Source of the DNA: Escherichia coli
Lineage (GTDB): Bacteria > Pseudomonadota > Gammaproteobacteria > Enterobacterales > Enterobacteriaceae
Length of the DNA stretch: 64,000 bases
Assembly (NCBI RefSeq): GCF_003790525.1
Contig: NZ_CP033635.1
Direction: 5' to 3' (one strand)
Shown: positions 1 to 64,000 of the stretch, piece after piece
Position numbering within the stretch: position 1 is the stretch's first letter
Layout: each line of letters starts with the position of its first letter
Translations under genes and position numbers: made by a program
The notes under the pieces: generated by a model
Told to the model about the DNA's origin: nothing
The model's database searches: none
Seen by the model: only the letters and a program-made list of their open reading frames with translations

Positions 1-2
1 GC

Positions 3-1223
3 ATAAACGGCGGCAACTCAGGTGTACGCGAAGGTAGCTGGGATCTGGGAGTAGAATGGTTCCCGATGCTCGAGAATCCTGTTAAAACGCAGATTTCCGT
101 CTTTACATGGACAGATGCCATCGACCATGGTACGGAAATGACCGCGACCCGTGATGGTGTTCGTGGAAAAGAAAAACTGGATGTCCCCATCAAGTTTTTA
201 TGGTGCTACGCCAGTAACACATTGATCAATCAACATGGCGACATCAATCACACCCATGAGGTGCTTCAGGATGACAGCAAGTGCGAGATGATTGTTGGCA
301 TTGACCACTTCATGACTGCCTCGGCTAAGTATTGCGATATCCTGTTGCCCGACCTGATGCCAACAGAGCAAGAAGACCTTATCTCTCACGAATCTGCCGG
401 GAATATGGGCTATGTGATCCTCGCCCAACCCGCAACCTCAGCAAAATTTGAACGCAAACCCATCTACTGGATTCTGAGTGAAGTTGCCAAACGCTTAGGA
501 CCAGACGTTTATCAAACCTTTACTGAAGGTCGCAGTCAGCATGAATGGATCAAATATCTCCATGCGAAAACGAAGGAACGTAACCCTGAGATGCCCGACT
601 ACGAGGAGATGAAAACGACCGGGATCTTTAAGAAAAAATGCCCGGAAGAACACTACGTCGCTTTCCGCGCATTCCGTGAAGATCCACAGGCAAACCCGTT
701 GAAAACACCTTCGGGGAAAATCGAAATTTATTCTGAACGACTGGCGACGATTGCGGATACCTGGGAATTGAAAAAAGATGAAATTATTCATCCCCTTCCT
801 GCATATACCCCAGGTTTTGATGGCTGGGACGATCCCCTGCGGAAAACCTATCCACTGCAGCTAACGGGCTTCCACTACAAAGCACGTACCCACTCCAGCT
901 ACGGCAATATTGATGTGTTACAGCAGGCCTGCCCACAAGAGGTGTGGATCAACCCCATTGATGCTCAGGCACGCGGTATCCGTCATGGCGATACCGTGCG
1001 GGTATTTAACACTAATGGAGAAATGCTGATTGCCGCAAAAGTGACTCCGCGTATTCTGCCTGGCGTTACCGCCATCGGGCAAGGTGCGTGGCTTAAAGCG
1101 GATATGTTTGGTGACCGGGTCGATCACGGCGGCAGTATCAATATTCTGACCTCTCACCGCCCTTCACCGCTGGCAAAGGGAAACCCGTCGCACAGCAATC
1201 TAGTCCAGATCGAAAAGGTTTAA
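3..1223 (+). CDS. ynfF: DMSO-reductase-family S-/N-oxide reductase catalytic subunit, C-terminal 406 codons; 5' end lies outside the window
   Basis: Frame is open from nt 3 (track ORF 66..1223 is only the first in-window ATG). DmsA-paralog sequence. Directly upstream of ynfG-ynfH-dmsD as in K-12. Confidence 0.9.
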   Translation: MNGGNSGVREGSWDLGVEWFPMLENPVKTQISVFTWTDAIDHGTEMTATRDGVRGKEKLDVPIKFLWCYASNTLINQHGDINHTHEVLQDDSKCEMIVGIDHFMTASAKYCDILLPDLMPTEQEDLISHESAGNMGYVILAQPATSAKFERKPIYWILSEVAKRLGPDVYQTFTEGRSQHEWIKYLHAKTKERNPEMPDYEEMKTTGIFKKKCPEEHYVAFRAFREDPQANPLKTPSGKIEIYSERLATIADTWELKKDEIIHPLPAYTPGFDGWDDPLRKTYPLQLTGFHYKARTHSSYGNIDVLQQACPQEVWINPIDAQARGIRHGDTVRVFNTNGEMLIAAKVTPRILPGVTAIGQGAWLKADMFGDRVDHGGSINILTSHRPSPLAKGNPSHSNLVQIEKV

Positions 1224-1233
1224 GGAGTAGCCC

Positions 1234-1851
1234 ATGACCACACAATATGGATTTTTTATCGATTCCAGCCGCTGTACTGGCTGTAAAACCTGCGAACTGG
1301 CGTGCAAAGATTTTAAAGATCTTGGCCCGGAAGTCAGTTTCCGCCGTATTTATGAATATGCTGGCGGCGACTGGCAGGAAGATAATGGCGTCTGGCACCA
1401 GAACGTGTTCGCTTATTATCTCTCCATCTCCTGTAACCATTGCGATGACCCCGCATGTACAAAAGTCTGCCCCAGCGGCGCAATGCATAAGCGTGAAGAT
1501 GGCTTTGTGGTGGTTGATGAAGATGTTTGTATCGGCTGCCGCTACTGCCACATGGCTTGTCCGTACGGCGCACCACAGTACAATGCTGAAAAAGGGCACA
1601 TGACGAAGTGCGATGGTTGTTATTCGCGCGTCGCCGAGGGGAAACAACCCATATGTGTCGAATCCTGCCCGCTGCGTGCACTTGAATTCGGTCCAATTGA
1701 AGAGCTGCGCCAGAAGCACGGCACTCTGGCTGCCGTTGCGCCACTGCCGCGCGCGCATTTCACAAAACCCAATATCGTTATCAAACCTAACGCCAACAGC
1801 CGCCCGACCGGCGATACCACTGGTTATCTGGCTAATCCGGAGGAAGTGTAA
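1234..1851 (+). CDS. ynfG: 4Fe-4S electron-transfer subunit (DmsB paralog)
   Basis: 205 aa with four Cys-cluster motifs (CTGCKTC, CNHC, CIGCRYC, CDGC). aaggag RBS upstream. Confidence 0.95.
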   Translation: MTTQYGFFIDSSRCTGCKTCELACKDFKDLGPEVSFRRIYEYAGGDWQEDNGVWHQNVFAYYLSISCNHCDDPACTKVCPSGAMHKREDGFVVVDEDVCIGCRYCHMACPYGAPQYNAEKGHMTKCDGCYSRVAEGKQPICVESCPLRALEFGPIEELRQKHGTLAAVAPLPRAHFTKPNIVIKPNANSRPTGDTTGYLANPEEV

Positions 1852-1852
1852 A

Positions 1853-2707
1853 ATGGGAAATGGATGGCATGAATGGCCACTGGTTATCTTTACCGTATTG
1901 GGTCAATGCGTAGTAGGCGCGCTGATTGTTAGCGGAATTGGCTGGTTCGCCGCCAAAAATGACGCAGACCGTCAGCGTATTGTCCGTGGCATGTTTTTCC
2001 TCTGGCTGTTGATGGGCATCGGGTTTATTGCCTCTGTCATGCACCTGGGGTCGCCACTGCGGGCGTTTAACTCGCTGAATCGAATCGGAGATTCTGGTCT
2101 GAGTAACGAGATTGCTGCCGGTTCCATATTTTTTGCCGTTGGCGGATTATGGTGGCTGGTGGCAGTCATCGGTAAAATGCCGCAAGCGTTGGGGAAACTC
2201 TGGTTACTTGTCAGCATGGCGCTCGGCGTCATTTTCGTCTGGATGATGACCTGCGTGTATCAAATCGACACAGTGCCAACCTGGCATAACGGTTACACTA
2301 CGCTGGCTTTCTTCCTGACAGTATTGTTGAGCGGTCCAATACTTGCTGCCGCAATTCTGCGGGCAGCCCGCGTTACATTTAATACCACACCATTTGCCAT
2401 CATTAGCGTTCTGGCGCTGATCGCTTGTGCCGGGGTGATTGTGCTGCAAGGTTTGTCTCTGGCGTCTATTCACTCATCCGTACAACAAGCCAGCGCACTG
2501 GTACCAGATTACGCCTCCTTACAGGTCTGGCGTGTGGTATTGTTATGCGCAGGTCTAGGATGCTGGCTTTGTCCGCTCATTCGTCGCCGTGAACCTCACG
2601 TTGCCGGACTTGTTCTGGGGTTAATCCTCATTCTTGGCGGTGAAATGATCGGGCGTGTGCTCTTTTATGGCCTGCACATGACGGTAGGAATGGCTATTGC
2701 AGGTTAA
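1853..2707 (+). CDS. ynfH: DmsC-type membrane anchor subunit
   Basis: Track ORF 1613..2707 overlaps ynfG. The in-frame ATG at 1853, 2 nt after the ynfG stop, gives the 284-aa polytopic protein expected from K-12. Confidence 0.9.
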   Translation: MGNGWHEWPLVIFTVLGQCVVGALIVSGIGWFAAKNDADRQRIVRGMFFLWLLMGIGFIASVMHLGSPLRAFNSLNRIGDSGLSNEIAAGSIFFAVGGLWWLVAVIGKMPQALGKLWLLVSMALGVIFVWMMTCVYQIDTVPTWHNGYTTLAFFLTVLLSGPILAAAILRAARVTFNTTPFAIISVLALIACAGVIVLQGLSLASIHSSVQQASALVPDYASLQVWRVVLLCAGLGCWLCPLIRRREPHVAGLVLGLILILGGEMIGRVLFYGLHMTVGMAIAG

Positions 2708-2749
2708 CAAATTGGTGCGGGGCAACCCGCACATTTCAGGATGTTAGGA

Positions 2750-3364
2750 ATGACCCATTTTTCACAGCAAGATAATTTTTCTGTTGCGGCGCGCGTGTTG
2801 GGCGCGCTGTTTTATTACGCTCCAGAGAGTGCGGAAGCCGCCCCCCTGGTTGCGGCACTCACCCGTGACGGCTGGGAAACTCAGTGGCCTCTACCAGAAG
2901 AGTCATTAGCGCCGCTGGTGACTGCTTTTCAGACACAGAGTGAAGAGACTCACGCCCAGGCTTGGCAGCGTTTGTTTGTCGGCCCGTGGGCACTGCCGTC
3001 ACCGCCGTGGGGATCGGTCTGGCTGGATCGCGAATCTGTGCTGTTTGGCGATTCAACATTGGCACTTCGTCAGTGGATGCGCGAGAAAGGCATTCAGTTT
3101 GAAATGCAGCAAAACGAACCGGAAGATCATTTTGGTTCACTGCTGTTGATGGCTGCGTGGTTGGCGGAGAATGGTCGCCAGACAGAATGCGAAGAATTGC
3201 TGGCATGGCACCTTTTTCCGTGGTCAACACGTTTTCTTGACGTTTTTATCGAAAAAGCAGAACACCCTTTCTACTGTGCACTGGGTGAACTGGCTCGCTT
3301 AACGCTGGCGCAATGGCAATCACAACTGTTGATTCCTGTCGCGGTTAAACCACTCTTTCGATAG
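2750..3364 (+). CDS. dmsD: Tat-proofreading chaperone for DmsA/YnfE/YnfF
   Basis: Sequence MTHFSQQDNFSVAARVLGALFYY... matches remembered K-12 DmsD (204 aa). Track ORF starts 3 codons earlier. Confidence 0.9.
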   Translation: MTHFSQQDNFSVAARVLGALFYYAPESAEAAPLVAALTRDGWETQWPLPEESLAPLVTAFQTQSEETHAQAWQRLFVGPWALPSPPWGSVWLDRESVLFGDSTLALRQWMREKGIQFEMQQNEPEDHFGSLLLMAAWLAENGRQTECEELLAWHLFPWSTRFLDVFIEKAEHPFYCALGELARLTLAQWQSQLLIPVAVKPLFR

Positions 3365-3558
3365 GATCACCGTAATATTGCCGGATGGTGACGATTACGC
3401 GCGATTCGGCAATAATACGTTACAGTGTCACGTTTTTTTATCTCTTAAAGCACGCACTGCTTTTGCGGCTGGCCTCTTTTGCCGCAAAATAGTCGCCCGT
3501 GTTTCATTGCCCATTTCTGCTCATGCATCATCTACACATCTATCCGGATCTGAGCACT

Positions 3559-4815
3559 ATGTTCCGCCGTCTGCTTATCGCAACAGTCGTCGGTATTCTT
3601 GCGGCCTTTGCCGTTGCCGGGTTTCGTCATGCAATGCTGCTACTGGAGTGGTTGTTCCTCAATAATGACTCCGGCAGTCTGGTCAATGCAGCGACAAATC
3701 TTTCCCCATGGCGACGGTTGCTAACTCCGGCGCTCGGCGGACTGGCGGCGGGTTTGTTGCTGATGGGCTGGCAGAAATTTACCCAGCAACGCCCTCATGC
3801 GCCGACCGATTACATGGAAGCGTTGCAAACCGATGGTCAGTTCGATTACGCAGCAAGCCTGGTTAAATCGCTTGCCTCTCTGCTGGTAGTAACCAGCGGC
3901 AGTGCAATTGGTCGCGAAGGTGCGATGATTCTTTTAGCTGCCCTTGCCGCCTCCTGTTTTGCCCAACGTTTTACGCCACGCCAGGAGTGGAAATTATGGA
4001 TCGCCTGTGGAGCTGCGGCGGGAATGGCTGCGGCCTATCGAGCCCCGCTTGCTGGCAGTTTATTTATAGCCGAAGTGCTGTTTGGCACTATGATGTTGGC
4101 CTCTCTCGGCCCGGTGATTATTTCCGCCGTCGTGGCGTTGCTGGTTAGCAATCTGATTAATCATAGCGACGCGTTACTCTACAGCGTACAACTCTCAGTG
4201 ACGGTTCAGGCTCGTGACTATGCGCTGATTATCAGTACAGGTGTGCTGGCAGGTCTGTGCGGACCACTGTTGTTAACGTTAATGAACGCCTGTCATCGTG
4301 GATTTGTAAGTCTCAAACTTGCGCCGCCCTGGCAACTGGCACTGGGCGGGTTGATCGTGGGTCTGCTTTCCCTGTTCACACCTGCAGTGTGGGGCAACGG
4401 CTATAGCACCGTACAATCCTTTTTAACCGCCCCGCCACTGTTAATGATCATTGCCGGGATCTTCCTCTGTAAACTGTTTGCCGTGCTGGCGAGTAGTGGT
4501 TCTGGCGCGCCCGGTGGTGTCTTTACACCGACGCTATTTATCGGTCTTGCCATTGGCATGTTGTATGGTCGTAGCCTGGGATTATGGTTCCCTGATGGCG
4601 AAGAAATTACGCTTTTACTCGGATTGACCGGGATGGCGACACTATTGGCGGCAACCACGCACGCGCCGATTATGTCGACGTTGATGATATGTGAAATGAC
4701 CGGGGAGTATCAGCTACTCCCCGGTTTATTGATTGCCTGCGTAATTGCGTCGGTAATTTCGCGGACGTTACACCGTGACTCTATCTACCGCCAGCACACT
4801 GCGAAGCATAGCTAA
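3559..4815 (+). CDS. clcB: ClC-family voltage-gated chloride channel / H+:Cl- antiporter
   Basis: 418 aa from [11 protein letters not shown]..., with GSGIPE-like/GREG motifs and many TM segments. Track ORF has a 20-codon upstream extension. Confidence 0.9.
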
Positions 4816-5463
4816 GCGGATGTATTGCCCCAGTTCACGCTGTTCGGCGCGCGGCAGATAAGGCAGTTCACCAATGAGCGGTGCCGGAAGTTTTTTACCG
4901 AGCACATCAATGATTTCCGCATAATGCGCAAGTCCTGGGTTGATTCGGTTAGCCACCCAGCCAATGAGCGGCAGCCCGTCGTTGGCAATCGCCTGAGCTG
5001 TTAGCAGTGCATGGTTAATGCAACCTTCCTGAATACCGACAACCATCAACACCGGCAGTTGTTCCTGCACCACCCATTCAGAGAGCGGACGCAAATCATT
5101 CATCAGACTGCGCCAGCCGCCAGTCCCTTCTACCACGACATGATCGACTTTATCGGTCAGGTTTGCCAGGCCGTTTGAAATGAGGGTGTAATTGATTGGG
5201 CAACTGTGCGCCACGCTACTTTCTTCTTCGCTTAACGCGATAGGATTAACTGCTTCATAAGGCAGTTCGATGGTTGAAACACTCTGCAACACCAGGGCAT
5301 CTTTATTACGCAGCCCTTCGGGTGTCTCTTTGCTCCCCTTCGCTACGGGTTTATATCCCGCAACCGTTTTTCCCTGGGAGGCTAACGCTTGTAGCAATGC
5401 GCGGGAAACCACCGTTTTCCCTACAGAAGTGTCTGTACCGGTAATAAAGAAACGCTTCAGCAT
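4768..5463 (-). CDS. ynfK: Dethiobiotin synthetase paralog
   Basis: 231 aa from [17 protein letters not shown] (P-loop). 3' end overlaps the clcB 3' end by 48 nt, as in K-12. Confidence 0.9.
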
Positions 5464-5587
5464 CACTAACTCCACCGTTATGCTTCACAAATATAAACCA
5501 GGAAAATAATTAACCTTGAAAGTCTAAGTTATGCTTTCCTGGCCCAAATTGAGATAGCGCAAATTTTGGTAGAACAGTTAAAAAATG

Positions 5588-6808
5588 TTAACCCTGCAAC
5601 AGACGAATCAACAAAGAACCGTTATACATCGCGTCTTTTACTAGCGCAGCCCCTGCCATCGTACCCTGGTTAGAAAATTGAGTACTCTCAACGCTAATGT
5701 GCTGACTATACGCAGGAAGGGCCTGCTGACGGATGCTGTCCGAGATGACCGGGAAGAGGATATCTGCCGCTTTACTTAACGGTGAGCCAATCAGTATTTT
5801 TTGTGGGTTAAATAAATTCACCATGATGGCAAGAATGCGCCCGACATGCGCGCCCACCCCGGTAATGATGTCTTTTGCCAGTAGATCGCCGCGCAATGCC
5901 GCCTGACACAATGAGTCCACGGTTAACGGCTGTCCATGTAACATCGAGCTCATGGATTGATTGAGACGCAGCTGTGCCAGCTCAAGAATACTGTCCACAC
6001 TGGCGATGGTTTCGAGGCAGCCGTGATTCCCGCAATAACAGCGTTTCCCATACGGGTCGACCTGCGTGTGACCTATTTCCACGAGGCTACTGCTGCCGGC
6101 GTGTAGCAGATGACCATCGGTAATGACGCCCGCCCCCACGTTGTGATCGATAACCACCTGAATCACATCGCGCGCCCCGCGTGAGGCACCAAACAAGGCC
6201 TCTGCCATCGTCCATGCGCTGATATCATGCTGGATATAAACCGGTACGCCGGTATGCTGCTCCAGCGCCTCGCCGAGCGGCATCTCTTTTACATCCTCGT
6301 AGAACGGCATGCGATGTACAATGCCATTTTCCGTATCAATAATTCCCGGCAAGGTTATGGCAATCGAAGTTAGACGCTCAAGTTTTTTCTGGTGGCGGAT
6401 AAAAAACTGATCGATATGGGAAATGATACGATCCAGCAATGGTGAGTCATCTTTTAACGCCAGTTCCTGCGCCTCCTCCACCACCAGTTTGCTGCTCAGA
6501 TCGCGCAGAGCAAGGAAAATCTCCCCGCGACTAATGCGCAGAGAAAGATAGTGCCAGGCTTCAGTTTCAACCACCAGCCCCACCGCCGGACGGCCACGGT
6601 TCCCCGCTTCTTTGATTTCCAGCTCTTGCACCAGGTGTGCTTCGAGCATCTCACGGACAATTTTAGTGATACTGGCAGGAGCCAGTTGCGCCAGACGGGA
6701 AAGATCGATACGCGAGACTGGACCAAGCTGATCAATCAGGCGATATACCGCGCCCGCGTTGGTCTGCTTTATTTGATCAATGTGCCCAGGCTGGTTTTCA
6801 GCAACCAC
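5588..6808 (-). CDS. mlc: ROK-family global repressor of PTS/sugar genes (Mlc/DgsA)
   Basis: 406 aa, GTG start, N-terminal wHTH plus ROK Cys motif CYCGNHGC. Confidence 0.95.
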   Translation of the reverse strand: MVAENQPGHIDQIKQTNAGAVYRLIDQLGPVSRIDLSRLAQLAPASITKIVREMLEAHLVQELEIKEAGNRGRPAVGLVVETEAWHYLSLRISRGEIFLALRDLSSKLVVEEAQELALKDDSPLLDRIISHIDQFFIRHQKKLERLTSIAITLPGIIDTENGIVHRMPFYEDVKEMPLGEALEQHTGVPVYIQHDISAWTMAEALFGASRGARDVIQVVIDHNVGAGVITDGHLLHAGSSSLVEIGHTQVDPYGKRCYCGNHGCLETIASVDSILELAQLRLNQSMSSMLHGQPLTVDSLCQAALRGDLLAKDIITGVGAHVGRILAIMVNLFNPQKILIGSPLSKAADILFPVISDSIRQQALPAYSQHISVESTQFSNQGTMAGAALVKDAMYNGSLLIRLLQG

Positions 6809-6942
6809 CGCATACTCCCTATATTTTCGCGCTCCGAAATAATCTGTAGGCTATGGTGAAGCACTTCAATACGTGTCGTCAAATTTTTACTTAGGCATGT
6901 GATTAACAGCACATTTTTCGGGCTTTTTCGCTGAAATTTCCC

Positions 6943-7836
6943 TCACCTGAGAGCATTCAGCAGATGAATACGAAAGTTTCGCGCAGCTGGACTTTGTTCA
7001 TGATGTTTCGGCCAGACCAACCACATTTCAGAAACCGCATCCTCTTCAGCAATCGGCACCCAGCGCATTTCGTTGAGCTGAACACGTTTAAATGACGCAG
7101 GCAAAATTGAAACGCCCAGACCAGCGGAAACCAGACCGATGATGGTCATTGCCTCACCCACCTCCTGAGTGATGACGGGCGTCAAATGGTAACGTCGCAT
7201 CAGTCCGAGAATATCGTCATACAGCCCTGTCCCGACGTGCGGATCAAAAAAGACAAAGGGTTCTTTCGCCAGTTCAGCCAGCGTTACACTCGGGTTATTT
7301 GCCAGGGGATGATCGTGCGGGATCATCGCCATAAGCGGTTCATGGACGATGACTGCGTGTTCAAGCGTCTCCGGTAACGCTGTGTTACGCAGCAATCCCA
7401 TATCCAGCGTTCCTTCAATGAGCGGAGCGATTTGCTCGCGAGTGTTCATTTCGCGGGTTTGTAAATGGACATCGGGATAATCACGGCGAAACAGCGATAA
7501 CGTATCAGACACCGCCCGAATAAAAGGAGCGGACGAAGTAAAACCAATACGCAACTCCCCCGCTTCACCCTGATGCAGTCTTTCAGCGCGAGCGGCAGCG
7601 TCATCCACCATAGACAGGATTTGCCGACTATCTGCAAGAAACTGTTTTCCTGCTGCCGTCAGAAATACACTGCGATTGGTTCGTGCCAGCAGTCGGGCAC
7701 CAATTTGTTGCTCCAGCGCCTGAATCTGCTGGCTTAGCGGCGGTTGCGAAATATTCAGGCGGGCAGCGGCGCGCCCGAAATGCAGCTCTTCTGCAACCGC
7801 AACAAAGTAACGCAGATGACGAAGTTCAATATTCAT
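6943..7836 (-). CDS. ynfL: LysR-type transcriptional regulator
   Basis: 297 aa with N-terminal LysR HTH (LRYFVAVAEELHFGRAA). Divergent from ynfM. Confidence 0.9.
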   Translation of the reverse strand: MNIELRHLRYFVAVAEELHFGRAAARLNISQPPLSQQIQALEQQIGARLLARTNRSVFLTAAGKQFLADSRQILSMVDDAAARAERLHQGEAGELRIGFTSSAPFIRAVSDTLSLFRRDYPDVHLQTREMNTREQIAPLIEGTLDMGLLRNTALPETLEHAVIVHEPLMAMIPHDHPLANNPSVTLAELAKEPFVFFDPHVGTGLYDDILGLMRRYHLTPVITQEVGEAMTIIGLVSAGLGVSILPASFKRVQLNEMRWVPIAEEDAVSEMWLVWPKHHEQSPAARNFRIHLLNALR

Positions 7837-7942
7837 ATTTAAAACATCTTATTTGAGATTATTAATATATTAGACAGAACAATTCGATTTTCCTAATCTA
7901 TCCATAAGCCTGATCCACAGGCATATTTAGCAAGGATTTCAA

Positions 7943-9196
7943 GTGAGCCGTACTACAACTGTTGATGGCGCTCCGGCAAGCGACACTGACAAGCAAAGCA
8001 TTTCTCAGCCAAATCAATTTATTAAACGCGGTACGCCGCAATTTATGCGCGTCACCCTGGCGCTGTTCTCTGCCGGACTGGCAACCTTCGCACTTCTCTA
8101 TTGTGTGCAACCTATCCTTCCGGTGCTTTCGCAGGAGTTTGGCTTAACGCCCGCGAACAGTAGTATTTCACTGTCCATTTCCACGGCGATGTTGGCTATC
8201 GGTTTGCTGTTTACTGGCCCGTTATCCGATGCCATTGGTCGCAAACCAGTGATGGTCACGGCGCTACTGTTGGCCTCCATTTGTACGTTACTTTCGACAA
8301 TGATGACCAGCTGGCACGGCATTTTGATTATGCGCGCCTTGATTGGGCTTTCGTTAAGTGGCGTAGCAGCTGTTGGCATGACTTATCTTAGCGAGGAAAT
8401 CCACCCCAGTTTCGTGGCCTTTTCGATGGGGTTGTATATCAGCGGCAACTCAATTGGCGGCATGAGCGGACGCTTAATTAGCGGTGTCTTCACGGACTTT
8501 TTCAACTGGCGAATTGCGCTGGCGGCAATCGGTTGTGTCGCGCTGGCCTCGGCGTTAATGTTCTGGAAAATCCTCCCTGAATCACGCCATTTTCGCCCGA
8601 CTTCGCTGCGACCTAAGACGTTGTTTATCAACTTTCGTCTGCACTGGCGTGACCGGGGATTACCGTTATTGTTCGCAGAAGGCTTTTTGCTGATGGGGTC
8701 GTTCGTCACGCTGTTTAATTACATCGGCTATCGGTTGATGCTCTCCCCCTGGCATGTCAGTCAGGCTGTGGTTGGCTTATTATCGCTGGCCTATTTGACC
8801 GGTACATGGAGCTCACCCAAAGCCGGAACCATGACCACCCGCTATGGGCGCGGTCCGGTGATGTTGTTTTCGACGGGGGTTATGCTGTTTGGTTTACTGA
8901 TGACCTTATTCAGCTCGCTGTGGCTGATCTTTGCCGGAATGTTACTCTTCTCAGCCGGATTCTTCGCAGCCCACTCCGTTGCCAGCAGCTGGATCGGCCC
9001 CCGCGCAAAACGCGCTAAAGGCCAGGCCTCCTCGCTGTATCTGTTCAGTTACTATCTGGGGTCGAGTATTGCCGGGACGCTGGGTGGTGTTTTCTGGCAT
9101 AACTATGGCTGGAACGGCGTCGGCGCATTTATTGCTCTGATGCTGGTCATTGCTCTGCTGGTCGGGACGCGTTTGCATCATCGTCTGCACGCCTGA
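7943..9196 (+). CDS. ynfM: MFS transporter
   Basis: 417 aa, GTG start, 12-TM MFS pattern. Confidence 0.9.
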   Translation: MSRTTTVDGAPASDTDKQSISQPNQFIKRGTPQFMRVTLALFSAGLATFALLYCVQPILPVLSQEFGLTPANSSISLSISTAMLAIGLLFTGPLSDAIGRKPVMVTALLLASICTLLSTMMTSWHGILIMRALIGLSLSGVAAVGMTYLSEEIHPSFVAFSMGLYISGNSIGGMSGRLISGVFTDFFNWRIALAAIGCVALASALMFWKILPESRHFRPTSLRPKTLFINFRLHWRDRGLPLLFAEGFLLMGSFVTLFNYIGYRLMLSPWHVSQAVVGLLSLAYLTGTWSSPKAGTMTTRYGRGPVMLFSTGVMLFGLLMTLFSSLWLIFAGMLLFSAGFFAAHSVASSWIGPRAKRAKGQASSLYLFSYYLGSSIAGTLGGVFWHNYGWNGVGAFIALMLVIALLVGTRLHHRLHA

Positions 9197-9199
9197 AAA

Positions 9200-9239
9200 A
9201 ATAAGTCCGGACTGAGGTAAATACCCGTCCGGACTTATT
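9200..9239. terminator. 13-bp-stem hairpin just after the ynfM stop
   Basis: aataagtccggac...gtccggacttatt. The A-run lies on the 5' side only, so any T-tract is on the minus strand. Confidence 0.45.
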
Positions 9240-9620
9240 GCCTGCTCAAACCAACGTTAATAGCCATCCTAAAATAGACGAAGCGCCAGCCAATTCCCGC
9301 AGCGCATCTAGCGTCATCAGGATTATAAGTACCCAAATAAACGGATTCATTTTGCTGTGTGTCATTTATTACTGATGCGCAGTTATTCTACCGCTTTGTG
9401 GGTAGTAAAATAGTTAACCCGATCAAGACTACTATTATTGGTAGCTAAATTTCCCTTAAGTCACAATACGTTATTATCAACGCTGTAATTTATTCAGCGT
9501 TTGTACATATCGTTACACGCTGAAACCAACCACTCACGGAAGTCTGCCATTCCCAGGGATATAGTTATTTCAACGGCCCCGCAGTGGGGTTAAATGAAAA
9601 AACAAATTGAGGGTATGACA

Positions 9621-9929
9621 ATGAAAAAAGTATTAGCTCTGGTTGTTGCCGCTGCTATGGGTCTGTCTTCTGCCGCCTTTGCTGCAGAAACTGCGACCAC
9701 ACCTGCTCCGACTGCGACGACCACCAAAGCAGCGCCGGCGAAAACTACACATCATAAAAAACAGCATAAAGCAGCACCTGCCCAGAAAGCGCAGGCGGCT
9801 AAAAAGCATCATAAAAATGCGAAAGCTGAACAGAAAGCTCCTGAACAAAAAGCGCAGGCAGCGAAGAAACACGCCAAGAAACACAGCCATCAGCAACCGG
9901 CAAAACCTGCTGCACAACCCGCAGCGTAA
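9621..9929 (+). CDS. asr: Acid shock periplasmic protein
   Basis: 102 aa from [21 protein letters not shown]; Lys/Ala/His/Gln-rich repeats. Confidence 0.9.
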
Positions 9930-10021
9930 GTTTTCAACAGTAATGCTGGCGCGCCCCCTCGCGCCTGAAAATTACGGTGCTAAGCGGTTAACGTTTAGCA
10001 CCGCCTTTAGCGGAGGGTAGT

Positions 10022-10105
10022 ATGGTGGGCCGTTATCGCTTTGAGTTCATTCTTATCATCCTTATTTTATGCGCACTGATTGCCGCCCGTTTTTATCTTT
10101 CCTGA
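10022..10105 (+). CDS. ydgU: 27-aa small membrane protein
   Basis: ATG at 10022 encodes MVGRYRFEFILIILILCALIAARFYLS, matching remembered K-12 YdgU. ggaggg RBS. Below the track length cut-off. Confidence 0.75.
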   Translation: MVGRYRFEFILIILILCALIAARFYLS

Positions 10106-10204
10106 TCGTAGTTATCTGATTTTACTCCCACTTTCATCCCGTCCCGTCTATAGTATTTATGAGGGTTTGCTTTTAATAATCATAATTACCCACCAGAGTG
10201 TGAT

Positions 10205-11026
10205 ATGCGTACAACCATTGCTGTAGTGTTGGGTGCAATTAGTTTGACGTCTGCTTTTGTGTTTGCAGATAAACCAGACGTTGCCAAATCGGCAAACGAT
10301 GAGGTCAGCACCCTGTTTTTTGGTCATGATGATCGTGTGCCAGTAAATGACACGACCCAATCACCGTGGGATGCGGTTGGGCAACTGGAAACGGCCAGCG
10401 GCAATTTATGTACGGCTACGCTGATTGCACCCAATCTGGCATTAACGGCAGGACACTGTTTATTGACGCCGCCAAAGGGTAAAGCCGATAAAGCGGTAGC
10501 GCTGCGTTTCGTGTCAAATAAAGGTCTTTGGCGCTATGAGATCCACGACATAGAAGGCCGCGTTGACCCGACACTAGGAAAGCGGTTAAAAGCAGATGGG
10601 GATGGCTGGATTGTACCTCCCGCAGCTGCGCCGTGGGACTTCGGTTTGATTGTGCTACGTAATCCCCCTTCTGGCATTACACCGTTGCCGTTATTTGAGG
10701 GAGATAAAGCCGCGCTTACCGCCGCATTAAAAGCAGCTGGTCGTAAAGTGACTCAGGCGGGCTACCCTGAAGATCATCTCGATACGTTGTACAGTCATCA
10801 AAACTGTGAAGTGACTGGCTGGGCGCAAACGTCGGTGATGTCGCATCAGTGCGATACCTTGCCGGGAGACAGCGGTTCGCCTCTGATGTTGCATACCGAT
10901 GACGGCTGGCAATTAATTGGGGTACAAAGCTCGGCTCCTGCCGCGAAAGATCGCTGGCGCGCCGATAACCGGGCCATTTCTGTTACCGGTATTCGCGACA
11001 AGCTGGATCAACTGTCGCAAAAATAA
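10205..11026 (+). CDS. ydgD: Secreted trypsin-like serine peptidase
   Basis: 273 aa with a signal peptide and TAGHC / GDSGSP catalytic motifs. Confidence 0.9.
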
Positions 11027-11033
11027 TGTTCAA

Positions 11034-11059
11034 ACGCTGCCCGACAGTGCGGGCAGCGT
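11034..11059. terminator. Hairpin between convergent ydgD and mdtI
   Basis: acgctgcccg-acagtg-cgggcagcgt, a 10-bp GC-rich stem. Confidence 0.6.
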
Positions 11060-11064
11060 GTTCA

Positions 11065-11394
11065 TCAGGCAAGTTTCACCATGATCATTCCAGCCAACAG
11101 CAAGACCAGGCCAATCCAGCCTTTACGATTTAACCGTTGACCAAACAAGATCCAACCTGCGGCTAACGTGGCGGCAATACCAAACCCGCCCCACAATGCA
11201 TAAGCGACAGACAAGTCGATCCCTTTAACGGCCTGAGAAAGCGCACTAAAGGCAGCCAGCACCGCCGCCAGGGAGAGCAAGCCAAATATTTTGCGACGAA
11301 AGCCGTCAGAAAATTTCAAAAAGACGTTAGCAACGATTTCCAGCACGATTGCCAATGCCAGCCAGGCGGCGTGAACCCATTCAAACTGCGCCAT
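11065..11394 (-). CDS. mdtI: SMR-family spermidine exporter subunit
   Basis: 109 aa, 4 TM. Overlaps the mdtJ stop. Confidence 0.95.
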
Positions 11395-11746
11395 GGTTCA
11401 CCTCCAGTTCAGGTTTACGCGCTTTACGAGTACCTGATTTGATCAACACAATCCCGGCGACCAGGGTGGTTAACCCGGCAATTTTCATCAGCGATAAACT
11501 TTCGTCGAATAACAAAACGCTAAACAAGGTAATAAATAAAATACCGATACCTTCCCACAGCGCATAAGCCACGCCTAAGGCGATCTTTTTAACGGCGAAA
11601 GAGAGAAATATATACGACAGAGAAATCATCACCAGCATTAAAATAAAGCCGCCATTTCCCTCACTGACGCTCGCCCATTTCATAGACAGCGTACCGGTAA
11701 TTTCTGTAGCAATAGCCAGACCTAATAAAATCCAATAAATATACAT
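11381..11746 (-). CDS. mdtJ: SMR-family spermidine exporter subunit
   Basis: 121 aa, 4 TM. Confidence 0.95.
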
Positions 11747-12157
11747 TGTCCTTCTCCTGCAAGAGAATTATTTTAATTTTCGCTTAATTCAGCGAAACCA
11801 AAGTAAAGTGGTCAAGCCCCGCGCATAGCGCAAGCTTAAGCAGGAGAAAGGACTAAAGCGCGTTGCGCCAGTGCTGCTCACCTACGAGCAAGATAGTGGA
11901 TGAGGTACGAAGATGGGTAAATGTAGAAAATAACGTCCTGAACAAATTGTCCATAATATTACAATTATCCGCAGTGTTGCTTCTCGTCATCGCGGATGAT
12001 AATTGTCCTCGGTAGTTGAACACGCCTGATTTGTATCATAGCTTAAGAATTAACTCAAAATATTTTCACTTCTTTACCTGAGCGGTTTGATTTTCGTTAT
12101 GATGACGGAGCGAAAAAGACATTATTATTAGCAAAGGAAGAAAAAACGGGGACAAGC

Positions 12158-12322
12158 ATGGCAAAGCCGATCATCACGCTCAATGGCCTAAAAATCGTCA
12201 TTATGTTGGGAATGCTGGTCATTATTCTCTGCGGTATCCGTTTTGCCGCCGAGATCATCGTGCCGTTTATTCTCGCATTATTTATTGCTGTTATATATAA
12301 CTTATTTCGCTTAACTAATTGA
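12158..12322 (+). pseudogene. tqsA: tqsA 5' fragment (AI-2 exporter). The first ~46 codons are native, then 8 island-encoded codons and a stop.
   Basis: [45 protein letters not shown] matches the remembered TqsA N-terminus. The frame leaves tqsA sequence at 12294/12295. Confidence 0.9.
12286..12294 (+). repeat. attL core (TGCTGTTAT)
   Basis: Identical 9-mer at 23720..23728. The two tqsA halves rejoin in frame across it (..[11 protein letters not shown]..). Confidence 0.8.
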
Positions 12323-12365
12323 TTTAATTAAATAATTTGCACTACAAAAAGTGCCAAAAATCGCA

Positions 12366-12423
12366 AATTAACTACACCATTAACTACACCGTTCGGCGCA
12401 CTGTATGAAACAACGTGGAACAA
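12366..12423 (+). repeat. Arm module, left end: AATTAACTACACC ATTAACTACACC, then 19 nt, then ACAACGTGGAACAA
   Basis: The same two-part module recurs in the same orientation at 23567..23624, next to int. Probable arm-type Int/RDF binding sites. Confidence 0.6.
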
Positions 12424-13466
12424 ATAGACACAAGCGGCAGGCTATACCGTTATCATTTTTCAGCTATCCGTCATGAAGCTGGTGGATGATCACGGATAAC
12501 CAGGCATCTACAGCGCCTTAAAAAGCTGAACCCGACAAACATTTCTGCTTATCGGGTCCGATCGCTCTTTCTACTCGTGGCAGATGAGTTTACTAGGAAG
12601 GGGGGAACATTGTATCAGGCTATCCCCTTTCTGTGCTGATTCGGCTGGTGAATGATCTACTTGGGGCACTACACTTTTCGGATAGTGCGGGTATCCGGTT
12701 TTCTGCCTCATCGAATTTTAAGCCTTCTGACGGCCTGTATATCATTTCCTGTGGAGTTGCCGCCCTGATAGCGAATACTGCGGCAGCATGTGATTTACCC
12801 CCCGTTCTGTTGATGTTTGATGTGGCTGGTTGATGTGCTGCCATGTTTTCCGCCAATGGTGGAAAAGCCCACCAGCGCAACGCAGGACGCATAAAACCAT
12901 TGCGATGACTCTGGACGCAAAACCACGTTTAACGATGTTTTGCACTGAACCAGAATACTGTTCGTTTTTGTCTCGATGTCCGTACGTATTACGTCCGCAC
13001 CTAATCCGGCATCATGCCCACCAGCGTAACGCATTTTTTTAATTTCGTGGCTGTGCGTCCACCAGCTACGCCGGAATGGGGTATTCCGTTTCAACGGAAC
13101 AGGTATGACGAACATAATCGCACCTTCTCCCGAAAACGGTGCGACCTGCATCATCGAAATGGTGATTCAGCTACTCGGCGATTTTCACCATTCAGAATCT
13201 GGCGGGTGAGTTATCCAGCTTCCACCAATGGGGGATTCTGGAACAATCAACGGGTTACGCCTTATCAGCAAAAAAGCACATCAACTGTAAAGGAAATCGT
13301 TATGGTTGCTGGTGGGCTGCGTCACCATCATGGTGATGATGCTGTCCAGTCAGCCGGAACGGTTGAACAGGGTGGCTATGGGTCACTCTGTTGTGCGTTA
13401 TTTGCGTGATCCTGGTACGGGGTGACTATCTTTCAGATAGTCGGTTGCCTGGTTACACGAAAAAAT
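12424..13466. other. ORF-poor, Chi-rich segment at the integrase-distal end of the island
   Basis: Only short, mutually overlapping ORFs (131 aa or less) in all six frames. Five Chi octamers: + strand at 12478 and 13308; - strand at 12869, 13018 and 13059. 18-bp direct repeat GCCCACCAGCG(C/T)AACGCA at 12867 and 13016. Confidence 0.6.
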
Positions 13467-13838
13467 TTACTTCCTGCGTTTATCCTGCTTTGTATGCCCG
13501 TGCTGAATGCCCCGCAGTGGATCTTCTTTTTTCAGGTCGATCCCCATGTCCGTTAGTGTTTTTGTGGCGGCGGTTCTTATGGCACAAATCAGGTCTCTTT
13601 CCGGTTCCCGGGTTATGGTTGCCTTCCGGATGCATGCCGTTCGTCGTTCCGTTACATACTGACGCGCTTCATCACTTGCCGCCTGTTTCAGTAACTCACC
13701 CCAGCGATTAGCCGCCCGTCGCCATAAACCTTTCGCTTCCAGTTCTTCCGCTTTGTCATCATGCACCATAAGCATAATCCCATTGATACCTGTTAACTCT
13801 GAATGGTTGGTTTCTGTTCTTTTGATAATTTCCCGCAT
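13467..13838 (-). CDS. PerC-family transcriptional regulator (copy 2)
   Basis: Core MVHDDKAEELEAKGLWRRAANRWGELL is the PerC/Pch signature and parallels the paralog at 17352..17624. The internal ATG at 13769 (100 aa) may be the true start. Confidence 0.7.
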   Translation of the reverse strand: MREIIKRTETNHSELTGINGIMLMVHDDKAEELEAKGLWRRAANRWGELLKQAASDEARQYVTERRTACIRKATITREPERDLICAIRTAATKTLTDMGIDLKKEDPLRGIQHGHTKQDKRRK

Positions 13839-13840
13839 AG

Positions 13841-13872
13841 CTTATTGTATGACAGTACTGTCCCACAATAAG
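13841..13872. promoter_or_regulatory. 32-bp nested palindrome in the divergent perC2 / orf96 control region
   Basis: CTTATTGTatGACAGTACTGTCccACAATAAG. Overlaps the aaggag RBS of the 13884 ORF. Confidence 0.5.
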
Positions 13873-13883
13873 GAGTTGCACGC

Positions 13884-14174
13884 ATGAGAATGACTAGGCA
13901 CAAAAAACAGATTCTTGAACTCTACAAACCTGAGTATCGCGATTGGGTGCGGGTGGAGGCCGGAGATCCGCCTTTTGATGTTCGTGGTGTGACAGTGCTG
14001 CTCTATGGTTCCGAATATCGGCGATATCACATAGAGGCAACACGAAGGACGCTAAACGCTATGGTTCGTGATAAGTTGCTGGAGCGTGTGAAAGTCCGTG
14101 AGCCACGTTTTGATGTGCGTATTGGTGGCGATGGTGCGCATTGCACGGTAATCCGCTATGGCCTGGTAAGGTAA
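13884..14174 (+). CDS. Hypothetical protein, 96 aa (island cargo)
   Basis: ATG preceded by aaggag. No family recognised. Confidence 0.6.
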   Translation: MRMTRHKKQILELYKPEYRDWVRVEAGDPPFDVRGVTVLLYGSEYRRYHIEATRRTLNAMVRDKLLERVKVREPRFDVRIGGDGAHCTVIRYGLVR

Positions 14175-14204
14175 GCCATCGGGTAAATCAGATGATTAAA
14201 TCAC

Positions 14205-14226
14205 CAGAATGTAAATTTACATTCTG
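14205..14226. terminator. Perfect 22-bp palindrome between convergent ORFs
   Basis: cagaatgtaaatttacattctg. No clear T-tract. Confidence 0.4.
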
Positions 14227-14276
14227 CCAGCCACCAGCTACCCTCCTCAAAATTGAGGACCCTTTTTATCAACTGG

Positions 14277-14558
14277 TTACCGCCGCAACCGTTCCGGCTT
14301 CTTCCACTGATAAGTGTTTTTCGCGCTCTCCTGATACATCGCCACGCGTCGACGGTATGCCAGCAACTCTAGTACTCTGATTCGTATGTCGCGCATATCC
14401 ACGCCGTTAAGCTCAATACCATCACGGCGCATTACATCAGCAACAACACGCACATAATTTTCGGCGGTCACGCTGTCCGGCTGCGTGGCCTGTTCGTCAT
14501 GCTGCTGGCTGATTCCGGTAACGCGGCGGATTAATCCCAGTAGTTCGACTTCTGTCAT
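14277..14558 (-). CDS. Hypothetical protein, 93 aa
   Basis: Track ORF 14277..14756 runs through the cos/cosB DNA. The internal ATG at 14558 (MTEVELLGLIRRV...) lies just past cos copy 1. Confidence 0.55.
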   Translation of the reverse strand: MTEVELLGLIRRVTGISQQHDEQATQPDSVTAENYVRVVADVMRRDGIELNGVDMRDIRIRVLELLAYRRRVAMYQESAKNTYQWKKPERLRR

Positions 14559-14591
14559 TGTGCCCCCATCGCTCTGATAGTCTGGTGTCGT

Positions 14592-14656
14592 CGGGTCCTT
14601 TCCGGCATGTGGACCCGTTACGGGGCGTCGACCTCGCGCGTTTTCACTATTTATGA
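14592..14656 (+). other. Lambda-like cosQ-cosN, copy 1; predicted 12-nt cohesive end GGGCGTCGACCT at 14623..14634
   Basis: GGGTCCTTTCCGG..CCGTTACGGGGCGTCGACCTCGCGCGTTTTCACTATTTATGA closely parallels my recollection of lambda cos (..GGGTCCTTTCCGGTGATCCGACAGGTTACGGGGCGGCGACCTCGCGGGTTTTCGCTATTTATGAAAA). Confidence 0.8.
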
Positions 14657-14672
14657 AAATTTTTCGGGATCC

Positions 14673-14769
14673 ATGTCCGGTTTCTCTGCAAGTTAACCAT
14701 ATGAAAAATATAAAAACATGCTTTCCATGAACCGGACATGCGCAAAAAACAGACACTAAAACCGGACAT
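14673..14769 (+). repeat. cosB-like array: three AACCGGACAT sites (14673..14682 inverted, 14730..14739, 14760..14769) around an A/T-rich spacer
   Basis: Position just after cosN, and the one-inverted plus two-direct layout, mimic lambda R3-I1-R2-R1 with a different site sequence. Confidence 0.6.
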
Positions 14770-14837
14770 CGAACCAGTTAACCGAAAGTGTGCACAAATC
14801 ACATTCATTGCTGCGAGTGATTAACAAGTTATCGGCT

Positions 14838-15272
14838 TTACTGTTCTGTATCGGCTGATTGCTCCATGCTGGCACGGCGAACGCTTACGGCATGACGCCA
14901 CCCAGCCAGAAAGCCAGCCATTTTATTTCGTGCCTTGCTCACATCTTCCGGTGAATAGCCGTAAATATGCAAACCTTCATCAAATCGATGTTCTGTTTCT
15001 TCACTGGAGTACTCGTCACGCTCAGATGAAAGCAGCCTCGCAAACATAATTTTTTCCAGCGCACTGGTTTCTACGTGATATCCGATGGTCTGAAGATGGC
15101 TTTTACCTGAATACCAAAGCAATGTATGCCCGATGTGATAACCGCCAGACTTTCCGCGATCCGCATTAAGATACGGCATCCCCTGTTTGGTCCATGCGCG
15201 AATAGTGGTTCTGTTAACCTTGAAATGTTCAGCTATTTCCTGCTGACTTACAAAACAAGCTTTATCAATCAT
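14838..15272 (-). CDS. Nu1-like small terminase / packaging-specificity protein (N-terminal wHTH)
   Basis: VSQQEIAEHFKVNRTTIRAWTKQGMPYL aligns by eye with lambda Nu1 VNKKQLADIFGASIRTIQNWQEQGMPVL. Starts 67 nt downstream of cos copy 2, the lambda cos-Nu1 arrangement. The C-terminal half is not recognisably Nu1-like. Confidence 0.75.
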   Translation of the reverse strand: MIDKACFVSQQEIAEHFKVNRTTIRAWTKQGMPYLNADRGKSGGYHIGHTLLWYSGKSHLQTIGYHVETSALEKIMFARLLSSERDEYSSEETEHRFDEGLHIYGYSPEDVSKARNKMAGFLAGWRHAVSVRRASMEQSADTEQ

Positions 15273-15339
15273 AATGTTACCTTAACTGCATGGTTAAATA
15301 TCAATCAAGTGGTGGTGGTGTCACCTTCACGGAAAAACG

Positions 15340-15404
15340 TCATAAATAGCGAAAACGTGCGAGGTCGACGCCCCGTAACGGGTCCACATGCCGGAAAGGA
15401 CCCG
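15340..15404 (-). other. Lambda-like cosQ-cosN, copy 2 (inverted); cohesive-end sequence at 15362..15373
   Basis: Reverse complement of 14592..14656 with 2 mismatches in 65 nt. No AACCGGACAT sites between it and the Nu1-like start. Confidence 0.8.
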
Positions 15405-15429
15405 CAAAAAAAGCCGGATTTCTCCGGCC
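15405..15429 (-). terminator. Rho-independent terminator after the capsid operon
   Basis: Minus strand reads GCCGGA-gaaa-TCCGGC followed by TTTTTTT. Nearly identical hairpin at 17322..17345. Confidence 0.7.
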
Positions 15430-15502
15430 TTGTCTCAGATGGTTTTCAGTATGCGATAGATGTCGCCGTCATCGCCCTGGTTTGTGCCATCGTTCCCCCT
15501 GC

Positions 15503-15838
15503 TTATCGGGCCAGCGGCTGAACGGATACGCCGGAACCCGCAAAGGCGGCGCATTTTTTCGCATCGGTGTCGACGCTCTCAGGCCAGTTAACGGCGGCAA
15601 TATTGAATATCCCCGTCTTGTAACACTGTGCTGATTTCTGCTTTGACGTGTCCACAGGGTACGAGGTCAGATAAACAGCCTTGCCAGATTCCTTACCATC
15701 CCACGCCTTAAACTCGCCATTGTCTGCCAGCATCAGCGGGGTAAATTCCTGAATAACGCCAGCATCAGCGGCAAAATGTACCAGCGTCGTGGATACCTGT
15801 TGGCTGCCTGAAAATAACTCAATGTATGGAGCGTCCAT
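15503..15838 (-). CDS. Head decoration protein (lambda gpD-like)
   Basis: 111 aa. TPLMLADNGEFKAWDG and AAFAGSGVSV parallel gpD TPLMLDTSSRKLVAWDG and TAFAGTAISIV. Confidence 0.8.
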   Translation of the reverse strand: MDAPYIELFSGSQQVSTTLVHFAADAGVIQEFTPLMLADNGEFKAWDGKESGKAVYLTSYPVDTSKQKSAQCYKTGIFNIAAVNWPESVDTDAKKCAAFAGSGVSVQPLAR

Positions 15839-15849
15839 AGAATCCCCCG

Positions 15850-16905
15850 TTAAGCAATTTTGACGGTAACAAATTTGCGAATATCTGCCGGTACAGGCTG
15901 CGGTGCGCTGTGCGTCTGCACGTACTCAATCGCCGGATCGCCGTCCTCAATCCAGTTTTTCGGGTAGTACATGTTTTGCGTTGCGCCCGTTCTTACCGCT
16001 TCCTGATCCATAATCGCACCATATGCCACCAGCCCTTTATTGTTGGTGTTACCCAGGACCAGCAAATCAGGCTCAAGGAAATATTTTTCGGTCCCGTCGC
16101 TGTCAGTGTATTTGCCGGAATAGACGATAAGGGCCAGATCACCAAGATAGCCTTTAAAGCTCACCACTTCGCCCAGGTTTTTACAGGCCAGCTCGGCGGC
16201 GGATTCTGATCCACGGGAAAGATCGTACAGTTCACGGAATTTTTTAAAGCTGCGTAATGTGCGCCATACCTCACCGCCCATAATCATGACGTTGGCGGGG
16301 CAACCTGCCTGATCAGCATAAAGCTCGATGTCATAGATTGGGTCGTGCATGTCTTTATCCTGCTGGGACCATTTTTTACCACTGGCCTGCTGTATGATGC
16401 AGTTTTCCGGTATTTTCCAGTCGATTTCATAGCGTTCTATGCCTTCGCCCTCAATGATGTTTTTTCCGGTCGTTACCGCATTCACCGCCAGCCATTCCAC
16501 GCGCGCCTTAATGGCGTTTATCTGGCGGCGCATGTTGCCAGTAATCAGGCGCATACGGCGGTAAGTTGGATCGTTAAGCTGTGCCGGATCTTCTCCATCC
16601 ATGCGCATGATGGTCTTTGTTGGATCGATTTCGTGCTTTGGCTTCATGTAGCCTGGTTTAATCGTGCTGGTTTCGTACCCTTTATCGCGCTGGACCTGAC
16701 TACCCACCATAGGAGAACAGAACGCTGACATCGTAACCTCTTCAATGTCCAGGGTGTCCAGCATGATGTTTTGGGTGTTGAAGGTCGCCACGTTCGGGAA
16801 AAACAGCGTGGTAAACAGCGGACTAAATTTATATTCCGAAATATCCCCGCGATTCAGGTACGCGAAAAGCTGGTTAGTTGTAAGTGCCTTTGCTTTGCCT
16901 GTCAT
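15850..16905 (-). CDS. Major capsid protein (lambda gpE family)
   Basis: 351 aa. PGYMKPKHEIDP and YYPKNWIEDGDPA parallel gpE PGYVKPKHEVNP and RYPKNWVTTGDPA. Confidence 0.9.
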   Translation of the reverse strand: MTGKAKALTTNQLFAYLNRGDISEYKFSPLFTTLFFPNVATFNTQNIMLDTLDIEEVTMSAFCSPMVGSQVQRDKGYETSTIKPGYMKPKHEIDPTKTIMRMDGEDPAQLNDPTYRRMRLITGNMRRQINAIKARVEWLAVNAVTTGKNIIEGEGIERYEIDWKIPENCIIQQASGKKWSQQDKDMHDPIYDIELYADQAGCPANVMIMGGEVWRTLRSFKKFRELYDLSRGSESAAELACKNLGEVVSFKGYLGDLALIVYSGKYTDSDGTEKYFLEPDLLVLGNTNNKGLVAYGAIMDQEAVRTGATQNMYYPKNWIEDGDPAIEYVQTHSAPQPVPADIRKFVTVKIA

Positions 16906-17111
16906 TATTCACCTCCGTGAACCTGATTGATACCCAGCGCCGCACGCAAATAGGTGCGCACCTGCCAGCCTGTTGACGGCTCAACCATCGCCAGCGGATC
17001 AAGTCCTGCCGCAATGCCTGCTTTTACATTCTGCTGGTGGCGTTCCTTGAGCGCCTCCACGATGTCGGGGCTTATGTAGACCGTCACCCCGCCTTTTTTC
17101 TCTTCTGCCAT
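16905..17111 (-). CDS. Hypothetical 68-aa protein, first gene of the capsid operon
   Basis: Stop overlaps the MCP start (TAATG). aagaggaa RBS. Confidence 0.6.
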   Translation of the reverse strand: MAEEKKGGVTVYISPDIVEALKERHQQNVKAGIAAGLDPLAMVEPSTGWQVRTYLRAALGINQVHGGE

Positions 17112-17145
17112 AGTCAGAAATTCCTCTTTGACTTAAAAAATCATA

Positions 17146-17195
17146 ACTGGATGTTCATCCAGTCCTGATTATAATCATGATTGCATTTTGCGCAA
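17146..17195 (-). promoter_or_regulatory. Candidate sigma70 promoter of the capsid operon with an overlapping 18-bp palindrome (CTG-N10-CAG)
   Basis: Minus strand: TTGCGC (17195..17190), 16 nt, TATAAT (17173..17168), then ACTGGATGAACATCCAGT (17163..17146). Confidence 0.5.
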
Positions 17196-17321
17196 CAATA
17201 TTGAGTTACGTTGCAAATTATGAAATGATTATCCCGATCATGTGTGTCAGTTCACCATAAAAAACCTCGTATACAAAAGCCCCATAAGCCCCCTGTGACC
17301 TTATCGGGCTTTTTTTAGGCG

Positions 17322-17345
17322 TAAAAAAGCCGGATTGCTCCGGCT
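17322..17345 (-). terminator. Rho-independent terminator after perC copy 1
   Basis: Minus strand reads AGCCGGA-gcaa-TCCGGCT followed by TTTTTT. A plus-strand hairpin with a T-run sits back-to-back at 17286..17317. Confidence 0.7.
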
Positions 17346-17351
17346 GTGTGC

Positions 17352-17624
17352 TCACTTCTGCGGGTAGTTGCGCCATATTGCTTTGCCAATACCAGCTATC
17401 CCCATTTGTTTTTCAGTGCGATTAACTGACCTTTTCAGAGCGCCTAAATCATCCGGCGGCTCCGGTGGCCTCTGTGCCTTACGGATACATTCCGCGCGAC
17501 GCATTGCCACCTGTTCGCGCTCCTTGTCTGTCTCCACCAGCCTCATAACTTCACCCCATCGCGCCGCCGCCCTCCGGTAAAAGCCTTTTGCCTCGAGTTC
17601 CTCCGCTATGCGGTCATGTACCAT
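17352..17624 (-). CDS. PerC-family transcriptional regulator (copy 1)
   Basis: 90 aa from MVHDRIAEELEAKGFYRRAAARWGEVM. Start is 11 nt after the ssb stop with a ggggg RBS. Track ORF 17352..17744 overlaps ssb. Confidence 0.75.
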   Translation of the reverse strand: MVHDRIAEELEAKGFYRRAAARWGEVMRLVETDKEREQVAMRRAECIRKAQRPPEPPDDLGALKRSVNRTEKQMGIAGIGKAIWRNYPQK

Positions 17625-17634
17625 CGTCACCCCC

Positions 17635-18045
17635 TCAGAACGGAATATCATCACCGTAAGGGTCATCGCCTCCCGCTGGTGGCTGATTACCCTGTGTGCC
17701 TGTGGTTTTGCGTCTGTTCCCGCCAGGACGTGCCGCACGGGCACTGATTACGCTGTCTGCAATAACCTGCCAGCCCTGCCGCGTTTCCCCGTTCTGTCCG
17801 GTCCACTGGCTGACCTGCATCGTGCCGGATACGCTGGCAACGTCGCCTTTTTGATGTTTAGCCAGAAAGTCGGCCTGTTTGCCAAATGCGATGACCGATA
17901 ACCATAACGTCGCCTGTCCGTCCTGTGCCTGGCCGCATGGTAAAGATACCGCCATACGCGCCAGCGTCATCGGTGTACCCTTACTGGTCTGTTTTACCTG
18001 CGGGTCGTCCACCAGCCGCCCGTAAGCTGCTATCTGTGCTGTCAT
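17635..18045 (-). CDS. ssb: Single-stranded DNA-binding protein
   Basis: 136 aa with an OB-fold N-terminus, a Gly/Pro/Gln linker and the acidic tail DDIPF. Confidence 0.85.
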   Translation of the reverse strand: MTAQIAAYGRLVDDPQVKQTSKGTPMTLARMAVSLPCGQAQDGQATLWLSVIAFGKQADFLAKHQKGDVASVSGTMQVSQWTGQNGETRQGWQVIADSVISARAARPGGNRRKTTGTQGNQPPAGGDDPYGDDIPF

Positions 18046-18284
18046 GCTGTCTGCTCTCCGGTTTTAACGTTGATGGTTGTTACCTGTTCTGCTTCGGCAA
18101 TATCCCGCTCTGTCAGCGTGGCAAAGTTTGCCGCCGTCGTTGTCATGAATGCGCTTATCAGTTCGGGATGTGCTTTCGCGTATCCTTCCCCTGTGTTGCG
18201 GTCGATGATTTTTATCGCCACCCTCAGCCAGTGCTCTGTAAGGTCAATGGCGCGGTGATCTGTCTTTTTGTGGCTTACCTTCAT
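18042..18284 (-). CDS. Hypothetical protein, 80 aa
   Basis: ATGA overlap with the ssb start. No family recognised. Confidence 0.6.
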   Translation of the reverse strand: MKVSHKKTDHRAIDLTEHWLRVAIKIIDRNTGEGYAKAHPELISAFMTTTAANFATLTERDIAEAEQVTTINVKTGEQTA

Positions 18285-18287
18285 GAT

Positions 18288-18656
18288 TTACTCCAGAGTA
18301 CCGCTATTGCTGCTGTCGTTAACCGGATACCAGGCAAATACCATCGATTCACCACAGTGAACAAACTTCTTATCCGGCAGATAAAGGCACTCGCACATTC
18401 CCTCATCAGGACTATGCGGACTCATGCCCAGCTCACTGGTCAGCACGGGTAAGATTTCGCGGCAGGTGTTCCCCGCACCGAAATAATCAACCTCACAAAG
18501 CGCCCATGCAGCAATCGGGCTGTACCATTCCGTGCCGTCGTCGTCTTTGAACTTAGCCCACCAGCCAGGAAGGGCAGTTGATATGCTCAGTGTTTCAATT
18601 TCAGTGTTCATAAATTTACCTTCGGTATTTTGTCCTGCTGTTCGATTTTTATTCAT
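18288..18656 (-). CDS. Hypothetical protein, 122 aa (alternative start at 18611)
   Basis: First gene downstream of the iteron region. No family recognised. Confidence 0.6.
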   Translation of the reverse strand: MNKNRTAGQNTEGKFMNTEIETLSISTALPGWWAKFKDDDGTEWYSPIAAWALCEVDYFGAGNTCREILPVLTSELGMSPHSPDEGMCECLYLPDKKFVHCGESMVFAWYPVNDSSNSGTLE

Positions 18657-18660
18657 TGCT

Positions 18661-18860
18661 CACCATCTCTCACTTTTACTACTCACTTTTTAAAGCGTCT
18701 CGCTTCGTCTCACTTGAGATTTTTGTGTTTTGTATGTGCATGTTTCATAAGTGTTTTTTCACTGCTCACTTTTGAGCATGTATACAGGTGAGAAAGTGAG
18801 TAATTGTGTTAATATTTTGTAAAAACCTCACCATTACTCACTTTTACTACTCACTTTTTA
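18661..18860. repeat. Putative origin of replication: CTCACTT iterons flanking an A/T-rich core
   Basis: CTCACTT at 18669, 18682, 18709, 18765, 18837 and 18850, with an inverted copy at 18794. 32-bp direct repeat at 18661..18692 and 18829..18860. Immediately 3' of the initiator gene. Confidence 0.7.
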
Positions 18861-20264
18861 CAGTGGTCCTACATCATCACCATCAATGTAAATCACGGCG
18901 TCTTTTTCCAGTTTGGCTAACCATCGCCGCATATTTTTCACGTCATACCCAAGCCGTTTCATGTCATCACGTAACAGCGGGATCGTGCACTTGTCGCCGT
19001 TCTGTGTGCGTGAACGGATGCACCCCCATAGCGCGGTATGGTTTTCCGTCTTGTTGCCTGCCTCCTCGATGCGCTCCAGTTCAGCAGGGGCGCGGGGAAC
19101 GTCAATCACCACCATGGACACAATTTCTTCGCCATCTGTATCGGTGAACACCTCCACGCTTTTAAGGTCGTATGCACTCTCTTTTGGCTCCTCTGCGTCC
19201 TTCATCTTCGTACACGCCGCAACCAGTGCTGTAACGTCTGAATTTTCCCTGCTGATTCGGTACTCTGCATCAAGCGCGGCACGGAATGCACTGGAACCAC
19301 GCGCCCCCTTTGTTTCATCCTTGCCGGAATGGTGAACCACCAGCACCGTGGCCCCTGTGGCCTGCTTTATCGCGTCACACCCCTGGATAAATGCGCCCAT
19401 ATCACGGGAATCATTTTCATCATTCCCACCAAAGCAACGGGCCAGCGTGTCGATCACAATCAGCCGCACATTTTCGCCCGTTCTGCTCTTAACAAGTCCG
19501 GCAGTCCTGATAACCTGCTCCACATAGTCAGGCGATGCAGGGAAAACAGGCGCGTTAATGATGCACAAATCTGTAACCACCTTGTCGTGGGTTATCTCCC
19601 ACGCCTTAACGCGGCGTTTTACGCCCATGCTGCCTTCACCAGCGATATAGATAACCGCACCCTTACTTACCCTGCGGCCTCCCCATGCCATACCTGTGGC
19701 AACATGGCACGACCAGGAAATGGCGAGGAACGATTTATAAGAACCGCTGGCCCCGTAGGTGCTGCATAATGACTCAGCCGGAATAAGCCCCTTAATGACG
19801 TAGCTTTGCTGCGCATCGAATCCCTCAGAACCCCATGAGATGGGAAGTGTGATTTTTCGCTTTCCGCCATTCATGACCAGGCTTTCCCCTCTCTCCCATG
19901 TTTCCCGTAGTCGTGGTAGCTGGTCGCTCCAGTCCTCCAGCAGTTCGAAATTTTCAGAAAGTAGCCGCGCCTCCTGGACTCCGGCGATCGCCAGTTTTGT
20001 GGCAATGGTCAGCATCTGCATATCGTCCAGGTTTCCGGCGCGTATGACCTTTACCCTGTATCGTCCTTCATCAACAATCTGTAAGTTGTCCAGTTCGCTT
20101 AACTGATAACGGCCCAGATAAACCGGAGGGATGGGATCGCCTGCTTTTTTGGCCTGTGCAATCATGTAATGTTCTGCAAAGGAGTGAGCATTATCACCCG
20201 CAAAAATAACCGCCTCAGTGTGTTTATCTTTCGGTAACAGTTTTACGTTCGGTGCAAGTTTCAT
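18858..20264 (-). CDS. Replication initiator, RecA/DnaB-like (AAA_25-type) ATPase with a C-terminal wHTH; Pri-Rep analogue
   Basis: 468 aa. Walker A GASGSYKS, Walker B LIVIDTLARCF, VLVVHHSGKDETKGARGSSA. Confidence 0.8.
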   Translation of the reverse strand: MKLAPNVKLLPKDKHTEAVIFAGDNAHSFAEHYMIAQAKKAGDPIPPVYLGRYQLSELDNLQIVDEGRYRVKVIRAGNLDDMQMLTIATKLAIAGVQEARLLSENFELLEDWSDQLPRLRETWERGESLVMNGGKRKITLPISWGSEGFDAQQSYVIKGLIPAESLCSTYGASGSYKSFLAISWSCHVATGMAWGGRRVSKGAVIYIAGEGSMGVKRRVKAWEITHDKVVTDLCIINAPVFPASPDYVEQVIRTAGLVKSRTGENVRLIVIDTLARCFGGNDENDSRDMGAFIQGCDAIKQATGATVLVVHHSGKDETKGARGSSAFRAALDAEYRISRENSDVTALVAACTKMKDAEEPKESAYDLKSVEVFTDTDGEEIVSMVVIDVPRAPAELERIEEAGNKTENHTALWGCIRSRTQNGDKCTIPLLRDDMKRLGYDVKNMRRWLAKLEKDAVIYIDGDDVGPL

Positions 20265-20548
20265 TTCTTACCCCCTGCGACCAGCATTTCACGGATTTTG
20301 CGGATATAACTTGCAGCACGTTTCTGATTAACGGCTTTACGATGGCCCACCAGCGTGAAATCACGCCGGAACTGATAAACAGGCATAACGCAGTCATATT
20401 CGTAGCCTTCACGGCGGTAAGTGATGCGACGTTCCTCCACGCCCTTAATCATTACCGTGCCGCCGTAGTTATCACGGAAAATATCGCCGGGACGGATTTC
20501 AGGACGAGCGGGGCCGCTGGCATTAACGCCAGAATTTTTATTTTTCAT
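20261..20548 (-). CDS. Small conserved phage/satellite protein (DUF4222-like by recollection)
   Basis: 95 aa. ATGA overlap with the initiator start. Confidence 0.6.
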   Translation of the reverse strand: MKNKNSGVNASGPARPEIRPGDIFRDNYGGTVMIKGVEERRITYRREGYEYDCVMPVYQFRRDFTLVGHRKAVNQKRAASYIRKIREMLVAGGKK

Positions 20549-20553
20549 GTTTT

Positions 20554-20781
20554 TTATTCTCCGGTGTGCTGTTCTTTATATCTGTCGTGAATTGCCATCA
20601 CTGTATTTAATTCATTAATAACAGCCGTTAATAGCGTACGCACGGCAGAAAACATCATTGAATCAGATTCATCGCCACTTTCCTGCACATCAATTAAATT
20701 AAGTAGTAATGCGTCCATTTCCTTTGCGCGGATTAATGCCTTTTCACAATGAAAAATAACACCAAAGGGTATTTTATTCAT
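20554..20781 (-). CDS. Hypothetical protein, 75 aa
   Basis: ATG at 20781 overlaps the icd-like stop (ATGAATAA). Track ORF starts 14 codons earlier. Confidence 0.55.
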   Translation of the reverse strand: MNKIPFGVIFHCEKALIRAKEMDALLLNLIDVQESGDESDSMMFSAVRTLLTAVINELNTVMAIHDRYKEQHTGE

Positions 20782-20971
20782 GACTCCCCTCCTGACGGAT
20801 ACGGGCGGCGAATACAGCGACACAACCGGACGGGCAACGGTTACGCGCTTCGCGTTCCGTCCAGGCGGTCACGTGGATAATTTGAGATTCTCCGGCACTC
20901 AGTGCCAGAAAACGCCACACAAAGGCGGTTTGTGTGTGCGCTAGTCGTGGGGTATGCTGTGTTCCAGCCAT
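20774..20971 (-). CDS. Icd-like (P4 host cell-division inhibitor-like) protein, 65 aa
   Basis: MAGTQHTPRLAHTQTAFVWRFLALSAGESQIIHVTAWTEREARNRC..VFAARIRQEG fits the remembered Icd-like pattern. aggag RBS. It forms the C-terminal part of the implausible 308-aa track ORF. Confidence 0.65.
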   Translation of the reverse strand: MAGTQHTPRLAHTQTAFVWRFLALSAGESQIIHVTAWTEREARNRCPSGCVAVFAARIRQEGSHE

Positions 20972-21056
20972 AATCGTTACTCCTGTTAACGGTTTGGTTA
21001 GACGCCCTGCATGTGTTACAGCACTGCGGGGCGTTGTCTTTTTAACGGCTTTCGTG

Positions 21057-21104
21057 ATAGGGTGTACACCTATCAAGCAAAAACATAACGCTATAGGTGT
21101 ACAC
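21057..21104. promoter_or_regulatory. Operator-like sites sharing TAGGTGTACAC in the divergent icd / RHH control region
   Basis: ATAGGGTGTACACCTAT (21057..21073, near-palindrome) and ATAGGTGTACAC (21093..21104, abutting the RHH ATG). The minus-strand TTGACA hexamer overlaps the RHH start. Confidence 0.5.
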
Positions 21105-21299
21105 ATGTCAACAGTTATTAAGCGAGATAAAAAACCAAAGGGAACAGGAAAAGCCCCCCCATTCCATATGCGAATAGCTCCAGAACTGAAAGAGCAGTTT
21201 GATAATGAGGCCAGCAATGATGGGGTAAGCCTAGCCAACTGGCTTAAAGAGTTGGGGCGCGCCGAACTAAAGCGACGCGGCATTGAACCTAAAGGCTGA
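21105..21299 (+). CDS. Ribbon-helix-helix (Arc/CopG/HicB-antitoxin-like) DNA-binding protein, 64 aa
   Basis: FHMRIAPELKEQFDNEASNDGVSLANWLKELGRAELKR is a typical RHH fold signature. Opposite strand to the rest of the island. Confidence 0.7.
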   Translation: MSTVIKRDKKPKGTGKAPPFHMRIAPELKEQFDNEASNDGVSLANWLKELGRAELKRRGIEPKG

Positions 21300-21302
21300 T
21301 GT

Positions 21303-21428
21303 ATGACTGAAAAGCAGACCGATAACAAACTTTCTCTACCAGAGAATAAACCAGCAGGCTTCTTACCAAGAAAAATCCTTGATGAGATCAAACGCCGCCA
21401 GCGCCGCAAGGCCAAAGAGCAGGAATAG
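21303..21428 (+). CDS. 41-aa basic micro-protein, co-oriented with the RHH gene
   Basis: ATG 4 nt after the RHH stop. MTEKQTDNKLSLPENKPAGFLPRKILDEIKRRQRRKAKEQE. Followed by a terminator. Confidence 0.4.
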   Translation: MTEKQTDNKLSLPENKPAGFLPRKILDEIKRRQRRKAKEQE

Positions 21429-21459
21429 CCCACCAGCAAGCCAGCACACTGATCACATT

Positions 21460-21488
21460 GGCCACCGTGACAGGTGGCCTTTTCTTTG
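21460..21488 (+). terminator. Rho-independent terminator of the RHH operon
   Basis: GGCCACC-gtgaca-GGTGGCC followed by TTTTCTTT. Confidence 0.7.
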
Positions 21489-21540
21489 CCCGTTATCCGG
21501 CAATTGTGGCGCTTCGCCACACGGTTGATATAATTCCCCT

Positions 21541-21611
21541 GCTCAGATTCATTTTTTGCGCGGCAGGTAAATTGTTCAGAAAGGCGGCTCCTTATCGGGG
21601 CCGCTTTTTTT
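21541..21611 (+). ncRNA. Candidate ~70-nt small RNA, antisense to the alpA-to-icd leader
   Basis: Extended -10 TGaTATAAT at 21526..21534. Hairpin plus T7 terminator at 21580..21611. No ORF. Confidence 0.3.
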
Positions 21612-21752
21612 ATGTCTGAAAAACCGCGATTTTGTTGTTTTTCAGTTTCACCAGGCCGAACGAAGCCCCGCCCATGTTCGGGCGTATATCCAGTCTTCAT
21701 GGTTAAATCTCTGTATTAGTGGATGGGTGGCGGCTGTGTGCCGCCAGTCTTT

Positions 21753-21941
21753 TTAGTGAACTGCCTCGCAGCTTTCCTTCCATGCCAGAACTTCGGATAA
21801 AGACCAGCCAACGGAACGACCGCCCAGCTTACGCCGTGATGGGAATTGTCCGGCCTTTTCCAGGCGGTAGCGGCATGAGCGGCTAAGGCCTGTTAGCTTT
21901 TCGCATTCTTTTTCACGTATAAAGCGATCAGTGCTTAACAC
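21753..21941 (-). CDS. alpA: AlpA-family (MerR-like HTH) phage regulatory / excision-control protein
   Basis: 62 aa, GTG start. REKECEKLTGLSRSCRYRLEKAGQFPSRRKLGGRSVGWSLSEVLAW is the AlpA signature. Confidence 0.8.
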   Translation of the reverse strand: MLSTDRFIREKECEKLTGLSRSCRYRLEKAGQFPSRRKLGGRSVGWSLSEVLAWKESCEAVH

Positions 21942-22100
21942 TATTGCCCCCTTTCGTTTCTTAAAGAGTTATTTCGTGTTCTATTGCGTTGGGATGTGTC
22001 TGATTGTGTCAGGGTGATTCAGAGTTGGCAAATGTTGGTGGCGGGTATTTTACAGAAACGGGGTGATTTTAATAAAAATCATTTTAATTCAGTATTATGC

Positions 22101-22133
22101 AAAGGCATAAAATCTCGTTTTATGCCTTTTTTC
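22101..22133 (+). terminator. Strong hairpin plus T-run in the int-alpA spacer
   Basis: AAAGGCATAAAA-tctcg-TTTTATGCCTTT followed by TTT. Confidence 0.55.
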
Positions 22134-22233
22134 TCACTATTTAAAGCGTTATTCGCTAATGTATAAAAAACCAGTTGAGCATTAAAAATCAGCAACTTAT
22201 AAATCTGTATACTTTTTGACCTCTTGTTCGTGG

Positions 22234-22267
22234 TTGTTTCACGTTGTTGTGTATTGTTGCACGTTGT
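22234..22267 (-). repeat. Two more ACAACGTGNAACAA motifs (22234..22247 and 22254..22267), 20 bp apart
   Basis: Same 14-mer as in both arm modules (12410 and 23611), here in the opposite orientation just downstream of int. Confidence 0.5.
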
Positions 22268-22315
22268 ATCTGTGCACTTATCCAGTATGCGCATACTGAA
22301 AAAACACGAAAAAAA

Positions 22316-23566
22316 TTATTTTCTTCTGGCTACTGGTAGCGTGGTTACGTTTTCATGTGCTCCCGCCAGTATCTCCAACCGCTCCACCCACATATCCAGC
22401 GCATTGCGTTTCGCATCCAGATAACGGGAATGATTATAAACTCGCTGCATTCCTGGCATCTGGTGGCCTGTAAGCTGCTCCACGACGTGAGGATCCACGC
22501 CTAAATCGTTCAGCATCGTTGTAAAGGTGCGCCGGATGTCATGCAGTGACCATTGAGGGTGTTTTAGCCTCCTGTGCGCTAATCTGCCGTACTGCGATAC
22601 GCTGGCCTCCTGTTTCACTTCCCCCAGTAATAAGCCCGTGTGCCTGTTCTGCTCCACCAGCCGCGTGACGAACGGCAGGATCGCTTCCGGTATGGGCCGG
22701 AATATTGCGACCTTCGTTTTGCTGTGCTCCTTCGGAACGGTCCAGAGCATTTCCGTGAAATCCCACTCCCCGATCTCCGATAACCTCAGTTCTACCGTCC
22801 TGGCTCCGAAGACAATCAGGAGGCGGATTAGTGCGACGTAGTAAGGGGAAAATATTTTTTTGTCCAGTGCCTGCAATAATTCGCCCAGTTCTTTGGTGCT
22901 TAAGACACGTTCGCTTATATCCGGTTTTTTCCCAACGTCCGCCACGTTCAGATCGTCCAGAACGTTGCTGATTGCATAGCGCCGCCTCCGGCAAAACTTA
23001 AGCGCCTGTTTGCACGCCTGTAGCACGAATCCGGCAGTAACAGGCGTTCGCTTTGCCACCCGATCAAAACAGGCCAGCCAGTGCCGTAGCTCGCATTTAT
23101 CCAGCGGCATAGCACCAATGTGCTGTATTACGTGATTATTAAGTCGCCTTTTCAGGGCGATATAATCCACGCGGTTTTCCTTTACGTAAGACTCAAGCCA
23201 GTAGGTGAGCGCATCTCCAACCGTTACAGGCTTTAACGCTTCCTGCATGGTGTAATTCATCTCATGACGTGGATTTTTCCCCTCAGCCAGCCATGCGCGA
23301 CACTGGGCGGCTTTTTCCCTGGCTGATTTCAGGCTCAGATCAGGATAATTTCCCAGCTTAATACGTTCCGGTCGTGTCTCTCTTCCCGTTCCGGCCCTGT
23401 AAGTGAAATACCAGGTTAAAAGGCCGCTGGTTGAATGCCTGACGCTCAGATTTCCACCGTCATTAAGAAAGGCTGTTTTTTGGGCGGGTGTGCCGTTGAT
23501 TTTCCTTAGCTGTGTATCGCTCAGCTTGTTAAGTGCTCTGGTCATAATTTTGAATCCGGTCATCAC
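22316..23566 (-). CDS. int: Tyrosine recombinase, P4-type integrase (N-terminal arm-binding domain plus catalytic domain)
   Basis: 416 aa. LSDTQLRK N-terminus, catalytic HDIRRTF...GHQ..MQRVYNHSRY. Alternative start at 23545. Confidence 0.9.
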   Translation of the reverse strand: MMTGFKIMTRALNKLSDTQLRKINGTPAQKTAFLNDGGNLSVRHSTSGLLTWYFTYRAGTGRETRPERIKLGNYPDLSLKSAREKAAQCRAWLAEGKNPRHEMNYTMQEALKPVTVGDALTYWLESYVKENRVDYIALKRRLNNHVIQHIGAMPLDKCELRHWLACFDRVAKRTPVTAGFVLQACKQALKFCRRRRYAISNVLDDLNVADVGKKPDISERVLSTKELGELLQALDKKIFSPYYVALIRLLIVFGARTVELRLSEIGEWDFTEMLWTVPKEHSKTKVAIFRPIPEAILPFVTRLVEQNRHTGLLLGEVKQEASVSQYGRLAHRRLKHPQWSLHDIRRTFTTMLNDLGVDPHVVEQLTGHQMPGMQRVYNHSRYLDAKRNALDMWVERLEILAGAHENVTTLPVARRK

Positions 23567-23624
23567 AATTAACTACACCATTAACTACACCGATCGTTGC
23601 ACAAAGGGCTACAACGTGAAACAA
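23567..23624 (+). repeat. Arm module, right end (AATTAACTACACCATTAACTACACC, then 19 nt, then ACAACGTGAAACAA)
   Basis: Begins 1 nt upstream of the int start codon. Direct repeat of 12366..12423. Confidence 0.6.
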
Positions 23625-23719
23625 GCTGGAACAAGAAAAATCACAAATTTGTTTATAATCAAAAACATAATGCACAACCTGAAACATTATGAAACGGCAA
23701 AAAACACTAATTGATAAAG

Positions 23720-23728
23720 TGCTGTTAT
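23720..23728 (+). repeat. attR core (TGCTGTTAT)
   Basis: Identical to 12286..12294. tqsA sequence resumes here. Confidence 0.8.
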
Positions 23729-24626
23729 TCTTAACCCGCTGGTGCAACACATGGTCCGCTGGCGAGTGCCGCGTGTACTGGCGGTGTCGATTTTGATGAC
23801 CATCATCGTGATGGCGATGGTGTTGCTGTTAGCTTATCTGGGTTCCGCGCTCAACGAGTTGACGCGGACGTTACCGCAATATCGCAACTCTATTATGACG
23901 CCGCTGCAAGCGATTGAACCGTTGTTGCAACGCGTAGGGATTGATGTCTCAGTTGACCAACTGGCGCATTACATTGATCCGAACGCGGCAATGACGTTGC
24001 TCACCAACTTATTGACGCAGTTATCTAATGCCATGTCATCAATCTTTTTATTGCTGCTGACGGTGCTGTTTATGTTGCTCGAAGTGCCACAATTGCCCGG
24101 AAAATTTCAGCAAATGATGGTGCGTCCGGTTGAAGGGATGGCGGCGATTCAGCGTGCGATTGACAGTGTGTCTCATTATCTGGTGCTGAAAACAGCCATC
24201 AGCATCATCACCGGCCTGGTCGCCTGGGCGATGCTCGCCGCACTCGATGTTCGCTTCGCTTTTGTCTGGGGATTGCTGGCCTTTGCGCTTAATTACATCC
24301 CTAATATTGGTTCAGTTCTCGCGGCAATCCCCCCTATCGCTCAGGTACTGGTGTTTAATGGCTTCTACGAAGCGTTGCTGGTGCTGGCGGGATATCTGCT
24401 AATTAATCTGGTCTTCGGCAATATTCTGGAGCCGCGCATCATGGGACGTGGGCTGGGGCTTTCCACATTGGTGGTATTTTTGTCGTTGATTTTTTGGGGA
24501 TGGTTGTTAGGACCGGTGGGTATGCTGCTTTCCGTGCCGTTAACAATTATTGTCAAAATTGCGCTTGAACAAACAACGGGAGGTCAAAGCATCGCCGTTC
24601 TGTTAAGCGATCTCAACAAAGAGTGA
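23720..24626 (+). pseudogene. tqsA: tqsA 3' fragment (codons ~44 to the end). A 294-aa ORF from GTG 23742 stays open.
   Basis: ..[26 protein letters not shown].. continues the remembered TqsA sequence. In-frame TAA at 23715. Confidence 0.9.
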
Positions 24627-24644
24627 CGGCCTCCGCAGAGGCCG
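24627..24644. terminator. Hairpin between convergent tqsA and pntB
   Basis: CGGCCTC-cgca-GAGGCCG. No T-tract. Confidence 0.45.
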
Positions 24645-24650
24645 TCAGGG

Positions 24651-26042
<1,392 letters not shown>

Positions 26043-26049
26043 TTACCCC

Positions 26050-27645
<1,596 letters not shown>

Positions 27646-28106
27646 TCATGTACGAGCTAAATGTTACTCCGTTAAAATAAATTAGTAACAAACGCCCTAT
27701 AACGTACTGAAAATTATGCCTGTGATCTAGCGCCAAAAATCAGTATTTCGGCGTGAACTCGCAAAATATTAACGATTCAGCCGTGATAGTGGGATAAACA
27801 CCTTAGAACGCTGGATAAAGACTGATAATTGTCTTCGACGGTCGGGTAAAACGAGACATCGCCCCGGTACGAATCACTACTTAACATTAAATTAACTTAT
27901 ACAATTCAGTTGATTCAGTAGTATTGATGCTGATACGGCTGTTTTTTTAAGCATAGACGGTCATTTGAGCAGGATTAAAATTGGCTTAAGGAATGTGATA
28001 TGAAAAATGACGCAGACAGTTACACCGTTTAAATGCAATAATCAGCCACGTTTCTCGTTAATAACAATACCAGTACTTGGTTTGCGCAAGGCGAAGGATT
28101 ATTTTT

Positions 28107-29051
28107 ATGAAGCTTAAGAACACCCTCCTGGCGTCGGCACTGCTTTCTGCTACGGCATTCTCCGTTAACGCAGCAACAGAACTGACACCGGAGCAAGCGG
28201 CAGCGGTTAAACCTTTTGACCGTGTAGTGGTTACCGGTCGTTTTAATGCTATTGGCGAAGCGGTGAAAGCCGTTTCTCGTCGCGCAGATAAAGAAGGTGC
28301 CGCCTCTTTTTATGTTGTCGACACTTCTGATTTTGGTAACAGCGGTAACTGGCGTGTGGTCGCTGACCTCTATAAAGCCGATGCTGAAAAAGCAGAAGAA
28401 ACAAGTAATCGCGTAATTAACGGTGTTGTCGAACTGCCGAAAGATCAGGCTGTTCTGATTGAACCGTTTGACACGGTCACCGTCCAGGGCTTCTATCGTA
28501 GCCAGCCAGAAGTCAATGATGCCATCACCAAAGCAGCAAAAGCGAAAGGTGCCTACTCTTTCTACATCGTTCGTCAAATCGATGCCAACCAGGGCGGCAA
28601 CCAGCGTATTACTGCATTCATCTATAAAAAAGATGCTAAGAAACGTATCGTCCAGAGCCCGGATGTGATCCCGGCAGATTCCGAAGCAGGACGTGCAGCT
28701 CTGGCTGCCGGTGGCGAAGCTGCGAAGAAAGTTGAGATCCCGGGGGTTGCGACTACCGCATCACCAAGTTCTGAAGTCGGTCGCTTCTTTGAAACCCAGT
28801 CATCAAAAGGCGGGCGTTACACCGTCACGCTCCCGGATGGCACTAAAGTCGAAGAACTGAACAAAGCGACCGCAGCGATGATGGTCCCGTTCGACAGCAT
28901 CAAATTCTCTGGCAACTACGGCAACATGACCGAAGTCTCCTATCAGGTTGCGAAACGTGCCGCGAAGAAAGGTGCTAAGTATTACCACATCACCCGCCAG
29001 TGGCAGGAACGTGGTAATAACCTGACCGTCAGCGCAGATCTGTATAAATAA
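28107..29051 (+). CDS. ydgH: Periplasmic DUF1471 (YdgH/BhsA/McbA-family) repeat protein
   Basis: 314 aa from MKLKNTLLASALLSATAFSVNA (signal peptide). Confidence 0.9.
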   Translation: MKLKNTLLASALLSATAFSVNAATELTPEQAAAVKPFDRVVVTGRFNAIGEAVKAVSRRADKEGAASFYVVDTSDFGNSGNWRVVADLYKADAEKAEETSNRVINGVVELPKDQAVLIEPFDTVTVQGFYRSQPEVNDAITKAAKAKGAYSFYIVRQIDANQGGNQRITAFIYKKDAKKRIVQSPDVIPADSEAGRAALAAGGEAAKKVEIPGVATTASPSSEVGRFFETQSSKGGRYTVTLPDGTKVEELNKATAAMMVPFDSIKFSGNYGNMTEVSYQVAKRAAKKGAKYYHITRQWQERGNNLTVSADLYK

Positions 29052-29069
29052 CTATTCAGTTACTCCTAT

Positions 29070-29100
29070 AAGGCGGCTTGATGCCGCCTTTCGCATTTTT
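29070..29100 (+). terminator. ydgH terminator
   Basis: AAGGCGGC-ttgat-GCCGCCTT followed by tcgcaTTTTT. Confidence 0.65.
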
Positions 29101-29236
29101 AGTCACAAATTTCCCCGCGACCATTGCATGCAGACACATCTCTTCGTAAAATCCCGCGCTTCAGTGGCAAACTCCATTTTTATGCGTTTTGCCCTAATAT
29201 TTATTCTTCTTATCACGTTTTAATCACTGGATATCG

Positions 29237-30619
29237 ATGGAAAAGAAACTGGGACTGAGCGCACTCACCGCGCTGGTATTAAGCTCAATGCTGGGCGCGG
29301 GTGTTTTCAGTCTGCCGCAAAATATGGCGGCAGTTGCCAGCCCGGCAGCACTGCTCATCGGCTGGGGTATTACTGGCGCTGGCATTTTATTGCTGGCCTT
29401 TGCCATGCTGATCCTCACGCGCATTCGTCCCGAACTTGACGGCGGTATCTTTACCTATGCCCGCGAAGGGTTTGGCGAGCTAATCGGCTTTTGTTCCGCA
29501 TGGGGATACTGGCTGTGCGCAGTCATCGCCAACGTCTCCTATCTGGTGATCGTTTTTTCCGCGTTAAGCTTTTTTACGGACACGCCGGAATTGCGCCTGT
29601 TTGGCGATGGTAATACCTGGCAATCGATAGTCGGTGCATCGGCTTTATTGTGGATTGTTCACTTTTTGATCCTGCGCGGGGTGCAAACCGCTGCCAGCAT
29701 TAACCTGGTGGCAACACTGGCAAAACTGTTGCCGCTGGGTCTGTTTGTTGTGCTGGCGATGATGATGTTCAAACTGGATACCTTCAAGCTCGACTTCACC
29801 GGACTTGCACTTGGCGTACCCGTTTGGGAACAGGTGAAAAACACCATGCTGATCACCCTGTGGGTTTTCATTGGTGTGGAAGGTGCCGTGGTTGTTTCTG
29901 CGCGTGCGCGTAATAAACGTGATGTTGGCAAAGCGACACTGCTGGCGGTTCTCTCCGCTCTGGGCGTTTACTTGCTGGTAACGCTGCTTTCGCTGGGTGT
30001 GGTGGCACGTCCTGAACTGGCTGAAATTCGTAACCCGTCAATGGCCGGTCTGATGGTGGAAATGATGGGACCATGGGGCGAAATCATCATCGCAGCCGGT
30101 TTGATCGTTTCCGTTTGCGGCGCGTACTTAAGCTGGACCATCATGGCGGCAGAAGTTCCGTTCCTGGCCGCCACTCATAAAGCATTCCCGCGCATTTTTG
30201 CGCGCCAGAACGCACAAGCTGCGCCATCCGCCTCACTGTGGTTGACCAACATCTGCGTGCAAATTTGTCTGGTGCTCATCTGGCTGACCGGTTCCGATTA
30301 CAACACATTGCTGACCATCGCCTCAGAAATGATTCTGGTGCCCTATTTCCTGGTCGGCGCGTTCTTGCTAAAAATCGCAACCCGTCCACTGCATAAAGCG
30401 GTAGGTGTCGGTGCCTGCATTTATGGCTTATGGTTATTGTACGCCTCTGGTCCAATGCACTTGCTGTTATCCGTTGTTCTGTATGCACCGGGGCTGCTGG
30501 TTTTCCTGTACGCGCGTAAAACGCATACCCATGATAATGTACTGAATCGTCAGGAAATGGTGCTGATTGGCATGCTGTTAATTGCCTCAGTTCCGGCGAC
30601 CTGGATGCTGGTGGGATAA
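29237..30619 (+). CDS. ydgI: APC-family amino-acid (arginine:ornithine-type) antiporter
   Basis: 460 aa, 12-13 TM. Confidence 0.9.
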   Translation: MEKKLGLSALTALVLSSMLGAGVFSLPQNMAAVASPAALLIGWGITGAGILLLAFAMLILTRIRPELDGGIFTYAREGFGELIGFCSAWGYWLCAVIANVSYLVIVFSALSFFTDTPELRLFGDGNTWQSIVGASALLWIVHFLILRGVQTAASINLVATLAKLLPLGLFVVLAMMMFKLDTFKLDFTGLALGVPVWEQVKNTMLITLWVFIGVEGAVVVSARARNKRDVGKATLLAVLSALGVYLLVTLLSLGVVARPELAEIRNPSMAGLMVEMMGPWGEIIIAAGLIVSVCGAYLSWTIMAAEVPFLAATHKAFPRIFARQNAQAAPSASLWLTNICVQICLVLIWLTGSDYNTLLTIASEMILVPYFLVGAFLLKIATRPLHKAVGVGACIYGLWLLYASGPMHLLLSVVLYAPGLLVFLYARKTHTHDNVLNRQEMVLIGMLLIASVPATWMLVG

Positions 30620-30655
30620 CGTTCATCCCATCGTTGGATAGCAAAGGAGATAACG

Positions 30656-31378
30656 ATGGGTAAAGCCCAACCCTTGCCAATATTAATTACTGGCGGTGGT
30701 CGTCGCATCGGCCTCGCCCTCGCATGGCATTTCATTAATCAAAAGCAACCGGTGATTATCAGCTATCGGACGCACTATCCCGCCATTGATGGACTTATTA
30801 ACGCAGGTGCGCAGTGTATTCAGGCTGATTTTTCGACCAACGACGGTGTGATGGCGTTTGCCGATGAAGTACTAAAAAGCACCCATGGCCTGCGTGCTAT
30901 TTTGCATAACGCCAGCGCGTGGATGGCAGAAAAACCAGGTACATCACTGACCGACGTACTGGCTTGCATGATGCAGATCCACGTTAATACCCCATACCTA
31001 CTCAACCATGCACTGGAAAGATTACTGCGTGGGCACGGACACGCCGCCAGCGATATCATTCACTTTACCGATTATGTGGTGGAGCGCGGTAGCGACAAAC
31101 ATATTGCCTATGCTGCAAGCAAAGCGGCACTGGATAATATGACCCGCTCGTTTGCCCGCAAGCTGGCACCGGAAGTGAAAGTGAATTCTATTGCGCCATC
31201 GCTAATCCTGTTTAATGAACATGATGATGCCGAATATCGACAACAGGCGCTGAATAAATCACTGATGAAAACCGCGCCTGGCGAGAAAGAAGTGATCGAC
31301 CTGGTCGATTACTTACTTACCAGCTGCTTTGTCACCGGACGCAGTTTCCCTCTTGATGGCGGTCGTCATCTGCGTTAA
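30656..31378 (+). CDS. folM: Dihydromonapterin / dihydrofolate reductase (SDR family)
   Basis: 240 aa with TGGGRRIG Rossmann motif and YAASKAAL catalytic motif. Confidence 0.9.
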   Translation: MGKAQPLPILITGGGRRIGLALAWHFINQKQPVIISYRTHYPAIDGLINAGAQCIQADFSTNDGVMAFADEVLKSTHGLRAILHNASAWMAEKPGTSLTDVLACMMQIHVNTPYLLNHALERLLRGHGHAASDIIHFTDYVVERGSDKHIAYAASKAALDNMTRSFARKLAPEVKVNSIAPSLILFNEHDDAEYRQQALNKSLMKTAPGEKEVIDLVDYLLTSCFVTGRSFPLDGGRHLR

Positions 31379-31710
31379 TGCAGCTTTATCCAGCATATAA
31401 TCAACACCCATGCGCTTATCCCCCAACACGCAACAGAACCAACAAAAGCGGCGGGCAAGCGCATCATTCCGGTGAAATACCACAGCGACGCCAGGTAAAC
31501 AAAATAGGGAATAATCGACCACATACTAAAAATGATGGTTGCGCGTAAGGCTTCAATGCCGCGTTCGCTGGCAACAATATAATGCGCGATAAGCGCAAAG
31601 GTCGGGAAAAGTGGAATCAGCCCGGCGATATAATAATTTTTCGTTTTTGCTAAAACACCAATCAACAGCACTACCAGCGCACCGAGCGCGGCTTTGATTA
31701 CCAGCCCCAT
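31375..31710 (-). CDS. ydgC: GlpM-family inner-membrane protein
   Basis: 111 aa, 4 TM. Confidence 0.9.
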   Translation of the reverse strand: MGLVIKAALGALVVLLIGVLAKTKNYYIAGLIPLFPTFALIAHYIVASERGIEALRATIIFSMWSIIPYFVYLASLWYFTGMMRLPAAFVGSVACWGISAWVLIICWIKLH

Positions 31711-31838
31711 CTTTTTACCTTAACACTTCCATAACAAGTCATCAGTAGAATACCTGATGAAACCTTGTTTAGAAACGATTGATAGTAAGTAAAAACAGTG
31801 CGGTGTATTGTGACGTTTTTATATCTACCGTGAATGTT

Positions 31839-32558
31839 ATGAACACTATCGTATTTGTGGAAGATGATGCGGAAGTCGGTGCACTGATTGCCGCATACCT
31901 GGCAAAACATGATATGCAGGTTACCGTAGAGCCGCGCGGCGACCGGGCCGAAGAAACTATTCTGCGAGAAAATCCGGATTTGGTGTTACTCGACATCATG
32001 CTACCAGGCAAGGACGGCATGACCATTTGTCGTGATTTACGCGCAAAGTGGTCCGGACCGATTGTTCTTCTAACCTCTCTCGATAGCGATATGAACCACA
32101 TCCTGGCACTGGAAATGGGCGCCTGCGACTATATTCTCAAAACGACGCCCCCTGCTGTTTTGCTAGCGCGTTTACGTTTGCATTTGCGTCAGAATGAGCA
32201 AGCCACAGTGACCAAAGGTATTCAGGAAACGTCTCTGACTCCCTACAAAGCCCTGCATTTCGGCACGTTGACCATCGATCCCATCAACCGCGTAGTCACC
32301 CTGGCTAACACTGAAATCTCGCTCTCGACAGCTGATTTCGAATTATTGTGGGAATTAGCTACCCATGCCGGGCAAATCATGGACCGCGATGCATTGCTGA
32401 AAAATTTACGCGGCGTCAGTTATGACGGTCTGGATCGTAGCGTGGACGTGGCTATTTCGCGGTTAAGAAAAAAACTGCTCGATAACGCCGCAGAACCTTA
32501 TCGTATTAAAACCGTGCGTAACAAAGGCTATCTTTTTGCGCCTCATGCGTGGGAATAA
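31839..32558 (+). CDS. rstA: OmpR-family response regulator
   Basis: 239 aa from MNTIVFVEDD. Track ORF has a 20-codon extension. Confidence 0.95.
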   Translation: MNTIVFVEDDAEVGALIAAYLAKHDMQVTVEPRGDRAEETILRENPDLVLLDIMLPGKDGMTICRDLRAKWSGPIVLLTSLDSDMNHILALEMGACDYILKTTPPAVLLARLRLHLRQNEQATVTKGIQETSLTPYKALHFGTLTIDPINRVVTLANTEISLSTADFELLWELATHAGQIMDRDALLKNLRGVSYDGLDRSVDVAISRLRKKLLDNAAEPYRIKTVRNKGYLFAPHAWE

Positions 32559-32561
32559 GCG

Positions 32562-33863
32562 ATGAAAAAACTGTTTATCCAGTTTTACCTGTTATTGTTT
32601 GTCTGCTTCCTTGTGATGTCTCTGCTGGTCGGGCTGGTGTACAAATTTACCGCCGAACGCGCAGGCAAACAGTCGCTGGATGATTTGATGAACAGTTCGC
32701 TGTATCTGATGCGCAGCGAATTGCGTGAGATCCCCCCACACGACTGGGGTAAGACGCTGAAAGAGATGGATTTAAATCTCTCTTTCGATCTGCGTGTCGA
32801 GCCGCTGAGTAAATACCATCTTGATGATATTTCCATGCACCGGCTGCGTGGCGGCGAAATTGTCGCTCTGGACGATCAGTACACCTTTTTGCAACGTATC
32901 CCGCGCAGCCACTACGTGCTGGCAGTTGGTCCTGTTCCTTATCTTTATTACCTCCATCAGATGCGATTACTGGATATCGCCCTGATCGCTTTTATTGCTA
33001 TTTCCCTCGCCTTTCCGGTGTTTATCTGGATGCGTCCGCACTGGCAGGATATGTTAAAACTGGAAGCAGCGGCGCAACGATTTGGCGATGGGCATCTCAA
33101 TGAACGTATCCACTTTGATGAGGGTTCGAGCTTTGAACGACTTGGTGTTGCATTTAACCAGATGGCGGACAATATCAACGCCTTGATTGCCAGCAAAAAA
33201 CAGCTTATTGACGGTATCGCTCACGAACTGCGAACACCGTTAGTGCGCCTGCGTTATCGACTGGAGATGAGCGATAACCTGAGCGCCGCCGAATCCCAGG
33301 CGTTGAACCGCGATATCAGTCAACTTGAAGCTTTAATTGAAGAGCTTCTGACTTATGCCCGACTCGATCGCCCACAAAATGAGCTTCATCTTAGCGAACC
33401 AGACCTGCCGTTGTGGCTGTCAACGCATCTGGCAGATATTCAGGCAGTAACGCCCGATAAAACGGTACGGATAAAAACGCTCATGCAAGGCCATTATGCG
33501 GCGTTGGATATGCGCTTAATGGAGCGCGTGCTGGATAATTTGCTCAATAACGCCCTGCGCTACTGTCATTCAACGGTTGAAACCAGCCTGCTACTGTCGG
33601 GGAATAGAGCGACATTAATTGTTGAGGATGATGGCCCAGGGATTGCCCCAGAAAACCGCGAACATATCTTTGAACCTTTTGTTCGCCTCGATCCCAGCCG
33701 GGATCGCTCAACCGGCGGCTGCGGGCTGGGGCTGGCAATTGTCCACTCTATAGCACTGGCAATGGGCGGTACGGTTAATTGTGACACCAGCGAACTGGGT
33801 GGTGCCCGCTTCTCGTTTAGCTGGCCGTTATGGCATAACATCCCGCAATTTACCTCTGCCTGA
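32562..33863 (+). CDS. rstB: Sensor histidine kinase
   Basis: 433 aa with 2 TM, HAMP and the H-box IAHELRTPL. Confidence 0.95.
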   Translation: MKKLFIQFYLLLFVCFLVMSLLVGLVYKFTAERAGKQSLDDLMNSSLYLMRSELREIPPHDWGKTLKEMDLNLSFDLRVEPLSKYHLDDISMHRLRGGEIVALDDQYTFLQRIPRSHYVLAVGPVPYLYYLHQMRLLDIALIAFIAISLAFPVFIWMRPHWQDMLKLEAAAQRFGDGHLNERIHFDEGSSFERLGVAFNQMADNINALIASKKQLIDGIAHELRTPLVRLRYRLEMSDNLSAAESQALNRDISQLEALIEELLTYARLDRPQNELHLSEPDLPLWLSTHLADIQAVTPDKTVRIKTLMQGHYAALDMRLMERVLDNLLNNALRYCHSTVETSLLLSGNRATLIVEDDGPGIAPENREHIFEPFVRLDPSRDRSTGGCGLGLAIVHSIALAMGGTVNCDTSELGGARFSFSWPLWHNIPQFTSA

Positions 33864-33905
33864 CACTATGCGCACGGTGGTCAAGTCACCACCATTGTGC
33901 TATAA

Positions 33906-36268
<2,363 letters not shown>

Positions 36269-36381
36269 GGCCTGCTCCTCACCTGATTAATTTTTTCTTT
36301 CTGTTTTGCTTTCGTTAAGCAACTTTTAGCTCACTCATTATTTACTATTTGATAACAAATGTTTGGTCTTTCGTGCCATGT

Positions 36382-36405
36382 AAAAAAACCGCCCCGAAGG
36401 GCGGC
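36382..36405 (-). terminator. fumA Rho-independent terminator
   Basis: Minus strand reads CCGCCC-ttcg-GGGCGG followed by TTTTTTT. Confidence 0.8.
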
Positions 36406-36410
36406 TCTGT

Positions 36411-38057
36411 TTATTTCACACAGCGGGTGCACTGTGTGAGTTGTATCTGCTGGAAGAAGTCATTTCCTTTATCATCCACAAGGATAAATGCCGGGAAATC
36501 TTCCACTTCAATTTTCCAGATGGCTTCCATTCCCAGTTCCGGATATTCAACACATTCCAGGCTCTTAATACTACCCTGCGCCAATACAGCGGCCGGACCA
36601 CCGATACTGCCAAGGTAGAAACCGCCGTGTTTTTTACAGGCATCCGTCACCTGCTGGCTGCGGTTGCCTTTCGCCAGCATGATCATACTTCCTCCCTGCG
36701 CTTGCAGTTGATCGACATAAGAATCCATCCGTCCGGCGGTCGTTGGGCCAAGAGAACCGGAGGCATAACCTTCCGGCGTTTTGGCCGGACCCGCATAGTA
36801 AATCGGATGATCTTTGATGTACTGCGGCAGCCCTTCACCGTTATCCATCCGCTCTTTCAGTTTGGCGTGAGCAATATCACGACCGACGATAATCGTGCCA
36901 TTCAGCGATAAGCGTGTAGAAACGGGATACTGCGACAACTGTGCGAGGATCTCTTTCATCGGACGGTTAAGGTCAACGCGCACCGCTTCGCCTTCTCCCG
37001 CTTTGCGCAGCTCTTCCGGGATATATTTTCCTGGATTATGTTCCAGTTTTTCGATCCAGATCCCCTGACGGTTGATCTTCGCTTTGATATTACGGTCAGC
37101 AGAACAGGAGACGCCCATACCGACCGGGCAGGATGCGCCGTGACGTGGCAGGCGAATCACGCGGATGTCGTGAGCGAAGTATTTACCACCAAACTGCGCA
37201 CCCAGACCAAGATTTTGCGCTTCGATCAGCAATTCTTTTTCCAGTTCCACATCGCGGAACGCCTGTCCGTGCTCATTCCCTTCCGTTGGCAGTTCATCAT
37301 AGTATTTAGCGGAAGCCAGTTTCACCGTTTTAAGGTTCGTTTCTGCAGAAGTTCCACCAATAACGAACGCAATATGATACGGAGGACAGGCCGCCGTACC
37401 CAGCGTGCGCATCTTCTCAACCAGGTAATTTTTCAGTTTCCCCGGCGTTAGTAACGCTTTGGTTTCCTGATACAGATACGTCTTGTTTGCCGAACCGCCA
37501 CCTTTGGCGATACAGAGGAATTTGTACTCGTCGCCATCAACGGCATAAAGATCGATCTGCGCTGGTAGATTGGTGCCGGTATTCACCTCTTTATACATAT
37601 CCAGCGGCGCGTTTTGCGAGTAGCGCAGATTATCTTCGATATAAGTGTTATAGACACCGCGTGCCAGCGCCGCTTCATCACCGCCACCGGTCCATACACG
37701 CTGCCCTTTTTTACCAACAATAATCGCGGTGCCGGTATCCTGACAGGTCGGCAGAATGCCTTTCGCCGCGATGTCGGAGTTACGCAGGAATTGCAGCGCC
37801 ACATATTTATCATTTTCGCTGGCTTCCGGGTCACGCAGAATGTCGGCCACCTGTTGTTGGTGAGCCGGACGCAGCATAAATGACGCATCATGAAACGCTT
37901 GACGCGCCAACAGAGTTAACGCTTCGGGTGCGACTTTCAAAATCTCCTGCCCTTCAAATTCAGATACGCTAACGTGTTCGCTGGTTAGCAGGTAATACTC
38001 AGTATCATCTTTTTTGAGTGGAAAAGGAGCCTGATAATGAAAGGGTTTGTTTGACAT
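36411..38057 (-). CDS. fumA: Class I (Fe-S) fumarate hydratase
   Basis: 548 aa. Confidence 0.95.
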
Positions 38058-38255
38058 TGTTCTCTCACTTACTGCCTGGTTTGGTTATGCTCTGGGCGGG
38101 TGTTCCGTTGCCCTGTTAAAAGCGAGTAACAATATCCTACACACTTTTTTAACAAAAACTGAGACTAGTACGACTTTTTGCGGCTCCAGGTTACTTCCCG
38201 TAGGATTCTTGCTTTAATAGCGGGATTAATTTCCACATTAAAACAGGGATTGATC

Positions 38256-39431
38256 ATGCAAAAACTCATTAACTCAGTGCAAAACTATGCCTGGGGCAGC
38301 AAAACGGCGTTGACTGAACTTTATGGTATGGAAAATCCGTCCAGCCAGCCGATGGCCGAGCTGTGGATGGGCGCACATCCGAAAAGCAGTTCACGAGTGC
38401 AGAATGCCGCCGGAGATATCGTTTCACTGCGTGATGTGATTGAGAGTGATAAAGCGACTCTTTTGGGAGATGCCGTTGCCAAACGCTTTGGCGAACTGCC
38501 TTTCCTGTTCAAAGTATTATGCGCAGCACAGCCGCTCTCCATTCAGGTTCATCCAAACAAACGCAATTCTGAAATCGGTTTTGCCAAAGAAAATGCCGCA
38601 GGTATTCCGATGGATGCCGCCGAGCGTAACTATAAAGATCCTAACCACAAGCCGGAGCTGGTTTTTGCGCTGACGCCTTTCCTTGCGATGAACGCGTTTC
38701 GTGAGTTTTCCGAGATTGTCTCCCTGCTCCAGCCGGTCGCAGGTGCACATCCGGCGATTGCTCACTTTTTACAACAGCCTGATGCCGAACGTTTAAGCGA
38801 ACTGTTCGCCAGCCTGTTGAATATGCAGGGTGAAGAAAAATCCCGCGCGCTGGCGATTTTAAAATCGGCCCTCGACAGCCAGCAGGGTGAACCGTGGCAA
38901 ACGATTCGTTTAATTTCTGAATTTTACCCGGATGACAGCGGTCTGTTCTCCCCGCTGTTGCTGAATGTGGTGAAATTGAATCCTGGCGAAGCGATGTTCC
39001 TGTTCGCTGAAACGCCGCACGCTTACCTGCAAGGCGTGGCGCTGGAAGTGATGGCGAACTCCGATAACGTGCTGCGTGCGGGTCTGACGCCTAAATATAT
39101 TGATATTCCGGAACTGGTTGCCAATGTGAAGTTCGAAGCCAAACCGGCTAACCAGTTGTTGACCCAGCCGGTGAAACAAGGTGCAGAACTGGACTTCCCG
39201 ATTCCTGTGGATGATTTTGCCTTCTCGCTGCATGACCTTAGTGATAAAGAAACCACCATTAGCCAGCAGAGTGCCGCCATTTTGTTCTGCGTCGAAGGCG
39301 ATGCAACGCTGTGTAAAGGTTCTCAGCAGTTACAGCTTAAACCGGGTGAATCAGCGTTTATTGCCGCCAACGAATCACCGGTGACTGTCAAAGGCCACGG
39401 TCGTTTAGCGCGTGTTTACAACAAGCTGTAA
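38256..39431 (+). CDS. manA: Mannose-6-phosphate isomerase
   Basis: 391 aa from MQKLINSVQNYAWGS. Track ORF has a 26-codon extension. Confidence 0.95.
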   Translation: MQKLINSVQNYAWGSKTALTELYGMENPSSQPMAELWMGAHPKSSSRVQNAAGDIVSLRDVIESDKATLLGDAVAKRFGELPFLFKVLCAAQPLSIQVHPNKRNSEIGFAKENAAGIPMDAAERNYKDPNHKPELVFALTPFLAMNAFREFSEIVSLLQPVAGAHPAIAHFLQQPDAERLSELFASLLNMQGEEKSRALAILKSALDSQQGEPWQTIRLISEFYPDDSGLFSPLLLNVVKLNPGEAMFLFAETPHAYLQGVALEVMANSDNVLRAGLTPKYIDIPELVANVKFEAKPANQLLTQPVKQGAELDFPIPVDDFAFSLHDLSDKETTISQQSAAILFCVEGDATLCKGSQQLQLKPGESAFIAANESPVTVKGHGRLARVYNKL

Positions 39432-39531
39432 GAGCTTACTGAAAAAATTAACATCTCTTGCTAAGCTTATTAAAGGCTTATAACACCTTCAGGCGGCCAG
39501 TCCGCCTGATTTCATTTTATGGATAATCATT

Positions 39532-41040
39532 ATGAATAAATCGCTGGTAGCGGTAGGCGTCATTGTTGCGCTAGGCGTAGTCTGGACAGGCGGCGCATGG
39601 TATACAGGCAAGAAGATTGAAACCCATCTCGAAGACATGGTCGCGCAGGCGAACGCGCAACTCAAACTGACCGCTCCTGAATCCAACCTGGAAGTGAGTT
39701 ATCAAAACTATCATCGCGGCGTATTCAGCAGTCAGCTGCAACTGTTGGTGAAACCCATTGCCGGGAAAGAAAATCCGTGGATTAAAAGCGGTCAGAGCGT
39801 CATCTTCAACGAATCGGTTGATCATGGTCCCTTCCCCCTTGCCCAGCTAAAAAAACTGAACCTGCTCCCGTCGATGGCATCAATTCAAACCACGCTGGTT
39901 AATAACGAAGTTAGCAAGCCACTGTTTGATATGGCAAAAGGTGAAACGCCTTTTGAGATTAACTCCCGCATTGGTTACAGCGGAGATTCCAGTTCCGATA
40001 TTTCGCTCAAGCCGCTGAATTACGAGCAAAAGGATGAAAAAGTCGCCTTTAGCGGCGGCGAGTTCCAGTTAAATGCGGACAGAGACGGCAAAGCTATCTC
40101 CCTTTCCGGAGAGGCGCAAAGTGGTCGGATAGACGCAGTTAACGAATACAACCAGAAAGTGCAGTTGACCTTTAATAATCTGAAAACCGACGGTTCCAGC
40201 ACGCTGGCAAGTTTTGGTGAGCGCGTAGGAAACCAAAAACTGTCACTGGAAAAAATGACCATTTCAGTGGAAGGCAAAGAACTGGCACTGCTGGAAGGCA
40301 TGGAGATCAGCGGTAAATCGGATCTGGTCAATGACGGTAAAACGATCAATAGCCAACTGGATTACTCGCTAAACAGCCTGAAGGTACAGAATCAGGATCT
40401 GGGCAGTGGCAAGCTGACTTTAAAAGTCGGCCAGATTGATGGTGAAGCCTGGCATCAGTTTAGCCAGCAATATAACGCGCAAACTCAGGCGCTGCTGGCA
40501 CAGCCAGAAATTGCCAACAATCCCGAACTTTATCAGGAGAAAGTGACGGAAGCCTTCTTTAGCGCCCTGCCGCTGATGTTGAAAGGCGATCCGGTGATTA
40601 CTATCGCGCCGCTAAGCTGGAAAAACAGTCAGGGTGAAAGTGCGCTGAATCTGTCGCTGTTCCTGAAAGATCCGGCAACGACTAAAGAAGCGCCGCAAAC
40701 GCTGACGCAGGAAGTAGATCGTTCGGTTAAATCTCTGGATGCGAAACTGACCATTCCGGTGGATATGGCAACTGAGTTGATGACTCAGGTAGCGAAGCTG
40801 GAAGGTTATCAGGAAGATCAAGCGAAAAAACTGGCGAAACAGCAAGTTGAAGGTGCATCAGCAATGGGGCAGATGTTCCGTCTGACCACCTTGCAGGACA
40901 ATACCATCACCACCAGCCTGCAATATGCTAACGGTCAGATAACGTTAAACGGGCAGAAAATGCCACTGGAAGATTTCGTGGGTATGTTTGCGATGCCGAC
41001 ATTAAACGTTCCGGCTGTACCCGCTATTCCGCAGCAGTAA
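39532..41040 (+). CDS. ydgA: DUF945-family periplasmic/membrane-anchored protein
   Basis: 502 aa with an N-terminal anchor. Confidence 0.9.
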   Translation: MNKSLVAVGVIVALGVVWTGGAWYTGKKIETHLEDMVAQANAQLKLTAPESNLEVSYQNYHRGVFSSQLQLLVKPIAGKENPWIKSGQSVIFNESVDHGPFPLAQLKKLNLLPSMASIQTTLVNNEVSKPLFDMAKGETPFEINSRIGYSGDSSSDISLKPLNYEQKDEKVAFSGGEFQLNADRDGKAISLSGEAQSGRIDAVNEYNQKVQLTFNNLKTDGSSTLASFGERVGNQKLSLEKMTISVEGKELALLEGMEISGKSDLVNDGKTINSQLDYSLNSLKVQNQDLGSGKLTLKVGQIDGEAWHQFSQQYNAQTQALLAQPEIANNPELYQEKVTEAFFSALPLMLKGDPVITIAPLSWKNSQGESALNLSLFLKDPATTKEAPQTLTQEVDRSVKSLDAKLTIPVDMATELMTQVAKLEGYQEDQAKKLAKQQVEGASAMGQMFRLTTLQDNTITTSLQYANGQITLNGQKMPLEDFVGMFAMPTLNVPAVPAIPQQ

Positions 41041-41050
41041 TTCACAGCCA

Positions 41051-41084
41051 AAACGCCGGAGATTTTTCTCTCCGGCGTTTTTTC
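41051..41084. terminator. Bidirectional terminator between ydgA and uidC
   Basis: AAACGCCGGAGA-tttttc-TCTCCGGCGTTT followed by TTT. Confidence 0.8.
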
Positions 41085-42350
41085 TTACTTCAGCATAAAG
41101 TCATACTGAATACTCATTTTCACATCCCAGTAATTCAGGCGATCGCCCAGCGTACTGCCATCGCGCTTTTCCCGCCCTTTATCGGCAGCAAGAAAGAAAT
41201 TCATCCCTTGTAACGGCCCTTCGCTGACCCGATAGTTCATACCCCCTAAGATACCCGCGCCTTCAATCCGCACATCTCGTTTACTGGATTCATAGCCGCG
41301 GGTCACAATCGGTGCAAATGTCAGCGTAAATTGCGGAGTTAAACGATAGTTGACGCCCAATTGCCAGGACTGCATTCCTTCACGGTTACGATCAAGACTT
41401 AATGAAAAGGGATAGCCAATGTCGGTGTCCACCACGGCACCATTCATTGCATGGCGCAAATAACCACCACTGCCAAATACGCTTCCCCACGGCGCATTCC
41501 AGGTCAATTGTCCACTAACCAACGCCGTTTCATTGGGCTGGCTGGTATTACGACTTAAACCTTCGAGTTGCGCGTAAAAGCCGAGCAACTCCCCTTTCAA
41601 CGTATAATTCGGGTCGAGCGGTATGCTTTTCTCGAGAATACTTTGTAACTGATTGGAAACATCTTTCTGTACCGATGCCCCCAGAGAATAGCGACTGGTA
41701 TCATCATGCCAACTGGCGGCTAAAAAAGAACGTGCGCGATGTTTATCGTATTTTCCCGTCTGGCTGTTATACACCCCTTCATCACGAATACCGGTTGTTG
41801 AATCGGTCCATAAAAATACTCGTGAACGCCACATTCCCCACAGATCAATATTTGGCGTTAAAGCCCAATAACCTAATGCTCCTTCAGAAACTGTCGGTAA
41901 TGTACGTTGCGAACTGCCAGCCATTAACGGAATACGATAAGGTAAGCTACCATAACTATAATCCGTCCCGAAGCGACCTAATTTAAGCAGACTACTTTCA
42001 CTGGGTTTTATTTTTACTGCCCCCAGGGCAAAGCCAAAACTTTTATCACCATCAAGATACCACCGGGTACTCATATCAGCACGAGCACCTAATTTATAAA
42101 CATAATACGCCCCGCCTTCAACGCCAATAATATTGGAATAGTAACCACTATTGAAATCGAGCAATCCTCCCTGTACCCATGCGTAAATATCTCTTCCCGC
42201 GCCAGCACTGGGCTTATCAGCCCTGCGTAATTCATTTTTCAGTCTGATGCGTAGTCCCGCTTCATCGTCAGCCAGTTGCGCCGCATAAGCAGAGGTAAGG
42301 CCAGAGGCAGCCGTCAGGCAAATAACGGCCATGGCCACTATTTTTCTCAT
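41085..42350 (-). CDS. uidC: Outer-membrane glucuronide porin
   Basis: 421 aa with a signal peptide and beta-barrel pattern ending in an aromatic residue. Confidence 0.9.
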   Translation of the reverse strand: MRKIVAMAVICLTAASGLTSAYAAQLADDEAGLRIRLKNELRRADKPSAGAGRDIYAWVQGGLLDFNSGYYSNIIGVEGGAYYVYKLGARADMSTRWYLDGDKSFGFALGAVKIKPSESSLLKLGRFGTDYSYGSLPYRIPLMAGSSQRTLPTVSEGALGYWALTPNIDLWGMWRSRVFLWTDSTTGIRDEGVYNSQTGKYDKHRARSFLAASWHDDTSRYSLGASVQKDVSNQLQSILEKSIPLDPNYTLKGELLGFYAQLEGLSRNTSQPNETALVSGQLTWNAPWGSVFGSGGYLRHAMNGAVVDTDIGYPFSLSLDRNREGMQSWQLGVNYRLTPQFTLTFAPIVTRGYESSKRDVRIEGAGILGGMNYRVSEGPLQGMNFFLAADKGREKRDGSTLGDRLNYWDVKMSIQYDFMLK

Positions 42351-42388
42351 AGTTGCACCTTTGATGTTCTGATTATTTTTATTGAATA

Positions 42389-45621
<3,233 letters not shown>

Positions 45622-45959
45622 TTAACCAATTCTGTGTTGCACACAGTTATCTGTGAGAAACCCACGGAAGAGAAATGGAAATAAAAAGAACTGACACCGC
45701 GATCAAAAAACCAAAAACTGCAATACCCACAGCGTGATATTGATCGCATTAATCTTTAAAACAGCGTTGACAGAAGCCACAAAATAAGCAATCGAACGTT
45801 CGTTCGAACATATTGGGAACGATAAACCCTCATGATATATTGCTACGATGAATATTTAGGTGGGATTCTCCGATCCCGGGGAGGATGATTTTTGCACAGA
45901 GAAATTACGATATGAAACGCGGGCTCAGTTGTCACCAGCCCGCGGAAAGAGAGAGAGGA

Positions 45960-46547
45960 TCAGGATGCGGTTAATATACCGCCAATCATCGCGCGTAATC
46001 CCTGAGCAAACGACGCTTCACGCGCCAGATCTTCCGCTTCGATATCGGCCAGTACACCGTAGGTCAGATCCAGCAGTAAACGTGAAGTCATTGCCGTGTT
46101 GATATCTGGGCTTATCTCGCCTTTTTGCTGGGCATCACGCATCCGCTGGGCAACAAATTCCGTGATCGTCATATGCTTATTTTTAAGCATGGCGGCGACC
46201 TGTGGGTTACGCATCCCTTCCGCCATAATTTCGACCACCAGCGCCCGTTGCCCAAAGGCTTCATGGGTGAGAGAGACAATAGACTCGACCATATAGTCAA
46301 CGAAATGAATCCCTTCAATCGGTTCCCGGAAACGGGCCAGCGCCCTCTCCTGGTCCTGTAAGATAATCGCCTGAATCAGGGCTTCTTTGGAGATGAAATG
46401 GTGATAGAGCGTCCCGGGACTAATGGCGCAAGATTTACAGATGGCTTTCATCGAGGCACTGTGAAATCCATTTTCTGAAAAAATCTCTCTGGCAGCATTG
46501 AGGATCCGGGTCCGTGTCGGTTGTGCTTCAGTTTGCATGTTATCCAT
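45960..46547 (-). CDS. uidR: TetR-family repressor of the uid operon
   Basis: 195 aa. The K-12 protein as I recall it has one extra N-terminal Met; here that codon is ACG. Confidence 0.9.
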   Translation of the reverse strand: MDNMQTEAQPTRTRILNAAREIFSENGFHSASMKAICKSCAISPGTLYHHFISKEALIQAIILQDQERALARFREPIEGIHFVDYMVESIVSLTHEAFGQRALVVEIMAEGMRNPQVAAMLKNKHMTITEFVAQRMRDAQQKGEISPDINTAMTSRLLLDLTYGVLADIEAEDLAREASFAQGLRAMIGGILTAS

Positions 46548-46777
46548 CGTTAACCAATATAGTTAGCATGAATAACTAGTTTACCGCGTTGTCCGGTGAG
46601 CGCCTATCATTGCTGTTGAATAGTGCGAAGGCACACTCAATTCGTAAGCTTTTTATCCAGATATTGGTTAACCAATAGCCGTGATTTGGCTGCCAGTTGT
46701 TTAGCAGAGACGTTGATGAGTTGCACACGCTATCCCGGTAAACAACACATACGGCTGTTTACCGGTTCGTTAGTGTA

Positions 46778-47545
46778 TTAATTGAGCTCCTGTACCCCAC
46801 CACCGGAGACGGTGAGAATTTGTCCGCTTACCCAGCTGGCTGCAGGCGAGCAAAGGAACAGCGCCGCGTTAGCTATATCTTGCGGTTGGCCCAGACGTCT
46901 GATTGGTGTGTGTTGCAACATTTTCTGTTCAATTTCTGGTGTAATAACGGATTTCAGGGCATCGGTTAATATTGCCCCCGGCGCAATGCCATTCACCCGA
47001 ATATTTTTTTCACCAAGGTCAAACGCCATATTTCTGACCAGATGACTGGCCGCAGCTTTAGATGATGCATAGGAGGTCATGTTTATATTTTTATTTTCTG
47101 CCGCCATAGAAGTAATGGTCAAAATAACGCCACCGCCATTTTTTTCCATTTCTGGCGCAACAAGTTGTGACAGATGGAAAAAAGAAAATACATTCAGTTC
47201 ATAAGCGCGGCGAAAATCTGCCATTGGCATATCAAACGGTTTAGGACCACCGCCACCGGCGTTGTTAACCAGGATATCAACTTTACCCAACTTACTGACG
47301 GCAAAGTCTGCCAGTGCAGAGAGTTCCTGTTCGGAAGTAATATCGCAGCGGCAGGCAAATGCCTGACCACCCAGTTGTTGAATTTCATTTACAACATGAT
47401 TAGCTGCATCGGCATTAATATCACTGACCACCACAGATGCGCCAGCTGTCGCGAATGTAATGGCAATTTCTTTACCAATACCTGCACCCGCACCTGTGAT
47501 GATGGCGCATTTTCCGTCGAGTCTCAGGTTGTCAGAATTAAACAC
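46778..47545 (-). CDS. hdhA: 7-alpha-hydroxysteroid dehydrogenase (SDR)
   Basis: 255 aa with TGAGAGIG and YASSKAA motifs. Confidence 0.95.
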   Translation of the reverse strand: MFNSDNLRLDGKCAIITGAGAGIGKEIAITFATAGASVVVSDINADAANHVVNEIQQLGGQAFACRCDITSEQELSALADFAVSKLGKVDILVNNAGGGGPKPFDMPMADFRRAYELNVFSFFHLSQLVAPEMEKNGGGVILTITSMAAENKNINMTSYASSKAAASHLVRNMAFDLGEKNIRVNGIAPGAILTDALKSVITPEIEQKMLQHTPIRRLGQPQDIANAALFLCSPAASWVSGQILTVSGGGVQELN

Positions 47546-47656
47546 ATAAACCTCCTGTGAACTTCAGTAAAAATAAAAGGCACCGCCTGTGTGCCACATT
47601 TTTTATCATTAACCTTGAGGAAAGGACTCTACCAGGTATAGCAGATAAAGAGAGGA

Positions 47657-50452
<2,796 letters not shown>

Positions 50453-50461
50453 GGATAAGAT

Positions 50462-51634
50462 ATGTTCGATTTTTCAAAGGTCGTGGATCGTCATGGCACA
50501 TGGTGTACGCAGTGGGATTATGTCGCCGACCGTTTCGGCACTGCTGACCTGTTACCGTTCACGATTTCAGACATGGATTTTGCCACTGCCCCCTGCATTA
50601 TCGAGGCGCTGAATCAGCGTCTGATGCACGGCGTGTTTGGCTACAGCCGCTGGAAAAACGATGAGTTTCTCGCGGCTATTGCCCACTGGTTTTCCACCCA
50701 GCATTACACCGCCATCGATCCCCAGTCGGTGGTGTATGGCCCTTCTGTCATCTATATGGTTTCAGAACTGATTCGTCAGTGGTCTGAAACAGGTGAAGGC
50801 GTGGTGATCCACACACCCGCCTATGACGCATTTTACAAGGCCATTGAAGGTAACCAGCGCACAGTAATACCCGTTGCTTTAGAGAAGCAGGCTGACGGCT
50901 GGTTTTGCGATATGGGCAAGCTGGAAGCCGTGCTGGCGAAACCAGAATGTAAAATTATGCTCCTGTGTAGCCCACAGAATCCTACCGGGAAAGTGTGGAC
51001 GTGCGATGAGCTGGAGATCATGGCTGACCTGTGCGAGCGTCATGGTGTGCGGGTTATTTCCGATGAAATCCATATGGATATGGTTTGGGGCGAGCAGCCG
51101 CATATTCCATGGTGTAATGTGGCGCGCGGAGACTGGGCGTTGCTAACGTCGGGATCAAAAAGTTTCAATATTCCCGCCCTGACCGGTGCTTACGGGATTA
51201 TAGAAAATAGCAGTAGCCGCGATGCCTATTTATCGGCACTGAAAGGACGTGATGGGCTTTCTTCCCCTTCGGTACTGGCGTTAACTGCTCATATCGCCGC
51301 CTATCAGCAAGGCGCGCCGTGGCTGGATGCCTTACGCGTCTATCTGAAAGATAACCTGACGTATATCGCAGATAAAATGAACGCTGCGTTTCCTGAACTC
51401 AACTGGCAGATCCCGCAATCCACTTATCTGGCCTGGCTTGATCTACGTCCATTGAACATTGACGACAACGCGTTGCAAAAAGCGCTTATCGAGCAAGAAA
51501 AGGTCGCGATCATGCCGGGATATACCTACGGTGAAGAAGGTCGTGGTTTTGTCCGACTCAATGCCGGGTGCCCGCGTTCGAAACTGGAAAAAGGTGTTGC
51601 TGGATTAATTAACGCCATCCGCGCTGTTCGTTAA
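50462..51634 (+). CDS. malY: PLP-dependent cystathionine beta-lyase / MalT antagonist
   Basis: 390 aa with the SGSKSFN PLP-lysine motif. Confidence 0.95.
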   Translation: MFDFSKVVDRHGTWCTQWDYVADRFGTADLLPFTISDMDFATAPCIIEALNQRLMHGVFGYSRWKNDEFLAAIAHWFSTQHYTAIDPQSVVYGPSVIYMVSELIRQWSETGEGVVIHTPAYDAFYKAIEGNQRTVIPVALEKQADGWFCDMGKLEAVLAKPECKIMLLCSPQNPTGKVWTCDELEIMADLCERHGVRVISDEIHMDMVWGEQPHIPWCNVARGDWALLTSGSKSFNIPALTGAYGIIENSSSRDAYLSALKGRDGLSSPSVLALTAHIAAYQQGAPWLDALRVYLKDNLTYIADKMNAAFPELNWQIPQSTYLAWLDLRPLNIDDNALQKALIEQEKVAIMPGYTYGEEGRGFVRLNAGCPRSKLEKGVAGLINAIRAVR

Positions 51635-51639
51635 CCCCA

Positions 51640-51669
51640 ATTGCGCAACGTAAAAAATCGTTGCGCAAT
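51640..51669 (+). terminator. Hairpin after malY
   Basis: ATTGCGCAACG-taaaaaat-CGTTGCGCAAT, with a T-run 7 nt later. Confidence 0.5.
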
Positions 51670-51737
51670 CGTGGATTTTTACCCTGCTTTGTTTTTATAA
51701 TGGTGCGCACTTTTATATCCAGAAAAAGAGTGCGACC

Positions 51738-52739
51738 ATGATTGATACCACCCTGCCATTAACTGATATCCATCGCCACCTTGATGGCAACATTCGTCCC
51801 CAGACCATTCTTGAACTTGGCCGCCGGTATAATATCTCGCTTCCTGCACAATCCCTGGAAACACTGATTCCCCACGTTCAGGTCATTGCCAACGAACCCG
51901 ATCTTGTGAGCTTTCTGACCAAACTTGACTGGGGCGTTAAAGTTCTCGCCTCTCTTGATGCCTGTCGCCGCGTGGCATTTGAAAACATTGAAGATGCAGC
52001 CCGTAACGGCCTGCACTATGTCGAGCTGCGTTTTTCACCGGGCTACATGGCAATGGCACATCAGCTGCCTGTAGCGGGTGTTGTCGAAGCGGTGATCGAT
52101 GGCGTACGTGAAGGTTGCCGCACCTTTGGTGTGCAGGCGAAGCTTATCGGCATTATGAGCCGGACCTTCGGTGAAGCCGCCTGTCAGCAAGAGCTGGAGG
52201 CCTTTTTAGCCCACCGTGACCAGATTACCGCACTTGATTTAGCCGGTGATGAACTTGGTTTCCCGGGAAGTCTGTTCCTTTCTCACTTCAACCGCGCGCG
52301 TGATGCGGACTGGCATATTACCGTCCATGCAGGCGAAGCTGCCGGGCCGGAAAGCATCTGGCAGGCGATTCGTGAACTGGGGGCGGAACGTATTGGACAT
52401 GGCGTAAAAGCCATTGAAGATCGGGCGCTGATGGATTTTCTCGCCGAGCAGCAAATTGGTATTGAATCCTGTCTGACCTCCAATATTCAGACCAGCACCG
52501 TGGCAGAGCTGGCGGCACATCCGCTGAAAATGTTCCTTGAGCATGGCATTCGTGCCAGCATTAACACTGACGATCCCGGCGTACAGGGAGTGGATATCAT
52601 TCACGAATATACCGTTGCCGCGCCGGCTGCTGGGTTATCCCGCGAGCAAATCCGCCAGGCGCAGATTAATGGTCTGGAAATGGCTTTCCTCAGCGCAGAG
52701 GAAAAACGCGCACTGCGAGAAAAAGTCGCTGCGAAGTAA
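51738..52739 (+). CDS. add: Adenosine deaminase
   Basis: 333 aa with the [10 protein letters not shown] metal-binding motif. Confidence 0.95.
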
Positions 52740-52746
52740 CAAAAAT

Positions 52747-52775
52747 GGATGGTGCTAATTGCACCATCCTCTTTT
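52747..52775. terminator. Terminator between convergent add and ydgJ
   Basis: GGATGGTGC-taatt-GCACCATCC followed by TCTTTT. Confidence 0.7.
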
Positions 52776-53815
52776 CACGCAAGGCACAGCGTCGCGCGAT
52801 GTTTGGCGGATTCGATGCCCTGCTCAATCAACTCCATTACCTGGATTGCCTGACTTGCCGGAACCGGATTTTCACCATCGCCATTTAACGCATCACGAAT
52901 AGCCGCATAGTAAGCCGGATAATTCCCTGGTACTGTCAACAGCGTTTCTTCGACACGTTCCTCACCTTCCACGCGGGTAAGTACGCCATCACGCATATCG
53001 TAGCCCCAGTCTTCCTGCGGCAGACGCTCGCCATTTTTCAGACGTTCTTCCTGTGGATCGAGGCCATATTTCACATAACTGCCTCGGGATCCATGCACGA
53101 TATAACGTGCTGACTCAGCAGCTGCCAGCATGGTACCGTGTAAAATGACTCGCCGCTGCGGATAGGACAAGATGGCGTGGAAATAATCGGTCGACTGCGC
53201 TCCGGGCCGTAACTGTGCCAAATCAACCGTCATGCTGACCGGTAAACCAAATAGCGTAATGGCCTGATCAAGAAGATGCGGTGCTAAATCGTACCAGATA
53301 CCGCTGCCAGGACCGCCCTGTTCACGCCAACGATCGCGCACCTGCGGACGGAAGCGGTCAAAATGAGACTCAAAGTAAGCAACTTCACCCAGTACGCCTT
53401 CCACGAGCAAACCTTTTAGCGTCAGGAAATCGCTATCCCAGCGACGGTTATGGAATACAGACAGCACACGCCCCAGGCTTTTTGCCAGCGCTTCCAGCTC
53501 TCGCGCTTGTGACAGTGTCACGGTAAAGGGTTTATCAACGACCACATGTTTACCCGCCTCAAGCGCCGCTTTGGCTAACGGGAAATGGGTATCGTTGGGT
53601 GTAGGAATGACAATCAGGTCTATGTTGGGATCGTTAAACAGATGCTTCGGCTCAGAGACAACCGCAACCGTTGGCCAGTCGGCTTTTACTTTTGTTTCAT
53701 CGCTGCTGGAGATTACCGCCAGTTCCAGCCCGGGCGTGCCCGCAATCAGGGGCGCATGGAAGGTTTTGCTCGCATAACCATACCCAATCAACCCAACACG
53801 GATGTTGTCGCTCAT
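52775..53815 (-). CDS. ydgJ: Gfo/Idh/MocA-family oxidoreductase
   Basis: 346 aa from MSDNIRVGLIGYGYASK. Track ORF has a 13-codon extension. Confidence 0.9.
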   Translation of the reverse strand: MSDNIRVGLIGYGYASKTFHAPLIAGTPGLELAVISSSDETKVKADWPTVAVVSEPKHLFNDPNIDLIVIPTPNDTHFPLAKAALEAGKHVVVDKPFTVTLSQARELEALAKSLGRVLSVFHNRRWDSDFLTLKGLLVEGVLGEVAYFESHFDRFRPQVRDRWREQGGPGSGIWYDLAPHLLDQAITLFGLPVSMTVDLAQLRPGAQSTDYFHAILSYPQRRVILHGTMLAAAESARYIVHGSRGSYVKYGLDPQEERLKNGERLPQEDWGYDMRDGVLTRVEGEERVEETLLTVPGNYPAYYAAIRDALNGDGENPVPASQAIQVMELIEQGIESAKHRATLCLA

Positions 53816-54057
53816 GTCATTGCCTCTCATTGAAGTATGATGGCTATTTGACACTATCCTTTACCCTCGCTCAACAGTTTAATAACCTGCCAGCAATAAG
53901 GGATGTTGTTTAACTTAAGTCAAAAAAATAGCGAATTTTCCAACGACAAAAGCTAAATATCGCAAAAACCTCAGTAAAAATCTTGCTGGAGCTATTATTG
54001 CTAAGTAACATTTACCCCCTGAAGTTAATGGATCAATCAACAGAGATGTGGGCTGTA

Positions 54058-54183
54058 ATGAATCGTCTTATTGAATTAACAGGTTGGATCGTTCTTGTCG
54101 TTTCAGTCATTCTTCTTGGCGTGGCGAGTCACATTGACAACTATCAGCCACCTGAACAGAGTACTACGGTACAACACAAGTAA
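54058..54183 (+). CDS. blr: 41-aa divisome-associated membrane protein (beta-lactam resistance)
   Basis: MNRLIELTGWIVLVVSVILLGVASHIDNYQPPEQS..VQHK matches remembered Blr. Confidence 0.8.
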   Translation: MNRLIELTGWIVLVVSVILLGVASHIDNYQPPEQSTTVQHK

Positions 54184-54455
54184 GCTCTGCGCTTGTAGAG
54201 CGACATGCTGCCCGTCCGGGTGCATGTTTTCACTTGTCGGATATTAAACCAGGAATTTATTATCTTGTTCGATGTTGTTGGTGATTGTCAGGGATAGTAA
54301 AGCGCGTTACTCTTTTCAGAGCAGTTTTTCATCTCTGAATATTTGCCATCAGCGCATTCTTATTATTGTAATAACACACGCGTTCACTTTTGGTGAAATT
54401 TTATCATCACTAATAATACCTACTCCTTTGGTATTAATTATTTTATGGACCTTTT

Positions 54456-54671
54456 ATGACTGTTCAGGACTACTTATTAAAATTTCGCAAAATCAGTTCA
54501 CTCGAAAGTCTGGAAAAACTCTACGACCATCTTAATTACACTCTGACGGATGATCAGGAACTGATCAATATGTATCGTGCTGCCGATCACCGCCGCGCAG
54601 AGCTGGTTTCTGGCGGGCGTTTGTTTGACCTCGGCCAGGTACCGAAGTCCGTCTGGCACTATGTCCAGTAA
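54456..54671 (+). CDS. cnu: Hha-family H-NS-binding nucleoid-associated protein
   Basis: 71 aa starting [26 protein letters not shown]. Confidence 0.95.
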
Positions 54672-54756
54672 AGAAAGTAGCGATCGGTTATAAAAGCCTT
54701 ATAATAACGCCCCTAAAATTAGATTTGCCTGTTTGCGTCGCTATTCTGGAGAACCT

Positions 54757-55197
54757 ATGACCACCACAACGCCACAACGTATTGGAGGCTGGTTGCTTGG
54801 CCCATTGGCCTGGCTTTTAGTCGCTCTGTTAAGTACGACGCTGGCGTTGTTGCTGTATACCGCTGCGTTATCTTCTCCGCAAACATTTCAAACGCTCGGC
54901 GGACAAGCACTGACGACACAAATCTTATGGGGCGTTTCTTTTATTACCGCTATCGCCATGTGGTATTACACACTGTGGTTGACCATCGCTTTCTTTAAAC
55001 GTCGGCGTTGTGTTCCTAAACACTATATTATCTGGCTGCTTATTTCCGTATTGCTGGCAGTAAAAGCGTTCGCTTTTTCACCCGTAGAAGATGGCATAGC
55101 CGTTCGCCAGTTGCTGTTTACTTTGTTGGCAACCGCATTGATCGTCCCCTATTTCAAACGCTCGTCGCGGGTGAAAGCGACGTTTGTGAATCCGTAA
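54757..55197 (+). CDS. ydgK: DUF2569 inner-membrane protein
   Basis: 146 aa from MTTTTPQRIGGWLLGPL. Confidence 0.9.
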   Translation: MTTTTPQRIGGWLLGPLAWLLVALLSTTLALLLYTAALSSPQTFQTLGGQALTTQILWGVSFITAIAMWYYTLWLTIAFFKRRRCVPKHYIIWLLISVLLAVKAFAFSPVEDGIAVRQLLFTLLATALIVPYFKRSSRVKATFVNP

Positions 55198-55273
55198 TAA
55201 CCTTACAGTTAACCTGTTGTCGCCTGCTCTGGATTAACGGATAATAGGCGGCTTTTTTATTTCAGGCCGAAAA

Positions 55274-55854
55274 ATGACTGACTACCTGTTACTGTTTGTC
55301 GGAACTGTACTGGTCAATAACTTTGTACTGGTCAAGTTTCTCGGTCTCTGTCCGTTTATGGGGGTTTCCAAAAAGCTGGAAACCGCGATGGGCATGGGGC
55401 TGGCAACAACGTTTGTAATGACGCTGGCGTCTATTTGCGCCTGGCTTATCGATACGTGGATTTTGATCCCGCTTAATCTGATTTACCTGCGCACCCTGGC
55501 GTTTATTCTGGTGATTGCTGTGGTTGTGCAGTTCACCGAGATGGTGGTGCGCAAAACCAGCCCGGTGCTTTACCGTCTGCTGGGGATTTTTTTGCCGCTT
55601 ATCACCACCAATTGTGCAGTGCTCGGCGTGGCGTTGCTGAATATCAATCTCGGGCACAATTTCTTGCAGTCGGCGCTGTACGGTTTTTCCGCCGCTGTCG
55701 GTTTCTCGCTGGTGATGGTGCTCTTCGCCGCCATCCGCGAACGCCTCGCTGTGGCTGATGTCCCGGCACCTTTTCGCGGTAATGCCATTGCGTTAATTAC
55801 CGCAGGTCTTATGTCTCTGGCCTTTATGGGCTTTAGTGGTTTGGTGAAGTTGTA

Positions 55855-55855
<1 letters not shown>
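55274..55855 (+). CDS. rsxA: SoxR-reducing / Rnf-type electron transport complex subunit A
   Basis: 193 aa, polytopic. Confidence 0.95.
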
Positions 55856-58552
<2,697 letters not shown>

Positions 58553-59611
58553 ATGGTATTCAGAATAGCTAGCTCCCCTTATACCCATAACCAGCGCCAG
58601 ACATCGCGCATTATGCTGTTGGTGTTGCTCGCAGCCGTGCCAGGAATCGCAGCGCAACTGTGGTTTTTTGGTTGGGGTACTCTCGTTCAGATCCTGTTGG
58701 CGTCGGTCAGTGCTCTGTTAGCCGAAGCTCTCGTACTCAAACTACGCAAGCAGTCGGTAGCCGCAACGTTGAAAGATAACTCAGCATTGCTGACAGGCTT
58801 ATTGCTGGCGGTAAGTATTCCCCCCCTCGCGCCATGGTGGATGGTCGTGCTGGGTACGGTGTTTGCGGTGATCATCGCTAAACAATTGTATGGCGGTCTG
58901 GGGCAAAACCCGTTTAATCCGGCAATGATTGGTTATGTGGTCTTACTGATCTCCTTCCCGGTGCAGATGACCAGCTGGTTACCGCCACATGAAATTGCGG
59001 TCAACATCCCTGGTTTTATCGACGCCATACAGGTTATTTTCAGCGGACATATCACCAGTGGTGGTGATATGAACACGCTACGCTTAGGTATTGATGGCAT
59101 TAGTCAGGCGACACCGCTGGATACATTTAAAACCTCTGTCCGTGCCGGTCATTCGGTTGAACAGATTATGCAATATCCGATCTACAGCGGTATGCTGGCG
59201 GGCGTTGGTTGGCAATGGGTAAATCTCGCCTGGCTGGCTGGCGGCGTATGGTTGCTGTGGCAGAAAGCGATTCGCTGGCATATTCCCCTCAGCTTCTTAG
59301 TAACGCTGGCGTTATGCGCAACGTTGGGCTGGTTGTTCTCACCAGAAACACTGGCAGCACCGCAAATTCATCTGCTGTCTGGAGCGACCATGCTCGGCGC
59401 ATTCTTTATTTTGACTGACCCGGTTACCGCTTCTACGACCAATCGTGGTCGTCTTATTTTCGGCGCGCTGGCGGGCTTATTAGTCTGGTTGATCCGCAGT
59501 TTCGGCGGCTATCCTGACGGCGTGGCTTTTGCCGTCCTGCTGGCGAACATCACGGTTCCTCTGATCGATTACTACACGCGTCCGCGCGTCTACGGCCATC
59601 GCAAAGGGTAA
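58553..59611 (+). CDS. rsxD: Rnf-type complex subunit D
   Basis: 352 aa, polytopic. Confidence 0.95.
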
Positions 59612-59614
59612 ACC

Positions 59615-60235
59615 ATGCTGAAAACTATCCGAAAACACGGCATTACACTGGCACTATTTGCAGCGGGTTCAACAGGGTTAACTGCGGCCATCAACCAGAT
59701 GACCAAAACGACGATTGCTGAACAGGCCAGTCTGCAACAAAAGGCGTTATTTGATCAGGTGCTGCCAGCCGAACGCTATAACAATGCGCTGGCACAGAGT
59801 TGCTATCTGGTCACTGCGCCAGAGTTAGGTAAAGGTGAGCATCGGGTTTACATCGCCAAACAGGATGACAAACCGGTAGCCGCCGTTCTGGAAACAACCG
59901 CGCCAGATGGCTATTCCGGTGCGATTCAGCTGCTGGTGGGAGCCGATTTTAACGGCACGGTACTTGGCACGCGCGTGACAGAGCACCACGAAACGCCAGG
60001 GCTTGGCGATAAAATCGAACTGCGCCTTTCTGACTGGATCACCCATTTTGCGGGTAAAAAAATCAGTGGTGCGGATGATGCGCACTGGGCGGTGAAGAAA
60101 GATGGTGGTGATTTCGACCAGTTCACCGGCGCGACGATTACTCCCCGCGCGGTGGTTAATGCGGTAAAACGCGCCGGATTGTACGCTCAGACGTTACCGT
60201 CACAACTTTCTCAACTTCCTGCCTGTGGAGAATAA
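59615..60235 (+). CDS. rsxG: Rnf-type complex subunit G (FMN-binding)
   Basis: 206 aa. Confidence 0.95.
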
Positions 60236-60238
60236 AGC

Positions 60239-60934
60239 GTGAGCGAAATTAAAGACGTTATTGTTCAGGGGTTGTGGAAAAACAACTCTGCGCTGGTCCA
60301 GCTGCTCGGCCTCTGTCCGCTATTGGCGGTCACGTCCACTGCCACTAACGCTCTGGGTTTAGGACTTGCGACTACGCTGGTACTGACGCTGACCAACTTG
60401 ACCATTTCGACGCTGCGTCACTGGACGCCAGCCGAGATCCGCATTCCCATTTACGTGATGATCATCGCCTCGGTGGTCAGCGCTGTACAGATGCTGATCA
60501 ACGCCTACGCCTTTGGCCTGTATCAATCATTAGGGATTTTTATTCCGCTGATTGTCACTAACTGTATCGTTGTGGGCCGCGCTGAAGCCTTCGCCGCCAA
60601 AAAAGGTCCGGCGCTTTCGGCACTGGACGGCTTTTCAATTGGTATGGGCGCAACCTGCGCCATGTGCGTGCTGGGTTCACTACGCGAAATTATCGGCAAT
60701 GGCACGTTGTTTGACGGTGCAGATGCGCTGTTAGGTAGCTGGGCAAAAGTATTACGCGTGGAAATTTTCCACACCGACTCCCCTTTCCTGCTGGCGATGC
60801 TGCCACCAGGTGCATTTATTGGCCTGGGACTGATGCTGGCAGGGAAATACCTGATTGATGAAAGAATGAAAAAGCGCCGTACTGAAGCAGCTGCCGAACG
60901 TGCATTGCCAAACGGTGAAACAGGGAATGTCTGA
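60239..60934 (+). CDS. rsxE: Rnf-type complex subunit E
   Basis: 231 aa, GTG start. Confidence 0.95.
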
Positions 60935-61569
60935 TGAACAAAGCAAAACGCCTGGAGATCCTCACTCGCCTGCGTGAGAACAATCCTCATCCCACCACCG
61001 AGCTTAATTTCAGTTCGCCTTTTGAATTGCTGATTGCCGTACTGCTTTCCGCTCAGGCGACCGATGTCAGTGTTAATAAGGCGACGGCGAAACTCTACCC
61101 GGTGGCTAATACACCTGCAGCGATGCTTGAACTGGGCGTCGAAGGGGTGAAAACCTATATCAAAACCATTGGGCTTTATAACAGCAAAGCAGAAAATATC
61201 ATCAAAACCTGCCGTATCTTACTGGAACAGCATAATGGCGAGGTTCCGGAAGATCGTGCTGCGCTTGAAGCCCTGCCTGGTGTAGGTCGTAAAACAGCCA
61301 ACGTCGTATTAAACACTGCATTCGGCTGGCCGACTATTGCTGTCGACACGCACATTTTCCGCGTTTGTAATCGTACTCAATTTGCGCCGGGGAAAAACGT
61401 CGAACAGGTAGAAGAAAAGCTACTGAAAGTGGTTCCGGCAGAGTTTAAAGTCGACTGCCACCATTGGTTGATCCTCCACGGGCGATATACCTGCATTGCC
61501 CGCAAGCCCCGCTGTGGCTCTTGTATTATTGAAGATCTTTGTGAATACAAAGAGAAAGTTGACATCTGA
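60934..61569 (+). CDS. nth: Endonuclease III (DNA glycosylase/AP lyase)
   Basis: 211 aa with HhH-GPD and the C-terminal CX6CX2CX5C cluster. Confidence 0.95.
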   Translation: MNKAKRLEILTRLRENNPHPTTELNFSSPFELLIAVLLSAQATDVSVNKATAKLYPVANTPAAMLELGVEGVKTYIKTIGLYNSKAENIIKTCRILLEQHNGEVPEDRAALEALPGVGRKTANVVLNTAFGWPTIAVDTHIFRVCNRTQFAPGKNVEQVEEKLLKVVPAEFKVDCHHWLILHGRYTCIARKPRCGSCIIEDLCEYKEKVDI

Positions 61570-62178
61570 AGAAAAGGGGTAACACCGATTACCCCATTCA
61601 TAACCTTTCTTTATCCTCTTTTAAAACATCTTTTTAACGTCAATGATGCCATTGCTTAGCGTTATCATCAGGTAATCCGTTTGTGGATAACCAAAAATGC
61701 AGGTTAATTGTTTTTTTAATAGCGAAATTTTCTATTCATTCGTGATCAAGATCACGATGCTGTGGCAATGTAAAAACATTGCAAGAACTAGGTTAAAATC
61801 ATTTAAATTTACACACGCAACAAATATTGACCTACAAAACATTACACTGGCTATTTTTCAGAAACTGGACTATCTCACTAGGAAAAACGCTAAATAGCAG
61901 AACATATCGCCGTTAAGCCATCATCCCCCTCTCAGGGTAGTGAAAAAATCTGCCGTTACGTTTTTTGAAAAATTTAACGCTGGATAACATTTCCCGGAAT
62001 GGTTGAATTCCCCGCCTCAGTTATATGTAACAGATTATTACAAAGGACTTGTCTGAAAGTGCAAGATAGTGAACATTACCTGCCGTTTCCCCTCCCACTA
62101 TAACAATTGCGCGTATGTTTTTAGGCATAACGCGAGAAAGCACCCCCGTTAATATGGGATGTAAAAAAAGAGGTAAAA

Positions 62179-63681
62179 GTGTCCACTGCAAACCAAAAAC
62201 CAACTGAAAGCGTCAGTTTGAACGCTTTCAAACAACCGAAGGCGTTCTATCTCATCTTCTCGATTGAGTTATGGGAACGTTTTGGTTATTACGGCCTACA
62301 AGGAATTATGGCTGTTTACCTGGTTAAACAACTGGGTATGTCTGAAGCGGATTCAATCACCCTTTTCTCTTCCTTTAGTGCCCTGGTTTATGGTCTGGTC
62401 GCTATCGGCGGCTGGTTAGGTGACAAGGTACTGGGTACTAAACGCGTAATTATGCTTGGCGCTATTGTGCTGGCGATTGGTTATGCTCTGGTTGCCTGGT
62501 CTGGTCACGACGCCGGTATCGTTTATATGGGTATGGCGGCTATTGCGGTCGGTAACGGCCTGTTTAAAGCTAACCCGTCTTCTCTGCTTTCTACATGCTA
62601 TGAGAAAAACGACCCGCGTCTGGACGGTGCATTCACCATGTACTACATGTCCGTCAACATCGGCTCTTTCTTCTCTATGATCGCCACCCCGTGGCTGGCC
62701 GCGAAATACGGCTGGAGTGTTGCGTTTGCGTTGAGCGTTGTAGGCCTGCTGATCACTATCGTTAACTTCGCCTTCTGCCAACGCTGGGTTAAACAGTACG
62801 GTTCAAAACCAGACTTCGAGCCTATCAACTACCGTAACCTGCTGCTGACCATTATTGGTGTTGTGGCACTGATCGCTATCGCCACCTGGCTGCTGCACAA
62901 TCAGGAAGTTGCGCGTATGGCGCTGGGCGTTGTTGCCTTCGGTATTGTGGTTATCTTCGGTAAAGAAGCCTTCGCGATGAAAGGTGCTGCGCGTCGTAAA
63001 ATGATCGTTGCCTTCATCCTGATGCTCGAAGCCATTATCTTCTTCGTGCTGTACAGCCAGATGCCAACGTCACTGAACTTCTTTGCGATTCGTAACGTTG
63101 AGCACTCCATTCTGGGTCTGGCCGTAGAACCTGAGCAGTATCAGGCACTGAACCCGTTCTGGATCATCATCGGTAGTCCGATTCTGGCCGCTATCTATAA
63201 CAAGATGGGCGATACCCTGCCGATGCCAACCAAGTTTGCAATCGGCATGGTGATGTGTTCTGGTGCGTTCCTGATTCTGCCGCTGGGTGCGAAATTCGCG
63301 TCTGACGCTGGTATCGTGTCTGTAAGCTGGCTGGTCGCGAGCTATGGCCTGCAGAGTATCGGGGAACTGATGATCTCTGGTCTGGGTCTGGCAATGGTCG
63401 CACAACTCGTTCCGCAGCGTCTGATGGGCTTCATTATGGGTAGCTGGTTCCTGACCACTGCCGGTGCAAACCTGATTGGTGGTTATGTTGCGGGTATGAT
63501 GGCTGTGCCGGATAACGTTACCGATCCGCTGATGTCACTGGAAGTCTATGGTCGCGTATTCTTGCAGATTGGTGTCGCTACTGCCGTTATTGCAGTACTG
63601 ATGCTGCTGACCGCGCCGAAACTGCACCGCATGACGCAGGATGACGCTGCAGACAAAGCGGCGAAAGCTGCTGTAGCGTAA
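62179..63681 (+). CDS. dtpA: POT-family di/tripeptide:H+ symporter
   Basis: 500 aa, GTG start, with the ExxERFxYY motif. Confidence 0.95.
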
Positions 63682-63702
63682 AATTCAGGGAAACTCTTTT
63701 AC

Positions 63703-63736
63703 AAGCCGCTAACTTTTCGTTAGCGGCTTTTTTTTG
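63703..63736 (+). terminator. dtpA Rho-independent terminator
   Basis: AAGCCGCTAAC-ttttc-GTTAGCGGCTT followed by TTTTTTT. Confidence 0.85.
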
Positions 63737-63785
63737 TTCAGCAACGCACTACCATACTTTAAACCACAGACAAAAGGAGTTACCG

Positions 63786-64000
63786 ATGAAATTGTTCTAC
63801 AAACCGGGTGCCTGCTCTCTCGCTTCCCATATCACCCTGCGTGAGAGCGGAAAGGATTTTACGCTCGTCAGTGTGGATTTAATGAAAAAACGTCTCGAAA
63901 ACGGTGACGATTACTTTGCCGTTAACCCTAAGGGACAGGTGCCTGCATTGCAGCTGGACAATGGTACTTTGCTGACGGAAGGCGTAGCAATTATGCAGTA
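63786..64000 (+). CDS. gstA: Glutathione S-transferase, N-terminal 71 codons; 3' end outside the window
   Basis: [32 protein letters not shown]. Confidence 0.9.

Follow-up and report, generated by a model that had tools for sequence, protein, structure and literature searches.

The model Gram-negative PICI is EcCICFT073 of E. coli CFT073 (Fillol-Salom 2018, PMC6092414; 2019, PMC6739421), for which helper induction, packaging, high-frequency transfer and interference have been shown. The packaging mechanism has been worked out for this family and relies on RppA-TerS, which recognises cos1 of EcCICFT073; residues R21-T22 are required for this recognition (PMC6739421). Two further PICIs, EcCI042 and EcCIK1516, have been catalogued in tqsA with the att core ATAACAGCA (Table S1, PMC6092414; Fillol-Salom et al. 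2018).

We analysed a window of 64 kb (the whole stretch of DNA examined here), in which tqsA is interrupted at codon 46 by an insert of 11,434 bp (12295-23728). This insert is very probably an intact Gram-negative PICI of the EcCICFT073/EcCI042 lineage, integrated in tqsA by its own tyrosine integrase. Since the satellite family, the tqsA insertion site and the 9-bp junction repeat are already known and were published in 2018, the island is an ordinary one, and its sole unusual part is a 1.8-kb cargo block. Its ends are organised as follows.

12158-12294, plus strand: tqsA 5′ fragment of 46 codons, which reads into the island and stops at 12322 (ORF list, restoration test); annotated in CM2 as 'pheromone autoinducer 2 transporter, incomplete'
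12286-12294, plus strand: attL core TGCTGTTAT, the reverse complement of the published ATAACAGCA
12295-12434, minus strand: P′ arm of att, 94% identical to the EcCICFT073 arm, with two tandem TTAACTACACC arm-type repeats at 12368-12390
23546-23719, minus strand: P arm of att, with two TTAACTACACC repeats at 23569-23591
23720-23728, plus strand: attR core TGCTGTTAT
23729-24626, plus strand: tqsA 3′ part (ORF list, restoration test)

A preliminary description of this DNA had placed a PICI-like satellite here, with the tqsA frame broken at 12294/12295 and resuming at 23720 and the same 9-mer at both junctions. Both junctions were borne out. When we joined 12100-12294 to 23729-23860, keeping one copy of TGCTGTTAT, the resulting 326 nt matched the annotated intact tqsA of many genomes with 100% identity and translated in frame. 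The 9-mer occurs four times in the window against 0.5 copies expected, so the junction repeat alone is weak evidence; it is also retained in the independently diverged island EcCI042, as anticipated for a repeat conserved across independent insertions. Comparison with 5426 complete E. coli genomes supported both attB and the junctions: the tqsA site was intact in 5168, and 245 carried the attL junction (the island arm joined to the 5′ part of tqsA), giving a tqsA::PICI insertion frequency of ~4.5%. Of the 5422 genomes with a match, no more than about 9 were unaccounted for at this site. All five occupants inspected were PICIs, consistent with the section 6 criteria of PMC6092414, in which Gram-negative PICIs occupy specific att sites not used by temperate prophages. 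The block is flanked by the mdtJ side and tqsA 5′ part at one end and by the tqsA 3′ part and pntB at the other, and outside the insert the window consists of core chromosome with 99.98-99.99% identity to strain CM2.

We scanned the 20 island ORFs against Pfam and PHROG. The integration, regulation and replication half reads, in the direction of transcription, as follows.

22316-23545, minus strand: tyrosine integrase of 409 aa (Pfam Arm-DNA-bind_3 and Phage_integrase), with the HxxR motif and C-terminal tyrosine
21753-21941, minus strand: alpA, master activator/excisionase-type regulator (Pfam Phage_AlpA 5e-18; phrog_2790)
21105-21428, plus strand: opposite-strand Arc/HicB/YlcI-like gene and 41-aa ORF (phrog_228 3.6e-5)
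20774-20974, minus strand: icd-like gene (family searches)
20554-20823, minus strand: 89-aa ORF
20261-20548, minus strand: DUF4222 gene
18858-20264, minus strand: replication initiator, a RepA-family helicase (AAA_25, RecA fold; Pfam AAA_25 8.5e-43; phrog_2850 3.8e-188)
18657-18857, minus strand: putative replication origin, directly 3′ of rep (iteron layout)
18042-18656, minus strand: two small conserved ORFs (80 aa, phrog_1231; 122 aa, phrog_27268)
17635-18045, minus strand: ssb (Pfam SSB 3.7e-16; phrog_44)
17352-17624, minus strand: PerC-family transcriptional activator, an accessory gene (Pfam PerC 4.5e-39; annotated in CM2)

The minus-strand order proposed earlier (int, alpA, icd-like gene, RecA-like rep, iteron region, two small ORFs, ssb, perC) was upheld, except that the small ORFs between icd and rep number two rather than three. 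The earlier list omitted a small Arc/YlcI-like gene that lies between alpA and icd in the opposite orientation; the CM2 and CFT073 annotations place such genes at the same position. The putative origin consists of an AT-rich stretch between two sets of (A)AGTGAG iterons, and these ~220 nt contain 7 of the island's 11 AGTGAG/CTCACT copies. This iteron layout 3′ of rep matches that of Gram-negative PICIs (Fig. 2a, PMC6092414). As judged from the sequence, the island has the arrangement expected of a PICI, with its own replication initiator and a predicted iteron origin directly 3′.

The second half contains the capsid and packaging genes, followed by the cargo end.

16905-17111, minus strand: 68-aa conserved gene upstream of the capsid gene (phrog_3255)
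15850-16905, minus strand: lambda gpE-like major capsid gene, c1499 homologue (Pfam Phage_cap_E 2e-49)
15503-15838, minus strand: lambda gpD-like head decoration gene, c1500 homologue (Pfam HDPD 4e-17; phrog_49)
15273-15404, minus strand: cos1, with a cosN-like 12-mer at 15362-15373 on the minus strand
14838-15272, minus strand: rppA, 144 aa, redirecting-phage-packaging protein, a TerS DNA-binding domain mimic (sequence matches)
14592-14669, plus strand: cos2, with cosN-like GGGCGTCGACCT at 14623-14634, oriented opposite to rppA
14277-14558, minus strand: 93-aa conserved PICI gene (phrog_1561), just past cos2 in the direction of transcription, as in EcCICFT073

Both capsid-type genes, gpE-like and gpD-like, are hallmarks of the PICI family. 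The capsid mini-operon, first cos, Nu1-like gene, second cos and cargo end follow one another in the order claimed in the preliminary description, which had not recorded that the two cos sites point in opposite directions. Together they make up an inverted repeat with arms of 78 nt and 91% complementarity (14592-14669 and 15327-15404), and both this inverted layout and the 739-nt spacing are as in EcCICFT073, whose own cos sites align with them base for base. Our cos1 is nearly identical to cos1 of EcCICFT073 and cos2 is orthologous to its cos2 (PMC6092414, PMC6739421). The cosQ and cosN elements are common to the island and a lambdoid prophage cos, whereas cosB has diverged, and a PICI-specific cosB lies between the cosN-like 12-mer of cos1 and the rppA start.

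We rejected the Nu1-like gene as a terminase subunit. It is a winged helix-turn-helix (wHTH) gene with a weak, N-terminal match to Nu1, but its product is RppA: it shares 96% identity with the 144-aa EcCICFT073 protein in the c1503/RppA position and matches the RppC crystal structure entries 6HLK/6HN7 (E=4e-32). A length within 144-153 aa, an N-terminal TerS-like wHTH, the conserved R21-T22 residues and a position between cos1 and cos2 all point to a predicted Rpp protein.

From int to the 93-aa gene, everything lies on the minus strand except the small Arc/YlcI-like pair, which EcCICFT073 has too; the cargo past the 93-aa gene adds two more small plus-strand ORFs. As in PICIs, transcription is unidirectional from int/alpA with no CI/Cro-type divergent switch, and the 11,434 bp fall within about 8-15 kb, without tail, lysis, portal or TerL genes. 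When the SatelliteFinder definition was applied to the Pfam/PHROG matches, the island corresponded to PICI Type A, as all five core components were found (integrase, alpA-type regulator, primase/replicase, capsid-morphogenesis gene and TerS-like gene; PMC10085698, de Sousa et al. 2023) and the components forbidden in this type (tail, holin, portal, head-tail connector, attachment) were absent. The Pfam/PHROG scans of the 20 ORFs likewise agreed with the earlier statement that the insert carries no portal, protease, TerL, tail, lysis or CI/Cro-type genes. ORFs of at least 300 aa in the insert are int, rep, the capsid gene and a mechanically called 308-aa ORF (20774-21700) whose sole family match is the icd-like C-terminus. 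Since, besides this last ORF, only int, rep and the capsid gene reach 300 aa, there is no room for TerL or portal.

Identity to the CFT073 lambdoid prophage reaches 46% for the capsid protein and 43% for the decoration protein, and cosN and cosQ are lambda-like, as would be expected if the insert were a decayed lambdoid prophage remnant that by chance retained int, a capsid gene and cos. We consider this origin highly improbable. The att junctions are precise and arm-type repeats are conserved on both arms; the same ~11-kb architecture between tqsA halves recurs in diverged islands; transcription is unidirectional and starts with alpA; and the island has its own replicon and RppA. Immunity, lysis, tail and terminase remnants are absent inside and beside the block, and none of the five inspected loci continues into portal, tail or lysis genes. 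In strains 042, STEC434 and TUM1886 the tqsA site is occupied by mosaic relatives that adjoin no prophage genes, and in the four genomes with related islands inspected besides the present one, no further prophage structural genes lay beside the island, which is bounded by the tqsA halves in each. Exact tqsA bounds and 94-96% identity to the characterised EcCICFT073 thus favour a helper-dependent, PICI-like satellite over a decayed prophage, as the preliminary description had argued. The encoded major capsid and decoration proteins could also suggest a capsid-forming PICI (cf-PICI), which would make small capsids of its own and steal nothing but tails, and some tqsA relatives carry a gene annotated as a head-tail connector and a 180-aa TerS. 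This too is extremely unlikely, because the portal, prohead protease, TerL, head-tail adaptor and connector that separate cfPICI from PICI in SatelliteFinder are all absent, and no ORF in the insert reaches the size that an overlooked TerL or portal gene would need. Moreover, a lambda lysogen with the nearly identical EcCICFT073 yielded only phage-sized virion DNA, and deletion of either EcCICFT073 capsid-type gene left interference unrelieved. The connector-annotated gene of the relatives is a 414-nt gene that is absent from the present island.

An intact, mobilisable PICI must also be weighed against a PICI by descent whose present copy is no longer mobilisable and persists only as a fixed tqsA disruption. 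This copy lacks the 414-nt gene found in four relatives, only 3 complete genomes contain exactly this variant, and no helper prophage lies within the 64-kb window; the missing gene, the absent helper and a replication module unlike that of the experimentally tested EcCICFT073 were also counted against the PICI reading as a whole. Nevertheless, none of int, alpA, rep, rppA, cos1, the iterons or the two att arms is truncated or interrupted, and we regard an immobile copy as unlikely.

The cargo end departs from related islands as follows.

12435-14266, no strand assigned: rare cargo block of 1.8 kb (comparison with related islands)
12795-13115, minus strand: doubtful ORF
13206-13409, plus strand: doubtful ORF
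13467-13769, minus strand: second PerC-family gene (Pfam PerC E=7.6e-23)
13841-13872: 32-nt palindrome
13884-14174, plus strand: 96-aa ORF, from a family restricted to E. coli

The block had no match in EcCICFT073, 042, STEC434 or TUM1886 and was complete in 3 of 5426 complete E. coli genomes. Apart from the second perC, its ORFs had no PADLOC, Pfam or NCBIfam matches. The 96-aa ORF is divergently transcribed behind the palindrome, and the rest of the cargo includes an unassigned stretch. It is quite unlikely, though conceivable, that the block is an undescribed regulatory or anti-phage module, or that tqsA::PICI acts as a helper-triggered, reversible AI-2 export switch; position and rarity are what support these readings.

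Given the 94-96% identity of Int, cos1 and RppA, we infer that the intact PICI would follow the EcCICFT073 mechanism. When a lambda/phi80-type cos helper phage goes lytic, alpA expression would rise; AlpA would then turn on the leftward operon and, together with Int, excise the island at TGCTGTTAT, restoring tqsA. The RepA-family helicase would fire the iteron origin directly 3′ of rep, yielding concatemers. An RppA dimer would bind the Nu1-type TerS of the helper at its DNA-binding domain, and the resulting heterocomplex would ignore the phage cosB and recognise the island cosB at cos1, such that helper TerL would cut the island cosN and island DNA would enter helper-built capsids and tails. 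Helper packaging would be blocked simultaneously, producing interference, and after injection Int would reinsert the island in tqsA.

Compared with other satellites, the island shares the int-alpA-replicase left half and helper dependence with cf-PICIs (such as EcCIEDL933) and P4-like satellites. It differs from cf-PICIs in lacking the portal, protease, TerL and connector set, and it does not look P4-like, since the Pfam/PHROG family matches included no P4-type psu/delta/sid capsid-size genes or alpha primase. EcCICFT073 has the same size (11.4 kb) and the same order of int, alpA, icd-like gene, DUF4222, rep, ori, ssb, perC, 68-aa gene, gpE-like gene, gpD-like gene, cos1, rppA, cos2 and 93-aa gene, with protein identities of 94% for Int, 95% for the capsid and 96% for RppA. 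Nucleotide identity is 89% over int-alpA, 92% from ssb to gpD and 94% over cos1-rppA-cos2, and the att arms are about 95% identical. In contrast, EcCICFT073 lies at ycfD-phoQ, with ~33 nt around the crossover replaced, encodes a primase rather than a RepA-family helicase, and lacks the 1.8-kb cargo; it has the 414-nt gene, which lies between the gpD-like gene and cos1 there and in 042, STEC434 and TUM1886. EcCI042 also carries this gene and lacks the cargo, and it shows mosaic differences in the small ORFs and in the rep/ori region, which is 76% identical at the nucleotide level. It nonetheless shares the tqsA attB and 9-bp core, the replication module type (RepA-family helicase, 63% identical, plus iterons) and a packaging block of 94% nucleotide identity. 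EcCIK1516, a draft genome likened by its Table S1 listing, has the same tqsA site and 9-bp core.

The preliminary description placed an 11.4-kb PICI-like phage satellite inside tqsA, and this identification held, as the junctions proved exact in the empty-site join and parts of the island are 94-96% identical to EcCICFT073. The 9-bp att core TGCTGTTAT is present at 12286-12294 and at 23720-23728; with one core copy counted, the island unit is 11,434 bp long. Since the 9-mer occurs four times in 64 kb and is not strong evidence alone, we built the empty site by joining 12100-12294 to 23729-23860, keeping a single core copy, and searched this 326-nt construct against 5426 complete E. coli genomes. 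It matched annotated intact tqsA in many strains with 100% identity and kept the tqsA frame on translation. The uninterrupted site was found in 5168 of the 5426 genomes, and a left-junction query (the 5′ part of tqsA plus the island arm) was fully covered in 245. Thus, an island interrupts tqsA at this exact position in ~4.5% of complete E. coli genomes. A tRNA scan found none, indicating that the island does not target a tRNA.

Each att arm contains two tandem TTAACTACACC repeats (12368-12390 and 23569-23591), and this paired layout on both arms is the arrangement expected of arm-type integrase binding sites. Table S1 of Fillol-Salom et al. 2018 (PMC6092414) lists two islands, EcCI042 (11 kb) and EcCIK1516 (11.4 kb), with tqsA as att gene and ATAACAGCA, the reverse complement of TGCTGTTAT, as core. 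Of these two, EcCI042 was the one compared directly; EcCIK1516 comes from a draft genome outside our collections. The same table gives CGGTGTAGTTAATGGTGTAGTTAATT, in an IS110 transposase gene, as the att core of EcCIDI14; read on the other strand, this sequence is the arm-type repeat pair that both arms of the tqsA island carry. What the table lists as the EcCIDI14 core may be arm sequence instead, or it may point to a tandem or nested PICI.

Families were assigned by Pfam, PHROG, and NCBIfam; the gene order, followed along the minus strand with the right junction as the starting point, is:

Minus strand: tyrosine integrase, 409 aa, with arm-binding and catalytic domains
Minus strand, after the integrase: AlpA
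Plus strand, between AlpA and the Icd-like gene: small Arc/YlcI-like gene
Minus strand: Icd-like gene, then an 89-aa ORF, then a DUF4222 gene
Minus strand: RepA-family helicase, 468 aa (AAA_25, RecA fold)
Minus strand, downstream of the helicase: two small ORFs, then SSB, PerC, and a 68-aa ORF
Minus strand: lambda gpE-family major capsid protein, then lambda gpD-family decoration protein
Minus strand: 144-aa protein, its first ~55 residues a weak Nu1/TerS match
Island end at the left junction: conserved 93-aa ORF, then a 1.8-kb cargo block

Immediately past the stop codon of rep, an AT-rich stretch is bracketed by two (A)AGTGAG iteron sets, and 7 of the 11 island copies of AGTGAG/CTCACT fall within ~220 nt downstream of rep. 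The ORFs of at least 300 aa in the insert are int, rep, the capsid gene, and a mechanical 308-aa ORF (20774-21700, minus strand). As there is no ORF of the needed size and no family match, portal and TerL are excluded. The 308-aa ORF, in which family support (Icd-like) covers the last 66 codons only, is probably an ORF-calling artefact. Its remainder overlaps the opposite-strand Arc/YlcI-like gene, which has the same position in EcCICFT073 and EcCI042.

The island shows all the features of a Gram-negative PICI that can be examined in sequence, and, set against the SatelliteFinder definition of a Type A PICI, its family hits include five of five core components and none of the forbidden ones. 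Gene content rejects a cfPICI, since there are no TerL, portal, protease, or connectors, as well as a P4-like satellite and a prophage remnant, of whose features the island has none. The preliminary description had named further prophage structural genes beside the same block in related genomes as the mark of a prophage fragment. The tqsA site is also occupied in STEC434 (a primase-type island) and TUM1886 (an island that has a 180-aa TerS and a gene annotated as a connector), and in these strains, as in E. coli 042, two tqsA fragments directly border the island, with no additional prophage genes. Nor is the junction repeat, whose conservation had likewise been in question, peculiar to one insertion: the E. 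coli 042 junctions carry the identical 9-mer, while the neighbouring island sequence has diverged. We conclude that the island is a PICI.

A lambda-like cosN, GGGCGTCGACCT, differs from that of lambda by one mismatch and is present in two copies, one on the minus strand (15362-15373) and one on the plus strand (14623-14634). A 78-nt inverted repeat (91% complementary) has one copy within each of its arms, so that the Nu1-like gene has a cos site on either side and the two sites face opposite ways. Two sites had been noted in the preliminary description, but their opposite orientation, revealed by the repeat, had been missed. The inverted pair is also present in CFT073 with equal spacing (739 nt), and alignment identified the two sites as orthologues of EcCICFT073 cos1 and cos2. 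Both have cosQ and cosN in common with a lambdoid prophage cos, while the downstream cosB has diverged. A further lambda cosN with one mismatch, at 46190, is in core chromosome and was counted as chance. The 144-aa protein between the sites is 96% identical to its EcCICFT073 counterpart, has the length and position of RppA, and matches the RppC crystal structure (6HLK/6HN7) with E=4e-32. It keeps R21-T22, which are needed for cos1 recognition (PMC6739421).

EcCICFT073 is the model Gram-negative PICI, with capsid gene c1499, decoration gene c1500, RppA (c1503), and two functional cos sites, cos1 and cos2 (PMC6092414, PMC6739421), of which cos2 is dispensable (PMC6092414, PMC6739421). Experiments on it showed each step of a mechanism that begins when helper induction raises alpA and AlpA drives the island operon. 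From the near-identity of the two islands, we infer that this mechanism carries over to the tqsA island. Helper induction would raise alpA, AlpA would turn on the island operon, Int would then excise the island, and the replicase would fire the neighbouring ori. A resident helper would be a lambdoid prophage with a Nu1-type TerS and a GGGCGGCGACCT-type cos. By binding this TerS, an RppA dimer would block recognition of phage cosB and confer specificity for the cosB of island cos1, with the result that helper packaging would be inhibited and island packaging promoted, as RppA-TerS does in EcCICFT073 (PMC6739421). For EcCICFT073, interference with lambda was not relieved by deletion of the capsid or decoration gene, and lysates of an island-bearing lambda lysogen contained packaged DNA of phage size only. 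Judged by unit length, four copies of the tqsA island (45.7 kb) would fill a lambda head; three (34.3 kb) would fall below the usual lower packaging limit of lambda.

Thousands of PICI-type islands have been catalogued, and this kind of element is already described: the family, the tqsA att site, the double cos, and the RppA-TerS packaging hijack are published, and the mechanism is characterised. For annotation, the "hypothetical protein" block of RefSeq relatives can be named as rppA, cos1/cos2, ori, and attL/attR, and tqsA of the source strain is better described as carrying a mobile-satellite insertion than as a pseudogene. What novelty remains lies in the rare cargo and the possible consequences of the tqsA interruption.

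The cargo (12435-14266) is complete in 3 of the 5426 complete E. coli genomes (CM2, PKF11, and PKF4); its role is one remaining lead. It contains a second PerC-family gene, a divergent 96-aa ORF (13884-14174, plus strand), and stretches with doubtful ORFs. Searches of the cargo ORFs against PADLOC, Pfam, NCBIfam, and PHROG found no defence system, and PerC was the sole family. Within the 96-aa ORF, a 40-nt stretch is repeated (at 13946 and 14081). A homologue search placed the ORF in a narrow family that is unnamed and confined to E. coli; its AlphaFold model (mean pLDDT 48.6) was too poor for a fold search. A 32-nt palindrome, CTTATTGTATGACAGTACTGTCCCACAATAAG (13841-13872), lies between the second perC and this ORF; the palindrome may act as an operator and the ORF may encode a small regulator. 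Against plasmids and phages, the cargo DNA matched short fragments only, the best being 71 nt at 86% to phage P1/P7 rlfB/rapB. That stretch (~12519-12589) overlaps a strong terminator-like hairpin (12559-12528, minus strand). Rfam gave nothing in the whole window at the gathering threshold; at E<=1, the island returned SymR alone, which was non-significant (E=0.41).

Compared with strain CM2, the chromosomal flanks are 99.98-99.99% identical and the island 99.1%, and at 20592-20779, among the small ORFs that separate DUF4222 from icd, ~190 nt stand in place of ~500 nt in CM2. Thus, either the island has evolved more quickly than the chromosome that carries it or it has recombined; the replaced segment suggests recombination between PICIs. 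Self-offset matches at the CM2 locus also revealed an internal tandem repeat in the rsxC coding region (58082-58503; 96-nt offset, ~91% identity), which we take to be the ordinary rsxC repeat structure.

Relative to EcCICFT073, Int is 94%, the capsid 95%, and the 144-aa protein 96% identical at the protein level, and nucleotide identity forms a mosaic (int-alpA, 89%; ssb to gpD, 92%; cos1-rppA-cos2, 94%; P′ arm, 94%). In contrast, the replication modules are unrelated; EcCI042 has a replication protein of the tqsA island's type (63% identity). The 1.8-kb cargo has no counterpart in EcCICFT073 and was not found in the EcCI042, STEC434, or TUM1886 islands. Conversely, these four islands carry a 414-nt gene between the gpD-like gene and cos1 that is absent from the tqsA island. 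The comparison was made at 15485-15493 against 15084-15497 of the CFT073 locus, and relatives annotate the gene as hypothetical or, in some records, head-tail connector. The att sites also differ, as EcCICFT073 targets ycfD-phoQ rather than tqsA. When we compared the reconstructed attP (12295-12460 plus 23560-23719) with that of EcCICFT073 (5750-5930 plus 17030-17211 of the CFT073 locus), the arms, paired TTAACTACACC repeats included, agreed at ~95% identity, but a ~33-nt block round the crossover was wholly different, although Int is so similar. The use of a different chromosomal site by a 94%-identical integrase after this core swap is the other remaining lead, and looks like a compact example of att-site switching by core-cassette replacement.

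Follow-up and report, generated by a model that had tools for sequence, protein, structure and literature searches.

The window (the whole 64-kb stretch of DNA that was analysed) contains a phage satellite of 11,434 bp which splits the E. coli gene tqsA. A 9-bp direct repeat, TGCTGTTAT, is present at both borders (12286-12294 and 23720-23728), and joining the flanks at TGCTGTTAT restores an intact tqsA of 344 aa, which sets the limits of the island at 12295-23728. A near-identical island is carried by E. coli CM2, and the insertion site in tqsA is also occupied in strains 042, SMBL, EH53 and STEC434. The island is a PICI of the EcCICFT073 family (Rpp-type, cos), named after the prototype Gram-negative cos PICI (Fillol-Salom et al., 2018, PMC6092414; 2019, PMC6739421). 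It shares gene order and content with EcCICFT073: int, alpA, a DUF4222 gene, a replication module, SSB, PerC, an E-like capsid gene, a D-like decoration gene, Rpp and two cosN. The two differ in insertion site (tqsA versus phoQ/roxA) and in replicon (a RepA helicase versus a P4-alpha-like Pri-Rep primase), and the island in tqsA has an extra accessory region of 2 kb with six more Chi sites as well as a phage-like cosB at one of its cos sites. The gene set (int, alpA, RepA replicon, SSB, Rpp homolog, lambda E/D-like capsid genes) and the cos sites are represented by the following features:

14590-14770, + strand: lambda-type cos with phage-like cosB (cosQ, cosN match at 14620-14637, cosB), sequence match
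14838-15272, - strand: homolog of Rpp (redirecting phage packaging), 144 aa, match to RppC (PDB 6HLK, E = 4e-32)
15300-15402, - strand: second cos, inverted (cosN match at 15359-15376), about 100 bp upstream of rpp, sequence match
15503-15838, - strand: lambda D-like head decoration protein (PF02924, E = 4e-17)
15850-16905, - strand: lambda E-like major capsid protein (PF03864, E = 2e-49)
17635-18045, - strand: SSB (PF00436; phrog_44)
18858-20264, - strand: RepA-type replicative helicase of the island replicon (PF13481 AAA_25, E = 8.5e-43; PHROGs helicase-primase families)
21753-21941, - strand: AlpA regulator (PF05930, E = 5e-18)
22316-23566, - strand: tyrosine integrase (PF13356 and PF00589)

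The Rpp homolog also gives weak matches to Nu1/HTH and terminase small subunit families. Pfam and PHROGs searches of the island found no Gam, Abc2, gp5.9-type inhibitor or recombinase, in agreement with the preliminary description, which had seen no obvious RecBCD inhibitor of the Gam or Abc type; one of several small ORFs with no assigned function could nevertheless encode an unrecognised inhibitor.

The Rpp gene is flanked by two lambda-type cos sites in inverted orientation. A single cos near 14.6 kb had been proposed earlier; the cosN match is indeed found there, but the inverted second cos has to be added to it. The inverted pair recurs within the family and was already described for EcCICFT073, and the cos upstream of rpp is the only one in the Klebsiella and Phytobacter relatives. 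The cos region on the + strand is 94% identical over 179 bp to that of Escherichia phages PhiR12_1 to _5, where the matching region sits directly upstream of Nu1.

Exact counting of the Chi octamer (GCTGGTGG) on both strands of the window gave 22 sites, 16 in the island (4 on the + strand and 12 on the - strand) and 6 in the flanks (2155+, 6571-, 30607+, 40910-, 46235- and 59932+). All coordinates and strands that had been read by eye proved right. The island sites, identified by exact match and with their recurrence among 88 related E. coli loci where given, are:

12478-12485, + strand: intergenic, near attL; this sequence context is rare (3/88 loci)
12869-12876, - strand: first of a three-site cluster, within a doubtful ORF of 106 aa
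13018-13025, - strand: second of the cluster, same doubtful ORF, different reading frame
13059-13066, - strand: third of the cluster, same doubtful ORF, third reading frame
13308-13315, + strand: in a 67-aa ORF (+ strand)
14231-14238, - strand: intergenic
16026-16033, - strand: in the sense strand of the major capsid gene, the rpp-proximal cos being 0.65 kb away (75/88 loci)
17033-17040, + strand: antisense in a 68-aa gene (48/88 loci)
17534-17541, - strand: second PerC gene (38/88 loci)
17675-17682, + strand: antisense in the SSB gene (56/88 loci)
18009-18016, - strand: SSB gene, sense strand (78/88 loci)
18558-18565, - strand: 107-aa gene
19337-19344, - strand: RepA helicase gene (29/88 loci)
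20347-20354, - strand: DUF4222 gene
21430-21437, - strand: 308-aa ORF
22654-22661, - strand: integrase gene (32/88 loci)

The sequence contexts of all 16 sites are distinct, and the count is therefore not due to repeats. Chi density is 1.40/kb in the island and 0.11/kb in the 52.6 kb of flanking DNA (12.3-fold), and is 6.4 times that of E. coli K-12 (1 per 4.6 kb; Poisson probability of at least 16 sites at K-12 density, 1e-8), which bears out the roughly tenfold enrichment claimed in the preliminary description. Dinucleotide shuffles of the whole window gave a mean of 2.25 Chi and a maximum of 7. Permuting synonymous codons per gene (5000 runs) yielded 4.7 on average and at most 10, permuting codon order averaged 2.5, and recoding the island proteins with the codon usage of flanking host genes (3000 runs) averaged 3.8, again with no run above 10; in these three codon-based nulls the two intergenic sites were held fixed and counted in. 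The enrichment thus survives codon-preserving controls, which expect 3.8-4.7 sites and never yield more than 10. As a control, 30 flanking host ORFs contained 4 Chi where 2.7 were expected. Relative to the coding null, Chi is enriched about 8-fold on both strands (+ strand, 3 observed and 0.36 expected; - strand, 11 and 1.43), and each of the 24 one-mismatch variants occurs only 0-2 times. Chi is the top-ranked octamer in five of six E. coli islands tested, with observed/expected ratios under a trinucleotide model of 13-21 in E. coli islands; the published medians for Rec- lambdoid phages and for E. coli are 3.1 and 2.3, respectively. The enrichment is specific to the exact octamer, independent of codon usage and present on both strands.

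EcCICFT073 itself carries 11 Chi in 11.5 kb, and the median across the 88 related E. coli loci is 0.90 Chi/kb. The 776 Chi instances in these loci reduce to 77 distinct positions, divided 44:33 between the strands, and no consensus beyond the octamer was found in 85 distinct Chi contexts. Rpp-type PICIs of Klebsiella, Phytobacter and Salmonella (Rpp 57-70% identical) have 0.42-1.04 Chi/kb, with 0-0.23/kb in their flanks. Among 26 loci resembling cf-PICIs (capsid-forming, with an unrelated HK97-type head module) the median is 1.0 Chi/kb, Chi is the top octamer in 22, and sites also lie within cf-specific genes. Chi enrichment therefore spans the family and several genera, while individual sites turn over. 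A reason unconnected with RecBCD, such as binding by a protein of the PICI or its helper, or an artefact of composition or peptide motifs, is very hard to reconcile with these data. Any sequence-specific binding protein would likewise select an exact word, and 8 of the 14 coding Chi share the frame xxG-CTG-GTG-Gxx; however, the codon-preserving and host-codon nulls are rejected, the sites occupy all three frames, both strands and intergenic DNA, one-mismatch variants are not enriched, and the 77 positions, which lack an extended consensus, are spread over unrelated gene modules including the HK97-type head genes. Moreover, neighbouring elements that encode Gam are devoid of Chi, and no action of the octamer other than with RecBCD is known (Zheng et al.).

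The prophage beside EcCICFT073, which encodes Gam/Bet/Exo, has 0 Chi in 36.6 kb, and PhiR12_1, with an Abc2-like gene and Bet, has 5 in 50 kb. P4 contains 0 Chi, yet the P4 alpha protein and the Pri-Rep of EcCICFT073 share 41% identity. In the comparison with other satellites and prophages, which had been suggested earlier, Chi loading is thus seen in the PICI family but not in P4 or the Gam-encoding prophage, and E. coli satellites do not share it as a rule. These contrasts also bear on the idea, raised for prophages by Bobay et al., that Chi serves the integrated state or host mimicry, with leading-strand sites aiding the repair of broken forks and lowering the cost of carriage. Most island Chi are on the presumed leading strand (GC skew is negative across the window; the replichore was assigned from gene order), and the main gene strand is apparently co-oriented with replication at both tqsA and phoQ/roxA, again judging from gene order. 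We nevertheless regard this explanation as improbable, since Chi is 4-7 times as dense in the island as in the host, the neighbouring host DNA being no richer than average or even poorer, the non-leading strand is equally enriched (about 8-fold), relatives embedded in helpers are Chi-rich where the surrounding prophage DNA is not, and both an integrative satellite (P4) and a Gam-encoding prophage lack Chi entirely.

The preliminary description had further stated that the Chi sites are oriented towards RecBCD entering from the cos-cut ends. This is true but trivial: in a circular or concatemeric genome each Chi is active for one direction of travel, and there is no polarity relative to cos. Along the cos-linearised genomes of seven full-length islands no orientation polarity was detected (Mann-Whitney p 0.17-0.63), and the 12/16 strand split does not differ significantly from an even one (0.5; p = 0.08) or from the share that codon usage alone would produce (p = 0.44). 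The orientation argument is therefore weak. The explanation built on it, in which Chi is arranged for orientation-specific shielding of cos-cut or injected ends, RecBCD soon encountering a correctly oriented site from whichever end it enters, and the main gain is survival of linear DNA injected into a new host, appears unlikely, although several observations fit it. The Chi nearest to each cos end is correctly oriented and 0.55-1.0 kb inside in 6/7 full-length islands, the nearest wrongly oriented one lying 1.9-3 kb in; the Chi in the capsid gene (16026) recurs in 75/88 loci, and all seven full-length E. coli islands have a + strand Chi near the attL end, even if the context at 12478 is rare. 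All 7 Chi of a Klebsiella PICI with a single cos are in the lambda-active orientation, three + strand Chi lie at most 3 kb upstream of the cos of PhiR12_1, and LLS-class phages show exactly such a bias. However, the seven islands share ancestry, so their outward-facing end sites are not independent evidence; they are worth roughly a single observation, which chance would produce with a probability near 0.25. The E. coli family as a whole is split 57:43, a single-cos Salmonella relative 6:6, overall polarity is absent, and a preference for the sense strand already follows from codon usage. Lambda-type cohesive ends also anneal quickly after injection. Finally, EcCICFT073 is transferred into recA DH5alpha as efficiently as into the wild type (PMC6092414, Table 1), indicating that Chi and RecA are not needed for establishment under laboratory conditions and weakening the earlier proposal that Chi protects injected DNA at this stage.

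We consider it likely, with a probability of roughly 0.7, that selection has given the island, which lacks a RecBCD inhibitor and a recombinase, exact Chi sites on either strand at a spacing of about one per 0.7-1.2 kb, and that RecBCD-Chi recombination preserves packageable concatemers. RecBCD would be the selective agent, and Chi would matter most in the donor cell, during replication and packaging. After induction, the island would excise and replicate from its own replicon to give concatemers for a lambda-type terminase that cuts cos, and double-strand ends (rolling-circle tails, cos cuts, broken forks, restriction cuts) would serve as entry points for RecBCD. Recognition of Chi is probabilistic, about 20-40% per RecBCD encounter. 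An 11-kb molecule at host Chi density would have about one Chi per orientation and RecBCD would escape in 53-76% of cases, so that it would usually cross the whole unit without recognising Chi; with 4-12 Chi per orientation escape would drop to 0.2-41%. At Chi, RecBCD degradation would stop and RecA would be loaded, and the loaded end could recombine with sister copies, by which concatemers would be kept and rebuilt for packaging. Lambda encodes Gam, and a helper encoding Gam would switch off RecBCD during induction, making Chi irrelevant in such crosses. It is established that EcCICFT073 forms concatemers which the helper terminase packages at cos (PMC6092414; PMC6739421); the same two papers do not mention RecBCD or the Chi content of EcCICFT073.

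The closest parallel is found in phage LLS, which has 23 Chi, its most frequent octamer, and whose growth is enhanced by RecBCD (PMC12315714), and in phages of its class, the growth of which RecBCD also helps (PMC12315714; PMC3784561). Like these phages, the island is a temperate enteric element with lambda-type cos packaging, without a recombinase or RecBCD inhibitor, in which Chi is strongly over-represented and the most frequent octamer; turnover of Chi by module shuffling is common to both groups. The number per genome is similar (8-25 in LLS-class phages of 29-58 kb and 9-16 in E. coli islands of the EcCICFT073 family, the present one being 11.4 kb), and the density in the satellites is therefore several times higher. 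Spacing is one per 0.7-1.2 kb in the family compared to one per 1.86 kb in LLS, island density resembling that of the Chi-dense right-terminal 22% of LLS (about 1.06/kb, derived here), and the observed/expected ratios of 13-21 contrast with a published median of about 3. Besides the unimpaired transfer into recA cells, the effect of a Gam-encoding helper and the small ORFs that could hide an inhibitor, orientation speaks against the preferred reading: in LLS 20 of 23 sites are in the active orientation and clustered at the right end, whereas the islands are mixed (57:43 versus 20:3) without terminal clustering. Two inverted cos sites also set the island apart from LLS-class phages.

Other systems share part of this pattern. 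Phage P1 is Chi-rich (50 in 94.8 kb, the most frequent octamer) and needs host RecA and RecBCD, but it uses headful packaging with terminal redundancy, is a plasmid as prophage and has a 2.7-fold lower Chi density. The lambda red gam chi+ mutants of classical Chi genetics, in which cos orientation determines which Chi orientation is active (Kobayashi et al., 1982, cited in PMC12315714), are, like the island, cos-packaged without Red and Gam, and their yield depends on RecBCD-Chi recombination for packageable multimers; they come from the laboratory and carry one or a few Chi, compared to 9-16 natural sites on both strands in the islands. P4, too, is an E. coli satellite that integrates; at 11.6 kb it is as large as the island, and its replication protein has homologs in some family members (41% identity), but it is packaged by the P2 system and has 0 Chi. 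The P2 packaging system works on monomeric circles. The absence of Chi from P4 fits the contrast drawn by Bobay et al. between phages that need concatemers and those that package monomers.

Dense Chi might instead curb the supply of RecBCD degradation products for CRISPR spacer acquisition, or Chi-rich PICI DNA, once amplified, might titrate or inactivate RecBCD in trans (a phenocopy of recD), altering the outcome for the helper. Chi sites do bound the RecBCD degradation feeding spacer acquisition, and induced PICIs attain high copy numbers, but the type I-E CRISPR of E. coli is mostly silent. That Chi on linear DNA can inactivate RecBCD in trans is a classical finding, reportedly of Kuzminov, Myers and Stahl in the mid-1990s. 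Although CRISPR adaptation is fed by RecBCD degradation products, according to Levy 2015 as cited in PMC8791490, LLS-class phages show the same kind of enrichment and a direct effect on their growth has been shown, and we judge this explanation to have a low probability. Selection for concatemer preservation in the donor remains the preferred reading. With Chi at about six times host density in the island, and relatives alike, PICIs of the EcCICFT073 type probably rely on the DNA-repair machinery of the host, as do some lambda-like phages. If the preferred reading is true, the RecBCD-Chi strategy of LLS-class phages would extend to their satellites.

The island lies between two copies of the 9-bp direct repeat TGCTGTTAT (12286-12294 and 23720-23728), which forms its att core. 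When the flanks are joined at TGCTGTTAT, an uninterrupted tqsA of 344 aa is restored, and the element was therefore defined as 12295-23728 (11,434 bp). Genes were assigned from Pfam and PHROGs scans, a PDB sequence search and the way RefSeq annotates a nearly identical island in E. coli CM2. A tyrosine integrase and AlpA are encoded at one end (Pfam PF00589, PF13356 and PF05930), and the replicon comprises an SSB gene and RepA, which contains an AAA_25 domain and matches helicase-primase families in PHROGs. The island further encodes a lambda E-like major capsid protein (PF03864), a D-like decoration protein (PF02924), a DUF4222 protein, two PerC paralogs and a 144-aa homolog of RppC (PDB 6HLK, E = 4e-32), which is predicted from this similarity to redirect the helper's TerS. 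Genes for a portal, a protease, a terminase, a tail or lysis were not found in the island, and a Pfam search of its 20 ORFs gave no match to a large terminase (TerL). This gene content is that of a satellite rather than of a lambdoid phage. The architecture is of the EcCICFT073 type, and the CFT073 locus shows the same gene order. In EcCICFT073, the prototype Gram-negative cos PICI, Rpp, two cos sites (cos1 and cos2) and homologs of the capsid and decoration proteins have been described; the element uses the helper TerS, forms concatemers and is packaged in full-size lambda capsids (PMC6092414; PMC6739421). Only for EcCICFT073 itself is it known that a helper phage induces the element, packages it and transfers it at high frequency (PMC6092414). 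Features of the island referred to below are:

12366-12391 and 23567-23592, just within both island ends: 26-bp direct repeat AATTAACTACACCATTAACTACACCG, a tandem of ATTAACTACACC
12400-14270: accessory segment with 6 of the 16 Chi (~3/kb) and the second PerC paralog
14620-37, plus strand: lambda-type cosN match within the cos region 14590-14770
15359-76, minus strand: lambda-type cosN match within the cos region 15300-15402
20774-21700, minus strand: 308-aa ORF whose last ~60 residues match phage transcriptional-repressor families (PHROGs)

The 26-bp repeats AATTAACTACACCATTAACTACACCG are probably integrase arm-type binding sites. The region of the 308-aa ORF contains several small genes in relatives, Icd-like ones included, and is ~300 bp longer in the CM2 copy; the ORF may be a fusion or deletion product.

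An exact search of the window for GCTGGTGG, the RecBCD recognition octamer Chi, recovered all 22 sites on the strands and at the positions that the preliminary description had assigned by eye. Sixteen (4 plus, 12 minus) lie in 12478-22661, all within the island, and six in the rest of the window. The island density of 1.40/kb is 12.3-fold that of the 52.6-kb flanks and 6.4-fold the average in K-12, one Chi per 4.6 kb (quoted in PMC12315714), and the Poisson probability of at least 16 sites at K-12 density is 1e-8. Chi is the commonest octamer in the island (16 copies), followed by an A-run with 8, and the 24 one-mismatch variants of Chi occur in 0-2 copies apiece. The observed/expected ratio is 20.8 under a trinucleotide model and 4.7 under an order-4 model, with Chi ranking first among octamers. 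A maximal-order Markov expectation was uninformative because the 7-mer counts are dominated by the Chi copies themselves. Inflation of the count by repeats was ruled out, since all 16 Chi contexts are unique.

Fourteen of the Chi are in ORFs (12 sense, 2 antisense; all three frames) and two are intergenic. A codon-usage-matched null had been named in advance as a possible refutation; three versions were run, with the two intergenic Chi kept fixed and contained in the figures, and the enrichment stands. Permutation of synonymous codons within genes, which keeps the proteins and per-gene usage, gave a mean of 4.7 Chi (sd 1.3, maximum 10, 5000 runs), permutation of codon order a mean of 2.5, and recoding of the island proteins according to codon frequencies in 30 host ORFs from the flanks a mean of 3.8 (maximum 10, 3000 runs). 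The host ORFs themselves, recoded with the same host usage, contain 4 Chi where 2.7 are expected, indicating that the recoding null is well behaved. Relative to the coding null each strand is about eightfold enriched (plus, 3 observed versus 0.36 expected; minus, 11 versus 1.43). The accessory segment is rare among relatives: no more than 2-3 of 88 related loci contain its Chi contexts. Three of its Chi lie within 200 bp, each in a different frame of a 106-aa ORF; having no family match and Chi in three frames, this ORF may not be a real gene.

The comparison with other E. coli satellites suggested in the preliminary description was made with relatives taken from IMG/VR loci, E. coli RefSeq records and contigs encoding homologs, and these relatives are also Chi-rich. 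EcCICFT073 has 11 Chi in 11.5 kb, and 9-13 are present in each of the islands of O157:H7 and 2013C-3264 (phoQ/roxA site) and of 042, SMBL, STEC434 and EH53 (tqsA site), the flanks of which have 0-2 per 10 kb. The family was represented by 88 phylogenetically non-independent loci totalling 846 kb, for the most part IMG/VR contigs encoding a capsid protein of at least 92% identity. The 64 loci of at least 8 kb have a median of 0.90 Chi/kb (range 0.57-1.40, the maximum being the island in the window), densities that would be lowered by any short host flanks in the IMG/VR contigs. The extreme density of these islands equals that of the Chi-dense terminal zone of LLS, a Chi-rich lambdoid phage without a Rec module (about 1.06/kb). 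Under the trinucleotide model of Bobay et al. the observed/expected ratio is 13-21 for family islands and 1.4 for the window flanks, compared with published medians of 3.1 in Rec- lambdoid phages and 2.3 in E. coli (PMC3784561). The 776 Chi instances in the 88 loci represent 77 different positions, with 44 on the strand that is sense for the capsid gene and 33 on the opposite one; a few positions are almost universal and many rare, indicating that an element maintains its number of Chi despite turnover of individual sites. No sequence consensus past the octamer was found around the family sites.

Similar PICIs, recognised by Rpp homologs with 57-70% identity, contain 6-7 Chi over 11.1 kb in Klebsiella quasipneumoniae, 10 over 11.35 kb in Phytobacter, and 12, 9 and 5 over roughly 11-12 kb in Salmonella; their flanks are at 0-0.23 Chi/kb. 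Among 26 loci resembling capsid-forming PICIs, found through AlpA and carrying an HK97-type capsid, S78 protease and portal, the median is 1.0 Chi/kb; Chi ranks first among octamers in 22 of them, and sites lie within the head genes specific to this type. Five of the Rpp-type PICIs from these genera (L093, L094, L097, L098 and L100) sit within the head-gene region of a lambdoid prophage, L094 with E-like capsid fragments on either side; this helper-embedded arrangement has been described before (PMC10111431). Among the cargo of the Klebsiella island are TIR-domain (CAP12-PCTIR_TIR) and FRG-domain genes. When species-representative genomes were scanned, the capsid protein gave 22 peptide-pattern stretches and an Rpp alignment 85, none of which was confirmed by tblastn; this is odd, as homologs do occur in Klebsiella and Salmonella assemblies.

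Chi loading does not extend to E. coli satellites generally, as P4, which is of the same size, has zero Chi. The P4 alpha protein is 41% identical to the Pri-Rep protein of EcCICFT073, yet P4 is without Chi; with family members encoding a P4-alpha-like primase being Chi-rich and P4 having none, replicon type was rejected as the determinant of Chi load. In the EH53 island the top octamers are GGTGAACA and CTGTTCAC (11 and 10 copies), the same word as the type-1 iteron of P4 ori/crr, so that both a P4-alpha-type replicon and its iterons seem to be present in some family members. In CFT073 the split between a Rec module and many Chi is clearly seen at close range: a lambdoid prophage at icd (12371-49001 of the CFT073 locus; Gam, Bet and Exo) has 0 Chi in 36.6 kb and lies within ~8 kb of EcCICFT073. 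Phage PhiR12_1, which has an Abc2-like gene and Bet and a cos 94% identical to one of the island, has 5 Chi in 50 kb. Three of these five (21815, 23330 and 23968) are on the plus strand at most 3 kb upstream of cos, a position and orientation as expected for stopping RecBCD at a free right end, despite the Abc2-like gene.

The preliminary description had placed a single cos at about 14.6 kb. The plus-strand site at 14620-37 was found, but a second, inverted cos is also present at 15359-76, and the two flank rpp. The plus-strand cos, including its cosB side, matches the cos region of Escherichia phages PhiR12_1 to _5 at 94% identity over 179 bp; EcCICFT073 has been reported to be without a phage-type cosB. 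The minus-strand, rpp-proximal cos contains a CACCACCACCAC element. The Klebsiella and Phytobacter relatives have the rpp-proximal cos only, and there, too, this element is present.

Chi in the island had been described as oriented to meet RecBCD entering from the cos-cut ends. It is correct that an enzyme moving toward higher coordinates reads minus-strand sites; the geometry is nevertheless not diagnostic, because on a circle or concatemer each Chi can be read by RecBCD travelling in one of the two directions. With the rpp-proximal cos as reference, 12 of the 16 island Chi are in the classical lambda-active orientation, with no clustering, which is not significant against 0.5 (p = 0.08) or against the 64% sense-strand share given by codon usage alone (p = 0.44). 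No polarity of Chi along the cos-linearised map was detected in seven full-length islands (p 0.17-0.63). The outermost Chi at each end face outward in six of the seven, which, given their shared ancestry, is weak evidence. Replichores were assigned from GC skew and K-12 gene order. Whereas LLS-class phages have 20 of 23 Chi in active orientation and clustered at the right end (PMC12315714), the island and its family are mixed, with a strand split of 57:43 in the E. coli family. Both orientations could be useful given two inverted cos sites. The idea that a single cos goes with one-directional and a double cos with two-directional Chi fits Klebsiella (7/7) and Phytobacter (8/10), but was rejected because it fails in the Salmonella island L098, which has one detectable cos and a 6:6 split.

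The island must present concatemers to a lambda-type terminase, presumably without an inhibitor or recombinase of its own. The preliminary description had seen no Gam- or Abc-type inhibitor, and profile searches agree: Gam, Abc2 and gp5.9-like proteins were unmatched, as were recombinases (Red-beta, RecT, Erf, Sak, exonuclease), in Pfam for all 20 ORFs and in PHROGs for 16 of the 20. A new kind of RecBCD inhibitor could be hidden among the small ORFs. The best-supported reading, by analogy with P1 and lambdoid phages lacking a Rec module, is that Chi, RecBCD and RecA would build the multimers. At any double-strand end Chi would turn RecBCD from a nuclease into a RecA loader, so that the DNA would be protected and recombination would yield packageable multimers. 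This has been proposed, and partly tested, for P1 and those lambdoid phages (PMC12315714; PMC3784561), and the island, being a satellite, would work like them while standing outside the phage group. With 9-16 Chi per replicon, the E. coli islands come near the 8-25 of Chi-dependent phages. The Chi of Pseudomonas is GCTGGCGC (PMC12315714).

The extreme density can be understood as a matter of scaling, since a small unit needs many sites to avoid being crossed by RecBCD unrecognised. Chi is recognised with a probability of 0.2-0.4 per RecBCD encounter. From these values we computed that at host density RecBCD would cross the whole 11.4-kb unit unrecognised in 53-76% of cases, compared with 0.2-7% for 12 Chi and 13-41% for 4 Chi. 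Protection by Chi at establishment in the recipient, as first envisaged, is weakened by the finding that EcCICFT073 is transferred into recA DH5alpha as efficiently as into the wild type (PMC6092414), which makes the donor stage look the more likely one to matter. In crosses with lambda as helper, any Chi effect would be masked by Gam, which lambda encodes.

Chi loading in PICIs is an extension of a known principle, namely that many Chi in a mobile element are the alternative to a Rec module combined with an anti-RecBCD function, and is no new mechanism. RecBCD and Chi are absent from both EcCICFT073 papers (PMC6092414; PMC6739421), and the searchable literature holds general reviews only, with no link of PICIs or satellites to Chi/RecBCD. 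It likewise has no mention that Rpp-type and capsid-forming PICIs are on the Chi-rich side and P4 is not, that Chi in PICIs is two to three times as dense as in LLS or P1 and is enriched in both orientations, or that the pattern extends to four genera or more.

PICIs are studied intensively as gene-transfer agents and engineered delivery vehicles, and Chi loading in them is directly testable. If it is functional, PICI yield would depend on the RecBCD/RecA status of the host and the Gam/Red content of the helper, the difference in Chi content between P4 and PICIs would be explained, and retaining or adding Chi would be a design rule for synthetic PICIs and cosmids. The phage split between a Rec module and many Chi would then reach satellites, with density inversely scaled to genome size. 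It is conceivable, although as a whole we consider it unlikely, that AlpA-type enteric PICIs, Rpp/cos and capsid-forming alike, are RecBCD-dependent as a class, that Chi saturation lets them obtain packageable concatemers through host RecBCD/RecA whatever the recombination or anti-RecBCD functions of the helper, and that their amplified Chi-rich DNA may alter RecBCD in the induced cell, affecting Gam-less helpers and reducing CRISPR spacer acquisition. If such class-wide dependence were true, Chi content would be a hidden determinant of the helper-host combinations open to a PICI.

Follow-up and report, generated by a model that had tools for sequence, protein, structure and literature searches.

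A probable non-coding, Chi-rich mosaic at the integrase-distal end of an EcCICFT073-type PICI in Escherichia coli

Introduction

Oriented Chi sites are said to protect linear or rolling-circle DNA from RecBCD, as reportedly found with engineered plasmids by Dabert, Ehrlich and Gruss in 1992 and by Kuzminov, Schabtach and Stahl in 1994. P4 has crr, a cis-acting replication region with a second set of iterons at a distance from ori. Among lambdoid phages, those that lack a Rec module are rich in Chi, with sites oriented and terminally clustered relative to cos, and the growth of phage LLS is improved by RecBCD (PMC12315714; Bobay et al., 2013, PMC3784561). EcCICFT073 is the prototype of the Gram-negative Rpp/cos PICIs, and functional cos1 and cos2 sites have been described for it (Fillol-Salom et al., 2018, 2019; PMC6092414, PMC6739421); the first of these papers also mentions P4 crr. 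A literature search combining Chi with PICI or satellite returned generic reviews only, and no report of Chi enrichment was found for PICIs.

Here we analyse positions 12424-13466 of a 64,000-nucleotide stretch of E. coli DNA (the window). The attL arm of a PICI and its perC copy 2 flank this segment, for which an initial annotation had considered a decayed cargo gene, a structured RNA or a dedicated Chi cluster. We judge it probable, on the joint evidence set out below, that the segment forms the terminal region of an EcCICFT073-type (RppA) PICI on the side away from the integrase and encodes no gene, that recombination has assembled it as a patchwork from short cis modules, and that Chi is its one feature that looks selected.

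Results

The host element is an 11.4-kb EcCICFT073-type (RppA) PICI inserted in tqsA. It carries an integrase and att arms, AlpA with a replicon of its own, and Rpp with cosN, and its PGAP annotation includes an AlpA-type regulator and a RepA-family helicase. The integrase gene (22232..23461, PGAP call) is at the opposite end of the island. The integrase-distal placement given in the initial annotation was correct; no cargo gene is present at this end. Blocks with two copies of TTAACTACACC occur at both island ends, and positions 12366-12434 are repeated at 23567-23635 (77%), adjoining int. The attL arm block recurs in islands inserted at different att sites and shares 94% identity with the end of EcCICFT073. 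The full 1.2 kb arrangement is present in just 3 of 5,426 E. coli genomes. Over 25 relatives of the island, inserted elsewhere in the chromosome and given L numbers here, have about 0.5-1.4 kb at this position, without a conserved ORF. Searches further afield, using PerC to find related loci in genome contigs, gave nothing; a 21-mer scan of genome contigs gave one chance match, to a Bacteroidetes MAG without further similarity, and a search of a phage collection with the segment found nothing beyond fragments of 31-71 bp.

The segment is ORF-poor and of ordinary base composition (GC 48-51%), as first described, and no ORF exceeds 131 aa in any frame. Three staggered minus-strand ORFs (12620..12892, 12742..12945 and 12795..13154) and three plus-strand ORFs (12633..12833, 12830..13042 and 13014..13409) were seen again. 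None of the segment ORFs showed a conserved reading frame or family homology over most of its length, and Pfam and PHROGs gave no match to any of them. A search of 5.8 billion proteins with single ORFs matched only 'hypothetical' fragments from Escherichia, whose C-termini vary with the adjacent DNA block. An intact ORF at the equivalent position was absent from the relatives examined, most of which are left unannotated there by PGAP, and the conserved block differs among them by 1-, 2- and 3-nt indels. Because these indels break the frames and the blocks are mosaic, a gene reading is disfavoured. PGAP calls two hypothetical CDS within the segment in an identical strain, and both are probably spurious. 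The unique part, 12495-12830, matched other E. coli genomes in short pieces (72-89%), mostly unannotated, with no intact gene.

Two small relics of antirepressor-type genes were nevertheless detected by tblastn (Table 1). The Ant-like relic matches at 44% over 27 aa (E 0.005 against a small target), and its similarity runs out within the 13308 Chi; at the DNA level, a 31-bp stretch matches ant in more than 250 Stx phages. The suggestion of gene debris was therefore right in part, since ORF6N-like and Ant-like relics exist, whereas that of one decayed cargo gene was not. Nor do relatives have the clean single ORF by which a plain pseudogene was to be recognised; they too are free of CDS.

Table 1. 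Coordinates of features of the segment, and of the island's cosN sites, in the window
Feature	Position	Strand	Details
attL junction and P' arm	12296..12440		Tandem TTAACTACACC integrase arm-type sites at 12368-12390; overlaps the segment start
Conserved Chi(+) block AAGCTGGTGGATGATCACGGATAAC	12464..12501	+	Chi at 12478-12485; 92-100% identity in nearly all relatives
Lineage-specific patchwork insertion, 506 bp	12502..13007		Interrupts the Chi-pair hairpin, 20 bp of which it replaces; from alignment with relatives
P1-shared terminator module	12519..12589	-	Stem 12528-12559, T-run 12518-12527; 14 pairs in terminator scan
87-bp module copy	12825..12911		Degenerate Chi GCTGGTTG (12825), palindrome TTTTCCGCCAATGGTGGAAAA (12848-12868), Chi(-) 12869-12876
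ORF6N-type antirepressor relic, 18 aa (AGLGADVIRTDIETKTNS)	12957..13010	-	tblastn against phi467 ORF6N protein, 67% over 18 aa; DNA match too
Decayed terminator with Chi(-) at 13018-25	13008..13050	+	GCATCATGC-CCACCA-GCGTAACGC, then T7; 88-92% in relatives
Conserved non-coding block R1	13047..13345		Inverted Chi at its two borders, 13059-66 (-) and 13308-15 (+)
Ant-like relic, 27 aa	13230..13310	+	Resembles N-terminal part of 933W Ant antirepressor; tblastn
perC-proximal block R2	13342..13466	-	Directly 3' of the perC copy 2 stop; 94-98% in relatives
Two lambda-like cosN (GGGCGTCGACCT)	14623-14634; 15362-15373	+; -	In a 78-nt inverted repeat flanking rpp; region 14592..15404

Alignment with the relatives resolved the segment into short modules: the outer attL arm, two terminators (one decayed), palindromes, antirepressor debris and a conserved block of about 420 bp on the perC side. 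Compared with the usual layout of the family, it has gained the 506-bp insert and lost an ori-like iteron cluster. In relatives, the conserved Chi(+) block is the left arm of a hairpin of about 65 nt closed by Chi(+)/Chi(-) pairing, which in relative L002 (3120-3190) folds at -31.1 kcal/mol (z -5.4). The decayed plus-strand terminator contains the right arm of this split hairpin and also the second copy of an 18-bp repeat; its fold energy is -11.7 kcal/mol (z -3.3) in the relative but only -5.9 (z -1.1) in the window. Pieces of the 506-bp insertion occur elsewhere as short fragments of 72-95% identity, mostly unannotated. Within it, the terminator module is 86% identical to the convergent rlfB/pmgF intergenic region of P1, and its minus-strand terminator at 12528-12559 folds at -22.9 kcal/mol (z -5.4). 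The 87-bp module is 88-95% identical to L002 5314-5400 and its equivalents in L003 and L007-L010, where it precedes the counterpart of the 14277..14558 gene; in those relatives the first octamer of the module is a perfect Chi.

Block R1, with a CC(N)CC-AAT-GG(N)GG palindrome at 13219-13233, was found in 187 E. coli genomes as well as in viral and metagenome contigs. Its first 95 nt or so hardly vary in any relative, and its middle 60 nt or so are mosaic, with three haplotypes. In relatives R2 is parted from R1 by an insert of 138-180 bp that is missing in the window. The hairpin annotated at 13424..13442 is present in R2 (-9.2 kcal/mol, z -7.2); read on the minus strand it is GACTATCT-GAAA-GATAGTC, without a T-run. 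The homopolymer runs noted earlier, C6 at 12798 and T7 at 13034, are likewise in the sequence.

The sites expected of a packaging or replication element map elsewhere in the island. Each cosN differs from that of lambda by one mismatch, and the pair flanks rpp (14838..15272, minus strand, 144 aa), the N-terminus of which matches TerS PHROGs; the rpp/cos stretch is 94% identical in DNA to the rppA/cos region of EcCICFT073. A cos within the segment was rejected, since no cosN-like 12-mer occurs in 12424-13466 at up to 2 mismatches. The island's own ori, of a RepA-type replicon, has six ACTCACTTTT iterons at 18667-18858. An iteron set in the segment was rejected as well, neither ACTCACTTTT nor GCGGGTTA iterons being found there. 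Most relatives have a second, ori-like cluster exactly at the segment's position, in which three direct GCGGGTTA copies are followed by a 75-bp AT-rich spacer and three inverted copies; this 3+3 cluster has been lost from the window's island. In L012 and L013 the same iterons occur in the terminal cluster and in the true ori, which adjoins a 712-aa replication gene, and in L011, which shares the replicon of the window's island, the terminal GCGGGTTA cluster has decayed. The family's terminal cluster is crr-like, with a putative role in replication. A XerCD/cer-like site at 13133-13165 was dropped, as it had 7 of 11 matches per arm (by eye) and lies in a haplotype-variable sub-block.

All five Chi sites (GCTGGTGG) counted in the initial annotation were confirmed, at 12478(+), 12869(-), 13018(-), 13059(-) and 13308(+), together with the 18-bp direct repeat at 12867 and 13016 (94% identity). 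No octamer was as frequent as Chi in the segment (5 copies, the runner-up having 3), in the island (16 versus 7) or in the island minus the segment (11 versus 7), and 16 of the window's 22 Chi fall in the island. In the chromosomal flanks of the window it ranked 668th, and the 6 Chi in these 52.6 kb predict about 0.12 per 1.04 kb; dinucleotide shuffles of the whole window gave 2.25 Chi per 64 kb. From the rest of the island (11 Chi in 10.2 kb) 1.1 would be expected in the segment against 5 observed, a difference with a Poisson P of about 0.006, or about 0.03 when the Chi pair of the 18-bp repeat is counted once. The 18 island CDS contain 7 sense Chi, compared with a mean of 1.1 and a maximum of 4 in 1000 synonymous-codon shuffles. 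As the enrichment is island-wide and extends to synonymous sites in genes, selection for Chi appears to act on the island. The cluster is real and a RecBCD function plausible, but it is not 'dedicated', being the peak of an enrichment that spans the whole island and appears to be selected.

Similar enrichment was seen in EcCICFT073 and in cf-PICI relatives. Chi ranks first among octamers in L012, L015, L025 and L027 and second or third in L011 and L013; in EcCICFT073 it is again the top octamer (11 against 6), and no Chi was found in 22.7 kb of the adjacent CFT073 prophage, which encodes Gam, Bet and Exo. In the PGAP annotation of an identical island we found no Gam, Exo, Bet, Erf or Sak-type gene, only an SSB. 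The 16 island Chi are divided between 12 minus and 4 plus, those borne by genes being mostly minus, and 12 of the 16 are in active orientation relative to the rpp-proximal cos (15362, minus strand); the densest cluster is of mixed orientation. Four Chi positions of the segment are kept in relatives, and the four-Chi layout (+,-,-,+) recurs in islands at smrA, yifB, yejO, thiM and other sites.

Discussion

The arrangement of terminators, cos and Chi suggests how the terminal region might work. The minus-strand terminator would halt the leftward island operon ahead of host DNA. If the induced island replicates and is cut at the two oppositely oriented cos, or is injected in linear form, RecBCD would enter at the free double-strand ends, and correctly oriented Chi would turn it from degradation to RecA loading. 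This loading would protect island DNA and permit recombination yielding packageable concatemers, as in the Rec-less, Chi-rich lambdoid phages. The gene-borne Chi would serve one direction, and the plus-strand Chi at 13308 and 12478 would be the first recognised by RecBCD moving leftward from either cos. A likely by-product would be that the Chi-dense stretch becomes a hotspot of module exchange, and the mosaicism of the segment may be explained in this way. We further propose, as a tentative idea that is more likely wrong than right, that PICIs of the EcCICFT073-type family rely on host RecBCD-Chi, and that their CDS-free end is a selected 'Chi cassette' with two orientations matching the inverted cos, serving DNA protection, concatemer priming and as preferred joints for module swaps.

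Several observations temper this proposal. The sites are not independent, because two of the five Chi lie in the 18-bp duplication and two pairs are arms of inverted repeats, and some could be owed to hairpin or terminator structure rather than to Chi function. The strand bias is not general, EcCICFT073 having 5 and 6 Chi on its two strands, and the three minus-strand Chi of the segment are the last on the path of RecBCD from the rpp-proximal cos. The helpers lambda and phi80 encode Gam, so that Chi would be irrelevant during induction by phages of that kind. The near-invariance at the start of R1 is also left unexplained by Chi.

The same facts can be read as the scar of repeated module exchange, with Chi as passengers on duplicated modules, terminator loops and inverted repeats. 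We regard this as a serious though doubtful alternative. The rarity of the full arrangement fits it, as do the 506-bp insert, a deletion of about 365 bp, the two gene relics, the P1 intergenic piece and the two Chi within the 18-bp repeat. Edges of homology blocks often fall exactly on Chi: at 12825, 12869 and 13059/60, with ends at 12485 and 12488 and the Ant match ending in 13308. Chi may accordingly act only as microhomology at joints. However, passengers would leave unexplained the island-wide enrichment with its synonymous sites, the retention of four Chi positions across islands that differ in the intervening DNA, and a density in the segment that tops even the Chi-rich rest of the island. 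Moreover, no extended consensus surrounds the octamers, which makes the octamer itself the shared unit. An RNA role, with the region transcribed independently or as an extended 3' UTR to perC copy 2 and acting as a structured or regulatory RNA, is improbable. About 0.9 kb is probably transcribed, as no terminator was found in the leftward operon from the perC stop to 12559, and the fold energies of this hairpin-rich DNA are far below those of shuffles (13040-13466, z -4.3 on the minus and -5.5 on the plus strand; 12424-13045, z -3.0), but low z on both strands is expected of DNA inverted repeats no less than of an RNA. Small hairpins show a few compensatory changes, CCACC/GGTGG versus CCCCC/GGGGG in R1 and CCGATATGG/CCATATCGG versus CCGATACCG/CGGTATCGG in relatives, yet RNAalifold on R1, which pairs its two Chi as a 10-bp stem, gave a covariation term of -0.39 with 2 of 82 pairs compensatory. 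The best-conserved 90-95 nt are not notably structured (z -0.1 and -1.5), and the window's long hairpins are broken in relatives by the 138-180-bp insert and haplotype swaps. Neither the Rfam 15 covariance models (12000-14200, E up to 1) nor a sigma-70-like promoter scan of the segment (none, 3.4 expected by chance) gave a match, and the RNA locus considered in the initial annotation lacks support.

The two remaining alternatives are very unlikely. That a single accessory or anti-phage gene was inactivated here by frameshift is highly improbable: the relics, which with the overlapping ORFs on both strands, the PGAP calls and a KilA-N CDS of strain EC12 terminating within the shared block might suggest it, are of 18 and 27 aa, are encoded on opposite strands and belong to different families, and neither Pfam and PHROGs nor the 5.8 billion proteins and the CDS-free relatives offered a signal or an intact homologue. 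A cos/pac site or a crr-like second iteron set for the island's own machinery has, we believe, next to no chance of being correct. Its position at the island end, the iteron cluster that most relatives have exactly here and an IHF-consensus-like motif (ATCAACGGGTTA) at 13246 would suit such a site, but both cosN are elsewhere and the segment has neither type of iteron, and the sequence already largely refutes this reading.

Our preferred reading, a non-coding terminal patchwork in which Chi looks selected, is useful for annotation, for the integrase-distal kilobase of EcCICFT073-type PICIs is then a non-coding mosaic and not hidden cargo. The Chi-rich EcCICFT073-type and cf-PICI islands would extend to satellites the lambdoid dichotomy between manipulating and superseding host recombination, and the prediction is that satellite transfer depends on RecBCD and Chi where the helper leaves RecBCD unblocked. 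If so, Chi content would affect the movement between strains of islands that spread virulence or defence genes, reliance on Chi would help explain mosaic island ends, and Chi content would be a trait of satellite counter-defence and evolvability undescribed for PICIs.

As a locus the segment is ordinary, and the enrichment in Chi agrees with what is known of lambdoid phages of the 'no Rec module, many Chi' class. Like these phages, the island has lambda-type cos, no Gam/Red-like genes (by annotation) and Chi as its commonest octamer, and 12 of its 16 Chi would be in active orientation should the cos preceding the TerS-like gene be the one used; no Chi was found in the neighbouring Gam+ prophage of CFT073. 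Satellites are absent from the paper on Rec-less phages (PMC12315714). Unlike those phages, the island is an 11-kb satellite with two inverted cos, and its dependence on RecBCD is only predicted. Its densest Chi are non-coding, about 1.3-2.2 kb from one cos and about 9 kb from the other, and they are of both orientations, in contrast to a right-end cluster of one orientation.

EcCICFT073 has the same gene order as the window's island (int, alpA, icd-like, DUF4222, replication, ssb, perC, capsid, decoration and rppA of 144 aa), two inverted cosN flanking rpp, 94% identity over 14267-15493 and an att arm of 94%. Its non-coding end shares the TTCCACCAATGGTGGAA palindrome and the GGGGGATT.TGGAA.AATCAACGGGTTA module, but is about 0.5 kb long and has one Chi; that of the window's island, differently mosaic, has five Chi in 1.1 kb. 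EcCICFT073 also differs in adjoining phoQ, in its primase-type replicon and in lacking perC copy 2 and the 96-aa gene. The resemblance to P4 crr lies in the relatives' terminal second iteron set; as the window's island has lost that cluster, it explains the CDS-free end of the family and not this copy. With the engineered Chi plasmids the island has in common oriented Chi on a small replicon without a RecBCD inhibitor of its own, and it differs from them in that its Chi are natural, numerous and partly at synonymous positions.

Identity and gene content of the island

The tqsA gene of the E. coli chromosome is interrupted by an 11.4-kb island (∼12296 to ∼23700), of which the ORF-poor segment (12424-13466) forms one end, from the attL arm to the stop codon of the second perC copy (13467). 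An identical copy of the island in strain PKF11 is annotated with an integrase, AlpA, YlcI/YnfO, an Icd-like protein, DUF4222, a RepA-family helicase, SSB, PerC, a major capsid protein, a head decoration protein, four hypothetical genes and a second PerC. On sequence grounds, we classify the island as an EcCICFT073-type Rpp/cos PICI (PMC6092414, PMC6739421), because the 144-aa product of 14838..15272 (rpp) has a TerS-like N-terminus, 14267-15493 shares 94% identity with the EcCICFT073 rppA/cos region, and the gene order is the same in EcCICFT073, which lies beside phoQ in CFT073. Genes annotated as lambda-type major capsid and head decoration are present in the island (15503..16905, minus strand) and in EcCICFT073 (10669-12071 of the CFT073 locus, L033); EcCICFT073 has been described as being without capsid morphogenesis genes (PMC6092414).

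A 32-bp near-perfect palindrome (CTTATTGTATGACAGTACTGTCCCACAATAAG, 13841-13872) that resembles an operator separates perC copy 2 from a plus-strand 96-aa ORF, in their divergent promoter region. The motif ATCAAC(G/T)GGTTA, which fits the IHF consensus WATCAANNNNTTR, is found at 13246-13257 and 14268-14279, and three times in L033 (13655-13850). The two window copies bracket the module of perC copy 2 and the 96-aa gene (13265-14267) and EcCICFT073 has no such module, which suggests that it was inserted between repeats of the motif.

The segment is a non-coding mosaic end

We confirmed that the segment has an ordinary base composition (GC 48-51%) and contains, as initially described, six overlapping ORFs of 66-131 aa, five Chi octamers, an 18-bp repeat, homopolymer runs and a hairpin at 13424-13442. 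A search of every ORF against Pfam and PHROGs gave no match. In a search of 5.8 billion proteins, the two longest ORFs matched only 6-20 Escherichia ‘hypothetical’ fragments each, which share the translation of invariant DNA and then diverge with the adjoining block; clustered at 90% identity, their exact sequences fall in small groups of 12 and 4 entries, every one from E. coli. In the block termed R1 (13047..13345), whose middle exists as three swapped haplotypes, there are indels of 1, 2 and 3 nt, a pattern incompatible with a conserved reading frame. Since the relatives also have no conserved ORF here, the suggestion of a decayed cargo gene in the initial annotation was rejected, except for two tiny antirepressor relics (see table). 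RefSeq/PGAP calls hypothetical proteins at 12795..13115 (minus strand, WP_164473241.1) and 13206..13409 (plus strand, WP_123891624.1), whose exact sequences occur on 477 and 328 contigs of the protein collection, respectively; comparison with relatives suggests spurious calls in non-coding DNA.

The alternative of a non-coding RNA locus would fit the folding energies, with z-scores of -3.0 to -5.5 against shuffles for 13040-13466 on both strands and for 12424-13045 on the minus strand. However, no known RNA family matched, no promoter-like site was found in the segment, the long hairpins of the window are broken up in relatives, and RNAalifold of nine distinct R1 sequences put the covariation term at only -0.39 (2 of 82 pairs compensatory). 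A functional RNA may exist but is unsupported by positive evidence, and the segment is probably transcribed as read-through as far as a terminator at 12528-12559. This strong minus-strand intrinsic terminator (-22.9 kcal/mol, z -5.4) lies in a stretch (12519-12589) that shares 86% identity with phage P1 DNA between the convergent genes rlfB and pmgF. After perC copy 2, it is the first terminator on the strand of nearly all island genes. Two further pieces, 12825-12911 and 12975-13012, are copies of a module that relatives carry upstream of their homologue of the 14277..14558 gene.

The first ∼95 nt of R1 (13047-13140) show ∼98% conservation, which extends even to cf-PICI-type islands with only 81% identity in the adjacent gene. 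They include a perfect palindrome, TTCCGTT-TC-AACGGAA, and fold z-scores (-0.1 and -1.5) revealed no unusual RNA structure. Another palindrome of ∼20 bp, TTCC(N)CCAATGG(N)GGAA, a candidate protein-binding site or hairpin, recurs at 12848-12868 and 13216-13236, at 5336 in L002, in L006-type loci and in L033, with matched arm changes in some copies (CCACC/GGTGG, CCCCC/GGGGG, CCATC/GGTGG). The GACTATCT/AGATAGTC hairpin at 13424-13442 is also found in L026 (∼1500-1560), in a different flanking context and with its loop reverse-complemented (GAA for TTC), suggesting either an inversion of the palindrome or a role for it as a recombination joint.

Layout in related islands

We drew on E. coli genomes, IMG/VR and metagenomes for more than 25 homologues of this end region. 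They belong to Rpp-type and capsid-forming (cf-PICI-like) islands inserted at smrA, yifB, yejO, thiM, clpS, tRNA-Ile and phoQ. All have ∼0.5-1.4 kb here without a conserved ORF, usually with no PGAP annotation. Their common layout runs from the att arm through Chi(+), a small hairpin, a plus-strand terminator with Chi(-) in its loop and T7 behind it, a bipartite iteron cluster, R1 between Chi(-) and Chi(+), and a 138-180-bp insert to the perC-proximal block R2 (13342..13466) and perC. Compared with this layout, the window has a 506-bp insertion (12502-13007) that splits the Chi-pair hairpin, a deletion of the ∼365-bp iteron region with its joint at a GTGG microhomology, and no 138-bp insert; of 5,426 complete E. 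coli genomes, just 3 have the whole arrangement.

The R1/R2 insert of most relatives (3880-4017 in L002; at window 13341/13345) carries a terminator-like hairpin, AAACCGGGAATCTCCGGTTT. As the window has no such insert, its long local hairpin at 13295-13360 is not conserved. At the point equivalent to window 13345, L003 (∼3990-4030) and L011 have a (CCAG)n tetranucleotide microsatellite. The commonest octamer of L011 is GCCAGCCA (16 copies); the window keeps a single CCAGTCAGCC.

We also considered the segment as a cos site or an origin. The only lambda-like cosN sequences (GGGCGTCGACCT), at 14623(+) and 15362(-), lie outside it, within a 78-nt inverted repeat around rpp laid out as cos1/cos2 of EcCICFT073, with the cosB side facing inward to rpp in both copies. 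Two inverted cos sites are functional in an EcCICFT073-type PICI (PMC6092414). The ACTCACTTTT iterons of the island are limited to 18667-18858, which rejects an origin or crr in the segment. Most relatives have two ori-like clusters (GCGGGTTA three to four times, an AT-rich spacer, and TAACCCGC three times), one beside the replication gene and the other in the terminal non-coding region ∼9 kb off, an arrangement that recalls the ori and crr of P4. The terminal cluster consists of three GCGGGTTA, a 75-bp AT-rich spacer and three TAACCCGC; judged by its iterons, it is a putative second, crr-like set, because these iterons also make up the real ori of L012 and L013, beside a 712-aa replication gene. 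It is absent from the window island and decayed in L011, which has the same RepA replicon.

Features of the segment, the island and related loci
Feature	Location	Strand	Remarks
ORF6N-type protein relic	13010..12957	minus	18 aa
933W Ant N-terminus-like relic	13230..13310	plus	27 aa
Homology blocks starting at Chi	12825, 12869, 13059/13060
Homology blocks ending at Chi	12485, 12488, 12872, 12876
Inverted repeat arms (78 nt) with cosN GGGCGTCGACCT	14592-14669, 15327-15404		91% complementary; flank rpp
Iteron clusters of relatives	L002 3313-3465; L012 475-605, 9640-9770; L013, L015, others

Chi enrichment and its possible role

Chi is the commonest octamer of the segment, with five copies in 1.04 kb against ∼0.04 expected from dinucleotide shuffles, ∼0.12 at the rate of the chromosomal flanks, and 1.1 at the rate of the rest of the island (Poisson P ∼0.006). 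The proposed Chi cluster is real but not a dedicated element: it is the peak of an island-wide property, and belongs to a family-wide Chi enrichment of these satellites. The island holds 16 of the 22 Chi sites in the window, 12 of them on the minus (gene-sense) strand. Chi ranks first among the octamers of the island (16 copies vs 7 for the next, and 11 vs 7 without the segment), as it does in EcCICFT073 (11 vs 6), L012, L015, L025 and L027; it is second or third in L011 and L013, and in the flanking chromosome (52.6 kb) it comes 668th. Amino-acid and codon composition do not explain the excess, since the 18 island genes contain seven sense-strand Chi against 1.1 ± 0.9 (maximum 4) in 1000 synonymous-codon shuffles. 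The terminal kilobase of relatives has 2-5 Chi at conserved positions (+,-,-,+), compared with ∼1 per 0.7-1.2 kb elsewhere in the island. No consensus beyond a base or two was seen around the octamers by reading.

Many edges of inter-island homology blocks coincide with a Chi octamer or lie no more than 3 nt from one, and the Ant similarity stops inside the Chi at 13308. By a rough count, ∼9-10 of ∼50 distinct edges, which are not independent, are Chi-linked, against ∼3-4 expected. The coincidence is suggestive, and Chi may be a recombination joint here, through microhomology or as a hotspot.

When the orientation rule quoted in PMC12315714 is applied to the cos preceding rpp (15362, minus strand), which is collinear with lambda cosN-cosB-Nu1, the 12 minus-strand Chi become ‘active’. 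On the leftward path from either cos, RecBCD would come to 14231 (inactive), and then to 13308 and 12478 as the first active Chi. These are the two plus-strand Chi of the segment, the next being ∼9 kb on. It would make sense for the non-coding end to contain Chi of opposite orientation, since the genes all run in one direction while two inverted cos are functional. Against such a role in leftward RecBCD entry, there is no Chi strand bias in EcCICFT073, and several segment Chi form the arm or the loop of an inverted repeat or a terminator. The production of Gam by the helpers lambda and phi80 also counts against it.

Literature searches on Chi together with PICIs turned up only general reviews, and PMC12315714 mentions neither ‘satellite’ nor ‘PICI’. 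The segment itself is an ordinary locus; the satellite-wide Chi signal modestly extends a phenomenon known in phages, and we found no report of it for PICIs. Lambdoid phages without a recombination module carry many Chi, mostly in the orientation that is active when RecBCD comes in at the free right cos end (PMC12315714; PMC3784561), and RecBCD improves the growth of one of them, phage LLS (PMC12315714). In CFT073, a lambdoid prophage at icd that encodes Gam, Bet and Exo (L033 22300-45001) has no Chi in 22.7 kb and lies 8 kb from the Chi-rich EcCICFT073, a side-by-side illustration of the dichotomy between Chi and recombination modules. In its abundance of Chi, the window island matches the Rec-less lambdoid phages.

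Follow-up and report, generated by a model that had tools for sequence, protein, structure and literature searches.

Two PerC-family genes of different origin on a phage-inducible chromosomal island in Escherichia coli tqsA

Why would one phage satellite carry two PerC-family regulators, and what would they regulate? A sequence-only reading of 64,000 nucleotides of E. coli DNA (the window) had noticed two diverged PerC-like ORFs on a satellite and taken them for duplicated copies that might control its capsid operon, helper promoters or host promoters. We found that positions 12366-23635 are an approximately 11.2-kb phage-inducible chromosomal island (PICI) of the EcCI042/EcCICFT073 type within tqsA, an identification based on Pfam and RefSeq annotation, the att repeats and the presence of EcCI042 at the same site. 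Its size is in the approximately 10–15-kb class, att direct repeats (69 nt, the initial 26 nt identical) lie at both ends, with an integrase gene at one terminus, and RefSeq annotates tqsA as split, the 5′ fragment ending near 12322. The satellite assignment is borne out by int, AlpA, DUF4222, a replication module of its own (RepA-type AAA_25 helicase, SSB and iterons), a cos-like site and the absence of tail and lysis genes; structural genes are limited to homologs of gpE and gpD plus one small Nu1-like HTH gene. The features are as follows.

12366..12434, no strand: left att direct repeat, inside the disrupted tqsA (direct repeat D2, partner 23567-23635)
12795..13115, minus strand: cargo ORF, 106 aa, hypothetical protein in RefSeq
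13467..13769, minus strand: PerC#1, 100 aa from the almost certain start MVHDD, which is the RefSeq start (Pfam PerC, E 7.6e-23)
13841..13872, no strand: operator-like inverted repeat CTTAWTGTA-N14-YACAWTAAG (palindrome I12)
13884..14174, plus strand: wHTH96, 96-aa winged-helix protein, putative repressor
14277..14561, minus strand: conserved terminal PICI gene, 94 aa (phrog_1561; PHROG match 1.4e-54)
14592..15404, no strand: cos-like 78-nt inverted repeats (14592-14669 and 15327-15404; inverted repeat I1, 91% complementary)
14838-15272, minus strand: Nu1-like HTH gene, 144 aa, between the cos-like repeats
15503..17111, minus strand: capsid operon (68-aa gene, lambda gpE-like major capsid gene, gpD-like decoration gene)
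17145..17195, minus strand: capsid-operon promoter-like site TTGCGC-17-TATAAT, then palindrome ACTGGATGAACATCCAGT (CTG-N10-CAG), read from the sequence
17328..17345, minus strand: intrinsic terminator closing the ssb-perC transcription unit (terminator scan: AGCCGGAGCAATCCGGCT then TTTTTT)
17352..17624, minus strand: PerC#2, PchE (group 3) ortholog, 90 aa (Pfam PerC, E 1.5e-39)
17635..18284, minus strand: ssb (17635-18045; Pfam SSB 3.7e-16) and an 80-aa gene (18042-18284; phrog_1231 match)
18659..18866, no strand: iteron-like direct repeats (families D5 and D8), the probable replication origin
18858..20548, minus strand: RepA-type helicase (AAA_25) and DUF4222/RgdR-family gene (Pfam matches)
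21753..21941, minus strand: AlpA-family regulator (Pfam Phage_AlpA 5e-18)
22316..23566, minus strand: P4-type tyrosine integrase (Pfam Arm-DNA-bind_3 and Phage_integrase)
23567..23635, no strand: right att direct repeat (direct repeat D2)

The capsid operon matched Phage_cap_E (2.1e-49) and HDPD (4e-17), and the Nu1-like protein matched a TerS PHROG (1.1e-8) and, weakly, Phage_Nu1. The cos-like region matches lambdoid phages, and the arrangement of its repeats around the HTH gene recurs in EcCI042 and GB089; this shared sequence is no more than suggestive of induction, replication and packaging that depend on a helper. Homologs of genes in the O157 Sakai strain include the DUF4222/RgdR-family gene (60% identity to RgdR, ECs_1581), the 80-aa gene and ssb (ECs1586 and ECs1587) and the 94-aa terminal gene (78% identity to ECs_1599, the final gene of Sakai Sp7). 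The 106-aa cargo ORF gave no match in Pfam, PHROGs or PADLOC.

Both ORFs belong to the PerC family, as had been read from the letters. Scores against the Pfam PerC model (PF06069) were far above its gathering cut-off of 22.6 bits: 81 bits for PerC#1 (E 7.6e-23, model positions 1-82 of 90) and 134.6 bits for PerC#2 (E 1.5e-39, model positions 1-89 of 90). The two are stand-alone proteins of family size (100 and 90 aa) with the N-terminal core A-x-x-LE-x-x-G-x-[YW]-RRAA-x-RW, which aligns with EPEC PerC, PchA, PchD and PchE; the common core reads as first noted, MVHDDKAEELEAKGLWRRAANRWGE against MVHDRIAEELEAKGFYRRAAARWGE. BLASTP aligned the two proteins at 51% identity across 77 aa (E 4e-23), and identity across the full alignment was 42%, matching the by-eye estimate of 40–45%. 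Scanning the whole 64-kb window with a newly built PerC HMM returned only these two genes. The island therefore carries two PerC-family genes; the evidence below shows that they differ in origin.

PerC#2 is orthologous to PchE of O157 OI-51/Sp7, a PerC homolog of group 3, as judged from its 74% identity to Sakai PchE (ECs_1588) over the full 90 aa, the same synteny, its tree placement, and the terminator and tight coupling to ssb. In a neighbour-joining tree, built without bootstrap support, it groups with PchE and the EcCI042 PerC, apart from groups 1 and 2. As had been proposed, this copy closes the replication-side transcription unit: its gene begins 10 nt past the stop codon of ssb, and after it comes the terminator at 17345-17328, which is also kept in 042, Sakai and STEC379. 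In this P4-integrase island it is the final member of the small-ORF/ssb/perC unit, on the downstream side of the origin, and many islands of E. coli and other enterobacteria conserve the position (p80-ssb-perC); DNA homologs of PerC#2 occurred in 1277 of 5426 E. coli genomes. In O157, the pchE transcript has a mapped start upstream of ECs1586-ssb-pchE and is tricistronic (PMC7369912), and basal expression has been reported (PMC7369912, PMC6265319). The earlier expectation that PerC/Pch proteins activate the LEE holds for group 1 Pch/PerC, not for the group to which PerC#2 belongs: PchE has little effect on the LEE and acts by repressing csgD/curli and activating flagella, phenotypes obtained largely by plasmid over-expression (PMC6265319, PMC7369912). 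PerC#2 is of this known type, on which studies already exist.

PerC#1 is the rare copy, present in 55 of 5426 E. coli genomes. The ORF first marked out, 13467..13838, exists and encodes a PerC-family protein; its start had to be moved. Translation almost certainly begins at the ATG at 13769, judging from the RefSeq annotation of an identical gene there and from the upstream ATG (13838), which is not conserved (the related islands L008 and L009 both have ATA instead) and lacks a ribosome-binding site. PerC#1 was compared with the PchE, PchD and PchA types and assigned to none of them, with identities of 44%, 32% and 29%, respectively (29–44% when EPEC PerC is included); it forms a separate clade with P0003, P0006, P0008 and P0009 in the same tree without bootstrap support. 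Phylogenetic placement among Pch/PerC proteins, which the sequence-only reading had called for, thus sets PerC#2 with PchE and gives PerC#1 a clade of its own. Across six islands, the PerC#1 gene is 98.7–100% identical in nucleotide sequence, whereas the flanking genes are 77–98% identical. Such a near-invariant gene on diverged islands indicates a recombined module rather than in-situ duplication, and the notion of duplicated copies fails: the two genes, of different clades, were joined by module exchange. The homology block starts at 13342/13423, and the segment was found at three att sites, on differing replication and packaging backbones, with the second (PchE-type) gene present in three of the six islands and absent from the other three. 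PerC#1 thus travels on an approximately 0.5-kb near-invariant segment that recombination has placed, on at least three different PICI backbones, at the end away from the integrase. Its surroundings proved to be as first described, at the cargo end beside a palindrome and a divergent 96-aa ORF: it lies just outside wHTH96 and the 32-bp operator-like repeat and heads a variable cargo slot.

Could PerC#1 be a redundant gene without its own function, hitch-hiking with the island end that bears wHTH96? Its rarity would fit, as would its weak ribosome-binding site, a consensus scan of 13770-13884 that gave no sigma-70-type promoter, and the wHTH96 homologs of other genera (33 loci), which have no adjacent PerC, so that the pairing of wHTH96 with PerC#1 may be incidental. 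Against this, no copy has a broken ORF, the protein varies by at most one residue over the six islands, more distant members of the clade (62–86% identity) retain full-length ORFs with a PerC domain, and 46 of 48 wHTH96-bearing E. coli genomes also have the PerC#1 cassette. We consider this explanation unlikely.

A role in the capsid operon, as suggested earlier, found no supporting link. In its strongest form, one or both PerC proteins would be late activators of the capsid/packaging operon or of helper late promoters, acting after induction like P4 Delta. PerC#2 does lie immediately upstream of the capsid operon, co-transcribed with replication genes, and the conserved palindrome at the capsid promoter region (promoter-like site and ACTGGATGAACATCCAGT are kept in four islands) must bind some regulator. 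However, PchE-type genes precede unrelated packaging modules, namely gpE/gpD (here and in 042), HK97-type (Sakai Sp7) and TerS-only (STEC379), and these islands share no common motif downstream of perC. Conversely, GB089 and 06-00048 have a gpE/gpD-type capsid operon and lack the PchE-type gene, the operon of GB089 being the same one with its promoter conserved, and EcCI042 has the capsid operon without PerC#1. The capsid promoter hexamers are already near consensus, the CTG-N10-CAG palindrome suits repression rather than activation, and pchE expression drops upon SOS/prophage induction (PMC6265319). Late activation by PerC is thus rather improbable.

The palindrome beside PerC#1 is real, with 19-nt overlapping arms that are 89% complementary, as is the divergent ORF, which has an AAGGAG ribosome-binding site. 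wHTH96 shows a winged-helix fold and matched no Pfam family and no PDB entry. The palindrome occurs once in the window, where 0.2 matches would be expected by chance; at 33 Enterobacterales loci, across genera, the same inverted repeat precedes the ATG of each wHTH96 homolog by 11–14 nt, and all 80 motif matches in 933 kb are directly upstream of such homologs. By sequence evidence, the palindrome goes with the winged-helix gene and not with PerC. It might instead act as a hairpin, in RNA or DNA, masking the ribosome-binding site of wHTH96 or terminating transcription, given that its right arm ends in AAGGA, that ribosome-binding site, and that a stem of -13.9 kcal/mol can form. Yet its variable positions do not covary (paired cells make up 80.2%, against 80.4% after shuffling; covariation score 0.041 versus 0.039), 11 of 29 sequences break one and the same pair without any compensation, the fold is unexceptional (z = -0.87; 41 of 200 shuffles fold equally well or better) and no T-run follows the stem, which makes a hairpin very improbable. 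Conservation across loci without covariation points to a protein operator for wHTH96, which would itself bind the site. That wHTH96 and PerC#1 form a two-gene toxin–antitoxin or anti-phage defence module in a cargo hotspot is barely credible: in relatives the slot past PerC#1 does hold a Panacea-domain pair (L008) or HigBA with type I restriction–modification (L048/L049), but PADLOC matched neither protein, wHTH96 stands alone at the 33 loci of other genera and the PerC family is known for modulating transcription (PMC4764244).

We favour a picture in which both proteins would act, as other small Pch/PerC modulators do, on promoters bound by H-NS; anti-silencing as a mechanism has been demonstrated for group 1 Pch only (PMC4764244). 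PerC#2, like PchE, would have basal expression while the island is integrated and would retune host surface regulons, with curli down and flagella up. PerC#1 would be transcribed from the 114-bp divergent region and, as that region contains the wHTH96 operator, its expression would probably be gated by wHTH96. GC content is 0.45–0.59 in most 400-nt windows of the island, which is not AT-rich and therefore offers no obvious H-NS target within itself; the targets of PerC#1 would be host or cargo promoters rather than the capsid operon. Taken together, the island identity, the PerC origins and these proposed roles form what we judge to be the best explanation, and a fairly probable one. The case of two PerC genes is real yet mostly ordinary, PerC homologs having been reported on PICIs before (PMC6092414), and the winged-helix/operator module is the better lead.

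Among known systems, wHTH96 resembles ArsR/MarR-type winged-helix repressors in kind, without detectable sequence similarity and without a ligand or sensing domain, and its half-sites, 23 bp apart centre to centre, are spaced more widely than typical MarR sites. EcCIMP1_025, which is likened here by description only, is also a PICI-borne PerC-family gene encoding an accessory regulator; it is reported to repress LEE1 in C. rodentium, and the passages of that report consulted here mention no second PerC copy on EcCIMP1 (PMC11773190). The group 1 proteins, EPEC EAF-plasmid PerC and PchA/B/C from EHEC lambdoid prophages, share the Pfam family and N-terminal core, with 29–33% identity to PerC#1 and 43% to PerC#2; they activate LEE1 by relieving H-NS silencing (PMC4764244), whereas group 3 has little LEE effect (PMC6265319). 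PchE of Sakai Sp7/O-island 51 (EcCIEDL933) occupies the same place after the 80-aa gene and ssb, with the same terminator type; Sp7 has a full HK97-type capsid-forming set, in contrast to the lambda gpE/gpD type here, and the C-terminal 30 residues of PerC#2, an allele known here from sequence alone, diverge from PchE. The 1.9-kb end with wHTH96, the operator-like repeat, PerC#1 and two small cargo ORFs is absent from EcCI042, which uses the same tqsA att site; EcCI042 and EcCICFT073 (Fillol-Salom et al. 2018) match the present island in gene order, in their capsid and decoration homologs and in the cos-like repeats (PMC6092414).

Profile searches placed in the PerC family both ORFs that the sequence-only reading had assigned to it from a shared core: Pfam PF06069 scored 81 bits for PerC#1, the minus-strand ORF 13467..13769 in the cargo end of the island, and 134.6 bits for PerC#2, the minus-strand ORF 17352..17624, with a cut-off of 22.6. 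The two do share the core as it was quoted, and the 40-45 percent identity estimated by eye was close to the measured value, 42% over the whole alignment and 51% over 77 aa by BLASTP. The 64-kb window contained no third PerC ORF, and we found no PDB relative of PerC. The gene earlier delimited as 13467..13838 is a real PerC gene, but its start is almost certainly the ATG at 13769 (MVHDD, 100 aa), as in RefSeq; we rejected the 123-aa version from ATG 13838, which has no ribosome-binding site and whose ATG is ATA in two related loci (L008 and the GB089 island, L009). The neighbouring 32-bp palindrome (13841..13872) and divergent 96-aa ORF (13884..14174, plus strand, here wHTH96) are also real, the latter having an AAGGAG ribosome-binding site.

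Both PerC genes lie on an island of 11.2 kb with 69-nt direct repeats at its ends, the first 26 nt of which are identical. Its features are as follows.

12366-12434 and 23567-23635: att direct repeats.
Start of the island (minus strand, right to left): P4-type integrase, AlpA, Icd-like and small ORFs, DUF4222 protein.
Next in order: AAA_25 RepA-type helicase, iterons, 107-aa ORF, 80-aa ORF, SSB, PerC#2.
18659-18866: iteron-like direct repeats of 37-nt and 17-nt families, 83-168 nt apart, directly after the RepA helicase gene.
Next in order: terminator, promoter-like site, 68-aa ORF, lambda gpE-like capsid, gpD-like decoration.
17145-17195, minus: promoter-like site of the capsid operon, TTGCGC-17-TATAAT, then the dyad ACTGGATGAACATCCAGT (CTG-N10-CAG, LexA-box-like).
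Next in order: two cos-like inverted repeats enclosing a Nu1-like HTH gene, then a conserved 94-aa gene.
End of the island: 96-aa ORF (plus strand), PerC#1 (minus), two small ORFs.

This architecture is of the Gram-negative phage-inducible chromosomal island (PICI) type, and the published PICI EcCI042 shares its insertion site and gene order (PMC6092414). The iteron-like repeats are the probable replication origin. The exact island was present at ≥80% in 3 of 5426 complete E. coli genomes, and parts of it in 1932. The AI-2 exporter gene tqsA is cut by the insertion into fragments at 12158-12322 and 23742-24626; in strain CM2, whose island is nearly identical, RefSeq marks the two as partial. 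Strains carrying this island or EcCI042 therefore probably have no TqsA. The CM2 island, elsewhere 99% identical, is ~317 bp longer between the DUF4222 gene and alpA (window ~20550-21750), an indel in the Icd/HicB-like region. The DUF4222 protein (20261-20548, minus) shares 60% identity with RgdR (ECs_1581), the type III secretion regulator of OI-51, but has PGD in place of the RGD motif reported as required for activation of type III secretion. Its gene is the counterpart of RgdR (Flockhart 2012); the 96-aa and 94-aa ORFs were rejected for this role. A 78-nt lambda-cos-like sequence occurs in two inverted copies (14592-14669 and 15327-15404) on either side of the 144-aa Nu1-like HTH gene, an arrangement also seen in EcCI042 and GB089 and absent from L003, a relative that has TerS. 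Matches to the region came from 92 lambdoid phage records, and two inverted copies are puzzling for a cos-packaged satellite.

Phylogenetic placement, which the sequence-only reading had proposed for both copies, separated them: PerC#2 clustered with PchE and the EcCI042 PerC, and PerC#1 fell in a separate clade of its own with a handful of database proteins (neighbour-joining without bootstrap, firm only for the grouping of close relatives; group definitions from PMC6265319 and PMC7369912). PerC#2 is orthologous to PchE, with 74% identity across all 90 residues. That it closes the replication operon was borne out by its start 10 nt past the ssb stop, with a GAGGGGG ribosome-binding site, by a GC-rich hairpin and T-run downstream, a conserved terminator that also follows perC in 042, Sakai and STEC379, and by the O157 transcript. 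In Sp7, the Sakai prophage-like element that is also O-island 51 and a capsid-forming PICI, ECs1586 is followed by ssb and then by pchE, and the pchE transcript of O157 starts just upstream of ECs1586, giving a tricistronic RNA (Andreozzi and Uhlich; PMC7369912, PMC6265319). According to the same papers, pchE has basal expression that is lowered by SOS induction, and its product is a repressor of csgD and curli and a strong inducer of flagella that has little effect on LEE. The expectation of a LEE activator is therefore not transferable to PerC#2. PchE-type DNA was found in 1277 of the 5426 complete E. coli genomes, about a quarter, at up to six places per genome.

PerC#1 is more distant from the characterized proteins (44% identity to PchE, 32% to PchD, 29% to PchA and 33% to EPEC PerC) and rare: its DNA occurs in 55 of the 5426 genomes, in 46 of them as a unit with the 96-aa ORF. 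The six distinct islands inspected that carry PerC#1 occupy three att sites (tqsA; tRNA-Pro/yejM-yejO; clpS-cspD) and differ both in replicase (RepA helicase, DUF927, primase) and in packaging module. Across these islands PerC#1 is 98.7-100% identical at the nucleotide level, whereas the adjacent 96-aa gene is 77-98% and the 94-aa gene 77-99.6% identical, the high-identity block running from the palindrome to a point 45-125 bp past the stop of PerC#1. Because the gene is near-invariant while its neighbours differ, PerC#1 is a recently spread recombination cassette of separate origin; the two genes, previously described as duplicated copies, did not arise by duplication within the island. The identity discontinuity, seen on comparing window 13342-13880 with five related loci (L004, L005, L007, L008 and L009), is sharp, and its breakpoint near the palindrome suggests recombination at the conserved putative operator. 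A PchE-type gene follows ssb in three of the six islands (the window, STEC379 and CFIAFB20180511) and is absent from the other three, so each PerC position is a module independent of the other. The content on the far side of PerC#1 varies: the window has two small ORFs, L008 a Panacea-domain pair, and L048/L049 have HigBA, TerS and a type I restriction-modification system co-oriented with PerC; thus PerC#1 stands at the head of the island cargo slot. A defence-system or toxin–antitoxin reading of the cargo genes was rejected, PADLOC giving no match except a weak HTH one for the 144-aa protein. A tblastn search with PerC#1, a single divergent query, found relatives on 214 plasmid records and on 2 of 50,697 phage genome records; within that reach, the family seems to belong to plasmids and islands more than to free phage genomes. 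Group-1 pch genes do occur in integrated lambdoid prophages, for example Sakai Sp4.

The 96-aa protein had no match in Pfam, PHROG or PADLOC, and an exhaustive profile search gave 57 representative homologs. AlphaFold2 modelling with distant homologs predicted a winged-helix fold; a shallow E. coli-only alignment gave an unusable pLDDT of 45. A scan of species-representative genomes located 33 wHTH96 loci in Buttiauxella, Enterobacter, Klebsiella, Erwinia, Serratia, Proteus, Providencia, Yersinia, Hafnia and other genera. At least 13 of them, scored where the flank sufficed, have PICI core genes (PerC-ssb, DUF4222, AlpA or int) inward on the opposite strand, and several have chromosomal genes such as fis just outside, which makes wHTH96 the terminal gene of its islands, at the end distal to the integrase.

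The dyad CTTAWTGTA-N14-YACAWTAAGGA stands 11-14 nt upstream of the ATG of every wHTH96 homolog, and the sequence farther upstream is unrelated. The dyad is exclusively associated with this gene: all 80 matches in 933 kb sit directly upstream of a wHTH96-type gene, and the window holds a single occurrence. Providencia sp. Me31A (L033 ~9865-9990) has two tandem copies upstream of its winged-helix homolog. An RNA-hairpin reading was rejected, since the variable arm positions showed no covariation (80.2% paired cells versus 80.4% in shuffles) and the RNA fold was unremarkable (z = -0.87); one pair is lost in 11 of 29 sequences, with no compensating change in any. Because it is conserved as sequence and not as pairing before a winged-helix gene, the dyad is best read as a putative operator of wHTH96. 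PerC adjoins wHTH96 only in the E. coli cassettes, where the operator lies inside the 114-bp region between the divergent genes, so control of PerC#1 by wHTH96 is plausible from anatomy; a consensus scan found no sigma-70 promoter in this region, and such control stays an inference.

PerC control of the capsid operon (15503..17111, minus), also envisaged earlier, found no support. PchE-type genes are followed by unrelated packaging modules with no shared promoter or operator motif across islands, and the same operon occurs with PchE only (042), PerC#1 only (GB089) or both (the window); island 06-00048 carries PerC#1 only, together with a related, more diverged gpE/gpD operon whose upstream region differs. 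Four islands conserve the region upstream of the capsid operon, TTGCRY-17-TATAAT and then ACTGGATRAACATCCAGT; its good hexamers and CTG-N10-CAG dyad suggest repression, with LexA a possible repressor by analogy with SaPI operon I. The packaging operon may be under SOS control, as it is in SaPIs.

PerC-family proteins of group 1 act by altering H-NS nucleoprotein complexes (PMC4764244), and PerC#1 and PerC#2 would do the same if they resemble these relatives. PchE-type proteins are probably expressed from the resident island and shift host curli and flagella, as their relatives do (PMC6265319, PMC7369912). The anatomy of the cargo end is consistent with a scheme in which wHTH96 would bind the dyad and gate PerC#1, which would act on cargo or host promoters. 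The island is not AT-rich; its composition gives no support to island genes as AT-rich H-NS targets, and we therefore do not propose self-anti-silencing. Jointly, and as a combination that we consider unlikely, wHTH96 and the 32-bp dyad would be a control module, not described before, that PICI-like satellites throughout Enterobacterales carry at the end far from the integrase; its E. coli version would have captured a fourth type of PerC anti-silencer gated by wHTH96. One island would then have two differently scheduled PerC outputs, a constitutive PchE-like one tuning host motility and curli and a switchable one acting on cargo or defence genes or on H-NS-bound host loci.

PerC/Pch proteins are a means for mobile elements to rewire host virulence, adhesion and motility regulons, and one PICI stacking two non-redundant PerC types, one spread as a near-invariant cassette from one island backbone to another, would, if shown, add detail on how satellites influence host phenotype. 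In the literature, covered incompletely so that absence from it is weak evidence, we found no report of two PerC types per PICI, nor any that describes the PerC#1 clade or the winged-helix/dyad module. The winged-helix/operator unit, unannotated and at satellite ends in many genera, is the newest element and the more useful by-product, lying partly outside what was first claimed. The bare observation extends known facts: PerC homologs on PICIs, described since 2018, and variable LEE effects are already published (PMC6092414, PMC11773190, PMC3378721), and PchE has been characterized in dedicated papers.

Follow-up and report, generated by a model that had tools for sequence, protein, structure and literature searches.

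Facing cos sites in an EcCICFT073-family phage satellite of Escherichia coli and the PhiR12-type cosB array of cos2

Organization of the satellite island

The window, the 64-kb stretch of Escherichia coli DNA analysed here, carries a minus-strand element of about 11.2 kb (12366–23592) lying within tqsA and bounded by 26-nt direct att repeats at 12366–12391 and 23567–23592. The integrase gene int (22316–23566, minus strand) shares its strand with the majority of the element's genes. A 99.3%-identical locus in PKF11 is annotated with int, AlpA, a RepA helicase, SSB, PerC, and capsid and decoration genes, together with a split tqsA, and the RefSeq annotation of that island lists neither terS nor terL. 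The length between the att repeats, the presence of integrase, AlpA and replication genes, and the mostly unidirectional gene arrangement are those of a PICI. The element is almost certainly an EcCICFT073-family cos PICI, a phage satellite using the cos1/Rpp mechanism as published. This identity follows because int, AlpA, the replication genes and the att repeats are all present, because the gene concerned is flanked by the same inverted cos sites in the CFT073 island, because the published cos1 and cos2 map one-to-one onto the two copies in the window, and because the encoded RppA shares 96% identity with its CFT073 counterpart, matches the RppC structure and keeps the DNA-reading residues. 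Helper-dependent induction, packaging and interference are demonstrated for the CFT073 island only (Fillol-Salom et al. 2018, ISME J, PMC6092414; 2019, Mol Cell, PMC6739421).

The CFT073 island is collinear with the element in the window, and the EcCICFT073 module described in the same two papers shares its gene order, inverted cos pair, cosB1, AACCGGACAT array in cos2 and ORF93. The two islands differ in several respects: EcCICFT073 is integrated next to phoQ and the window island in tqsA, the window encodes a RepA-type helicase where CFT073 encodes a primase, and a 137-aa gene that separates cos1 from the decoration gene in CFT073 is deleted in the window. Additionally, both cosN copies of the window carry G6T (GGGCGTCGACCT) relative to EcCICFT073, and its two cos arms are nearly homogenised, with 2–3 differences against about 10 in CFT073.

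Read in the island's own direction, the packaging module consists of the capsid genes, a probable terminator, cos1 (cosQ-cosN-cosB1), rppA, an inverted cos2 (cosB2-cosN-cosQ) and ORF93. Upstream of cos1 lie a lambda E-like major capsid gene (15850–16905, minus strand; PF03864 Phage_cap_E recorded) and a lambda D-like head decoration gene (15503–15838, minus strand; Pfam HDPD, E=4e-17), both in agreement with RefSeq. Directly upstream of the cosQ of cos1, a hairpin followed by a T-run (GCCGGAGAAATCCGGCTTTTTTT, 15406–15428, minus strand), recognised by inspection only, is the probable terminator of the capsid/decoration transcript. A consensus promoter and terminator scan does not list this hairpin, though it is visible by eye, and the promoter part of the scan is uninformative, returning 4 promoter-like sites against 1.9 expected. 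At the far end, on the cosQ side of cos2 and outside the cassette, ORF93 (14277–14558, minus strand) encodes a 93-aa hypothetical protein that has no Pfam match, is annotated as hypothetical in both PKF11 and CFT073, and adjoins cos2 in all loci examined.

The two facing cos sites

The two cos arms occupy 14592–14669 on the plus strand and 15327–15404 on the minus strand, matching the sequences labelled EcCICFT073 cos2 and EcCICFT073 cos1, respectively, in Fig S1A of PMC6739421; the initial annotation had called cos2 copy 1 and cos1 copy 2. Over the 65-nt core, 14592–14656 and the reverse complement of 15340–15404 differ at two positions (14638 and 14646), as first described, and the inverted repeat reaches 78 nt at 91% identity. 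Each arm contains cosQ GGGTCCTTTCC (cos2, 14593–14603, plus strand; cos1, 15403–15393, minus strand) about 30 nt upstream of the 12-nt cosN GGGCGTCGACCT (cos2, 14623–14634, plus strand; cos1, 15373–15362, minus strand), with lambda-like flanks in both copies. These are the only two cosQ-cosN sites in the window, against 0 expected by chance.

A formal alignment to lambda, which the initial annotation had called for as a check on the likeness to lambda cosQ and cosN, succeeds: in a MAFFT alignment to the circularised lambda cos junction, both copies align through cosQ and cosN and for about 35 nt further on the right side of cosN, and BLAST over 76 nt places the blocks at about 84% identity to lambda and at 84–85% to lambda-like phages. 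The single change described in the cohesive end is real, being the same G-to-T substitution in both window copies. The distances also stand, with 67 nt between the cos1 block and the ATG at 15272 and 683 nt between the two blocks. Cos1 sits directly upstream of rppA in a lambda-like cos-then-gene layout. The initial annotation knew of no satellite or phage with convergent duplicated cos sites. This arrangement is, in fact, published as cos1 and cos2 of the CFT073 island (Fillol-Salom 2018, 2019), where the evidence for cos function is genetic, consisting of plasmid transfer and deletions. The facing pair around rppA is textbook for this satellite family and in itself adds nothing as a discovery.

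RppA and the function of cos1

The gene between the two sites, at first called Nu1-like, is rppA (redirecting phage packaging protein A; 14838–15272, minus strand; 144 aa). Its product matches RppC of PDB 6hlk with E=4e-32 and retains R21, T22, R25, W27 and K29, of which R21 and T22 are required for cos1 recognition. Assignment to the terminase small subunits does not hold, the protein scoring 16.6 bits on Pfam Phage_Nu1 (PF07471) against a cut-off of 30, with the match confined to the N-terminal HTH (residues 8–56 against profile positions 3–52); the Nu1 of PhiR12 reaches 67.9 bits on the same profile. Judged from these comparisons, RppA functions like the Nu1 DNA-binding domain without belonging to the Nu1 family. 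A tblastn search of 50,697 phage records with RppA returned no match, and therefore no phage ancestor is traced for cos1 plus Rpp. A single-protein query over one genome per species confirmed no relatives of RppA, and the related islands considered below were taken from IMG/VR.

The cosB of cos1 (cosB1; 15192–15332, minus strand) is delimited by the published phi80 chimera primers (PMC6739421) mapped on the window, the published cos1 sequence and these primers together spanning 15404 to 15192, and it takes in the first 27 codons of rppA. Instead of an array, cos1 holds a single conserved block at +53 to +65 from cosN, which corresponds to a proposed R3-PICI element ACACCACCACCAC (15321 to 15309, minus strand) inside cosB1. 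Murialdo & Feiss 2022 (PMC9026076) proposed R3-PICI at bp 48–65, in a paper that contains no treatment of cos2. The ACACCACCACCAC element is kept in all RppA loci, in the RppB loci and in a divergent Rpp locus. The N15/Ravinvirus cosB, as proposed in PMC9026076, is like cos1 in having one element only, in the R3 position, with R2 and R1 both missing. When cos1 with cosB1 was compared with phages by BLAST, only the cosQ-cosN part matched.

In the CFT073 island, deletion of cos1 lowers transfer, deletion of cos2 raises it, and deletion of both abolishes it; cos2 is dispensable with lambda and phi80 helpers, and its removal raises transfer mediated by either (Fillol-Salom 2018, 2019). Cloned cos1 or cloned cos2 alone renders a plasmid transferable, RppA stimulates only plasmids with the cosB of cos1, a phi80 chimera carrying cosB1 becomes RppA-dependent, and the cosB of cos2 is unresponsive to RppA (Fillol-Salom 2018, 2019). 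The functional assignment implied by the initial annotation is thus reversed: the array-less copy, cos1, is the essential and RppA-stimulated one and the array-bearing copy is dispensable. Because this copy can be dispensed with and its cosB shows no response to RppA, the array is not the target of RppA. By the mechanism shown for the CFT073 island, RppA in the window would bind the small terminase of the helper, forming a heterocomplex that would no longer recognise the phage cosB and would recognise cosB1 instead. The heterocomplex would bring the large terminase to the cosN of cos1, after which the island concatemer would be packaged and the helper blocked.

An obvious R-site array in one copy only could also mean that the two copies split the work, one initiating packaging and the other terminating it. 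Termination in lambda at cosQ-cosN is orientation-dependent, and the copies in the window are inverted, which speaks against this division. Moreover, cosQ and cosN are present in both copies, each copy alone supports plasmid transfer, and an island left with cos1 only by deletion transfers better than the wild type, so that published single deletions and single-copy plasmid transfer contradict an arrangement that is scarcely credible.

The cosB array of cos2

The repeat array described for one copy only is confirmed: three AACCGGACAT sites follow the first block alone, forming the cosB of cos2 (type A; 14670–14769, plus strand) with an A/T-rich spacer between the first two R-type sites. An exact scan places the sites at 14673–14682 (minus strand), 14730–14739 (plus strand) and 14760–14769 (plus strand). 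They are the only three in the window, where 0.08 are expected, and none of 100 shuffles reached three. The array is a cosB whose AACCGGACAT sites have a putative R-site role, assigned by position and conservation.

The sites lie at +51, +108 and +138 from cosN, compared with +49, +109 and +151 in lambda. The proposal that the array copies the lambda R3-I1-R2-R1 architecture holds for the R3-spacer-R2-R1 geometry, the first two sites being mutually inverted like R3 and R2, and the likeness to lambda extends to cosQ, cosN, the distance between them and roughly 35 nt on the right side of cosN. It fails for the third site, which is direct to the second in cos2 and inverted in lambda, and for the IHF site, with no match to the IHF consensus WATCAANNNNTTR at one mismatch or fewer in the cosB and spacer of cos2. 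The recognition sequence also differs, being CGTTTCC in lambda and ATGTCCGGTT in cos2. Furthermore, the lambda cos is followed by Nu1, whereas cos2 is followed by no terS and cos1 by rppA, which lacks the terminase C-terminal part.

A phage counterpart of cos2 lies in PhiR12-type lambdoid prophages (PV340549–PV340554), which share its cosQ, cosN and all three AACCGGACAT sites. Positions 14591–14769 of the window (179 nt) are 94.4% identical to PhiR12_1, PhiR12_2, PhiR12_2_star, PhiR12_4 and PhiR12_5, with the array part of the match almost exact and the site spacing identical. In the prophages, this cos is placed between Rz and Nu1, the array being followed by 49 nt and then the phage's own Nu1 and A; in the island, similarity ends immediately beyond the third site, and what comes next is the 3' end of rppA, on the opposite strand. 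The PhiR12 Nu1 aligns with lambda Nu1 in its C-terminal part only, at 46% identity. The sequence of cos2 is that of a complete phage-type cos whose cosB almost exactly copies the one found upstream of Nu1 in PhiR12-type prophages.

Of 5426 complete E. coli genomes, 1148 (about 21%) contain this combination of cosB and Nu1. The helpers in the published work belong to the lambda/phi80 type or, in the case of phi4, to the phage 21 type, and do not include the PhiR12 type (Fillol-Salom 2018, 2019). Among the 30 best-matching island-bearing genomes listed, about 10 have extra cos-like matches, the counts per genome being coarse; set against the background of about 21%, this gives no clear co-occurrence of island and PhiR12-type prophage. 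A literature search for 'PhiR12' gave unrelated papers only. The helper prophage phi4 of CFT073 was considered as a source of the array and rejected, its cosB being of the phage 21 type with CATGTCGG sites. The CFT073 genome holds no second PhiR12-type cosB, a single place being matched.

Variation of cos2 among related islands

Across 21 IMG/VR islands with RppA, cos1 and cosB1 are constant, and the cosB of cos2 is either type A, as in the window, or type B, an array of GGTTGTTGT / ACAACAACC / GGTTGTTGT at +50, +109 and +187. The swapped stretch runs from exactly 2 nt past the rppA stop to within the arm. A pattern scan finds the type B array ahead of a same-strand terS in 61 phage contigs. 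No near match to the type B cosB adjoins terS in complete E. coli genomes, where 30 of the 46 matching records were listed; these are annotated as hypothetical protein or not at all, and they look like islands. An N15-like Enterobacter phage has a single copy of the type B R-site GGTTGTTGTTTAAT, 25 nt ahead of its terS start codon. In RppB islands, cos2 is similar to phage cos sites that have another cosN type. In every variant of cos2, the array has all of its three sites and cosQ-cosN is intact.

These variants bear on the possibility that cos2 is a neutral or slightly harmful leftover of recombination with a PhiR12-type or type B phage through cosQ-cosN homology, persisting because it is small. 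Near-identity to phage DNA, 94% overall and almost exact in the array, points to recent exchange, and one island (L029) has cos1 only; cos2 is therefore not essential to the island family. The published rise in lambda- and phi80-mediated transfer upon deletion of cos2 fits as well, and in the case of lambda it means that cos2 could cost the island slightly instead of benefiting it. However, RppA and RppB islands, which are only about 85% identical, have the second cos in the same place and the same inverted orientation, with arrays and cosQ-cosN intact. Moreover, cos2 has been replaced repeatedly by another intact phage cosB and has not decayed, which suggests selection, so that a mere leftover is unlikely.

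The arms themselves differ at 3 to 12 of 65 positions across islands, and cosQ-proximal variants are common to cos1 and cos2 in a mosaic pattern. Such patterns, together with the G6T cosN common to both window copies, are consistent with exchange of sequence between the arms by gene conversion, a proposal that, taken jointly with those on helper class and orientation set out below, stands at about even odds.

Inversion of the cassette

Both orientations of the segment between the arms are found in relatives, a comparison suggested in the initial annotation. The 740-bp cassette is native in 68 of 83 complete E. coli genomes and inverted in the other 15, where the flanks are collinear and the cassette is 99.4% identical in reverse. 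Native orientation is also seen in the 21 IMG/VR loci and in 10 further assemblies. An assembly artefact was considered and rejected, because the arms are no longer than 78 nt and because the inversion is found consistently in 15 complete assemblies, which come from strains with separate names and from several countries and hosts. The exchange maps to the interval from cosQ to the right edge of cosN. Over 571 nt the 15 inverted junctions match one another at 100% and, because of this identity, the inverted alleles probably descend from one inherited event.

The initial annotation had raised an invertible packaging-specificity cassette; the flip within the repeats is borne out by the 15 genomes, and the specificity switch is not, since both cos sites are complete in either orientation and specificity is consequently unchanged. 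A programmed cassette, with orientation setting rppA expression or packaging specificity, would accord with the exact reversal, with the gene conversion in the arms and with an exchange point mapping between cosQ and the right edge of cosN. Terminase cutting at both cosN sites would also leave identical overhangs, so that the cassette could religate either way. Against this stand the identity of the inverted junctions, which fits a single event, and the wide occurrence of the native orientation. The segment holds only rppA, neither it nor its neighbours (ORF93 and the decoration gene) encodes a dedicated recombinase, and the island integrase lies 7 kb from the cassette. A weak promoter-like match for rppA at 15324 to 15297 lies inside the cassette and counts in the same direction, making programmed inversion highly improbable. 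Inversion and the apparent gene conversion between the arms also show that the two cos sites interact physically.

A possible role of cos2

A PICI packaging module combining the cos1/Rpp mechanism with a packaging role for cos2 offers, as one explanation, a likely account of the locus. Specifically, cos2 would serve a second helper class, distinguished by a TerS with another N-terminal DNA-binding domain, and would allow this class to package the island directly, with no need of Rpp. Inversion of one cos block relative to the other would keep the two homologous blocks from deleting rppA and would keep a terminase translocating from one cos from terminating at the other, and the 78-nt arms would undergo gene conversion and, occasionally, inversion of the cassette. 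This set of proposals, with cos2 serving a second helper class, a protective layout and converting arms, has roughly an even chance of being right. In its most specific form, which is a shade more tentative, cos2 would be an exchangeable, helper-matched module: an inverted full-cos copy from a prophage class, here PhiR12, that packages the island without Rpp, with type A/B and cosN-type swaps made by phage recombination and with arms that gene-convert and occasionally invert. Should Rpp capture the PhiR12-type TerS as well, cos2 might see little use as long as Rpp is produced.

The initial annotation had also raised a decoy, with cos2 drawing a matching helper terminase, or that of any lambda-like helper, to an unproductive site and thereby adding interference. 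PICIs replicate to high copy after induction, and an authentic helper-type cosB is present in cos2, both of which would suit such a function. However, Rpp already gives strong interference, and a decoy would need neither an intact cosQ nor a precise cosN. Cloned cos2 gives productive plasmid transfer and is therefore a working packaging site, leaving the decoy very unlikely and a packaging role for cos2 the preferred reading.

In terms of significance, cos2 is not 'completely divergent' junk; its sequence is that of the packaging site belonging to a very common type of prophage, one absent from the published helper experiments. If PhiR12-type transfer does proceed via cos2, these virulence-associated islands would possess two ways of being packaged and could draw on more helpers than assumed, which would affect predictions of their spread. 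The match between cos2 and the PhiR12 cosB, the module swap at cos2 and the cassette inversion were not found in the literature searched.

Other satellites also carry a copy of the helper's cos, as cos2 appears to be, among them the cos SaPIs SaPIbov5 and SaPIbov4 and the element 11capE. These are Gram-positive or prophage-embedded, and no Rpp-dependent second site is described beside their helper-type site. SaPIbov4 is reported with two putative cos sites, and 11capE, a helper-embedded satellite, has at the cos position a 258-bp stretch that is 90% identical to its helper.

The inverted cos pair is that of EcCICFT073

The window contains an inverted repeat whose arms (14592-14669 and 15327-15404; 78 nt, 91% identity) each hold one cosQ (GGGTCCTTTCC) and one cosN (GGGCGTCGACCT), and within the 65-nt blocks named in the initial annotation the copies mismatch only at 14638 and 14646. 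No other cosQ-cosN site occurs in the 64 kb, where none is expected by chance. The lambda likeness described for them is borne out by formal alignment to the joined right and left ends of lambda (NC_001416), in which cosQ, the spacing, cosN and ~35 nt past cosN all align; BLAST gives ~84% identity to lambda-like phages across 76 nt. The array described after one copy only is also real: the window contains exactly three AACCGGACAT sites (0.08 expected), all of them between the arm of that copy and the 144-aa gene.

The pair lies in an 11.2-kb island that is bounded by 26-nt direct repeats (12366-12391 and 23567-23592), splits tqsA by its insertion, and carries integrase, AlpA, replication and PerC genes together with genes for a lambda E-like capsid protein and a D-like decoration protein. 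When 14400-15600 is compared by megablast with complete E. coli genomes, CFT073 is among the best matches, and the CFT073 locus is the prototype phage-inducible chromosomal island (PICI) EcCICFT073, with the same two inverted copies around the same 144-aa gene; its cosN copies are those of lambda (GGGCGGCGACCT). Fillol-Salom et al. had already published the cos1/cos2 pair of EcCICFT073, so the initial annotation is wrong in holding that no described satellite carries cos sites in duplicate. The facing pair itself is known, and the initial annotation is a correct sequence reading that rediscovers a published feature with the functional roles of the copies swapped.

The gene called Nu1-like (14838-15272, minus strand) is rppA. 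Its product is 96% identical to CFT073 RppA, matches the solved RppC structure 6hlk (E=4e-32) and retains R21 and T22. The likeness to Nu1 holds for the N-terminal helix-turn-helix and goes no further, with 16.6 bits against a cut-off of 30 for Pfam Phage_Nu1. No RppA-like protein is encoded among 50,697 phage records.

Published roles of cos1 and cos2

Figure S1A and the primer table of PMC6739421 place the published names on the window. The copy directly upstream of rppA, the second in the initial annotation, is cos1 (15404->15340, minus strand), and the primers set its cosB, cosB1, at 15332->15192 (minus strand); the first copy, bearing the AACCGGACAT sites, is cos2. Either site cloned singly makes a plasmid transferable by lambda or phi80 (Fillol-Salom 2018, PMC6092414), which rules out the suggested split of initiation and termination between the copies. 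Transfer of the island itself drops without cos1, rises without cos2 and is abolished without both (PMC6092414); beside these data stands a rival reading of cos2 as a decoy. RppA binds the helper TerS (Fillol-Salom 2019, PMC6739421), and the complex loses recognition of phage cosB and stimulates solely sites with cosB1, a phi80 chimera carrying cosB1 being RppA-dependent. This published cosB swap contradicts the implied pairing of the array with the 144-aa protein. Collectively, experiments on the near-identical CFT073 island (PMC6739421) describe RppA and helper TerS recognising cosB1, TerL cutting cosN of cos1, and packaging that starts at cos1, passes through rppA and follows the concatemer until the next cos1 is reached.

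For bp 48-65 of cos1 an R3 equivalent has been proposed (Murialdo and Feiss 2022, PMC9026076), in a paper that does not mention cos2. The corresponding element in the window, ACACCACCACCAC (15321->15309, minus strand), is kept in every RppA locus, in the RppB loci and in one 68%-identical Rpp locus. The words inverted, inversion and orientation are absent from both PICI papers (PMC6092414, PMC6739421).

Over its initial 160 nt, which comprise terminator flank and arm (15334-15493, minus strand), the cos1 query matches ~500 further E. coli genomes at 90-92%, O157:H7 strains included, so the left flank of cos1 may also derive from a prophage right end.

cos2 carries a phage-like cosB of another class

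Sensitive BLAST of 14585-14840 against phage records returns five phages, PhiR12_1, PhiR12_2, PhiR12_2_star, PhiR12_4 and PhiR12_5. These match 14591-14769 at 94.4%, covering cosQ, cosN and all three AACCGGACAT sites, with the array near-exact. In PhiR12_1 the matching stretch has the lysis gene Rz on one side and Nu1 and A of the phage itself on the other; 49 nt separate the end of the third site from Nu1, and similarity to the island ceases right past that site. Counted from the first base of cosN, the three sites stand at +51, +108 and +138 in the window island and PhiR12 (Nu1 start at 196 in PhiR12), and lambda R3, R2 and R1 at +49, +109 and +151 (Nu1 start at 191). This near-identity and lambda-like placement argue that the array is an authentic cosB from phage, belonging to a different specificity class. 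Only the C-terminal part of PhiR12 Nu1 aligns with lambda Nu1 (residues 73-164, 46% identity), whereas its N-terminal DNA-binding region is unrelated. Of 5426 complete E. coli genomes, 1148 contain the PhiR12 type of cosB plus Nu1 at >=80% coverage. Among published helpers, lambda and phi80 have CGTTTCC-type R sites (PMC6739421) and the CFT073 prophage phi4 has phage 21-type CATGTCGG sites; none of the three matches cos2.

Exchange of cos2 among islands

Among 26 IMG/VR loci encoding Rpp relatives, 20 are RppA islands in which the position of cos1 is fixed, cosB1 is the same and an inverted cos2 lies downstream of rpp; a 21st RppA locus stops inside rpp, and therefore cos1 alone is visible there. 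The cosB of cos2 takes two forms, type A with the AACCGGACAT array (11 loci) and type B with GGTTGTTGT, ACAACAACC and GGTTGTTGT at +50, +109 and +187 (9 loci). Islands of the two types are collinear at 97.6% identity until 2 nt past the rppA stop, beyond which a block of 171 or 191 nt differs wholly by type before similarity returns within the arm. A scan of IMG/VR for the type B pattern finds at least 120 loci; among the matches listed, at least 82 have the array 50 nt from a lambda-type cosN, at least 61 of these with a same-strand terS next and at least 10 with an opposite-strand rppA next. In an N15-like Enterobacter phage a single type B site lies 25 nt upstream of the terS start codon. 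Across these loci cos2 is a module swapped among islands, and cos1 is the constant site.

Two cos sites in inverted orientation are likewise present in RppB islands, at ~2871 (+) and ~3678 (-) in three IMG/VR loci (L026-L028), with a non-lambda cosN whose core varies within and among islands. Because these cores are unlike in cos1 and cos2, their cohesive ends would be incompatible. In RppB islands cos2 is similar to phage cos sites located ahead of terS genes. A further locus, L029, has cos1 only: its Rpp satellite (2457-3420, 68% identical) sits among the tail genes of a 60-kb prophage contig, and a 131-aa ORF just upstream of cos1 resembles a duplicate of the C-terminal half of Rpp.

The arms undergo concerted evolution, differing at 3 to 12 of 65 positions depending on the island, with variants mosaic between both sites. 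In both window cosN copies (14623-14634 and 15362-15373) position 6 of the cohesive end is T instead of G. The same holds for both copies of one IMG/VR island (L025), and phage contigs with terS (L057 and L098, for example) have this variant too; in two other islands (L013, L015) the copies differ in changes within or beside cosN. Such variants suggest gene conversion between arms or matching to the helper's cosN.

Inversion of the cassette and a possible role for cos2

An artificial junction, in which the arm joins the ORF93 flank (ORF93: 14277-14558, minus strand, on the cosQ side of cos2) to reverse-complemented cosB1 and rppA, is matched end to end in 15 complete genomes. In WP4-S17-ESBL-08, the island occupies the CFT073 site beside phoQ and encodes exactly the RppA and ORF93 proteins of CFT073. 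The flanks of the two islands are collinear, but the 740-bp cassette is reversed at 99.4% identity, with the exchange mapping between cosQ and the right-hand edge of cosN. The native junction is found in 68 complete genomes, and the native arrangement also in all 21 IMG/VR RppA loci and 10 assemblies with the window's exact RppA. The suggestion of an invertible cassette is thus upheld in that flipped forms exist; as a programmed switch, the rival reading, it fares less well, since all 15 inverted junctions are 100% identical across 571 nt, most simply explained by one inherited event.

By its sequence, cos2 is a complete cos of phage type, its cosB corresponds to that of a common prophage class, and the site is exchanged among islands as a module. 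Such a site would give PhiR12-class helpers Rpp-independent packaging, and we put the chance that cos2 serves matching helpers in this way at about even; the rival is that cos2 is a neutral relic. Termination dependent on cosQ is orientation-specific in lambda, and the inverted orientation may for this reason prevent wrong-site termination, while it would also spare rppA from deletion by arm-arm recombination. Three points remain of interest, namely the match of cos2 to a prophage cos, its exchange as a module and the occurrence of the inversion in nature; none of them was found in the literature searched.

Island gene content

Genes at 15503-16905 give the island a lambda D-like decoration protein and an E-like major capsid protein; nevertheless, EcCICFT073 was described in 2018 as lacking capsid morphogenesis genes and packaged into full-size helper capsids (PMC6092414). 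A 137-aa gene of unknown function between cos1 and the decoration gene (C_RS07020 in CFT073), kept in CFT073 and in 20 of 20 IMG/VR RppA loci reaching that far, is missing from the window island (15485-15493) through a ~349-bp deletion with a 9-nt overlap at the junction, common to the 99.3%-identical PKF11 island and 7 of 10 assemblies carrying the window's exact RppA. The packaging and capsid block lies between two PerC-family paralogues (13467-13769 and 17352-17624, both minus strand). The sole stretch non-collinear with PKF11, and therefore a replaced segment, is 21037-21383, a regulatory region near Icd-like and YlcI genes that is spanned in the window by a 308-aa ORF (20774-21700, minus strand).
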